A stretch of 37,556 nt of DNA from an uncultured bacterium (GTDB lineage: Bacteria > UBA8481), in the NCBI GenBank assembly GCA_964499705.1, contig CAZCME010000015.1, forward strand, positions 62,001-99,556, in the 5' to 3' direction. Below are positions 1-37,556 of the stretch, in pieces. The notes under the pieces are model-generated. The model worked only from the letters and a program-made list of their open reading frames with translations, searched no databases and was not told the origin of the DNA. A program made the position numbers and the translations under genes. How positions within the stretch are numbered: position 1 is the stretch's first letter; every line of letters starts with the position of its first letter.

Positions 1-3000
1 AAGCGGAATCGAGAGCTGCGGCCTTTCGGGCGAGAGTAACGACGCGGCCGTGATCTTCCGGCCCGCGGCCTGAATCGAGAGGACCACGTGCTTGATCGCG
101 GCCTCGGTCTGATAGGCCTCCGCCGCGAAATAGAGCGCGCGAGACTGCGCGTCGCGCAATTGCTGAGCGATCGCCTCCTTTTCCGCGGGAGCGGCATTCT
201 CGTGCGCCTCTTTCAAGCGGATGATTTCCCGCAGGTTTTCTTCGTACAACCTGTTCCGTGCGGCCCATTCGATGTTTTCGTTGTCGACTCGCGCGCCCGC
301 CAGTTCCTTCGCGCGCGCCTCGGCCTCGGCGCGCAGCTCCGCCTCGAAGCGCGATATCTTCCCGTTGGCTTCCTTGACCATTCCTTCGATCCGGTCGAGC
401 CGCGCGTTGAGATCCGCTCGCTGCGCTTCCGGTATGTTCTCCAGGATCGTTCGGCGATGCTCGCCCCATTGCCGGTCGTTCAGATATTTTCTTGCGGCCA
501 TGTATCCGAAATCGTCCTGGCGCGCGATATCGTCCTTGCCGCCGCGGAAGAGGTCGAAGACGGGATTCGTGTAGAAGTTGACGTCGAGAGTTCCTGCCGA
601 TTCCTTGCCGCCCAGCTCGAGCGCGCGGCCCCAGCGCGAGCCGAACCGCGCGTTGAAGAGGATGACCGCGAGCTCGGCCTTCGGCCCGTAGAACGAGAGG
701 TCGTAATCGCTCGTCAGGTTCGACGATCCGAACGCCTTCACGCTCGCCTCGCCGAACGATTCCTTCAGTTCCTTCACGATCTCGGCCGCGAGATCGTCGA
801 TGACCTCCTTCCGGAGATTGAAGACCGCGCGCATCTGCGCGTCCGAGACGTCGTGATGGAGAAACGCCTTCTTCAGGGCGTTCCACGATCCGCCGTACTG
901 TTCCATCAGACGCCGCACCGGCAAATATTCGTCCGTGAGGAATCGGTCGAATATCTCCATCGCGTCCCGCGTCTGAGAGACGCGGCCCTGTCCCTGTTCG
1001 CCGCCGATGTGGGAGGCGCGGAGCATGGCGACGGTGAGGAGATTTCCGATGAAGTCATCCTGCGTGATCTGGTTTCCCGAGAGCAGGCGGTTGAGGCCGG
1101 TCAGGAGCGCGGCTTCGCCGGTGGCGGTGATCGAGCCCGCGGCGGCACGGAAGAGCGCTTCCGCGCCCTCGGACGAGATGCGATCGCCGATCGCGCGGCG
1201 GATCCCTTCCTGCCCGAGCCGCATCGCGCCGCCGCCGAGGTTCAATGCGGATATGACGGCCGCGTTGTGGAGGAACTCCGATCCGAGCGCGCGCATCGAC
1301 CAGAGCCTGTCGTCGAGGATCATCTCGGGATTGATGGCGGTCCGCGCGCCGCGCGAGAGCGCCGTGAAGAGCGCCGCTTCGAGCGTTTTCTCCGCGCCCC
1401 ACGTCGCGATATACGCCGCGCCCGTTCGCGACACGAGATACCGTGCCGTGACCTTGATGCCCTCACGCTGGATGATCTCGCCCAGCGCCACGCGTCCGAA
1501 CGCGCCGGCGGCGAAGCGCCCGGAAATTCCGCCGGGAAGGACGACGGTCGCCGCGAGCTCGGCGGCGAACGCGGCGTTGACGTACTTGTCGATCGCCGCG
1601 AGCTTGCCTTCGTTCGCGAGCTCCGCCGCGGCTTTCGTGGGTTCCAAGGTGATCTCGCTCGGGATCCGATATCGCCCGTTCACGATGAAGCCGCGCTCCT
1701 CGAGGAATGCGCGATCGGCCTCCGCCAAGGCATCGACGGGCCGATACGCGGCGCGGATGAGCACCTGGTGGAGCTGAGCGATATCGTCGGATGCGGCGAG
1801 CAGTTCCTTCGCCGTCTCCTCGTGATACAGGCCGATCCGCGCGCCGCGCACCGGCCCGCGCCGATACCACGGCACGTCGAGATAATTGACGTAGGCTTCG
1901 TATTGCCCCGCGAGCGATGCCTCGCGAAGCTGGACGAGCGCAAGGAATCCCTTCTGGGGATCGTTTTCGCGCCGGGAAGCATCGAGGTCGTCGCGGAGCC
2001 ACTGGAGTCGATTCTCCGCGACGCGGCCCTGCTGCGCCTTCGCCATCTCGATCTCGGCCTTTCCGAGTCCCGACAATTCCGGGAACAGGAGAGGCGAAAT
2101 GTTTTCACCCGCCGCCTTCCACCGCGCGGCCTCCTGCGAAAGGATCGCGTTGTACCGGCCGCGCTTTTCGTCGATCGTCAGGTGCGGATTCTCCATCACG
2201 AGTTCGAGTCTCCGCCGCTCGTAGTAATGGATCTCGTCCTCCAGCATGTGGAGATCCCGCTGCCGGTCCTTGTCGTCGCCGGACAATTCTGTGAACTTCC
2301 GCCAGCCGCTCGCGCCCCGCCACCGTCCGCGAACGCCGTATGATACCTCCCGCGCGTTCTGGTTCGTGAAGCCGTTCAGGTCGCGATCGATGCGCCAGAG
2401 CTCCCACTCGAGCGCCGTCCGGTGCTCGTCGTTGTATCCGACCTTCTCCGTGATCATCTGCCGGCCCGAGCGCGCGATGTGATAATCCGCGGCGGCGTCG
2501 CGCTCCGCGCGGAGCGCGTTCAGGCGTCCGAGTTTCTCGTCGAGAGCGCGTCGCCGTTCCGGTTCCTCCATCGTCTTTCCGAGATTCGCGAATCCGGTTC
2601 GGATCTCTTCCTCGAGAGCGCGGATTCTGGTCGAGATATCCGCTTCAGCGGTGGCGAGATCCCCCAGTGATAGCCCGGCTTCGTAATGGATCCGCGCCAG
2701 CGCGCGATGATCGCGGAGGAAATCGATATACCGATCCTGCTCCGCGTTGAACTGTTTCTCGGTGACCGTGCCGGCCGCCTGACCTTCCCGCCGCTCGCGC
2801 AGATTCATGGCGGCGCGCGCGAGCAGATTCTCCTCGCCGTCCAGCGTCGTACGGACGCGGCGCCGCACCTCGTTACCGGTGGCGCGGAGGAAATCGTTCG
2901 CGGCGTTCTTCTGTGTTTCCGTCAGCGAGGGATCGTTCAGCCGGGCGCGCACAAGTTGGATGATCGTGTTGATCTCGCCGTATCCGCGGAGATATCCAAC

Positions 3001-6000
3001 GCGGTCGGCGGCGGCATCGAGTGCGTCCATCTGTTTCGCGAGCGCGCGGCCCGCGAGATCGAGGCGGCCCGCCTGCAGCGCTTCGCGGGCGAGAGCCGTG
3101 TATCCGCCGGGAGGAGGGGCGCTGCCTTCGAGCGCGCGTTTCCAGGCGCCGAACTGCGCCTCGCGGAGCGCGGCCGTGGCGAGGGCAGTGGTGAGCGCGA
3201 GACGCGATGCTTCGTCGAGATTATTCGCGGACTCCAGACGCCGCCTCGCGTCCGCGAGGAGTTCCGCGGCCCGCGCGTCGGAACCTTCGCCGGCAGGAGC
3301 GCGCCGCAGCGCCTCGACACGAGCGAGCGCGGTCTGCACGCCCAGCGCTTCGCGGGCGCGAGGGGAGAGGCCTTCGACGCGGTCGAGCACGGAAAGTATA
3401 TTTTCGAGCGAGCGATCGTCCAGCTGCTGGGAGAGGCGTTCCGCGAGGATCGCCACGGCGGCGGCACGGGCTTCCGCCGGCATCCTGTTCAGCGCGGCGA
3501 GCAGTTCCGAGGCCGGCAGGTTCGCGGCGTCGAAGGCGAGGCGATTTCCCAGAAGGAGCGGATCGTCGGGAGACATGCGGATCGCCTCGTCGAATACCCG
3601 CTTTGCCGCCTCGCGATTGTTCCCTTCGAGATGAAAGCGAGAAAGCTCGAGCGCGGCCGCGGCACGTTTCGCCGCATCCGGTTCCGCGCGCATCCATTCC
3701 TCGAGCACGCGCTTCCTCTCGTCCGCGAGCGCTTCCTTCCGTCCCAGCGTCGTCCGCTCCCCGTCGGTCACGGCGTCGTAAACCTGTTCCGCGGTACGGA
3801 GGAGCGATGCCAGCAGCCGCGCGCGCACGGCGCGCGAGGCGTCATCAGGACCCTGGAGATTGCGGAGCAATGCGAGCGCCTCGGTGAGTTTTCCGAGCCC
3901 GGTCAGTGCGCGGACTTCACGGACACCCGCGTCGAAGGCATGTTCCAGGAGCGCGTCGCGTTCCGGCCCGGATCCCGCCGCCAGGCGGCCGGCCGTGATG
4001 CGGCGAAGCGCGTACGCCTCGCGCAGACGTTCGAGGATAAGTCGCCGCTCGTCGTCCGTCGCGGTTTCCGGCAGTGATTCGAGCAGGCGCTCGAGAGCGA
4101 GCGACGATGCCGTGGCGGCGGAAAGTCCGCGCGCGCCGTCGCGCGATTCGACGGCTTTCGTCAGACGATCGTGGAGAATCTCGATGCGACGAAGTATGGG
4201 TTTCCAATCGCGCGAGTCGGAAGCAAGGGCTCGGAGAGACAGCAGGGAAGAGAGATGCGCGAGTTCGTCCTCCATCCGCCCCTCGCGCTCGGCGACTGAC
4301 GCCTTCTCGCCGAATTCGCGCCCGAGCTCGCCGATGATCGCATCGAGCCGCTCGCGCAGCAACTTTCGCGTGGGGCCGTTCACGCCCCAGGCGCGCGCGG
4401 CCTCCTTGTCGCCCAGGAGGAGCCCGAGTAGTTCGGCTTGCGAAAGGCGGATCGTCCGCCGGCCGTCCGCGTCCGGTCCGCGCGCCGATTCCTCGAAGAG
4501 CTCGCTCACGAAGCGCGCGGGTGTCACGGTGCCTTCGCCGCGGAGCCTGGCGAGAACGCGGACGAGCACGGCCGCGACACGATCCTCGCCGAACTTGTCC
4601 GCGAGCTGCATCACCAACTGCGGCAGAATCTCGCGCGATTGCGGCGACTGGCCGAGGAACTCGACGAGATTCGCGCGGATCCATTCGCGCAGACGCGCGC
4701 GCGGATCTATGAGCGTTGATGTGTCGGAGGGCGGAGCCTCGCCCGAAGCACGCGCGACCGCGGCTTCGCTCTGAGGAGGATGAGGAGCCGAATCCGTCGG
4801 TTCCGGCGCGGGCGGGGGAGAGGCGGGAGGTCGCTCGGGTGTCGTCCCGGGCCCCGAGGCGCGCGTGTCGCGCGCGGTTGTCGCCGGCGGAGGTGTCGTC
4901 GGTGCGGGTGATCTTTCTCCTGTCGGACCTGGCGGCGGCCGCGGTCTTTCGGGTGTCGGCGGCGGCGCCTCGGCCGGCTTTGTATCGCGCGATGTGGTCG
5001 GCGGTGGAACCGGCGTCTCGCGCGGACGTTCCGTTGTCGGCGCCGGCGTTGTCGCCGCGCGTTCGCTCGCGCGATCACCCGGCTTTACTTCGGCTTTTTC
5101 GGGAAGTCTCTCCGCGAGCCTGCGCGCCGCCTCCCACGCGATATCGCGATCGGCTGCCTCGCGCAGCGCGCGCTCATGGTCCCCTTCGAAAGCGCGCTCC
5201 GTCTTCTCTTCCTGCGTATTCCTGATGACACGATCGAGCGCGGCGATCTGCCTCGACAGCTCGTCGCTCTGCTTGCCCAGCCGCTCGCCGCGCGCATCGT
5301 CCTGCGCCACGCGCTCATCCCGTTCTCTCCGCGCGCGGGCGGCCTCGACATCCATCAGATCGCGCTGGAGCCGATTTCGCCGCTCCCGCAGATCGTCGAG
5401 ATTATTTTCGGATACGCGGCGTCCGGAGCGCGCGAGCTCGGCGAGATGTCTGTCGTTCTCCGCGATCCTGTCGATCCGATCCTGCTCCGGCATGGACACG
5501 ACCTCCGTGGTCGGCGCCGAGGGCCGTTCAACCGGCGCGGGTGTTCTCTCAGCGCGACGTTCCTCCTCCTCCTGTCGTCGCGCCGCGCCGGCCTCGCGCG
5601 CCCATCCGTCCCACATCCGCGCACGGCTCGCCTCGCGTTTCTTCTCGGCTTCGAGGTAGGCTTCCTCGCGCTTCTTTTCGTCCTCGAGCCGCGTGACGCG
5701 CTCGGTCTGCGCGGAATCCCTCTGCGGCACCGCGCGCAACTTCGCCAGCTCCACCTCGCGCTGCCGCGCTCTCTCTGCACGCCACGCCTCGAATCCTCCC
5801 TCGGCCGCAGCTTTCTCCCTCGCATCGGCGTCGGCCTGCCGCGCCGCATGATCCGCGCGGATGCGCTCCGCGTTCGCGCGATCCCGCGCCTCCTCGCGCT
5901 GAAGCGCTTCGGGGTCGAGCCTTTCGCGCGGTTCGAGCTTCACCGGAGGACGATCCAGTTCCGGCGGCCGGTTCCGTGCCGCTTCCCTCTCGACCTCCTC

Positions 6001-9000
6001 GGCGGCGCGCCGGGCTTCCTCCTTCAGCTTGTTCTCTTCCACCGTCTGCGCCGCGCGTCCGAATGCGCCCGCCCACTGCGGAGCCGCATCCACGCGATAG
6101 CGTCCTTCGTCGTCGACGTGTCCGCGGAAGCCCGAACGGGAAAGATTCTCCTGCGCTTCGCGACTCCTGCGCCGCGCCTCGATGATCCGCGCGTTGATCG
6201 ATCGCTCGTGCTCGGATATTTCGTCGGGGGTCAAGCCAAGATCGCCGCCGTATGTCCGCCCTTCGCCTGTCGGCTTCGAGAGCTGGTCGCGGACTTCCTC
6301 GAGCGAACGGATCCGGCCTTCCTCCTCGGAGACCGCCCGCGCGTCGCGCTCGAATCCGTTCACGTGGCGGCGCATCGCGTCCGGATCCACATTGCCGTCC
6401 GCGTCGATCATGTCGCCGTAGCCCTTGTTATAGTCGCGCACGGAATTGTGAGCGACATCGCCCATCGCGCTGTATCGCCCGATGCTGTTGTAGTCGATCA
6501 TCCGCCCGCGCACATCGTTCTCCATCGCGTCGGCTTCGCGCTGGAGCCGGCGGAAGTCCCGGTCCGCTTCGTTCGCCGCGAACTCGGCGTCCGCGAGCTT
6601 CCGTTCGAGCTCCTGGATTTCCGAGTATGGCCGGCCGTTGCGGCGGGCATCTTCGATCTTCTGCTTGAGGCCTCGCTCGCCTCCATTGCGTTGATCGTTA
6701 TCCGCCTCAGTCCGGGCCTTCTCGCGCGCGTTCATCGCCACGTTCATTTTCCTCTGGGTCTCCTGAAGGTCGGCGCTTCTCCGCTCGATCTCCGCGCGGT
6801 CCCGATCGAGCGCGCGGAGCGCGTCGGACCGCTCTAGCCCCTGCACACCGCCTTCGCCTACGCGATCGCGCGCATCCTGGATATCGGCCGAAGCTTTTCC
6901 TAGCCGGTCGCTGCGATTTTTCAGATCGTCCGATGAATAGGATCCGAATCCAGGATCGTCGCCGCCCGGCATCGTGCGGCTCGTGTTGCGGAAGAACGAT
7001 CCCCAGTCCTCGAACGATCCGCCCTGCTTCTCCACCAGCTTGCCGTATTCCGCCGCCGCGTCGCGTTCCAGACCGTTGACACGTGCCGTGAACGGTTTCC
7101 AACCCGTCCATGGTCCGGCATCTCCATCCGGAAGCCGCTTTCCTTCTTCTTCCCAGTTCCGCAGTCCACGCAGTTCGCGCTTTTCGTCGTCGGATATTTT
7201 TCCGGATTTTTCGAGCTTCTCCAGGCGTTCGTATCTTTCCACGACACGCTCCCGTTCCGTCCGCTGCGCTCGATCCATGGCGCGGTTGATATCCCGCAGT
7301 TCCTGAGCTTCATCCTCCGTCATCGGACGGTTATTGCGCCGCTTCTCGTCCAGCTCCTGATATCGCTCGTACACGCGATCCAATTCCTGCCGGGCCTCTT
7401 CCGCCTTCTGCCGCGCCGCCCGCGCGCGCCGTTCCTCGGGCGTCAATCCCACGCCGCGATCGAGCCGGTCCTCATACGACTCACGATCCCGATCGAAATC
7501 GCGGATCTCGCGCTCGAACTTCTGAGCGGCCTTGTCCGCCTTGACGCCATCCTTCGCGCGCTGAACGCGTCTCTGCTGGAGCTGGGCGCGCTGTTCACGG
7601 AGCGTCCGGCATTCCGGGGTCGCGCAGTTCCGGTCGCGCTCACGCATCTCCTGCTCCGCCTTCCGCAGATCCTTGTCGAGCTGGTCGTCGTCTCGCTCCG
7701 CCTTCTCGCGCCGGTCGCGTTCTTCGCGGATCTTGTCGCGATCGCGCTCGAGCCGCTCGCGTTCCTTCTGCAACCGCTCCTGTTCGCGCGCGTTCCGCTC
7801 GCGTTCAGGATTTCGCCGCCGCCGTTCCCGCTCCTCGTCCAGCTTCTTCTTCTTCGCGTCGATCTCCTCCTGGATTTTACGGAGCTCCTCATCGATCTTC
7901 GCATCCTCTTCATCCTTCTGCCGCTGGATCTCGTCCAGAATTTCCTGCGGCAACGGCGTCGTGTCCAGATCGTCCTCGTCCTCGTCGGGAGGTTTCGGGG
8001 AAAATCCGCAGATCTCGACCTGCCGGAGCCCGCGACCGTCGCCCGGATCCCAAAGGACAACGCGCGAGGCGCCGCCGCACTCGGCCGCGCCATCCGAACA
8101 TCCGCATCCCATGTGGCCGCAGCCGCACGACGGCGGCGGAGTCGCGTCGGGATCGCAGATCGTCGCAAGCGTTAGTCCGCGCCCGTCGCCCCGATCCCAC
8201 AACACCTGCTTCGTCCGCCCCTTGCACTGGTTCTCCTCGCTGCACCCGCATCCGAAATGCCCGCAATGGCATTTGAGGGGAGGCTTGCCGCCGCAGAGCT
8301 GGATCAGTCGATGCTGGCCGTCGACATCGACTCCGTAGGCCGATTGCGAGTTGCCCTTGCATTCGCCGTCGGTCGCGCAATTGCAATCGCGGAAACCGCA
8401 CTTGCACTTCGGAGGATCGGACGGCCCGCAGAGCTCGACGGAACGAAGGCCCATTCCATCGCCCTTGTCCCACAAGGCGCCGTGTTTCTGATTCCCGCAC
8501 GCCATGTCCGTCTTGCAGACGCATCCCATGCCGTTGCATCCGCATATACGATCAGGACAAGCTTGAACCACCGGAGCGATGAAAACGCCTTCGGTGATCT
8601 TGATCCACGCGTCCTTGACGACATTTGTGACGCAGAACTCGCGTCGCTCGATGAACTTGATTCCACCCGGCGGCGCGGTCGGAGCCGGCTGAGAAGTCGC
8701 CACGGCGACGGTGGGCAGTGACACCGTGGGAGAAGGAGTCGTGGTCTTGGGTGACGAGGATGCGGGAGCAGGAGCCGGTTCCGATGGTTTGGCCTCGTTG
8801 CAGCATTCGCCGAGCGGATACCCGTGGATGCAGACATTGCTCGGTGTCGAAGATGCCGGCGAAGAAGACGTGGACGCGGCAGCGGCGTCGCGAGCGCGCT
8901 TCTCCTCGAGGCTCGCCGCGGATGCGCCGGCCACCTGCGCCGCGATATCCGCCGCGGATGTCGCGGGTGGGAGCGCGGCCGGAGTTGTCGCCGTCGCGGG

Positions 9001-9363
9001 CGCGGACTGGGGCTGGTTCTTCGCTTTCAGGCGGGCAGCGTAATCATAGATGCTCGATGGCGTCGAAAATTTCGAAGGGGCGGCGGAGACCGCCGAGAGC
9101 GAGACGGTACCCGTAAGCGTGACATTAACGCAGGGGGCGCCCGTGATCTCCACGGCATGTTCGCCGGGCCCGAGCTTCTGGACCTGGTAGATTCCTTCTC
9201 CGGAAATCGTGAGCGTCAGCTCATGACCCGTTGAGTTGCGGATGGCCACGGCGCGGATGCAGTCAGTGGGAGACGCGGAGGAAACCTGCGCGGATGCGGA
9301 TCCCGCGTGGAAGAGCAGGATGGCCAGGAAGACCGGGAGAAAATTATGAACGCGGCTCGCCAT
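1..9363 (-). CDS. Giant secreted multidomain protein (>=3121 aa, 3' end beyond window) with Cys-rich repeats, coiled coil and a putative Pol-beta-superfamily nucleotidyltransferase domain
   Basis: Hand translation from ATG at 9363 (MASRVHNFLPVFLAILLFHAGSASA|QV, a Sec signal with AxA) found no stop down to position 1. GAGGG lies just upstream of the start. The long + strand ORFs over this region are its antisense shadows. It is probably absent from the track because it has no stop in the window. Confidence 0.9.
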   Translation of the reverse strand, partial: MASRVHNFLPVFLAILLFHAGSASAQVSSASPTDCIRAVAIRNSTGHELTLTISGEGIYQVQKLGPGEHAVEITGAPCVNVTLTGTVSLSAVSAAPSKFSTPSSIYDYAARLKAKNQPQSAPATATTPAALPPATSAADIAAQVAGASAASLEEKRARDAAAASTSSSPASSTPSNVCIHGYPLGECCNEAKPSEPAPAPASSSPKTTTPSPTVSLPTVAVATSQPAPTAPPGGIKFIERREFCVTNVVKDAWIKITEGVFIAPVVQACPDRICGCNGMGCVCKTDMACGNQKHGALWDKGDGMGLRSVELCGPSDPPKCKCGFRDCNCATDGECKGNSQSAYGVDVDGQHRLIQLCGGKPPLKCHCGHFGCGCSEENQCKGRTKQVLWDRGDGRGLTLATICDPDATPPPSCGCGHMGCGCSDGAAECGGASRVVLWDPGDGRGLRQVEICGFSPKPPDEDEDDLDTTPLPQEILDEIQRQKDEEDAKIDEELRKIQEEIDAKKKKLDEERERRRRNPERERNAREQERLQKERERLERDRDKIREERDRREKAERDDDQLDKDLRKAEQEMRERDRNCATPECRTLREQRAQLQQRRVQRAKDGVKADKAAQKFEREIRDFDRDRESYEDRLDRGVGLTPEERRARAARQKAEEARQELDRVYERYQELDEKRRNNRPMTEDEAQELRDINRAMDRAQRTERERVVERYERLEKLEKSGKISDDEKRELRGLRNWEEEGKRLPDGDAGPWTGWKPFTARVNGLERDAAAEYGKLVEKQGGSFEDWGSFFRNTSRTMPGGDDPGFGSYSSDDLKNRSDRLGKASADIQDARDRVGEGGVQGLERSDALRALDRDRAEIERRSADLQETQRKMNVAMNAREKARTEADNDQRNGGERGLKQKIEDARRNGRPYSEIQELERKLADAEFAANEADRDFRRLQREADAMENDVRGRMIDYNSIGRYSAMGDVAHNSVRDYNKGYGDMIDADGNVDPDAMRRHVNGFERDARAVSEEEGRIRSLEEVRDQLSKPTGEGRTYGGDLGLTPDEISEHERSINARIIEARRRSREAQENLSRSGFRGHVDDEGRYRVDAAPQWAGAFGRAAQTVEENKLKEEARRAAEEVEREAARNRPPELDRPPVKLEPRERLDPEALQREEARDRANAERIRADHAARQADADAREKAAAEGGFEAWRAERARQREVELAKLRAVPQRDSAQTERVTRLEDEKKREEAYLEAEKKREASRARMWDGWAREAGAARRQEEEERRAERTPAPVERPSAPTTEVVSMPEQDRIDRIAENDRHLAELARSGRRVSENNLDDLRERRNRLQRDLMDVEAARARRERDERVAQDDARGERLGKQSDELSRQIAALDRVIRNTQEEKTERAFEGDHERALREAADRDIAWEAARRLAERLPEKAEVKPGDRASERAATTPAPTTERPRETPVPPPTTSRDTKPAEAPPPTPERPRPPPGPTGERSPAPTTPPPATTARDTRASGPGTTPERPPASPPPAPEPTDSAPHPPQSEAAVARASGEAPPSDTSTLIDPRARLREWIRANLVEFLGQSPQSREILPQLVMQLADKFGEDRVAAVLVRVLARLRGEGTVTPARFVSELFEESARGPDADGRRTIRLSQAELLGLLLGDKEAARAWGVNGPTRKLLRERLDAIIGELGREFGEKASVAEREGRMEDELAHLSSLLSLRALASDSRDWKPILRRIEILHDRLTKAVESRDGARGLSAATASSLALERLLESLPETATDDERRLILERLREAYALRRITAGRLAAGSGPERDALLEHAFDAGVREVRALTGLGKLTEALALLRNLQGPDDASRAVRARLLASLLRTAEQVYDAVTDGERTTLGRKEALADERKRVLEEWMRAEPDAAKRAAAALELSRFHLEGNNREAAKRVFDEAIRMSPDDPLLLGNRLAFDAANLPASELLAALNRMPAEARAAAVAILAERLSQQLDDRSLENILSVLDRVEGLSPRAREALGVQTALARVEALRRAPAGEGSDARAAELLADARRRLESANNLDEASRLALTTALATAALREAQFGAWKRALEGSAPPPGGYTALAREALQAGRLDLAGRALAKQMDALDAAADRVGYLRGYGEINTIIQLVRARLNDPSLTETQKNAANDFLRATGNEVRRRVRTTLDGEENLLARAAMNLRERREGQAAGTVTEKQFNAEQDRYIDFLRDHRALARIHYEAGLSLGDLATAEADISTRIRALEEEIRTGFANLGKTMEEPERRRALDEKLGRLNALRAERDAAADYHIARSGRQMITEKVGYNDEHRTALEWELWRIDRDLNGFTNQNAREVSYGVRGRWRGASGWRKFTELSGDDKDRQRDLHMLEDEIHYYERRRLELVMENPHLTIDEKRGRYNAILSQEAARWKAAGENISPLLFPELSGLGKAEIEMAKAQQGRVAENRLQWLRDDLDASRRENDPQKGFLALVQLREASLAGQYEAYVNYLDVPWYRRGPVRGARIGLYHEETAKELLAASDDIAQLHQVLIRAAYRPVDALAEADRAFLEERGFIVNGRYRIPSEITLEPTKAAAELANEGKLAAIDKYVNAAFAAELAATVVLPGGISGRFAAGAFGRVALGEIIQREGIKVTARYLVSRTGAAYIATWGAEKTLEAALFTALSRGARTAINPEMILDDRLWSMRALGSEFLHNAAVISALNLGGGAMRLGQEGIRRAIGDRISSEGAEALFRAAAGSITATGEAALLTGLNRLLSGNQITQDDFIGNLLTVAMLRASHIGGEQGQGRVSQTRDAMEIFDRFLTDEYLPVRRLMEQYGGSWNALKKAFLHHDVSDAQMRAVFNLRKEVIDDLAAEIVKELKESFGEASVKAFGSSNLTSDYDLSFYGPKAELAVILFNARFGSRWGRALELGGKESAGTLDVNFYTNPVFDLFRGGKDDIARQDDFGYMAARKYLNDRQWGEHRRTILENIPEAQRADLNARLDRIEGMVKEANGKISRFEAELRAEAEARAKELAGARVDNENIEWAARNRLYEENLREIIRLKEAHENAAPAEKEAIAQQLRDAQSRALYFAAEAYQTEAAIKHVVLSIQAAGRKITAASLLSPERPQLSIPL
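8008..8544 (-). repeat. Four tandem ~45-aa cysteine-rich protein repeats inside the giant CDS
   Basis: Unit CxC-x4-CxC-x5/6-C-x8-WDxGDGxGL-x5-C with 24 Cys in 179 codons. The WDxGDG motif is replaced by VDVDG in copy 2. Confidence 0.85.
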
Positions 9364-9376
9364 GACCCTCGTTTGC

Positions 9377-9405
9377 AATATACGCCCGCGGAAAGAACGA
9401 GGCAA
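9377..9405 (-). promoter_or_regulatory. Putative sigma70-type promoter of the giant gene
   Basis: Minus strand TTGCCT (9405-9400), 17-nt spacer, TATATT (9382-9377), ending 13 nt before the ATG. Confidence 0.55.
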
Positions 9406-9479
9406 GTCGTGCGAGAAATCCATGAAGGAACATCTTTATCGCTTCCCACCGACGATTCCTGCGCCATAATTCCGTCATC

Positions 9480-10979
9480 ATGACGGACAAGATCGCCATC
9501 GGTCGCGCGGACGGCCGCGACATTTCCCTGCTGGCCTCCATGGGGAACAGGCATGGCCTCATCGCCGGAGCCACCGGCACCGGGAAGACGGTCACGCTCC
9601 AGACCATCGCCGAAGGTTTCTCCCGGATCGGCGTTCCTGTCTTCGCAGCGGATGTGAAGGGCGACCTGGCCGGACTCGCCGCCTCCGGTTCGTCTACCGA
9701 GAAACTTCAGGAACGGCTTCAGAAACTCCAGCTTGCCGATCACCCGTTTGAAGCGGCGACCGTGGAGATGTGGGATTTTCATGCGGCTTCAGGAATCCCG
9801 TTGCGCACGAGTGTCACGGAGATGGGGCCGCTCCTGCTCTCGCGGATTCTCTTCTGCACGGAGCCCCAGGCGAGCGTTCTCGAGATAGTCTTCCGGATCG
9901 CCGACGACAAGGGGCTGGCCCTGCTCGATCTGAAGGACCTGGGCGCGATGCTCGGCTGGATCGCGGACCACCGCGATGAGCTGACGCGCGAATACGGCGC
10001 GATCACGGCGCAGGTGCTGAACGTGATCCGGCGCAAGCTCGCGACTCTTTCCGATGCCGGCGGCGACCAATTCTTCGGGGAGCCGTCGCTGGCCCTGGCC
10101 GACCTCATGCGGTTGGATGCGTGCGGACGGGGGATGATCAACGTCCTCGATGCGTCACGCGTCCTGCAGGATCCCCGCATCTACACTTCCTTTCTCCTCT
10201 GGCTCCTCTCCGAACTCTTCGAGCAGCTCGACGAGGTGGGCGACCTCGATAAGCCGCGCCTCGTCTTCTTCTTCGATGAGGCGCATCTCCTTTTTGAGGA
10301 TGCTCCGAAGGGCCTCGAGGAGAGGATCCAGCGGGTGGTCCGGCTGATCCGCTCGAAGGGCGTCAGCATCTTTTTTGTGACGCAGAATCCCGCCGATCTG
10401 CCCGAGAAGGTTCTCTCGCAGCTGGGACATCGGATCCAGCATGGACTGCGGGCGTATACTCCGAAGGAACGAAAGGCGTTGCGGGCCGCCGCGCGGGGAT
10501 TCCGCGAGAATCCCGCGTTCGACGCGGAACAGGTGCTGCAGGAGCTCTCGACCGGCGAGGCGCTTGTTTCGGTGCTGGATGAAAATGGCGCGCCCGGAAT
10601 CGTGGAGCGCGTCCTTGTCGCGCCTCCGCGATCGAGGATCGGGCCGCTCCTCGCGGAAGAACGCGCCGCTCTTCTCGTGCGCTCGACCCTGCGCGCGAAA
10701 TACGAGCATCCGGTCGATCGCGAGTCGGCATACGAAATGTTGAGGGGTCGCGCGGATGTCGCGGAGCCGACGCGCGAAGAGGAGCAGAGCCTTCTGCATT
10801 TTCTCCAGGGCACGGACCGGTCATCGCGACCGGTCGCGAGCGAGCCGGTCCGGTCCGGAAAGCAACGGGACGATGTGCGCGACGCGTTCCTGAAATCCGC
10901 GGCGCGCTCGATCGGTTCCTCCGTCGGCCGCGGCATCGTGCGCGGAGTCCTGGGTTCCATCTTCGGGCGACGTCGCTGA
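9480..10979 (+). CDS. HerA-like P-loop ATPase, DUF853/YjgR family
   Basis: NRHGLIAGATGTGKT (Walker A), ADVKGDL, LVFFFDEAHLLF (Walker B), RLIRSKGV, TQNP, and a C-terminal RGVLGS tail. Confidence 0.92.
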   Translation: MTDKIAIGRADGRDISLLASMGNRHGLIAGATGTGKTVTLQTIAEGFSRIGVPVFAADVKGDLAGLAASGSSTEKLQERLQKLQLADHPFEAATVEMWDFHAASGIPLRTSVTEMGPLLLSRILFCTEPQASVLEIVFRIADDKGLALLDLKDLGAMLGWIADHRDELTREYGAITAQVLNVIRRKLATLSDAGGDQFFGEPSLALADLMRLDACGRGMINVLDASRVLQDPRIYTSFLLWLLSELFEQLDEVGDLDKPRLVFFFDEAHLLFEDAPKGLEERIQRVVRLIRSKGVSIFFVTQNPADLPEKVLSQLGHRIQHGLRAYTPKERKALRAAARGFRENPAFDAEQVLQELSTGEALVSVLDENGAPGIVERVLVAPPRSRIGPLLAEERAALLVRSTLRAKYEHPVDRESAYEMLRGRADVAEPTREEEQSLLHFLQGTDRSSRPVASEPVRSGKQRDDVRDAFLKSAARSIGSSVGRGIVRGVLGSIFGRRR

Positions 10980-10984
10980 CCGCG

Positions 10985-11680
10985 ATGGCAGTGAAAGCGA
11001 CGGTCGTTCTCCCCACGTACTGCGAAGCGGAGAATCTTCGGACTCTTCTGCCCGTCCTCCTCGAAGCCGCTCCCGTGGAGGTGATCGTCGTCGACGATAA
11101 CTCGCCGGATAAGACGGCGGATGTGGCGCAGGCGATCGCGGAGAAGACGAAGCGCGTTCACGTGCTGCGGCGCGCCGGCAAGCTGGGGCTCGGTTCCGCC
11201 TACAAGACGGGTATGAGAGCCGCGCTGGAGACGGGCGCGGAGATCGTGATCACGATGGATGCGGACTGGTCTCACGATCCGGCGCGTCTGCCGGCTCTCC
11301 TCGAAGCCGCGTCCGATCGGGCGCTCGCCATCGGGTCGCGGTACGTGCCCGGCGGAGGGCTCGGCCCCTGGCCGCTCTCCCGTCGCGTTCTCTCCAGGAC
11401 GGCGCAGTTCTTCGCCCGGACCATGCTCGGTTTCGCCGCGCACGACCTGACTTCCGGTTACCGCGCCTATCATCAGCATGTTCTCATCGCCGTGCCTCCG
11501 GAAAGCATCCAGTCCGATGGTTACTCCTTCCTGATCGAGATGGCCTACCGAGTGCGCCGCGCGGGATTCGAGATTCGCGAGGTGCCCATCATCTTCACGG
11601 ACCGCCGGATGGGCCAGTCGAAGATTTCGCGACGCGAAATATTTCGCGCGATGCGAACGCTCTTCCGCCTGAGATTCTGA
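10985..11680 (+). CDS. Polyprenol-phosphate mannosyltransferase (Dpm1/Ppm1-like GT2)
   Basis: PTYCEAEN, VVDDNSPDKT, KLGLGSAY, MDADWSH, IGSRYV, DLTSGYR, EVPIIFTDRRMGQSK. Confidence 0.88.
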   Translation: MAVKATVVLPTYCEAENLRTLLPVLLEAAPVEVIVVDDNSPDKTADVAQAIAEKTKRVHVLRRAGKLGLGSAYKTGMRAALETGAEIVITMDADWSHDPARLPALLEAASDRALAIGSRYVPGGGLGPWPLSRRVLSRTAQFFARTMLGFAAHDLTSGYRAYHQHVLIAVPPESIQSDGYSFLIEMAYRVRRAGFEIREVPIIFTDRRMGQSKISRREIFRAMRTLFRLRF

Positions 11681-11685
11681 TCCGC

Positions 11686-13149
11686 TTATTTCGTCCAGAT
11701 CTGGTAGAAACCCGCGGCGCCCGGAATCGGAGCCATTCCGGCCCTCTGGAGCCGTTCGGGATCGAGCGCGTCCGCGGAATCGCTCCGCAGAGGCTCGTAC
11801 ACGACCGTCTTCAGCCGTGACTCCTCGATCGCGCGGTACACATCCTCTTCCCATCGCCCCTTCTGCCGCGCCATCCGCGCGCTGAACGTATCCGCGGACG
11901 CGGATCGCAGCGTCGCCAGCACGCCGTCGCGGTCGGCGGTCTCCTTGATCCAGAGGTAGACGCCGTAGAATTCCGGATGACGGATGTAGCCGCTGCTGTT
12001 GGTCTCGAATATGAGGACGGACGGCGCGTACATCACGGTCCCGGCCCGGCCCAGGTCCTCGATCGCGCGCGCCGCCCTCATGATCTCGCTCCGGTCGACC
12101 CCTTCGGTGACGAAGGGCATCCTGCCGCCGGCGCCCAGGAAGGCGAGAAGCAGCAGGGAGACGGAGCAGGCCGTGCGGGCGAAGAGAACGCGCGGGTTTC
12201 CCTTCGCGATCTTTCGAGCCTCGTCCCAACCCGCGGCGGCCAGGAGCGTCATGGGGACGAGCGGGTCGATGGCGTTATGCGACCAGTAGGTCGGCCCCAT
12301 GAGGACAAGCGCGGATGTAAAGAGCGACATCAACGCGACGATCTTCCAGCGCAGATCGGAACATTGTGACAGGAAGCCGGCAATCGCCGGAATCAGGATC
12401 GGATTCGTCGCGATGAAGAAACTGTTGAACCTGTGCGCCAGAGGCAACGGCCCTTTCATAGCCTGGAAGAGGAACGCCTGGATGAAAAACTCCCGGCCGA
12501 AAACGATTCCCAGCAGCGCGATGATCGCGAGCATTGCGGACATCGCGAGCGCGAAATACCGCAACGCCGCGCGCCGATCGGTGAGCGCGATGCCCGCGGT
12601 GGTTCCGAGGACCGCGAGCCCGAACGTCGCCTTGATGAAGAAACCGATCGCGGAAAGAAATACAAGCGCGGGAATTTTTCCGCCGGCGGGGCGCCGGGTA
12701 TCGAGCATGAGGAGAAGCATGGCGGCGATGATGGCCGCCGACAGCACTTCCGGTTCGAACACGTGATGGGCCAGCGTCGCCGGCGCCCACGAGAACAGCA
12801 GCGCGGCGACCGCTCCGACGAAAGGCCCCGACAGGATGTTCCCGATCCGCCACAGCATCCAGGCCGTCATCCAGTTGAAGGAGGCCGTCAGGCATTGCGT
12901 CGAGAAGAGACTGGGCGTGATGAGGAAATAATAGAAGCCGAGGATGAACTGCGCCCCGGGAAGTTGAGTCAGGACGGAGTCGCGGTAGGGAAGCTCCCCA
13001 CGCACCACGCCCGCGGCGCATTGCAGGTAATAGGGATCGTCCAGCGTGACGGGTTCGATGCTGTTCCTGATGAGAAGCGGAGCAACGACCGCGAGGACAA
13101 GAAGAATTGTTCCGGTTCGCCGGGAGAAGATTTGAGCTTCAGGCCACAG
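11686..13149 (-). CDS. Multi-TM GT-C-fold glycosyltransferase (ArnT/PMT/GT87-like); start codon uncertain
   Basis: Many TM helices. The open frame extends upstream of the track's GTG (13008) through a TM helix and the loop motif LDDPYY..A..V.RGELPYRD...QLPG typical of GT-C enzymes. There is no in-frame ATG/GTG/TTG upstream of it, so CTG 13149 is used provisionally. Confidence 0.65.
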   Translation of the reverse strand: MWPEAQIFSRRTGTILLVLAVVAPLLIRNSIEPVTLDDPYYLQCAAGVVRGELPYRDSVLTQLPGAQFILGFYYFLITPSLFSTQCLTASFNWMTAWMLWRIGNILSGPFVGAVAALLFSWAPATLAHHVFEPEVLSAAIIAAMLLLMLDTRRPAGGKIPALVFLSAIGFFIKATFGLAVLGTTAGIALTDRRAALRYFALAMSAMLAIIALLGIVFGREFFIQAFLFQAMKGPLPLAHRFNSFFIATNPILIPAIAGFLSQCSDLRWKIVALMSLFTSALVLMGPTYWSHNAIDPLVPMTLLAAAGWDEARKIAKGNPRVLFARTACSVSLLLLAFLGAGGRMPFVTEGVDRSEIMRAARAIEDLGRAGTVMYAPSVLIFETNSSGYIRHPEFYGVYLWIKETADRDGVLATLRSASADTFSARMARQKGRWEEDVYRAIEESRLKTVVYEPLRSDSADALDPERLQRAGMAPIPGAAGFYQIWTK

Positions 13150-13154
13150 GAGCG

Positions 13155-13183
13155 AGGCTATCGGTCTGAGCGGGGAGGGGCAA
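13155..13183 (-). promoter_or_regulatory. Putative sigma70 promoter of the GT-C gene
   Basis: Minus strand TTGCCC (13183-13178), 17-nt spacer, TAGCCT (13160-13155). Confidence 0.4.
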
Positions 13184-13184
13184 T

Positions 13185-14999
13185 CTAAAGATTCAGGAGC
13201 GAGGGACTGTCAACGTCGGGCTTGGTCTTGTCATCCCGATACCAGTTCGCATGCATCCCCTGGTTCCGCAGCGAGTCGAGAATCCGCCGCAGCGCCGGTT
13301 CGACGAGGTCGCTCGCATCCTCGACGCACCAGGAGTAAATCTGGCAGTTTAATTCTCCGTCCGTCATGAAGAGGCATCCATAACGAAGGGGAATTCCTCC
13401 CACGTTCCCATCCAGCCAGATCTCGCGCAGGTCCGCCGACCCGATCCGACCCTCCCTGCGGCTTATGGGCTCGATGTCTTCCAGCGTCATGAAGCCGTAC
13501 TCCTCGAGCTCGTCGAGCGTCATGCCGCTGGTGTCCGACAGGATCATCAGGAATCCCCACGACCTGTTGAAAGCAAACATGTCGCCGGCCTGGACGCCGA
13601 ATTTGAGGGGATCCACCTGTTTCCAGGCCATCGAATCGAACGCGAGCGAGAGCGTCGTTCCCGGAATGGCATGCTCGAACGGATTTTCAGTCGGAATCGC
13701 ATCGATGTCGTCCGTCCGCCATCCGATCCTTTCTGTAAATCGGGTCAACTCCGATTCGACGATTCCCGCCTGGGATGAACTGCCCCATACGGCGAACTCA
13801 TATACTAGTTCTCCTCTCGCGACGGCCACGGCTCGCCACTCCACAACGGAGCGCCCGAAGCGTATTTTGAAACGAAAGCGCATGCCGGTGTCCGAACCGA
13901 CGACGCATTCTTCCAGCTCCGATGCGTCGAGCACCTGGGCCCTCTGCCCGATTTCTAGCTTGCGCATCTCGAAGTAACGTTCGAGCCCGGCCGCACCGTA
14001 CGGCTGCACCATCATGCCCGCGCCCAGGTCTCCGGAGCTGTTCACCAGCACAAAGTCGAGATTCTCGGTCCACCTTTCCTCGCTGCGTTTCCAATCGTCG
14101 GGGATCTCGATGGTGTAACCGAATCGCGGACTCCGAAAGCGTTCCCGCGCGGAACGGATCGTTTCGTGCGCGTGAAAGAGAGCGGGGTCCGCAATGCCGT
14201 TCAGGACGACGTCGGAGATGGTCACGGTGCTGAAAGGGATCCGGTTGGCTCCGGTGGAATCCGCCAGTGCCATCGTGAATCCCGTCGGAATCGGGAATCC
14301 CTCGGAATCGGCGAAGTGATTCGTGATGACGATGGTGACGGAGACGGGTATGTCGCTTCCTGCCACGTTGACCATGGTCACCTCCTTCAACCGGTTCAGT
14401 CCCAGGGAATTCTCCCAGGTGAACCGGCAGGACATGCTGTCACCGTCCTTGCGCATGCGCGCGACCGCCATCGTGGCCGGATCGATCCAGATGTGGATGG
14501 ACTCTCCCGCCGTGAAGTGAGCGAGCCCGTCCTCCACGCCCAGGAAGACCGGCGAATCGTCGGTGTCGCCGGCGTCGGCCTTTGAGCCCTTGTCGCGGCG
14601 GACATTGCCGAAAGTTCGCGGCGAAAAGAATATGTTGAGCGAGAACGTGCTCATCTTGTTCATGGTTTCGACGATCGAGAATCGCTGCTCGTCCGTCAGA
14701 TCCTCGCCCGCGATCCAGTAGATCATCGAATCCGGAGCCATCCAGCTGAACATGACGCCGTCCGTCGGGGATGATGTCGCGCCGAGCTCCTTCTGCAGAT
14801 GCTTCTCGATCATGGGGCCGGAAAGGCGGCATGAGAAGCTCCTGATTCCGGCCGACTCATAATCGAACATGCGCGCCATGACGAGTTCGATATCCGGAGG
14901 GACCTGGATTTCGGCCGCGCTCGCGGGTAGGAGCGCGATGCACATCAAGGCGAAGACCAACGCGAGCCGAGATCCGGGCGCGGGAGCGATCATGCTCAT
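13185..14999 (-). CDS. Secreted/periplasmic protein with a LolA-like beta N-terminal region and two PsbP/DcrB-like C-terminal domains (putative)
   Basis: A signal peptide follows Met 14999/14993 (SRLALVFALMCIALLPASAA|E). IHIWIDPATMAVARM and TISDVVLNGIADPALF resemble LolA-type sorting proteins. FRSPRFGYTIEIPDDW... resembles PsbP/DcrB. The track's longer start overlaps the cyclase gene. Confidence 0.6.
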   Translation of the reverse strand: MSMIAPAPGSRLALVFALMCIALLPASAAEIQVPPDIELVMARMFDYESAGIRSFSCRLSGPMIEKHLQKELGATSSPTDGVMFSWMAPDSMIYWIAGEDLTDEQRFSIVETMNKMSTFSLNIFFSPRTFGNVRRDKGSKADAGDTDDSPVFLGVEDGLAHFTAGESIHIWIDPATMAVARMRKDGDSMSCRFTWENSLGLNRLKEVTMVNVAGSDIPVSVTIVITNHFADSEGFPIPTGFTMALADSTGANRIPFSTVTISDVVLNGIADPALFHAHETIRSARERFRSPRFGYTIEIPDDWKRSEERWTENLDFVLVNSSGDLGAGMMVQPYGAAGLERYFEMRKLEIGQRAQVLDASELEECVVGSDTGMRFRFKIRFGRSVVEWRAVAVARGELVYEFAVWGSSSQAGIVESELTRFTERIGWRTDDIDAIPTENPFEHAIPGTTLSLAFDSMAWKQVDPLKFGVQAGDMFAFNRSWGFLMILSDTSGMTLDELEEYGFMTLEDIEPISRREGRIGSADLREIWLDGNVGGIPLRYGCLFMTDGELNCQIYSWCVEDASDLVEPALRRILDSLRNQGMHANWYRDDKTKPDVDSPSLLNL

Positions 15000-15016
15000 A
15001 TCGAAGTCGGCGGCAT
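14996..15016 (-). CDS. Putative leaderless 6-codon uORF (MPPTSI*) coupled by ATGA overlap to the downstream gene
   Basis: Minus strand TACAAT-gcgccc-ATG CCG CCG ACT TCG ATA TGA. The TGA overlaps ATG 14999. Confidence 0.35.
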   Translation of the reverse strand: MPPTSI

Positions 15017-15149
15017 GGGCGCATTGTAGTCGCGGGCCATGGCGCAGCACCAGAATGTTTTCCAGGGACCGGGCCACGAAGGAAGTGCATCGTGTCACAC
15101 ACACGGAATATTCCTTTTGGCGCTTCCACGCCCCGCTTATCATGACGCC

Positions 15150-16469
15150 ATGACGGAATTGATCGCCGGCGGGATCGACGAGGAACTGATTCGCGAGGGA
15201 TTCGAACGGGAGGTTCTTCGCTCGGAGCGCGCTCGCGCGACGATCATCGCCTGCCTCTTCGCCTTCGCATCCTGCTTTTTCCCGGCCGTGCTCTTCTTCC
15301 GCCCGGATCTCGTCATCGAGGTTTTCGGAGGATACGGCGTCGTGCCCCGGATCTTTCTCTTCCTCGGAGGAACGGCCGCCTACGGCTTCGCGGCCCGGTA
15401 CCATCTCGGACGGCTCGCCGCCCGCCGCGCCGTGTTGTCCAATTCGCTCCGGTATTTCAACGCGTTTGTCGAGATCAGCATCCCCACGGGAATCATGATC
15501 CTCATGTCCTCATTCATACAGCGCGAATACATCCTGGTCACTCCGGGCGTTCTGCTCTATTTCGTCTTCATCATTCTTTCCGCGCTGAGGCTCGAGCCGA
15601 AGCTCTGTCTCTTCACAGGTGGAGTCGCGGCGCTCGAATATCTCGCTCTCGCCTGGTGGTTTGTTCTTCGCCATGCTCCGGAGGGAATTCCGCCCGTCAT
15701 CGTCCACCCCATGCCGAATCTTTCCCGGGCCGGGATCATCTTCCTCGGCGGCGTCGCGACGGCTCTACTGACCGCCGAAATACGGCGCCACATCCGGGAA
15801 ACGCTGGACGCGCTCGAGGCGCGCCGCCGCGTCGTCGATATCTTCGGCAAGCACGTCTCGCCCGCGGTCGTCGAGAAACTGCTGGAACAGCGCGCCGGGC
15901 TGGAAGGGGAGATCAGGCATGTCTGCATCATGTTCATCGATATCCGGGGCTTCACGACTTTTTCGGAGGGGAAGGCTCCGGCGGATGTGGTCTCCTACCT
16001 GAACGACCTCTTCGAGTTCATGGTCGAGTCGATCAACCGCCACGAGGGCATCGTGAACAAGTTTCTCGGTGACGGCCTCATGGCGGTCTTCGGCGCGCCC
16101 ATTTCCAGCGGCCGCGATACCCGCAGCGCCGTGAATGCCGCGATCGAGATTCACGCGCGCGTCGGCGGATTGGTCCGGGAAGGACGGATCCCGCCGACGA
16201 AGATCGGCATCGGCATTCACAGCGGCCCGGCGATGACGGGGAGCATCGGCTCTTCTGAGCGGAAGGAGTACACGATCATCGGCGATGTCGTGAACGTGGC
16301 GTCGCGGATCGAGCAGATGAACAAGGAACTGGGAACGGAGATCCTCTTCTCCCATGAGGTGAAACAGGAACTGGGCTCGTCCGACCTGCGTCTGAAATCC
16401 TTCGCGGATGTGAAACTGAAGGGGCGGGAGGAAACCGTTCTCCTCTGGACGGTCGAAGGCCTGTCGTGA
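15150..16469 (+). CDS. Membrane-bound class III adenylate cyclase
   Basis: About 6 TM helices, then MFIDIRGFT, VNKFLGDGLM and EYTIIGDVVNVASRIE. The Lys/Thr specificity residues indicate ATP. The start was placed at ATG 15150, 6 nt after a TATCAT -10-like hexamer. Confidence 0.88.
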   Translation: MTELIAGGIDEELIREGFEREVLRSERARATIIACLFAFASCFFPAVLFFRPDLVIEVFGGYGVVPRIFLFLGGTAAYGFAARYHLGRLAARRAVLSNSLRYFNAFVEISIPTGIMILMSSFIQREYILVTPGVLLYFVFIILSALRLEPKLCLFTGGVAALEYLALAWWFVLRHAPEGIPPVIVHPMPNLSRAGIIFLGGVATALLTAEIRRHIRETLDALEARRRVVDIFGKHVSPAVVEKLLEQRAGLEGEIRHVCIMFIDIRGFTTFSEGKAPADVVSYLNDLFEFMVESINRHEGIVNKFLGDGLMAVFGAPISSGRDTRSAVNAAIEIHARVGGLVREGRIPPTKIGIGIHSGPAMTGSIGSSERKEYTIIGDVVNVASRIEQMNKELGTEILFSHEVKQELGSSDLRLKSFADVKLKGREETVLLWTVEGLS

Positions 16470-16491
16470 AAAGAGGGGGAATCACGGTCGC

Positions 16492-17766
16492 ATGACTTCC
16501 GCTGTCCACTCCTCCGGGCGCGTAGTCGTGATCGGCGCCGGAGCCGCGGGCACGATGGCGGCCGTGTTCGCCGCGGATTCCGGCGCTGAAACCATTCTTC
16601 TGGAGCGCACCGCCGACGGCGGGCGGAAGATTCTCATCAGCGGCGGCGGCCGCTGCAATATCCTGCCGTCGAAGCTCGATGAGTCGCGCTTCATTTCCGA
16701 TTCTTCTCATCACTCCCTCAGGAAGATTCTCCAGGGGTGGTCGCTCCCGGATCAAAGGGAATTCTTCGAACGCGACGCGGGAATCCCGCTTGTGGAAGAA
16801 GAGGAATCCGGCAAGTTATTTCCGGCGTCCAACAAGGCGCGCGATGTGCGCGACCGGCTGCTGGCCCTGGCGGCGCGGAAAGGAGCCCGGTTCCTCCCCC
16901 GCGCGCGCGTGACGGGATTGCATCCGGCGCGGGGAGGTTGGCGCGTCGAAATGGAGCATGCGGATCCGGTCGAGGCTGGAGCGGTCATCGTGGCGACGGG
17001 AGGATTGTCCGTGCCCCAGACCGGCAGCGATGGCGGAGGTCTTTCCATCGTCGCGATACTTGGCCACACGGTGCATCCGCTCTATCCGGCCCTGACTCCG
17101 CTCCATGCCGGAACGACTCCCTTCACCGCCCTCGCCGGGATTTCCCTCGATGTCACTATGACCGCGCGTGATGACGCGGGCGGACGGAATGCGAAGGCGA
17201 CCGGAGGATTTCTCTTCACGCATCACGGCTTCAGCGGCCCCTCCGTTCTCGACGTCTCGCACGTCGCCGTCCGTGCGCGCGAAGCCGGAGGAAAGCCGGC
17301 GCGCCTGACAGTGCAGTGGACGCAACTCGACGAAGAGTCGTGGAAGAAGACGCTGGCATCCGGCGGCGCCCGTCTCGTCGTGAACATGCTGCGCCTCGAA
17401 ATGCCGGCGCGCCTTGCGGATGTTCTCATGTCCGTGGCGCGCGTCGATCCGTCCCGCACGCTCGCGAATCTGCGGCGCGAGGAGCGCATCCGGCTCATCG
17501 ACGCGCTTGTGCGCTGTGAGCTTCCCTGCACCGGCGACGCGGGATACCAGAAGGCCGAAGTAACAGGTGGCGGAATCAGCCTCGCCGAGATCGATCCGCG
17601 CACGATGGAAAGCCGCAGGCATCCGGGACTCTTCCTCTGCGGCGAGATGCTCGATGCCTTCGGCCCCATCGGCGGCTACAACTTCCTCTGGGCCTGGGTG
17701 ACGGGTCGGGCGGCGGGGAGGAGCGCCGCGCGTGCGATGTGTGACAGAAGCGAGGGATCGTCTTGA
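16492..17766 (+). CDS. HI0933/YhiN-family NAD(P)/FAD-dependent flavoprotein
   Basis: GAGAAG, GRKILISGGGRCN, ATGGLSVPQTGSDG, LFTHHGFSGP, VTGGGI, GEMLD...GGYN. Confidence 0.92.
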   Translation: MTSAVHSSGRVVVIGAGAAGTMAAVFAADSGAETILLERTADGGRKILISGGGRCNILPSKLDESRFISDSSHHSLRKILQGWSLPDQREFFERDAGIPLVEEEESGKLFPASNKARDVRDRLLALAARKGARFLPRARVTGLHPARGGWRVEMEHADPVEAGAVIVATGGLSVPQTGSDGGGLSIVAILGHTVHPLYPALTPLHAGTTPFTALAGISLDVTMTARDDAGGRNAKATGGFLFTHHGFSGPSVLDVSHVAVRAREAGGKPARLTVQWTQLDEESWKKTLASGGARLVVNMLRLEMPARLADVLMSVARVDPSRTLANLRREERIRLIDALVRCELPCTGDAGYQKAEVTGGGISLAEIDPRTMESRRHPGLFLCGEMLDAFGPIGGYNFLWAWVTGRAAGRSAARAMCDRSEGSS

Positions 17767-17779
17767 TGTGCCCGGCTTG

Positions 17780-19390
17780 CTATGTCTGCCGGAAGAAATC
17801 GTTCCCTTTGTCGTCGACGAGAATGAACGCCGGAAAATCCTCCACCTCGATCCGGTAGATCGCTTCCATCCCCAGCTCGGGATACGCGATCAGTTCCACC
17901 TTCCGGATGTGATCCTTCGCCAGGATCGCGGCCGGGCCTCCAATGGAACCGAGATAGAAGCCGCCGTTCTTCTTGCACGCGTCCGTCACGGCCTGCGACC
18001 TGTTGCCCTTCGCCAGCATCACGTGCGAGCCGCCGCTGGACTGGAAGAGCTCCACGTAAGCGTCCATGCGTCCCGCGGTTGTGGGGCCGAACGATCCCGA
18101 CGGCATTCCCTCCGGTGTCTTGGCCGGCCCGGCGTAATAGATCGGATGATCCTTGATGTAGTCCGGCAAAGGTTCGCCCCGCTCCAGGCCCTCGCGCAGC
18201 TTCAGGTGCGCCTGGTCCCGCGCGACGATCAGCGTGCCGGTCAGGGCGAGTCGTGTCCTGATCGGGTGCTTCGAAAGCTCCGCGCGAATTTCCGCCATCG
18301 GCCGGCGCAGATCGATCTTCACGACGCCCGCGTCGTCGCGGACGCGCAGCCGGTCGGGTATGAAGCGTCCCGGATTCCGTTCGAGCTCCTCGATCCAGAT
18401 GCCGTCGCGATTGATCTTTGCCCTGACATTCCGGTGCGCCGAACAGGAGACCGCCATGCCGATCGGGAAGGAAGCGCCGTGCCGGGGCAGTCGGATCACG
18501 CGGACGTCCACCGCGAAGTATTTCCCTCCGAACTGCGCGCCGATGCCCGTCTGGCACGCGGCCTCGAAGAGCGTCTTCTCGAGCTCATGATCGCGAAAAG
18601 CATGCCCGCGCTCCGAACCCGTCGCGGGCAGCGTGTCGAGATACCCGGTCGTCGCGAGCTTCACGGTCTTCAGGGTCATGTCCGCGGAGAGGCCACCGAT
18701 CACAACGGCGAGGTGGTAGGGGGGACAGGCGGCGGTTCCGAGCGTCTTCATCTTCGTCGTCAGAAAATCCTGAAGAGCTTTCGGATTCATGAGCGCCGGC
18801 GTTTCCTGGAAGAGAAATGTCTTGTTCGCGGAGCCTCCGCCCTTGGCGATGAAGAGGAACTCGTATTCGTCGCCGTCCACCGCGGCGATCTCGATCTGCG
18901 CCGGAAGATTGGTGCCGGTGTTCTTCTCCTTGAACATCGAAAGCGGAGCGTTCTGCGAATAGCGCAGGTTGTCGTGCGCGAACGTGGCGAGGATTCCGCT
19001 GGCCAGCGCGTCGACGTCGCCGCCCCCGGTCCAGACCGAGGCGCCCTTCTTCGCGATGACCTGAGCGGTGCCCGTGTCCTGGCAGAGCGGAAGCACGCCG
19101 CTTGCCGAGACCTCCGCGTTCTTCAGCATCGCCAGCGCGACGCTTACGTCGTTCGGGCTCGCCTCCGGATCGTCGATGATCGCGGCGACCTGTTGGAGGT
19201 GGGCGGTCCGGAGGAAGAAGGAGCCGTCATGCATCGCTTCCGTCGCGAGCGCGGTGAGGCCGGCAGGATCGACTTTCACGATCATCGCGCCGTCGAGCGT
19301 GGTCGCGCGGACGAAATCGCCGTCGAGTTTCCTGTATCGGGTCGAATCTTCGGCCAGGGGAAAGAGATTGTTGACGCTGTCGGAAGCCAT
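17780..19390 (-). CDS. fumA: Fumarate hydratase class I (Fe-S)
   Basis: [58 protein letters not shown]. FumA and FumB cannot be distinguished here. Confidence 0.95.
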
Positions 19391-19416
19391 GCGGAAATTC
19401 TACGACGACTGCCGGA

Positions 19417-20898
19417 TTAGTCCAGCGGCTGTTGCTCTTTCTTTCGCCGCACTTCGGTCCGGTAGCGCCATCCCGTCCATGTTTCCCCGACGCGCAGAAG
19501 CCGCATGCTGTTGATCGACCCTGACACGCCCGTCTCCGTGCCGAAGAGAATGACGAGCACGTCGCCGCGCTTGACGACTCCTGTTTCCTGCAGCAGGAGA
19601 TCCGTCTCGTGAAGCATTCGATCGGAGTGCCAGGTTTTTTTCGCCAGTTTCGGCAGCACACCCCAGCATAGCGACATCCGGCGCCAGGCCGCCGGCTTGT
19701 CCGTCAGTCCCAGGATCTCGATGTTCGGCTTGTATTTGGAGACAAGCCTCACGGACCGGCCCGACTCCGAGAAGACCGCGAGATACCGCGCCTGCACTTC
19801 CTCGGCGGTGTGGCAGGCGGCCCTGGCGAGGATGCTCGTGAACGGCAGATCGCTCTCGATCGATCCCGTCGCCGTCATCGGGTCCGTGAGAACTCTCGTC
19901 TCCGCGTCCTCGATGATGCTCACCATCATTTTCACGGTCTCGATCGGGTACTGGCCCATCGCGGTTTCGCCGGAGAGCATCACCGCGTCGGTGCCGTCGA
20001 AGATCGCGTTCGCCACGTCCGATGCTTCCGCGCGTGTCGGGCGCGAATTGGAGATCATGCTCTCCAGCATCTGCGTCGCGGTGATGACGGTGACGCCCTT
20101 GCGGTTGGCGGTCTCGATGATCCGCTTCTGGATGAGCGGCACCTTCTGCGGGCCGACCTCGATGCCGAGGTCGCCGCGGGCGACCATCACGCCGTTCGAG
20201 ATCTCGATGATTTCGTCCAGGTACCTGACGGCTTCCGGCTTCTCGATCTTCGCGATGACCGGGATCTGGCGCCCGAAGTCCGCCACGATCCGCTTCACCA
20301 TCGCGACATCCTCCGGCTGGCGGACGAAGGAGACCGCGATGAAGTCGATGTCGTGCTCGATGCACCACGCGAGATCGTCGCAATCCTTGTCCGACAGGGC
20401 GGGCGAGGAGACGTTGACGCCGGGAAGATTGATGCCCTTGCGGTCACGCAGGACGCCGCCGTCGATGACCTTCGTCATCACGTCCGTCTCGGTAGTACCC
20501 GTGACCTCCAGCTCGATGTTGCCGTCGTCCAGCAGAATCCGGTCGCCGGTCTTGACGTCGGAAGGAAGAGCCTTGTAGGTCGTGGAGACTTCATTTCCGT
20601 TGCCGACGATGTCCCGCGTCGTGATCGTGAAGGCCGCGCCCGGCGCCAGAGTCGCGGAACCCGTCGCGAAGAGGCCCGTCCGGATCTTGGGCCCGGCGAG
20701 ATCCGCCAGCACGCCGACCGGCTTGTCCTTCGCCGTCGCAATCTCGCGAATCCACTCCAGCCACTGTCCGCGCGTGGCCGCGTCGCCATGCGACATGTTG
20801 AGGCGGAAGACATTCACGCCGGCATCGATCAGGGCGGCGATCTTCTCTCTGGACCCCACGGCGGGGCCGATCGTGGCGATGATGCGCGTGCGGATCAT
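19417..20898 (-). CDS. pyk: Pyruvate kinase
   Basis: IIATIGP, RLNMSHG, DLAGPKIR, AKIEKPEA, MVARGDLG, ATQMLESM, PTRAEASDVANA, MLSGETA. Confidence 0.97.
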   Translation of the reverse strand: MIRTRIIATIGPAVGSREKIAALIDAGVNVFRLNMSHGDAATRGQWLEWIREIATAKDKPVGVLADLAGPKIRTGLFATGSATLAPGAAFTITTRDIVGNGNEVSTTYKALPSDVKTGDRILLDDGNIELEVTGTTETDVMTKVIDGGVLRDRKGINLPGVNVSSPALSDKDCDDLAWCIEHDIDFIAVSFVRQPEDVAMVKRIVADFGRQIPVIAKIEKPEAVRYLDEIIEISNGVMVARGDLGIEVGPQKVPLIQKRIIETANRKGVTVITATQMLESMISNSRPTRAEASDVANAIFDGTDAVMLSGETAMGQYPIETVKMMVSIIEDAETRVLTDPMTATGSIESDLPFTSILARAACHTAEEVQARYLAVFSESGRSVRLVSKYKPNIEILGLTDKPAAWRRMSLCWGVLPKLAKKTWHSDRMLHETDLLLQETGVVKRGDVLVILFGTETGVSGSINSMRLLRVGETWTGWRYRTEVRRKKEQQPLD

Positions 20899-20995
20899 GA
20901 TGTGAAAAGATCAAATCGGAGCGGTCATGTCAAGGCGCGATCCATTCCCGCGGTTATGGTCCCGTCGGCTGAACTGCTTCGGCGGAACTCCGTCA

Positions 20996-21985
20996 TCACC
21001 TCATGGATTGATCCGCCAGCGCCGTGACGCACTTCTCCGCGATCTCGATCGTCGCCAGCGCGGCCGTTTCGTCGCATGAGGATATTTCATCCCGGACGAT
21101 GCATTCCCTGAAATGTCGGCACGATCCCGAGAAAGGATTCCGGATAAGTCGCCAGGGGAGAACGGCTCCCCGCCGGGCGGCGCTCCAGAACATCCCGCCC
21201 GCGGACCGAGGAGCGAGCATCGCCTCGAAGATGACCTTGCCGTGCCTGACGTGAACCACGCCTTTTGTCCCCACGATCGAGATTTCCGGCGCCAATCCCG
21301 GGATCGCCAGAGAATTCCGGATCTCGGCCCGGGCTCCGTTGTCGAAGTCGAACGTCAGCGTGACGCTATCCGGATGATGATGCCCCAGAATGTCGAAGCC
21401 TCGCGCCTCGATGCGGACGGGCTCGGCTTTCATCCACGCCAGAATCAGGTCGATGTAGTGCGATGAGAGCTCGAAGGCGATGTGTGCGCGCCGGGCGTTC
21501 GAAGCGGCGGGAATATGAAGCGTGTTGCGCGTGATCGAGAGGTGGCGGATCGGCCCGAGGCGCTCCTCGCGAAGAATCTCGGTCACGCGTTGATGTTCCG
21601 GCCAGAACCTGAGGTTGAAACCGTTGAAGAGGATGTGTCGGCTCCTGGAGTTGGCTTCGATGATCCGCCGCGCTTCATCGCCGCTCGTCGCGAGAGGCTT
21701 TTCGCAGTACACATGGAGACCGCGTTCGAGGGCGCGGCAGACGAGGTCGGTGTGCGTTTCGGCAGGGGAGCAGACATCGATGGCGTCGAGGCCGGGGAGG
21801 TCCCAGATCCGCTCGATCCCGCGCGTGTGTATCGGGATGCCGTGACGCCGCGCCAGCATCTCCGCGCGCGATGAGGAACGGTTCGCGATGGCGGCGATCT
21901 CCACGCCGGGCAGATTCTTCCAGGCTCGAATGTGCCACTCCGCGATTCGGCCCGCGCCGATGAGGGCGATACGGATCTTCTTCAT
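20996..21985 (-). CDS. Gfo/Idh/MocA family oxidoreductase
   Basis: IALIGAGRIA, HVYCEKPLA, GFNLRF, SHYIDL. Confidence 0.85.
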   Translation of the reverse strand: MKKIRIALIGAGRIAEWHIRAWKNLPGVEIAAIANRSSSRAEMLARRHGIPIHTRGIERIWDLPGLDAIDVCSPAETHTDLVCRALERGLHVYCEKPLATSGDEARRIIEANSRSRHILFNGFNLRFWPEHQRVTEILREERLGPIRHLSITRNTLHIPAASNARRAHIAFELSSHYIDLILAWMKAEPVRIEARGFDILGHHHPDSVTLTFDFDNGARAEIRNSLAIPGLAPEISIVGTKGVVHVRHGKVIFEAMLAPRSAGGMFWSAARRGAVLPWRLIRNPFSGSCRHFRECIVRDEISSCDETAALATIEIAEKCVTALADQSMR

Positions 21986-22057
21986 CTGAGGGCATCATAT
22001 TTCTGAAAAGCGCAATCCGAAATCGGAAAGGTCTTTCAGTTATGGCGGGAAATTTAT

Positions 22058-22170
22058 CAGGATGGGTAGGATGGGCAGGATATAAGAGGAATGAAAACCA
22101 CTTCCTGATAACAGGACTAAATTGCCTTCTATTCCACCCTGAATTGATCCTGCCTATCCTGTTCATCCTG
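22058..22170 (+). repeat. Inverted repeat with 9-mer tandem arms: 24-bp stem, 65-nt loop
   Basis: CAGGATGGG-TAGGATGGG-CAGGAT (22058-22081) versus ATCCTGCCT-ATCCTGTTC-ATCCTG (22147-22170). All 24 positions pair on the + strand, four of them as G-U. Confidence 0.8.
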
Positions 22171-22250
22171 TCCATATTTTTTGATGGGGAAGTTCTGGCG
22201 CGCCCAAGCAAAGCTGGATTTTTCGCCCGTCTCTGGCTAACGTGGAGCCC

Positions 22251-22916
22251 ATGTCCGCGCCCGATCTCACGGTATCATCGAGTTCCGATCCGGCGTCGCC
22301 GGAATTGAGCCTTGATCCGGAGACGACGATGCTGCAAAAAGCGGAACCTCAGGCGCCCGCCGCCGGTCTGATAGATCGGGATGCCCTGGCGCGCCTCGAA
22401 CCGGCCGCCGTGGATGCCTTCGTCCAGGAGACGATTCATCACGTGCATTCGCTCCTGTACCGGATGCTGTCGCACAAGGAGGAAGTCGAGGATCTCGTGC
22501 AGGATGTTTACATCCGCGCGTGGAGGGCGCTTCCTTCGTACCGCGGCGAGGCGAGCCCGATGACGTGGTTGTACCGGATCGCGGTCAACGCCGGTCGCGA
22601 TGCGATCGCGCGAAGGCAGCTGGATCGGAAGAGGCTTGTGACGGAGCCGGACGAAGTGATCGAGATTCGGCCGGCTTCGCACGATCCGCAGAGGGATGCG
22701 CTGACGCGCGAGGAGAACCTGGCGCTGAAAGCGGCCATCGATGAGCTGCCGCACGAACGGCGCGAGATGATCATCCTGGCGGACATCGAGGGGATGTCCA
22801 TGGAGGAGATTTCCGCGGTGCTGGAAATCCCCGAGGGGACCGTGAAGTCGAGATTGCATCGCGCCAGAGAGGCGCTGAGGGATGGAGTGAAGAAGAGGTT
22901 GGGATCATGGCCATGA
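22251..22916 (+). CDS. ECF RNA polymerase sigma factor (sigma-70 group 4)
   Basis: Region 2 VEDLVQDVYIRAW...TWLYRIAVN and region 4 EISAVLEIPEGTVKSRLHRAR. The start could be 22242, 22251 or 22329. Confidence 0.92.
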   Translation: MSAPDLTVSSSSDPASPELSLDPETTMLQKAEPQAPAAGLIDRDALARLEPAAVDAFVQETIHHVHSLLYRMLSHKEEVEDLVQDVYIRAWRALPSYRGEASPMTWLYRIAVNAGRDAIARRQLDRKRLVTEPDEVIEIRPASHDPQRDALTREENLALKAAIDELPHERREMIILADIEGMSMEEISAVLEIPEGTVKSRLHRAREALRDGVKKRLGSWP

Positions 22917-23962
22917 ACTGCGAGAATGTTCTTCATCACGTCGATGCTTATGTCCGGGGCGAAATCGATCCGCGCACGTCGAAGCAGATCGAGGAGCACA
23001 TCGGCGCGTGCGATAAATGCCGGCGTGAGGAGACCGCCGCGCGCAGGATCGCCTCGGGCCTCAGGGCGATGAGCGCTCAGGCTTCGGACGCCTTGACTCG
23101 CTCCGTTCTCTCCGCCGCCGACGGCGCCCGGGCGGGCCGTCAACGCCTCGGATGGTTCTCGCCGCTGCGCGCGATGGCGGCATGCCTCATTCTCGGATTC
23201 GTTCTCTTCTTCACATCTCGCGGGTCGGATCTGACGACGCCGATCCCGATGAAGATCGATCCGCTTCCGTACGTTGCCCCTCCGGTCGCGCCTCCGCCGG
23301 ATGCGCAACCTCCGGTCGTGGCGCCCGAAGTCGCCCCGCCGACGGATGCGACAGGTCGAGGTCCGGATGTGCGGGGCGGCGGAGCATCCATCGCGGCTCC
23401 CCACGCGGATGTCCTGCCGGCGACGACGTTTCGCTCGAAAATGGAAGTCTCGCCGGCTCCCACGCTGGCTCCGATCGCTTCTTCCTCGGATCCTGTATCC
23501 CGCGATGAGGATGCGTCCGCGGCCTTTGCTCCCGCATCGCCTTCGCCCGCATTTCCTCCCTCGCCGGCGTCCGCGTCCGAGGAACGCTCCGCGTCTGCCG
23601 CTGAAGATGTCGAAAGATCCGCGCCGGGCAAACCGAAATTTTCCGTGTCGGAACCCGAGGAGCCTCTCGCGATTTCCTCGACGGCGACGCCTCCGCCCGG
23701 CGGTCAGAGCTACACGACATTTCAGAAGGAACCGTCGACGCCGACATTCCGTCTCCAGATGACGGGTTCGTCTCCGGATCGAAGTCCTGTTCCCGAATTC
23801 TATTTTCCCTCCTCCCGTTCGTCCTGGACGGAGGATCGTCCTCGGCGCAATGAACTGCGCGCGCTTCGCTATCGGGCGATTCCTTCCTTCGCCGACATCG
23901 CCGGTTCTGTACGAAGAGATACATTCGCATCTCTCACTGATTCCCCCGCCTATAAAAAGTAG
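22913..23962 (+). CDS. Zinc-binding anti-sigma factor (zf-HC2) with TM helix and Pro/Ser/Ala-rich extracytoplasmic tail
   Basis: MNCENV...EEHIGACDKC (HxxxCxxC), TM segment AMAACLILGFVLFF, and an ATGA overlap with the sigma gene (alternative start 22907). Confidence 0.85.
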   Translation: MNCENVLHHVDAYVRGEIDPRTSKQIEEHIGACDKCRREETAARRIASGLRAMSAQASDALTRSVLSAADGARAGRQRLGWFSPLRAMAACLILGFVLFFTSRGSDLTTPIPMKIDPLPYVAPPVAPPPDAQPPVVAPEVAPPTDATGRGPDVRGGGASIAAPHADVLPATTFRSKMEVSPAPTLAPIASSSDPVSRDEDASAAFAPASPSPAFPPSPASASEERSASAAEDVERSAPGKPKFSVSEPEEPLAISSTATPPPGGQSYTTFQKEPSTPTFRLQMTGSSPDRSPVPEFYFPSSRSSWTEDRPRRNELRALRYRAIPSFADIAGSVRRDTFASLTDSPAYKK

Positions 23963-23990
23963 GGAACCCGCCCGGAAACGGTTCGTCTAA
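23963..23990 (+). promoter_or_regulatory. ECF-sigma-type promoter upstream of the VIT-vWA gene
   Basis: GGAAC (23963-23967), 16-nt spacer, CGTCTAA (23984-23990). This matches the general ECF AAC/CGTC pattern and sits directly after the anti-sigma stop. Confidence 0.7.
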
Positions 23991-24038
23991 CTTTTTCGAG
24001 TCTCGAACAGAGTGAAAAAATGAGACGGAGGGAAGACA

Positions 24039-26735
24039 GTGAACCGCTCGCAGCTCGCATCATCTTTTCTTGGATTTGTGTTGATCTTTATCACGGGCGC
24101 GGCGGCGGAGATGGAAACCACCGTCCCTTCGTTGTCAGAGGACAGGCTGTTCCGGACTCCCGTGGAGGATCGCGAGTGGCGGCATCCCTGCGTCATTCCG
24201 CCCCTGGCGATTCCCCAGGACAGTCCCGTCCTCGCGCTCCGGAAAACGGAAGTCCATGCCCGGATTCTCGGCACGATCGCGGATGTCGAGGTCATCCAGC
24301 ACTACCATAATCCCTCCGCGACGACGGTCGATGTCGGTTACACATTTCCTTTGCCGGCGGATGCCGCGGTGCGGAGCGTGGAACTGGTGACGGGCGACAG
24401 GACTCTTGCCGCGGATCTGAAGGAAGTGGATGAGGCGCGTGAGATCTACGAGGAGGCGCGCCGCGCCGGGAACGGCGCGCTGCTTGTCGAGAGCCGGCGG
24501 GAGAATGTCTTCCGCGCGCGGATCGCGAATGTGGAGCCGGGCAGCGAGTTGGCCGTCCGGATCCGCTATTCGCAGGCGCTTTCACCCGAGGGATCGTCGT
24601 TTCGCTTGCTCTTCCCCACCGTCGTTGCTCCGCGCTATTGCCCGGCGGGGCAGGAAGACGCGGGCCTGTTCGATCTGCCGTACGTGCCGACCGGTCTTCC
24701 GGGGCACTCGATCGAGATCGATGTGGAACTCGATGCCGGCATACCCGTGGATCATGTTGTCTCTCCGAGCCATCCGATCTCCGTTTCGATCCGGGAGGGC
24801 GTGACGAGGGTTGCTCTCGGCAAGGTCAATGAAGTTCCGAACCGCGATTTCATTCTTTCGTGGAACATTGTCTCTTCTGGAGCGCAGTCGACCGGCGCCA
24901 CTCTCTGGACCGGTCCGCGCGATGATTTTGGAATTCCGTTTCTCATGGTCGCATGGCCGCCGCGTCCGGTGGGGGAAACGAAAGCATCGCGCGAGATCAT
25001 CTTCATTCTCGATTCGTCGGGATCGATGTCCGGCGCCAAGTTCGAAGCGGCGACCCGCGCGCTCCGCGGGTTCCTTCGGGGCCTCGGCAATCGGGATACG
25101 ATCAGGCTCATCGATTTCGACGATGAATTCTCGGAGATGAACCGCAAGGCGCTCCCGTTTTCCCAGGCGATGCTCGATCGCGCCGATGCCTGGATCGCTT
25201 CCCTCGTCGCCGATGGCGGGACCGAGATCCTGAAGCCCCTGTCGCATGCGCTCGGCCTGCCCCGCGACGAAGAACGCGAACGCATCATCGTCCTGTTGAC
25301 GGACGGCCAGGTGGGGAATGAGGATGAAGTACTCTCCGAAGTGACGCGCCGCGCCGGACGGACCCGGATCTACACGATGGGAATCGACTATGCCGTCAAC
25401 GACGGGATGCTCCGTTCGATCGCGCGTGCGACGCATGGTTCCTGCATCCTGATTTCGCCCGACGAGGATGTCGAAGGAGCCATCCTGTCGCTGAAGAGAA
25501 AGTTCACGTCGCCGGTCGCGACGGATATATCCCTCGATATGAAGGGCGCTGAAAAAGTCTTCCCCGATCCGGCCCCGGATCTGCACGCCGGCGAGCCGCT
25601 CGTTCTCACGGGCAGGACCACGGCGCGCGAGGTGGAAGGCGCTCGCTTGACCGGCCGATTCGCTGGCAAGCCCTGGAACGCCGACCTGGAAGTGAAATCG
25701 GTCCCGGCAAAGGGTGTCAATATCGCGGCCGTCGCGGCGGAGAAGGAAATCGAAAGCCTGACGGATCGGATGAGCAACGGTGATCGCGATGAGCTGAAGA
25801 AGAGGATCGTCGACCTGTCGTTGGCGCATGGTGTCGCGAGCGCGTTCACCGCATTCGTGGTCGTCGACAGGCGCGCGGAGAAGACGGAGACAGGTTCGGT
25901 CCGATCCGTCGAGGTGCCGGTCGCGTTTCCCCAGGGCTGGAATTGGAACACGGTGTATGGCGGCGGAAGGCGGAACGGAGTTCATATATCCGGTTATATC
26001 AATACCGGTTATGTCGGAGCGTCATACGCGCCGTCGAGCGGCATGATCGCATACGCGCCCTCTCCCAAGGCGATGCACGGCGCCTTCGCGTCGGCGCCCG
26101 CCGATGCGATGTATTCGGCCTCGGGTGTGAGCGCTCCCGACGCCGCGCCGCAACCCGGCGTATCCATCGAGGATATGGCTCTGCGTTTCCTCACGAGGAA
26201 GCAGCGCGCGAGCGGAATGTGGCTCCGTAACGGCCGGGAGAACGCGCGCGTGACCGCACTGTCGCTGCTGGCACTGCTCCCGTCGCATGCGAAGCATCAG
26301 AACGAATGTGAACGGGCGATCGGAGCCTTGTTGAAAGACGAGACGCTGCGGGAAATCCAGGGGGGCGATCATCAGGACCGCGCCCTCGTGAAACTGGCGT
26401 TGTCCCGGGCGGCCGATGAGCTGCAATCGGAAGATGCATCCCTGGCGGATGCGGCTCGAAAAGCGGCGGCAAAGCTGGGGCAGATGACTCCGTCGCCTGA
26501 CGTTTCCATCCTGGATCGTCTTGCGTCGTCGGACAGGCCGGACGACCTTGCGGATCTGCTCCTCGCGGCGATTCAGTCGCCGAACGGCGCGGAGCAGCCG
26601 CGTAGGGTAGCGGTGGCGCGGCTCGAAGCGAAAGTTTCGACATCCGGAGCGGACGCGGGCGGCGTTCAGATTTCCGGTGTCGACGGCGTCGAAGCGACGG
26701 CTCTGTATGCCGCGCTCGCGATGGCGGTGCGATGA
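24039..26735 (+). CDS. Secreted VIT (vault/inter-alpha-trypsin) + von Willebrand A domain protein
   Basis: GGAGG RBS and signal peptide. VIT: YTFPLPADAAV, EAREIYEEARRAG, NVFRARIANV. MIDAS: ILDSSGSM, ADGGTE, LLTDG. The C-terminal ALRFLTRKQRASGMW resembles a QxxxGxW helical-barrel repeat. Confidence 0.88.
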   Translation: MNRSQLASSFLGFVLIFITGAAAEMETTVPSLSEDRLFRTPVEDREWRHPCVIPPLAIPQDSPVLALRKTEVHARILGTIADVEVIQHYHNPSATTVDVGYTFPLPADAAVRSVELVTGDRTLAADLKEVDEAREIYEEARRAGNGALLVESRRENVFRARIANVEPGSELAVRIRYSQALSPEGSSFRLLFPTVVAPRYCPAGQEDAGLFDLPYVPTGLPGHSIEIDVELDAGIPVDHVVSPSHPISVSIREGVTRVALGKVNEVPNRDFILSWNIVSSGAQSTGATLWTGPRDDFGIPFLMVAWPPRPVGETKASREIIFILDSSGSMSGAKFEAATRALRGFLRGLGNRDTIRLIDFDDEFSEMNRKALPFSQAMLDRADAWIASLVADGGTEILKPLSHALGLPRDEERERIIVLLTDGQVGNEDEVLSEVTRRAGRTRIYTMGIDYAVNDGMLRSIARATHGSCILISPDEDVEGAILSLKRKFTSPVATDISLDMKGAEKVFPDPAPDLHAGEPLVLTGRTTAREVEGARLTGRFAGKPWNADLEVKSVPAKGVNIAAVAAEKEIESLTDRMSNGDRDELKKRIVDLSLAHGVASAFTAFVVVDRRAEKTETGSVRSVEVPVAFPQGWNWNTVYGGGRRNGVHISGYINTGYVGASYAPSSGMIAYAPSPKAMHGAFASAPADAMYSASGVSAPDAAPQPGVSIEDMALRFLTRKQRASGMWLRNGRENARVTALSLLALLPSHAKHQNECERAIGALLKDETLREIQGGDHQDRALVKLALSRAADELQSEDASLADAARKAAAKLGQMTPSPDVSILDRLASSDRPDDLADLLLAAIQSPNGAEQPRRVAVARLEAKVSTSGADAGGVQISGVDGVEATALYAALAMAVR

Positions 26736-26771
26736 TGCGAAGAGAGAGGAGCCGCGGTATGATGTCTTCGG

Positions 26772-27416
26772 ATGAAGAAGCTGCTTTTCGTCAGCATCGG
26801 GAGCCTGGTCGCCGTTCAGTTGGTGATCGCCTTGACATGGTTCTCAGGGTCATCACAGGTTCCACGCGCGCCGATCCCTCCTGGCCCGCCGCGGAATTAT
26901 ATGGCGCATGGTATGAGGGCGATCAGTCCCGCCCGTCAGCCTGCGCGGCCGGCCAGCCAGGAGCCGTCACGCTTGTCTCCGGACACCGTCGTAATTCGGT
27001 GCGGCGATTCCTTGACCGTGAATTTCTTCTTCGCATGTGAGGATGTCCGCTTCGGAGACGGGATATTCGCTACGCTGATCGTCGAGGGCGATTCCCGTTC
27101 ACTTTTCATGGACAGCGGTATCCTGGACGCGTCTCCGCCCATTCGCCATGAACTGACGCACCGCATCGAGAACGGAAGAACCGCCAGGGGCTGGACATTG
27201 AAGGGCTTTCGTCCCGGCGACACCGCCATTCTGGTCGCGCAATTTCGCATCGATCGGCCCGGCGAATACAGCATGCTGGCTGTCATGGAAAAGGACCTGG
27301 ACGAGCCGGAGGAAAGCCAGCCGATCGAGCGCCGCGTTCTGAGAGTGCTTGCTGATACCGTTGCCGGGATGCGCTCCGGTGCTACTGTGAATTCACTTCC
27401 CACATCTCCGCGCTGA
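26772..27416 (+). CDS. Hypothetical membrane-anchored protein
   Basis: N-terminal MKK plus hydrophobic helix, Pro-rich linker, and a beta-rich (Ig-like) C-terminal part. It fills the gap between the vWA gene and nfo. Confidence 0.6.
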   Translation: MKKLLFVSIGSLVAVQLVIALTWFSGSSQVPRAPIPPGPPRNYMAHGMRAISPARQPARPASQEPSRLSPDTVVIRCGDSLTVNFFFACEDVRFGDGIFATLIVEGDSRSLFMDSGILDASPPIRHELTHRIENGRTARGWTLKGFRPGDTAILVAQFRIDRPGEYSMLAVMEKDLDEPEESQPIERRVLRVLADTVAGMRSGATVNSLPTSPR

Positions 27417-27431
27417 CTCTAATCTCCGCAC

Positions 27432-28271
27432 ATGAAAGATCGCATCGGTTGTCATCTCTCCATCGCGGGCGGCGTTGCGAAGGCAGTCGGCCGCGCGGCG
27501 GAAGCGGACTGTTCCGCGTTCCAGATCTTCACCAGGAACCCGCGGGGATGGGCGCACGCGGAATTGACGGATGAGGAGATCGCGGAATTTCGAAAGGGAA
27601 CGCAAAAGGATGGACCGTTTCCTGTGGCTCATATGCCGTACCTGCCCAACCTCGCCGCGCCGAACGTGGAGATCTACAGGAAGTCCGTGGATACGCTCGC
27701 TTCCGAACTGGTGCGCTGCGGAAAATTGGGAATAGCGTATCTGGTCACGCATCTCGGGTCGCATCTGGGTCTGGGTGAAAAGGAAGGCCGGGAGCGGATC
27801 GTCCAGGCCATCCGCACGGCGCTCGATCAATCTGGTTCCTCCACGATGGTCCTGATGGAAAATACCGCCGGCACGAAAAATTCGCTCGGCACGACGCCGG
27901 AGGAACTGGCGATCATTCTCGATGCCATGGACGGCGACAAGCGCGTCGGGCTCTGCATCGACACGGCCCATGCCTTCGCAGCCGGCTACGATTGGAGGAG
28001 CAAGGACAATCCTTTTTATTCCGAGCTGAAGTCTGCCCGGCTTCATGACCGCGTCATGGTGATCCATCTGAACGACTCGAAAGTGGCGCTGGGAAAACGC
28101 GCGGATCGCCATGAACATCTCGGCCTCGGGGAAATCGGATTGGAAGGTCTGAAAAACGCCGTCACCCACCCGCTCTTCCGGAATCTGCCCTGCATCTGCG
28201 AAACCCCCGTCGACGAAACCCGCGACGACAAGGAAAATGTCGCCATCGCCAGGAAATTGCGGAGCAATTAA
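27432..28271 (+). CDS. nfo: Endonuclease IV (AP endonuclease)
   Basis: IGCHLSIAGG, FQIFTRNPRGW, HMPYLPNL, HLGSH, MENTAG, CIDTAHAFAAGYD, HLNDSK, DRHEHLG, ETP. Confidence 0.96.
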   Translation: MKDRIGCHLSIAGGVAKAVGRAAEADCSAFQIFTRNPRGWAHAELTDEEIAEFRKGTQKDGPFPVAHMPYLPNLAAPNVEIYRKSVDTLASELVRCGKLGIAYLVTHLGSHLGLGEKEGRERIVQAIRTALDQSGSSTMVLMENTAGTKNSLGTTPEELAIILDAMDGDKRVGLCIDTAHAFAAGYDWRSKDNPFYSELKSARLHDRVMVIHLNDSKVALGKRADRHEHLGLGEIGLEGLKNAVTHPLFRNLPCICETPVDETRDDKENVAIARKLRSN

Positions 28272-29680
28272 AGCGCTTTCCAAACCTTCTCTCTCTGCCC
28301 GCCGTCCGTCGCCAGGGGGCGGGTGATGCCGAGTTCGCGGGTCGTCAGGAGGTTGATGATGTCGCCGTCGCTCCCCGTCTCGACGCCATGCTCGTCGCGC
28401 GTCAGCTTCACGTGCGGGCGGTACGGGAAGAACGGATTCGCCGCGATCACGATGGCGACGCTGCTGTTGGAGAGTTCCACGAGGCTGCCGACAGGGTAGA
28501 GCGCCATGTTCTGCAGGAAGGCTTTCACGGCCATGGGGTCGAAGAGCGTCGCGGATGACGCGAGAATGTGTTTCATCGTGTCATATCCGAGGATACTTTC
28601 GCGGTGGGGCCGGTGAGATGTCATGGCCGTGTAGGAATCCACGAGCGCCACGATGCGCGCGTATTCGTGGATGCCCAATCCCTTGCGTCCTTTGGGATAA
28701 CCCGATCCGTCGAATCGCTCGTGATGCTGATAAGCGACATACTCCGCGTGCCGCGAGATCCCCTTGGTATCATGCAGAATATCGGCCCCGAGGACCGTGT
28801 GCTTCTGGATCTCCAGTTGCATTGGAACAGTCACTTTGCCGGGATGCTTCCAGGCCGAGGGCGAAATGCGGCTCATGCCGATGTCGTGGAGCAGGCAGCA
28901 TTCCGCCAGTTCGTACAGCTCGCTCTGGGGAAAACCCATGGAATAGCCGGTCAGGATGGCGTGCACGGTCGAACCGACGGCGTGGGCCAGGAGGTAGTCG
29001 TCGAAGTGAGTCAGCGTTGTCAGCGCGGAGAGAACCTGGCGGTTGGCGATGCCGTTGTCGACGAGCTGAATGATCATGCGCCGCAGGCCGTCCATGTTGA
29101 AATCCACATCGCGGCTCGCGATGCCGGAAAATGTTTTCTTAACCTGACGCACAGTCTGGCGGTGTACTTCGTGCATCACCTTCTTGGCTTCGCGCATGGT
29201 CGATTTGTCGTAGACGAACGGAACCGCTTCGGGTGGCTTGAGATCTTCGGTTCGCCGCACGGAAGGCGGCGCGGAAAGGCGTTCCTCGATTTCCGCTTCC
29301 AGCTTCGTCATGTCAGCCGGAGGCGGCGCCTTCTCGATGATCTCTTCCCAGACGATCGGTTCTTCGGATTCCAGGGATCCGAGCATCAGTGTGAACGCTT
29401 CGCTCGGTTCCTCGTCTCTCGCCGTGGACTCCAGCGTCAGCGAGGATGACGGAACATCTCCCGATGATCCCGATGAATTTTCTCCGGATACCGCATCAGG
29501 ATCGCCCGGTTCCCTGACTGAGACGGAGGTGATGCCCCAGCGATCCAGCTTTCCTATCAATTCTTGCGTGAGTCGCGTGTTCTGATCCAGGAGGACCGTG
29601 CCGTTGCGCGCGAAGATGGATCTGGTCAGGACATCTCCGACCAGCAGTTCATCGATCGTTTTCATCCCCTCGGCTGCCAT
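28268..29680 (-). CDS. HD-GYP domain cyclic-di-GMP phosphodiesterase
   Basis: LLHDIGM, KHTVLG, QHHERFDGSGYPKG, ARIVALVDSYTAMTSHRPHR, LYPVGSLVEL. The start could be 29680 or 29665. Confidence 0.9.
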   Translation of the reverse strand: MAAEGMKTIDELLVGDVLTRSIFARNGTVLLDQNTRLTQELIGKLDRWGITSVSVREPGDPDAVSGENSSGSSGDVPSSSLTLESTARDEEPSEAFTLMLGSLESEEPIVWEEIIEKAPPPADMTKLEAEIEERLSAPPSVRRTEDLKPPEAVPFVYDKSTMREAKKVMHEVHRQTVRQVKKTFSGIASRDVDFNMDGLRRMIIQLVDNGIANRQVLSALTTLTHFDDYLLAHAVGSTVHAILTGYSMGFPQSELYELAECCLLHDIGMSRISPSAWKHPGKVTVPMQLEIQKHTVLGADILHDTKGISRHAEYVAYQHHERFDGSGYPKGRKGLGIHEYARIVALVDSYTAMTSHRPHRESILGYDTMKHILASSATLFDPMAVKAFLQNMALYPVGSLVELSNSSVAIVIAANPFFPYRPHVKLTRDEHGVETGSDGDIINLLTTRELGITRPLATDGGQREKVWKAL

Positions 29681-29837
29681 GATTGCCTGATTGTCTCCCG
29701 CCCCTGTATTTGCTGACTACGCGACAATTTGTATCTTTTTTTACATGCAATGACTATGGCAAAATGATAGGCTCCGCCCCGTAACTTTAGTCACGGTTTA
29801 CATTTGCAAGGGCATCATCGGAAGCACGGATCAACCC

Positions 29838-32800
29838 ATGACAGTGAGAAAGTTTTCTAAAATCCTGGTCGCCAACCGCGGGGAAATCGCCATCCGCGTC
29901 TTCCGTGCCGCGACCGAGCTCGACCTGCGCACGGTTGCCATCTTCTCCGAGGAAGATCGCCTCTCCCTGCATCGTTATAAAGCCGACGAAGCCTACCAGG
30001 TCGGTCATGGCCTGGGGCCGCTTCGAGCTTACCTCGCGATCGACGAGATCGTCCGCCTCGCCCTCGAAAAGGGAGTCGACGCCATTCATCCCGGATATGG
30101 ATTTCTCGCGGAGAACGCCGACTTCGCGCGCGCCTGCGAAAAGGCCGGCATCACGTTCATCGGGCCGACATCGGACCAGATCGCCATGATGGGCGACAAG
30201 ATCGCCGCCCGCCGCGCCGCGGAGAAGGTCGGTCTTCCGCTGGTTCCCGGCACTCCCGATGCCGTCGACATGCATGGTGCCGTCGCCTTCGCCAGGAAGC
30301 ACGGTTTCCCCGTCATGTTGAAGTCGGCTTTCGGCGGTGGAGGCCGTGGCATTCGCCCCGCGTACAACATGGCGGATCTGAAGAACGCCTTCGCGGAAGC
30401 GGAGCGGGAATCGATGACGGCGTTCGGGCGGTCGGAGATTTTTCTCGAGAAGAAGATCGAGCGTCCCAAGCACATCGAAGTCCAGATCATGGGCGACATG
30501 TATGGCAACGTGATTCACGCCTTCGAGCGCGATTGCTCCATCCAGCGAAGGAACCAGAAAGTCATCGAGCTGGCTCCCGCGCCCTCCCTGAATATCACGC
30601 CCGCCGGCAAGAAGATCCGGGACCGGATCTGCCATCTCTCCGTCGCCCTGGCCCGCGAGATCGGATATCGAAACGCGGGCACGATGGAGTATCTATTCGA
30701 GCCCCAGACGGGACAGTTTTATTTCATGGAGATGAACACGCGGATCCAGGTGGAGCACACGGTGACGGAGATGATCACGGGGATCGATCTCGTCAAGACG
30801 CAGATCCGCGTTGCGGAAGGTTTCAAGCTGACGGACGCGGAGATCGGACTGGCCGATCAGGACAAGCTTCATTACCAGGGCGTCGCGATCCAGTGCCGGA
30901 TCACGACGGAGGATCCGGCCGAGAAATTCAATCCCGACTACGGCCGCCTCTCCGCCTATCGTTCCTCCGCCGGTCACGGCATCCGCCTCGACGCCGGCAA
31001 CGCGCACACGGGCGCCGTCATCACGCCCTACTACGATTCGCTCCTCGTCAAGATCTCCGCCCTGGGACGCGATCTCGACGAGGCCGCCCATCGGATGGAT
31101 CGCGCGCTCGCCGAGTTCCGCGTGCGCGGCGTGAAGACCAACATCAATTTCCTCCGCGCGGTCATGCGGGAGCCGGAATTCCGGTCCGGCGAATTCCGGA
31201 CGGACTATCTCGAACGCCATCCGGAGCTGATGGTCTCGGCCGATACGCAGGATCGCGCCTCCAAGCTCCTGAGCTTCATCGCCGATGTCACGGTGAACGG
31301 GAACCCGATCATGAAGGGTTTCTCCAGGCCGAAGGTTTCCGTCTACCCGGAGCTGCCGCCGGCCGGAGATGTGAACAGGCCCTGCCCGGAAGGCACCCGG
31401 CAGATCCTCGAGTCGCGCGGCGCGGACGGTCTCGTGAAATGGATCCTCGGTCAGAAGAAACTGCTCGTGACCGACACGACGATGCGCGACGCGCACCAGT
31501 CGCTCCTGGCCACCCGCATGAGGACCTCCGACATGATGGGCGCCGCATCCGCGATCACGCGCCGGGAACCCGGGATCTTCTCCTATGAGGTCTGGGGCGG
31601 TGCGACGTTTGACACGTGCATGCGGTTTCTGAAGGAAGATCCCTGGATGCGGCTCTCGTCGCTGCGGGAAGCCATGCCCAATGCCCTCTTGCAGATGCTT
31701 CTGCGAGGCCCCAACGCGGTCGGCTATACGAATTATCCGGATAACGTCATCCGGGAATTCGTGAAGCGGTCGGCGGAGGCCGGCATCGACATCTTCCGCA
31801 TCTTCGATTCCCTGAACTGGCTGGAAGGAATGCGCGTCGCGATCCACGCCGCGCGCGACACGGGCCGCATCGCGGAAGCCGCCATCTGCTACACCGGCAA
31901 CATCGAGGATCCGGCCAGGACGAAATACACGTTGAAATATTATGTTCGGTTGGCGAAGGAACTGGAGAAAGCCGGCGCACAGATGCTCGCGATCAAGGAT
32001 ATGGCCGGCCTTCTTCGCCCCTTCTCCGCGCGCCTTCTCGTGAAGGCCCTGAAGGACGAGCTCGATATCCCGATCCATCTCCATACGCACGACACCGCGG
32101 GAATCCAGGCCGCGACGCTCCTGACCGCCGCGGAAGCCGGCGTCGATATCGTGGATGCCGCGCTGTCGTCGATGAGCGGCCTGACATCGCAGGTTAACCT
32201 GAACGGCCTCGTCGCCGCCTTCCAGTTCCACAAGCGCGCGACCGGCCTCGATCTCGCGACGCTGAATGAGTTCTCGTCCTACTGGGAGGAAGTGCGCCGC
32301 AATTACTCGCCGTTCGAATCGGAGCTCCGGAGCGGCACGGCCGACGTGTACGAGCACGAGATGCCGGGCGGACAGTACACCAATCTGCGCGCGCAGGCGG
32401 AGGCGATGAACCTGGGCCAGCGCTGGCATGATGTCGTCCGCGCCTATACATCCGCCAACAAGCTCTTCGGCGACATCGTCAAGGTCACCCCCTCGTCGAA
32501 AGTCGTCGGTGACATGGCGCTTTTCATGGTGGCCAATGACATGACGGAGGAAAATTTCTTCGACAAGGCCGCGCATCTTTCCTTTCCGGAGAGCGTGATC
32601 GGGATGATGCGCGGCGACCTGGGCCAGGCTCCGGGCGGTTTCCCGAAGAAGGTGCGCGATGCCGTTCTGCGCGGCCAGAAGCCGCTGCGCGGCCGCCAGG
32701 GCAAGCTCCTGAAGCCCATCGCCTTCGCGAAAGTTAAGGCCGAGATCGAGAAGAAGCACCGTCGCGGCGGCGGAGACCGTTCCGGCAGGATCAACGATTT

Positions 32801-33323
32801 CGACGTGATGAGCCACGTCATGTACCCGCAGGTCGCCCCCGATTTCTTCGACCACAGGAAACATTTCGGCGATACATCCATCCTGCCGACGCCCATCTTC
32901 TTCTACGGCATGCAGCCCGGGGAGGAAGTCGCTCTGGAGATCGAAGCCGGCAAGACGCTTTATATCAAGCTGATCGCCATCTCGGCCACCGACACCGACG
33001 GCATGAAGACGATCTTCTTCGAATTGAACGGCCATCCCCGCGACGTGAAGGTGAACGACAAGAGCGACACGAGGACGGCGCAGAAACGCCCGAAGGCCGA
33101 TCCCGAGAATCTCCACCACCTCGGTTCCCCCATGCCCGGCCGCGTCGTCCAGGTGCTCGTCAAGCCCGGCCAGGATGTCGCCAAGGGCGACACTGTTGTC
33201 CTCCTGGAGGCGATGAAGATGGAAACGACCGTGATCGCCCCCCGCTCAGGCGGCGTCGGAGAAATTCATGTCGCCTCCGGTGAGATCGTCGACGCGGGCG
33301 ATCTGATCATGGTGTACAAGTAA
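29838..33323 (+). CDS. pyc: Pyruvate carboxylase
   Basis: Biotin carboxylase (ANRGEIA, HPGYGFLAEN, ERDCSIQRR), carboxyltransferase (DTTMRDAHQSLLATR, HLHTHDT) and biotinyl motif EAMKME. Confidence 0.97.
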   Translation: MTVRKFSKILVANRGEIAIRVFRAATELDLRTVAIFSEEDRLSLHRYKADEAYQVGHGLGPLRAYLAIDEIVRLALEKGVDAIHPGYGFLAENADFARACEKAGITFIGPTSDQIAMMGDKIAARRAAEKVGLPLVPGTPDAVDMHGAVAFARKHGFPVMLKSAFGGGGRGIRPAYNMADLKNAFAEAERESMTAFGRSEIFLEKKIERPKHIEVQIMGDMYGNVIHAFERDCSIQRRNQKVIELAPAPSLNITPAGKKIRDRICHLSVALAREIGYRNAGTMEYLFEPQTGQFYFMEMNTRIQVEHTVTEMITGIDLVKTQIRVAEGFKLTDAEIGLADQDKLHYQGVAIQCRITTEDPAEKFNPDYGRLSAYRSSAGHGIRLDAGNAHTGAVITPYYDSLLVKISALGRDLDEAAHRMDRALAEFRVRGVKTNINFLRAVMREPEFRSGEFRTDYLERHPELMVSADTQDRASKLLSFIADVTVNGNPIMKGFSRPKVSVYPELPPAGDVNRPCPEGTRQILESRGADGLVKWILGQKKLLVTDTTMRDAHQSLLATRMRTSDMMGAASAITRREPGIFSYEVWGGATFDTCMRFLKEDPWMRLSSLREAMPNALLQMLLRGPNAVGYTNYPDNVIREFVKRSAEAGIDIFRIFDSLNWLEGMRVAIHAARDTGRIAEAAICYTGNIEDPARTKYTLKYYVRLAKELEKAGAQMLAIKDMAGLLRPFSARLLVKALKDELDIPIHLHTHDTAGIQAATLLTAAEAGVDIVDAALSSMSGLTSQVNLNGLVAAFQFHKRATGLDLATLNEFSSYWEEVRRNYSPFESELRSGTADVYEHEMPGGQYTNLRAQAEAMNLGQRWHDVVRAYTSANKLFGDIVKVTPSSKVVGDMALFMVANDMTEENFFDKAAHLSFPESVIGMMRGDLGQAPGGFPKKVRDAVLRGQKPLRGRQGKLLKPIAFAKVKAEIEKKHRRGGGDRSGRINDFDVMSHVMYPQVAPDFFDHRKHFGDTSILPTPIFFYGMQPGEEVALEIEAGKTLYIKLIAISATDTDGMKTIFFELNGHPRDVKVNDKSDTRTAQKRPKADPENLHHLGSPMPGRVVQVLVKPGQDVAKGDTVVLLEAMKMETTVIAPRSGGVGEIHVASGEIVDAGDLIMVYK

Positions 33324-33395
33324 GAAGGATGAAGGATGAAGTACATGAGGAAAACGAACGGTTTCTTCATCCTTCATATTTCATCCCTCATCCTT
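33324..33395. repeat. Inverted repeat with 7-mer tandem arms between convergent genes; possible terminator
   Basis: GAAGGAT-GAAGGAT-GAA (33324-33340) versus TTCATCC-TTCATAT-TTCATCC-CTCATCC-TT (33366-33395). Confidence 0.75.
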
Positions 33396-33399
33396 GCTT

Positions 33400-33756
33400 C
33401 TATATCGCTTCTCCTTGGCCCAGTTCCGGCGGGGGAGTGGTCGAGAGGGTCACGCCGACCTTGTAGATGCCGCTGCCGACCGTTTTTTCGCGGATGTTCT
33501 TGATGGCAACCGCTACCCAGGATTCGGTCTTCGCCGAACTGGGCTTGATCCGGATCCAATAGATTTCTCCGACCCTCAGGGGGCAGGGGAACCGCTGCTC
33601 GCGGGTTTCGAGGCCCATGCCTTTCGCGGATTCGTCGATGATCCAGCACGCCAGCTCCGACCGGTCCTCGAAGACGAAGATCGCCCAGGCCAGGTGCACG
33701 CCGCCGTGGCGCGATTCTTTCCGCCGGGTGGCACTTTTATCCTCGTTCTTTTTCAT
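33400..33756 (-). CDS. Stand-alone PilZ-domain protein (c-di-GMP receptor)
   Basis: From ATG 33756 (or GTG 33765): RRKESR (RxxxR), IIDESAKGMGL (DxSxxG), and a C-terminal YKVGVTL strand; about 118 aa. Confidence 0.7.
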   Translation of the reverse strand: MKKNEDKSATRRKESRHGGVHLAWAIFVFEDRSELACWIIDESAKGMGLETREQRFPCPLRVGEIYWIRIKPSSAKTESWVAVAIKNIREKTVGSGIYKVGVTLSTTPPPELGQGEAI

Positions 33757-33785
33757 GGCGGCCACGAGCGAATCCCCTTCGATCT

Positions 33786-35228
33786 TTACTTCAGGACTTC
33801 GGCGTTGAAGGCCTCGATGGCCTGGTCCCAGCCCGCGGCCTGCCCGTGCAGTTCGTCCCAGAACGCGGGATCCCAGAGCTGGTTCAGTTCCTCGGATGTC
33901 TTGCCCTGCTGCTCCACCCATGTGTAGTACTTCAGGTTGTGAATCATCTTGCGGTCGCGGTATCCGAGGTCGCGCATGTTGTCCGTGGCGGCTCCGTGCG
34001 CGTAGCGCGCCAGGTCGGCGACGGCGTTGTCATGCGTGTACTTTCCGCGCGCCGCGGTCAGTTCTTCGAGGCGCGATCCGTACATCTCCGCGGAGTCGGT
34101 CAGGATCGTGAAGATGACGTCGTTCTCGTCCAGTTCGTAGTATTTCGCCATCTTGACGGCGGAGAGGACGTTGCAGATGCCGGAGATTCCCAGGAGGGGC
34201 AGGTTCTCGAGCGTGCCGTTGGAAACTCCACCCGCGGTGAGATACTCCCATCCCGCCGGTTCGTTCAGAAGCCGCAGGAGGCTCATGCAGGCTTCATCGT
34301 CCACAGCGACGATCGTATCGGTGTTGCGGACATTGTGAATCCACGGCACATGCTTGTCGCCGATGCCTTCGATGCGATGCCCGCCGAAGCCGTTCGTCAG
34401 AAGCGTCGGGCATTGCAGCGCTTCCGATGCGCCGATGCGAAGCGACGGATGCAGTTCCTTCAGGCGGTCGCCCGCTCCGATGGTCCCCGCCGATCCGGTC
34501 GCGCTGACGTACGCGGCCATCCGCGACGTCGGCGTCTTCACCGCTTCGAAGACTTCCTGGATGGCGGCGGCCGTGACGTTGTAGTGCCAGAGATGGTTTC
34601 CGAACTCGTCGAACTGGTTGAAGATGACGCAGTCCTTCCGGTTCTTCCGGATGTCCCAGCACGCGTCGTAGATCTCCTTCACGTTCGACTCGCAGCCCGG
34701 TGTCGCGATCACTTCCGCGCCGATGTCCTTCAGCCAGGCGAATCGCTCGCGGCTCATCTCCTCCGGGAGTATGGCGACGGCGGTGCATCCCAGCAGCGCG
34801 GAATCGAATGCGCCGCCGCGGCAGTAATTGCCCGTGGAGGGCCAGACCGCGCGCTGCGATGTCGGATCGAAGTTGCCGGTCACGAGGCGCGGCACGAGGC
34901 ACGCGAATGCGGCTCCGACCTTGTGGGCTCCCGTGGGGAAATACTTGCCGACCAGGCCGATGATCCGGCAGGGCACGCCGGTGATGTGCTTCGGAATTTC
35001 CAGGTGATTGACGCCGCCGAACGCGCCGCTTTTGGCGTCGTTCTTCCACGTGATCCGAAAGAGGTTGACGGGGTCGATGTCCCACAGGCCCTTCGTCTTC
35101 AGCCGCTCCTTGATGGATGCCGGCACCGTGGACGGATCCTTCTGCTGCGCAAATGTCGGGATGACGACACCCAGCTCCTTGCATCGCTGTATCGACTTCT
35201 TCCTCACCCCATCATTGATCTGCAGCAT
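33786..35228 (-). CDS. PLP-dependent enzyme, fold type II (cysteine synthase/tryptophan synthase beta-like), substrate unknown
   Basis: AGGAGG RBS, FPTGAHKVGA (PLP lysine), PSTGNYCRGGA, ATGSAGT, HRIEGIGDKH. Confidence 0.85.
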   Translation of the reverse strand: MLQINDGVRKKSIQRCKELGVVIPTFAQQKDPSTVPASIKERLKTKGLWDIDPVNLFRITWKNDAKSGAFGGVNHLEIPKHITGVPCRIIGLVGKYFPTGAHKVGAAFACLVPRLVTGNFDPTSQRAVWPSTGNYCRGGAFDSALLGCTAVAILPEEMSRERFAWLKDIGAEVIATPGCESNVKEIYDACWDIRKNRKDCVIFNQFDEFGNHLWHYNVTAAAIQEVFEAVKTPTSRMAAYVSATGSAGTIGAGDRLKELHPSLRIGASEALQCPTLLTNGFGGHRIEGIGDKHVPWIHNVRNTDTIVAVDDEACMSLLRLLNEPAGWEYLTAGGVSNGTLENLPLLGISGICNVLSAVKMAKYYELDENDVIFTILTDSAEMYGSRLEELTAARGKYTHDNAVADLARYAHGAATDNMRDLGYRDRKMIHNLKYYTWVEQQGKTSEELNQLWDPAFWDELHGQAAGWDQAIEAFNAEVLK

Positions 35229-35278
35229 ACTTCCTCCTGTTGCCCGTCGCGGCCTGCGCGAACACGGGCGATATTAGT

Positions 35279-36247
35279 TCAGAAATTCCGGTACATGTTG
35301 CCGCCCCGGGGAGCGGCGCCGGTCGGCGAGGCGGACGGAGCGGATGCCGGGCCCGATGAAAATACCGCGGGCTTTCTCAGGGACGCTTCCAGTACTTCGG
35401 AATCGCGCCGGTCGAACTTCGCCTGCCAGTCCTTGTCGCCCCAGACGAGCATTGACGGGTTTCTCGCCACGCCGTACGAAAGGACGCGCGCGTTGACACC
35501 GATTTCATCCACGTTGCGGATGATGGAATAGATCGTGTCCTCCGAGCGCGTCATGATGCCGTCCACCTTCGACGCCGCGCTGTTGGCGCTTTTGAGGAAA
35601 GCCTCCGCGTCGTTCATGGCTCCGGGCAGCCTCATCGAGGCGATCCGGAAATTGGCGGCGGTCGTATGGATGTCGGATCGGAACTGGGTGTCGCTCACCA
35701 GCAGATCCACGCCGGTCAGGACCCGGCCCATGCTGTCGGCCAGCTCGTCCACGTGCCCGTCCGCCTTGGACAGGAACCTCTGAAGCTGGACCTGGATCAT
35801 GCCGAAGGAGGCGGGGTCGATGGCGTCGATCTCGACCTTGCCGTTTACCATCTGGATCCGGTCGTCACCGCGGATCAGGAGACCTTCCACGTCGGAATAC
35901 TGCTGCGTGATCTCGATGTACGGATCTCCCAGCAGCGACGCCGTCGTGATCGTGGCGATGCCTTTCTCGGGGAGGTCGAATCCCTTGATGAGCGCCATCT
36001 CGACGCGGATGAGTTTCTTTTCCCTGTCGTACGCGATGGTGTTCACGTCGCCGATCGGAAGGCCCTGGTAGACGACGATGACTTTTTCCTTCAGGCCCCC
36101 GATGTTGCGGAACCACGTGACCGCGGGCTGCGTCTCCGCGAACCATCGTTCGAAGCCGCCGCCGATCCAGGAGAGGAAAACGAGGAAGCAGACGAGCATG
36201 GCGAGGACGAAGAGGCCGGCCGCAAGTTCGTTGGCTTTCGGCTTCAT
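35279..36247 (-). CDS. mlaD: MlaD/MCE-family substrate-binding protein
   Basis: GAGGAGG RBS before ATG 36247, N-terminal TM, F.NIGGL...V.YQGLPIGDV, TASLLGDPYIEI, and a helical C-terminus. Confidence 0.85.
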   Translation of the reverse strand: MKPKANELAAGLFVLAMLVCFLVFLSWIGGGFERWFAETQPAVTWFRNIGGLKEKVIVVYQGLPIGDVNTIAYDREKKLIRVEMALIKGFDLPEKGIATITTASLLGDPYIEITQQYSDVEGLLIRGDDRIQMVNGKVEIDAIDPASFGMIQVQLQRFLSKADGHVDELADSMGRVLTGVDLLVSDTQFRSDIHTTAANFRIASMRLPGAMNDAEAFLKSANSAASKVDGIMTRSEDTIYSIIRNVDEIGVNARVLSYGVARNPSMLVWGDKDWQAKFDRRDSEVLEASLRKPAVFSSGPASAPSASPTGAAPRGGNMYRNF

Positions 36248-36299
36248 CCGTTCCTCCTCAGCATCTGATCTGTCCCTCCATGCCACTTCCCATCGCGCT

Positions 36300-37163
36300 T
36301 CATCGCACCTGCCGCTCGTCGACGATCCCGGCCAGCGTCTGAATGTAGACGTCGCGGTTCGTTCGATACGGTATCGGGCCGTCCGCCGATCCCGTGATGA
36401 ACTGCTGCACCATCGGGTTGTCGGAATTCCTGATCTCGTCCGGAGTTCCGTAGGCGAGCACCCTGCCCTTGTAAGGCGGATGATTCCCGAGCATCACCAT
36501 CTTGTCGGCGATCTTGAACGCCGAGTCCATGTGATGCGTTACGACCACGGAAGTTATACCCATTTTGCTCTTTAAGTCGAGAATCAATTCGTCGATGACG
36601 GCGGATACCACCGGGTCGAGCCCCGCGGAGGGCTCGTCGTAGAAGACCAGCTCGGGATCCAGGGCGATCGCGCGCGCCAGTCCGACGCGCTTCTTCATTC
36701 CTCCGGATATTTCCGCGGGTTTCAAATGCTCAAATCCCGTCAATCCCACCATCTCCAGTTTCATCCTCACCATGATCTGGATGATGTTCTCGTCGAGACC
36801 GGAATGCTGCTGCAGCGGCAGCGCCACATTTTCGCCGACGGTGAGGGAATTAAAGAGCGCGCCGGACTGGAACAGGACGCCGAAGCGCTTCCGGATGGAG
36901 TCGAACTGCCGGTCGTCGTAGACGGTCGTGTTTTCGCCGAAGAGCCAGACGTCGCCGGCCTCGGGCCGCTCGAGCCCGATGAGGCATCGCAGCGTCGTCG
37001 ATTTGCCGCAACCGGATCCGCCCATGATGACGAGCACCTCGCCGCGGTTGACCTCGAAAGATATGTCGTCCAGCACGCGCCGTCCGTCGAAGATCTTCGC
37101 GAGGTGATTGACCCGGAGAACGATGTTGTCGGCGGGTTTGCCGATGGGGATCTCTCCGTTCAT
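36300..37163 (-). CDS. mlaF: MlaF/Mkl-family ABC ATPase
   Basis: GGSGCGKST, LFQSGALFNSLTV, ISGGMKKRVGLARA, YDEPSAGLDP, VTHH. ATG 37163 overlaps the mlaE stop (ATGA). Confidence 0.92.
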   Translation of the reverse strand: MNGEIPIGKPADNIVLRVNHLAKIFDGRRVLDDISFEVNRGEVLVIMGGSGCGKSTTLRCLIGLERPEAGDVWLFGENTTVYDDRQFDSIRKRFGVLFQSGALFNSLTVGENVALPLQQHSGLDENIIQIMVRMKLEMVGLTGFEHLKPAEISGGMKKRVGLARAIALDPELVFYDEPSAGLDPVVSAVIDELILDLKSKMGITSVVVTHHMDSAFKIADKMVMLGNHPPYKGRVLAYGTPDEIRNSDNPMVQQFITGSADGPIPYRTNRDVYIQTLAGIVDERQVR

Positions 37164-37556
37164 GGGAAGATGAAGTAGAAGATGGCCGTGAAGATGCCGT
37201 CGACGAGGATGATGGCGAAGATGGAGTGAACGACGGACTGCGTGGTCGCCTGGCCCACGCCTTCCGCGCCGCCGGTGACGGAGAGACCGCGGTAGCAGGA
37301 GATTCCGGAGATCAGGAGCGAGAAGACGCCGGACTTCAGAAGGCCCGTCCAGACGTCTTTCCGCGTCATGTACTGAAACGCCGCCATCTTGAAAGACGCC
37401 GCGGACATCTCCAGCGCCGTCGCTCCGAAGAGATACGCGCCGAAAATCCCGGCCACGTTCGCCAGCATCGCCAGGCACGGCAGCATGAGCAGCAGGGACA
37501 CGACGCGCGGCACGACGAGAAACCGGTTCGGATGCAGCGACATCGTCCGCAGCGCG
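37160..37556 (-). CDS. mlaE: MlaE-family ABC permease (5' part outside window)
   Basis: ALRTMSLHPNRFLVVPRV, GLLKSGVF, CYRGL..TGGAEGVGQATTQSVV. Confidence 0.92.
   Translation of the reverse strand, partial: ALRTMSLHPNRFLVVPRVVSLLLMLPCLAMLANVAGIFGAYLFGATALEMSAASFKMAAFQYMTRKDVWTGLLKSGVFSLLISGISCYRGLSVTGGAEGVGQATTQSVVHSIFAIILVDGIFTAIFYFIFP

Follow-up and report, generated by a model that had tools for sequence, protein, structure and literature searches.

A giant signal-peptide protein with a nucleotidyltransferase-like end domain, a probable effector or toxin of an undescribed family

The MARTX toxins, the large clostridial toxins and the Mcf-type toxins are very large polypeptides with a membrane-active region and one or more enzyme domains near the end. 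eCIS-associated toxins (Geller et al. [quoted passage not shown] 2012 (PMC3482391), DUF4157/eCIS_core toxins go under the name of PVC-metallopeptidase toxins. The latter work describes polymorphic toxins with a signal peptide (the 'T2SS' class), whose immunity gene is invariably adjacent, and considers distant organisms the probable targets of toxins that have no immunity gene. For an injected domain of nucleotidyltransferase fold, the Legionella effector DrrA/SidM is a precedent (PMC12409994). Here we describe a giant gene in a 37,556-nucleotide stretch of DNA from an uncultured bacterium (the window), whose product is probably an effector or toxin exported by the Sec pathway and belonging to a family not described before.

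A first-pass annotation had proposed that a stop-free frame on the minus strand, absent from the ORF track, encodes this protein, and machine translation revealed no in-frame stop. When open ends were allowed in the ORF listing, a stop-free frame of 3141 aa was obtained at 1..9423, open at the left end of the window; translation from 9363 gives 3121 codons with zero stops. The frame had been omitted because open-ended ORFs are not listed by default. A database protein of 3237 aa (P0002) starts at the same Met as ATG 9363; over 3121 aligned positions there are two differences and no indel. Thus, only the last 116 residues are missing from the window. The giant gene is real. Long spurious ORFs are common at 62-70% GC, and 45 ORFs of at least 100 aa overlap positions 1-12000; that the frame is a chance product of GC-rich DNA, and not a gene, is nevertheless next to impossible. 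The 3121 stop-free codons speak against it, and it is refuted by the near-identical full-length P0002, by relatives at 31-59% identity in several phyla, and by the invariant active-site-like columns and confident AF2 model of the end domain described below.

ATG 9363 (MASRVH...) is the likely start. The promoter and ribosome-binding site announced in the annotation were both located, as consensus matches only (Table 1). Promoter-like sites, likewise counted as consensus matches only, number 2 in 9250-9650 against 0.1 expected in shuffles, and the -10 box is only 6 nt from GAGGG. A reading from ATG 9423 would contain the promoter match, which favours the start at 9363.

Table 1. Features of the giant gene and its product. 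Positions are those of the window; residues are those of the 3237-residue protein.
Feature	Position	Strand	Basis
CDS, residues 1-3121 of 3237	1..9363	minus	stop-free frame and near-identical P0002
Sigma-70-like promoter match, TTGCCT-17-TATATT	9377..9405	minus	9/12 consensus matches
GAGGG, Shine-Dalgarno-like, 3 nt upstream of ATG 9363	9366..9370	minus	consensus match only
Signal peptide, residues 1-25, probable cleavage ASA/Q	9289..9363	minus	hydropathy and by eye
Small N-terminal domain, residues 26-110, Cys35 and Cys78	9034..9288	minus	sequence; no family match
Ala/Ser/Thr/Pro-rich linker, residues ~111-260	8584..9033	minus	block composition
Four ~46-residue Cys-rich repeats, residues 262-452	8008..8580	minus	motif CxCxxxxCxC .. 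LWDxGDGxGL .. C
Highly charged helical stalk, residues ~470-1420	5104..7956	minus	composition
Conserved CxxxxC (CATPEC) in charged stalk	7609-7626	minus	comparison with other giants
Pro/Thr-rich linker, residues ~1421-1550	4714..5103	minus	block composition
All-alpha solenoid-like region, residues ~1551-2590	1594..4713	minus	AF2 for 2070-2590; homologues
Ala/Gly-rich amphipathic helices, residues ~2591-2790	994..1593	minus	hydropathy, AF2 pLDDT 40-60
End domain, nucleotidyltransferase-like, first 331 of ~450 residues (2791-3237)	1..993	minus	relatives, AF2
GSSNLTSDYD, putative catalytic G-S...D-x-D, residues 2879-2888	700..729	minus	conservation, strand-loop-strand
D-V-N, putative third carboxylate on next strand, residues 2927-2929	577..585	minus	conservation

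The domain order and coordinates proposed for the N-terminal part were recovered: the Cys pair within 35-78, the linker, the four repeats, the charged region and the Pro block (24 Pro and 18 Ser/Thr in residues 1401-1500) were all located. The Sec signal peptide claimed there agrees with residues 1-25 by hydropathy and by eye. These residues have a basic start, a FLPVFLAILLF core and ASA followed by Q, and they hold the sole 19-residue window of the whole protein with a Kyte-Doolittle (KD) mean of at least 1.5. Since 33 of the 34 cysteines also lie within the first 585 residues, the protein is very probably exported by the Sec pathway. The repeated CxCxxxxCxC motifs span residues 274-452 (8008-8544). 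The Cys-rich repeats were seen only in the giant protein itself (P0001, P0002) among 159 proteins compared. None of 894 candidates from a homologue search is related to them, which is weak evidence as only proteins of 350-2000 aa were covered, and the ESM Atlas gave no usable match.

The charged region was found where a coiled coil of about 950 aa had been placed, but it resembles a classical coiled coil less than it does a charged stalk (a single helix or a polyampholyte) that contains a conserved sub-domain: D/E/K/R account for 47% of residues 480-1420 and L/I/V/M/F for only 15%. The sub-domain, at residues ~800-1100, is conserved among relatives; residues 475-1030 match P0003 at 37%, and 7 of the 8 other giants listed have a Cys pair at the 5-residue distance seen in the stalk motif.

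For the region called TPR-like in the annotation, the helices were reproduced and the TPR assignment was not. AF2 modelled residues 2070-2570 mostly at pLDDT >85, as helices with a small beta insert; Pfam returned only a sub-threshold TPR match (15.4 bits against a cut-off of 23.5), and the mid module had no PDB match at E<=0.001 in Foldseek. Conservation of the solenoid-like region among giant relatives begins at residue ~2070. Similarly, the 'hydrophobic helices' proposed at ~1010-1580 are present as helices, but these are Ala/Gly-rich and amphipathic. Hydropathy of the mature protein peaks at residues 2595-2613 with a KD of 1.48, the usual transmembrane threshold being 1.5-1.6; thus, residues 2591-2790 are not clear transmembrane segments. 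Conserved segments of the region carry conserved Glu/Arg. The 'translocation segment' of the annotation had been an inference, and it was not substantiated, there being neither clear transmembrane helices nor a fold match.

Three relatives (P0016, P0068, P0097) have 460-1000 upstream residues in common and then unrelated tails, and in all three the switch falls at one junction, residues ~2783-2799, where the amphipathic helices end. Swapped C-termini are present in these three, while most relatives keep the same end domain. In these searches, which started from the C-terminal part and so favour conserved ends, it is the best-conserved part of the protein and not a hypervariable tip. The solenoid and amphipathic module was found in 24 of 67 related loci and in none of loci L027-L067. 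Some relatives contain two nucleotidyltransferase-like domains and a kinase-like domain (kinase-like tails were judged by eye).

The end region has 224 relatives (cluster representatives) at E<=1e-3. G2879, S2885, D2886, D2888, D2927, N2929 and Y2931 are each conserved in 80/80 sequences of the alignment, and G2879-S2880, D2886-x-D2888 and D2927 each in 75-80 of 80. The helical lobe of the domain carries invariant Lys/Arg/Tyr/Glu, with E3082 at 83/83 and K3156 and R3160 at 82/83. In the AF2 model (pLDDT 92.8, pTM 0.91), G-S is flanked by two strands, and a third carries D-x-N (strands 88-92, 101-106 and 142-146). The hG[GS] and [DE]h[DE]h motifs and a third carboxylate on adjacent strands are all present. 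The spacing from G-S to D-x-D is 5 residues; in Pol-beta-type nucleotidyltransferases it is usually 9-13. A G-X11-D-X-D motif is absent, as the residue 12 before D2886 is Ser, with Gly there in some relatives. The invariant GS..SDxD..DxN pattern, as placed in the model, fits a Pol-beta-type nucleotidyltransferase core. The claim of an NTP-dependent enzymatic end domain thus gains an NTP-enzyme signature, nucleotidyl transfer itself being only predicted.

Structure comparison of the end domain gave 0 matches at E<=0.001 (Foldseek against PDB and BFVD). PDB matches to recognisable enzymes were all local, over 83-84 columns: Tut1 (5wu5_C, prob 0.51), GLD-2 (6lbj_A, 0.60) and MNT (7ae2_B, 0.30). 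These local nucleotidyltransferase matches have E of 0.75-1.1 and an rmsd of ~7 A. The ~300-residue helical lobe is without a structural neighbour (TM ~0.1 for whole-length matches). The top rows of the Foldseek output were long-helix noise (OprM/TolC, tape-measure proteins, CAND1). In hhalign, the ungapped register places GSSNLTSDYDLSF on the active-site stretch of GlnE at a probability of only 1.7%; against E. coli Cca the probability was 0.6%, with an irrelevant region aligned. The best ESM Atlas score was 0.89, and an NTP_transf_2 cluster stood 18th at 0.87, below the useful range. No profile library among Pfam, NCBIfam, PADLOC and PHROGs identifies the domain as a nucleotidyltransferase. 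PADLOC and PHROGs gave only scattered matches at E >=0.003 for the end domain and nine relatives, as did PHROGs for the mid module and the N-terminal part. Across all 42 members of group A1, Pfam showed no family common to more than one member. PDB sequence searches with the whole protein and the A1 profile returned nothing below E 0.2, and tblastn found no match to the end domain in plasmids or phages.

The relatives are giant signal-peptide proteins from Hydrogenedentota, Sneathiella, Kiloniella, Dongia, Burkholderiales and Rhodobacteraceae. The large ones (n=15) are unnamed or 'hypothetical', apart from one generic JGI label. Identity is 31-52% over large parts of the protein, with the best conservation in residues ~2070-3230 (52% to P0003). 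Common to the relatives are the last ~1150 residues: the solenoid, the Ala/Gly-rich amphipathic helices and the ~450-residue end domain. Of 25 large relatives complete at the 5' end, 20 begin with a hydrophobic segment; the five without it include the eCIS_core-type L032 and the size-matched L036 and L046. Searched with the whole protein, Pfam and NCBIfam gave no match at E<=1; searched with seven segments, they gave nothing beyond sub-threshold noise. A full-length match to a known structural or housekeeping family was sought in Pfam, NCBIfam and PDB sequence searches, and none emerged. The protein probably belongs to an undescribed family. A limited literature search showed no description of the end domain or the family.

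Gene context was compared with that of 67 related loci, and no synteny with the window was detected, only unrelated housekeeping matches. Pyruvate kinase, taken as a taxonomic marker, has its best non-self match at 65% identity, and named matches reach no more than 52%. A gene for a CsgG-family outer-membrane channel lipoprotein flanks the giant gene in 11 of the 67; relatives of CsgG export surface fibre subunits. In the window, tblastn found no CsgG homologue (best match E 0.011 over 52 residues). Other relatives come with VWA genes or domains. The immunity-like neighbour to be looked for according to the annotation failed to appear in the related loci: at 22 of these, none of the downstream ORFs recurs across genera, and only Kiloniella species have theirs in common. 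The closest relative (L013) has no recognisable partner, as its small downstream ORFs have no Pfam match.

The end domain also occurs on other carriers. eCIS_core is N-terminal of it in 3 of 58 short relatives (P0071, P0075, P0124) and in a Nostoc protein of 1943 aa encoded at L032 (E 1e-32), a locus that also contains Phage_T4_gp19, a second eCIS_core protein and Pvc16_N. An actinomycete protein of >4482 aa (L045) combines two Scabin-like (ADP-ribosyltransferase) stretches with the end domain. These fusions are distant relatives of the end domain (22-30% identity), not of the type of the window protein, which is without eCIS_core (Pfam); no eCIS component was found among 20 window ORFs scanned. 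The occurrence of the end domain as eCIS cargo and beside ADP-ribosyltransferase toxin domains makes an effector or toxin domain most likely.

To account for these observations, we consider a giant modular effector, the NTP-using end domain of which acts inside a foreign cell and is carried by the solenoid and amphipathic module; the chances for this are about even. The Sec pathway would export the 3237-aa modular protein. The lineage-specific small domain, the Cys-rich repeats and the ~950-residue charged stalk may expose the protein or bind a target, and the conserved solenoid and amphipathic module could serve as a carrier or membrane-crossing device. Inside the foreign cell the end domain would use an NTP to attach a nucleotide to a target, AMPylation being one example. 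That the protein leaves the periplasm and enters another cell, that it transfers nucleotides and that it is toxic are all steps that we infer; the giant protein showed no domain known for delivery across the outer membrane or into target cells. A further-reaching proposal, a new class of self-delivering giant effectors working without a contractile machine or a known translocon, is unlikely. After Sec export the protein would, in some lineages, cross the outer membrane by a CsgG-like channel dedicated to it. The long charged stalk would hold a binding head, specific to the lineage, out from the cell, and the module would carry interchangeable enzyme cargo (the new nucleotidyltransferase-like fold, the kinase-like domain, other domains) across a foreign, probably eukaryotic, membrane.

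A giant structural protein of the envelope or surface (adhesin, fibril, periplasmic or surface scaffold) that does not enter other cells is rather unlikely but keeps a real chance. The end domain would then work on the producer's own envelope or only bind something. The signal peptide, Cys-rich repeats, long charged stalk and P/T linkers are in keeping with large surface proteins. The CsgG-family genes beside some relatives, the VWA of others and the lack of a conserved immunity gene also speak for this reading, and a conserved end domain would be expected of a housekeeping role. The invariant D-x-D..D and Lys/Arg residues, however, suggest an enzyme of NTP type, whose substrate one would not expect to meet outside the cytoplasm. 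The presence of the end domain on unrelated carriers, signal-peptide-less eCIS cargo and the ADP-ribosyltransferase protein, also tells against an envelope role, since such movement is typical of effector modules and not of envelope enzymes.

The demand for NTPs would be satisfied if the protein were a membrane-anchored sensor, with a huge periplasmic part, membrane helices at 2591-2790 and a cytoplasmic nucleotidyltransferase/cyclase-like output to which relatives would add a kinase-like one. The enzyme would sit where NTPs are, the enzyme and kinase-like tails (by eye) resemble signalling outputs, and the peak hydropathy of the mature protein falls in the proposed helices. Yet past the signal peptide every window stays below the usual threshold and conserved Glu/Arg lie in the conserved segments, while the eCIS_core fusions, the Scabin-like partners and the unrelated tail domains behind the same module do not suit a sensor; we regard it as improbable. 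The probability is similarly low for a classical interbacterial polymorphic toxin, contact-dependent or secreted, whose end domain kills related bacteria and whose small immunity gene lies just beyond the left end of the window. The order of signal peptide, long stalk and C-terminal enzyme and the tail swaps at a fixed junction agree with it; the downstream regions of the related loci (Kiloniella species excepted) and of L013, and the absence of RHS, FilH, TPS repeats and a pretoxin domain, do not. Of the polymorphic-toxin architecture seen in the annotation, the export signal, stalk and putative C-terminal enzyme stand, and the RHS/FilH/pretoxin modules and conserved immunity gene are wanting. 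The classical polymorphic-toxin label is only partly supported.

If the reading as a giant effector is true, the repertoire of bacterial effectors and toxins gains a new, well-defined enzyme domain, known from ~224 cluster representatives; it has a confident model without any structural neighbour, and its active-site-like pattern is invariant. Cyanobacterial eCIS cargo would be tied to giant Sec-exported proteins of marine alphaproteobacteria and poorly sampled phyla. The carrier module with its fixed tail junction is a testable candidate for a new delivery route, and the cultured carriers Sneathiella, Kiloniella and Dongia make experiments possible.

Compared with the MARTX, clostridial and Mcf toxins, the window protein is alike in size and in a putative membrane-active region and enzyme domain near the end; it differs in having no RTX repeats, T1SS signal, cysteine protease or glucosyltransferase, and a Sec signal peptide instead. 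As the annotation had stated, RHS, filamentous haemagglutinin, RTX, LXG and autotransporter motifs gave no significant match in Pfam and NCBIfam. Pfam likewise showed no TPS/haemagglutinin repeats, beta-barrel translocator, RTX nonapeptides, RHS/YD or LXG/WXG100 N-terminus in the window protein, and HExxH is absent in the 8 giants checked. Only the Streptomyces relative L041 has a weak WXG100_2 match, of 19.5 bits where the cut-off is 27. Among enzymes, MNT antitoxins and terminal uridylyl and poly(A) polymerases provide the sole recognisable local fold matches, with three carboxylates in the expected order, but the end domain has no Pfam NTP_transf_2 match and a shorter G-S to D-x-D loop than these Pol-beta-type enzymes. 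GlnE and the AMPylation domain of DrrA/SidM have G..SDxD on a strand-loop-strand as in the end domain, whereas their strict G-X11-D-X-D (PMC12409994) is not found in the window protein and its helical lobe has no known counterpart; both are absent from the listed Foldseek matches and the PDB sequence matches. From the polymorphic toxins the window protein differs in lacking RHS, FilH, PT-TG, VENN and pretoxin modules (Pfam, NCBIfam) and a conserved adjacent immunity gene, in keeping its end domain in most relatives, and in that this domain is not a Pfam toxin family. It resembles the 'T2SS' class of Zhang et al. 2012 (PMC3482391) in the order of export signal, long spacer and C-terminal enzyme, in an enzyme domain found across different export routes and, for some relatives, in tail swaps at a fixed junction. 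Compared with the eCIS toxins, it is far larger, a Sec signal peptide takes the place of eCIS_core, and it contains a solenoid and amphipathic module absent from the eCIS forms. With the eCIS-associated toxins of Geller et al. 2021 (PMC8213781) it shares long linkers before the end domain and the frequent lack of an immunity gene, and its end domain is homologous to the C-terminal domain of the eCIS_core proteins P0071, P0075 and P0124 and of the Nostoc protein of L032.

A single stop-free frame of 3141 codons, open at its left end, was found on the minus strand at window 1-9423 when open ends were allowed in the ORF listing. Such a frame had been proposed in the first-pass annotation and is borne out by a translation without stop; the ORF track omits it because open-ended frames are not shown by default. 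In P0002, a public protein of 3237 aa, the start is ATG 9363 (MASRVH...), and the window translation differs from it at 2 of 3121 positions with 0 indels. Thus, the window carries residues 1-3121 of a 3237-residue protein. The promoter and ribosome binding site claimed earlier are matched by consensus-level sites, and hydrophobic residues 1-25 resemble the claimed Sec signal peptide (see table). Promoter-like sites in 9250-9650 numbered 2 against 0.1 expected, and residues 1-25 hold the sole 19-residue stretch in the protein with mean hydropathy >=1.5. Among large ORFs of relatives with a complete 5' end, an N-terminal hydrophobic signal-like segment was seen in 20/25 and was absent from five (L020, L032, L036, L038, L046).

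No part of the giant protein was named by any library searched (profile libraries, PDB sequences), and its gene is a member of a family that has no name. With residues 2500-3121 as query, 15 large proteins (1766-4163 aa) were retrieved, unnamed or 'hypothetical' except for one generic JGI label; exhaustive phmmer with residues 2600-3121 gave 224 cluster representatives of 165-3940 aa at E<=1e-3. The closest relative, from a Hydrogenedentota MAG, shows 59% identity. BLAST mapping places the common part at residues ~2070-3230 (52% identity to the relative P0003), with weaker matches at residues 475-1030 and 1534-1953. A one-genome-per-species scan yielded 67 loci, with none of them in the window's source genome, from Sneathiella, Kiloniella, Dongia, Burkholderiales, Rhodobacteraceae, Hydrogenedentota, Verrucomicrobiota, Planctomycetota, cyanobacteria, Myxococcota and actinomycetes. 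The mid module (residues 2070-2790) occurs in 24 of them, all within L001-L026. Actinomycete relatives are larger still.

Conservation of the end domain (residues ~2791-3237) was read from A2, an alignment of 84 sequences. G2879, S2885, D2886, D2888, D2927, N2929 and Y2931 are each conserved in 80/80, S2880 in 75/80, E3082 in 83/83, and K3156, Y3157 and R3160 each in 82/83. From A2, AlphaFold2 built a model of very high confidence (pLDDT 92.8, pTM 0.91), a three-stranded sheet against a large all-helical lobe. G-S sits within the loop joining strands 1 and 2, while strand 2 carries D-x-D and strand 3 carries D-x-N. As modelled, the domain is without structural neighbour: Foldseek against PDB and BFVD gave 0 structures at E<=0.001, with whole-length TM-scores of ~0.1. 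Recognisable enzyme-type rows were solely local, over 83-84 columns, and came from Pol-beta-type nucleotidyltransferases: Tut1 (5wu5_C, prob 0.51, 24% identity), GLD-2 (6lbj_A, prob 0.60) and MNT (7ae2_B, prob 0.30). Hhalign of A1, a 42-sequence alignment, placed GSSNLTSDYDLSF ungapped on the active-site stretch of E. coli GlnE, at a probability of just 1.7%. The end domain probably combines a catalytic core of nucleotidyltransferase type with a new scaffold; membership in the Pol-beta-type superfamily is likely, not established. The C-terminal enzyme proposed earlier is supported by an invariant active-site-like pattern, its class assigned at motif level.

The domain order and coordinates proposed earlier also held, and three labels were corrected. 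Charged residues make up 47% of the 'coiled coil' (residues 480-1420) and L/I/V/M/F just 15%; charged helical stalk is the better name for it, and it includes a conserved sub-domain. The 'TPR-like' label was based on sub-threshold matches, and residues 2591-2790, labelled 'hydrophobic helices', are rich in Ala and Gly (KD max 1.48) with no clear membrane spans. Modelling of the mid module gave a helical solenoid that carries a small beta insert. This model is confident up to residue ~2570 and of low definition over the amphipathic helices (overall pLDDT 74.4); it had no neighbour in PDB. The Cys-rich repeats were seen in no other of 159 proteins compared, nor by Atlas search or one homologue search. 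A Cys pair spaced like that of the stalk was present in 7/8 other giant relatives listed (P0003, P0005, P0007, P0009, P0012, P0013, P0016; not P0014), within weakly conserved sequence.

Features of the window and of related loci
Feature	Location	Strand	Basis or remark
Promoter-like TTGCCT-17-TATATT	window 9405-9377	-	consensus match only
GAGGG, immediately upstream of ATG 9363	window 9370-9366	-	consensus match only
Sec-like signal peptide, ending ASA/Q	residues 1-25	-	hydropathy
Four Cys-rich repeats, each ~46 residues, CxCxxxxCxC .. LWDxGDGxGL .. C	window 8008-8580	-	
CxxxxC pair CATPEC, beginning of charged stalk	window 7609-7626	-	
HerA-like ATPase gene	window 9480-10979		divergent to giant gene
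Candidate ORF, 440 aa	window 11686-13008	-	
Candidate ORF, 739 aa	window 13185-15404	-	overlaps called start of next entry by about 365 bases
Adenylate cyclase ORF	window 15039-16469		
Apparent operon: ECF sigma factor, zf-HC2 anti-sigma protein, 898-aa VIT + VWA protein	window 22242-26735	+	
CsgG-family genes	L002:620-1636, L007:863-1948, L010:651-1742		PF03783 + weak FlgT_C
3' genes (AAR2-like, YbjN-domain or both)	L032:11387-12223, L046:11387-12208; L032:12640-13776, L043:11553-12677		
Actinomycete relatives	L045:2-13447; L041:3884-18883		>4482 aa; >5710 aa

Housekeeping or regulatory functions account for the other window genes (GT2, adenylate cyclase, fumarase, pyruvate kinase, an ECF sigma/anti-sigma pair, a VIT-VWA protein, pyruvate carboxylase, MlaD and an ABC protein); no RNA genes were found in the window. 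The pyruvate kinase reaches 65% identity at most, to a protein without a name, and no more than 52% to named proteins. Some giant relatives (L021-L024, L039, P0097) likewise come with VWA genes or domains. The two candidate ORFs on the giant gene's strand had no Pfam match and lacked relatives among the 67 loci.

In line with the earlier reading, which recognised no RHS, RTX, LXG or autotransporter motifs, profile search found no such domains, nor any TPS domain. HExxH was absent from the 8 giants checked, and no known delivery module was found in the giant protein. A CsgG-family lipoprotein gene lies directly 5' of the giant gene in 11/67 loci (those tabulated and L001, L003, L006, L011, L012, L014, L016, L019), in Sneathiella, Kiloniella, Dongia, a Halopseudomonas MAG and L006 (Pfam E-values 5e-32 to 8e-30 in three ORFs scanned); in 8 of these 11 a conserved ~200-aa ORF without Pfam match precedes it. 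This placement suggests a dedicated outer-membrane channel there, and the lipoprotein may serve for export in those lineages. The window holds no CsgG-family gene, and eCIS, T6SS, TPS and CsgG genes were not found among 20 window ORFs scanned. The N-terminus of L041 is WXG100-like, weakly and below threshold, which hints at type VII export.

The first-pass annotation read the protein as a giant effector or polymorphic toxin. The signal peptide and a tail swap in three relatives conform to a polymorphic toxin, but the conserved tip and the lack of a conserved downstream partner do not. The same end domain is kept by most relatives and is the best-conserved part of the giant protein; in 22 related loci (the window ends inside the gene) no downstream ORF was common to several genera, and L013, the closest locus, had no recognisable partner gene. 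According to Zhang et al. (2012, PMC3482391), the immunity gene is invariably adjacent in polymorphic toxin systems, and toxins without one probably target distant organisms. A classical immunity-linked toxin is improbable. At cyanobacterial loci, an AAR2-like protein (PF20981 + PF05282), a YbjN-domain protein, or both are encoded 3' of the end-domain gene; either may be a partner with an immunity or chaperone role. The AAR2 family is known for its part in spliceosome assembly in eukaryotes. For the giant protein, a role in the envelope or at the surface is a less likely reading, and a membrane sensor is as improbable as the classical toxin. The best-supported reading, held at roughly even confidence, is an effector or toxin, because of domain context in distant relatives and the motif-level enzyme assignment.

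Regarding this effector reading, the end domain moves between different carriers. Homologues with swapped C-termini, envisaged earlier, were found: 460-1000 residues of the upstream module are retained in P0016, P0068 and P0097, which bear unrelated tails from a shared point at residues ~2783-2799. Thus, the upstream module behaves as a carrier of exchangeable enzyme cargo. In Sneathiella-type giants the end domain is duplicated and followed by a tail of ~280 residues that is kinase-like by eye (G-rich loop, D-x-K-P-x-N, D-P-G), its motifs in canonical order (LGKGATSYVY .. GYAWLDNKPDNY .. VVIDPGG); it had no profile confirmation or Pfam match. This tail (P0004-P0006, P0017-P0019, P0025; loci L002, L007-L012, L019) comes after the end domain in giants of Sneathiella and Kiloniella, and in P0097 (residues ~2150-2420) it stands in place of that domain. 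In Saccharopolyspora (L045), one protein of >4482 aa joins the end domain to two Scabin-like ADP-ribosyltransferase stretches. An eCIS_core (DUF4157) domain lies N-terminal of the end domain in 3/58 short relatives, and likewise in a 1943-aa Nostoc protein (L032, E 1e-32) whose locus also codes for a T4 gp19-type tail tube, a second eCIS_core protein and Pvc16_N. According to Geller et al. (2021, PMC8213781), eCIS-associated toxins consist of an N-terminal marker, a long linker and a C-terminal toxin, and the layout of the relatives' eCIS_core proteins matches theirs exactly.
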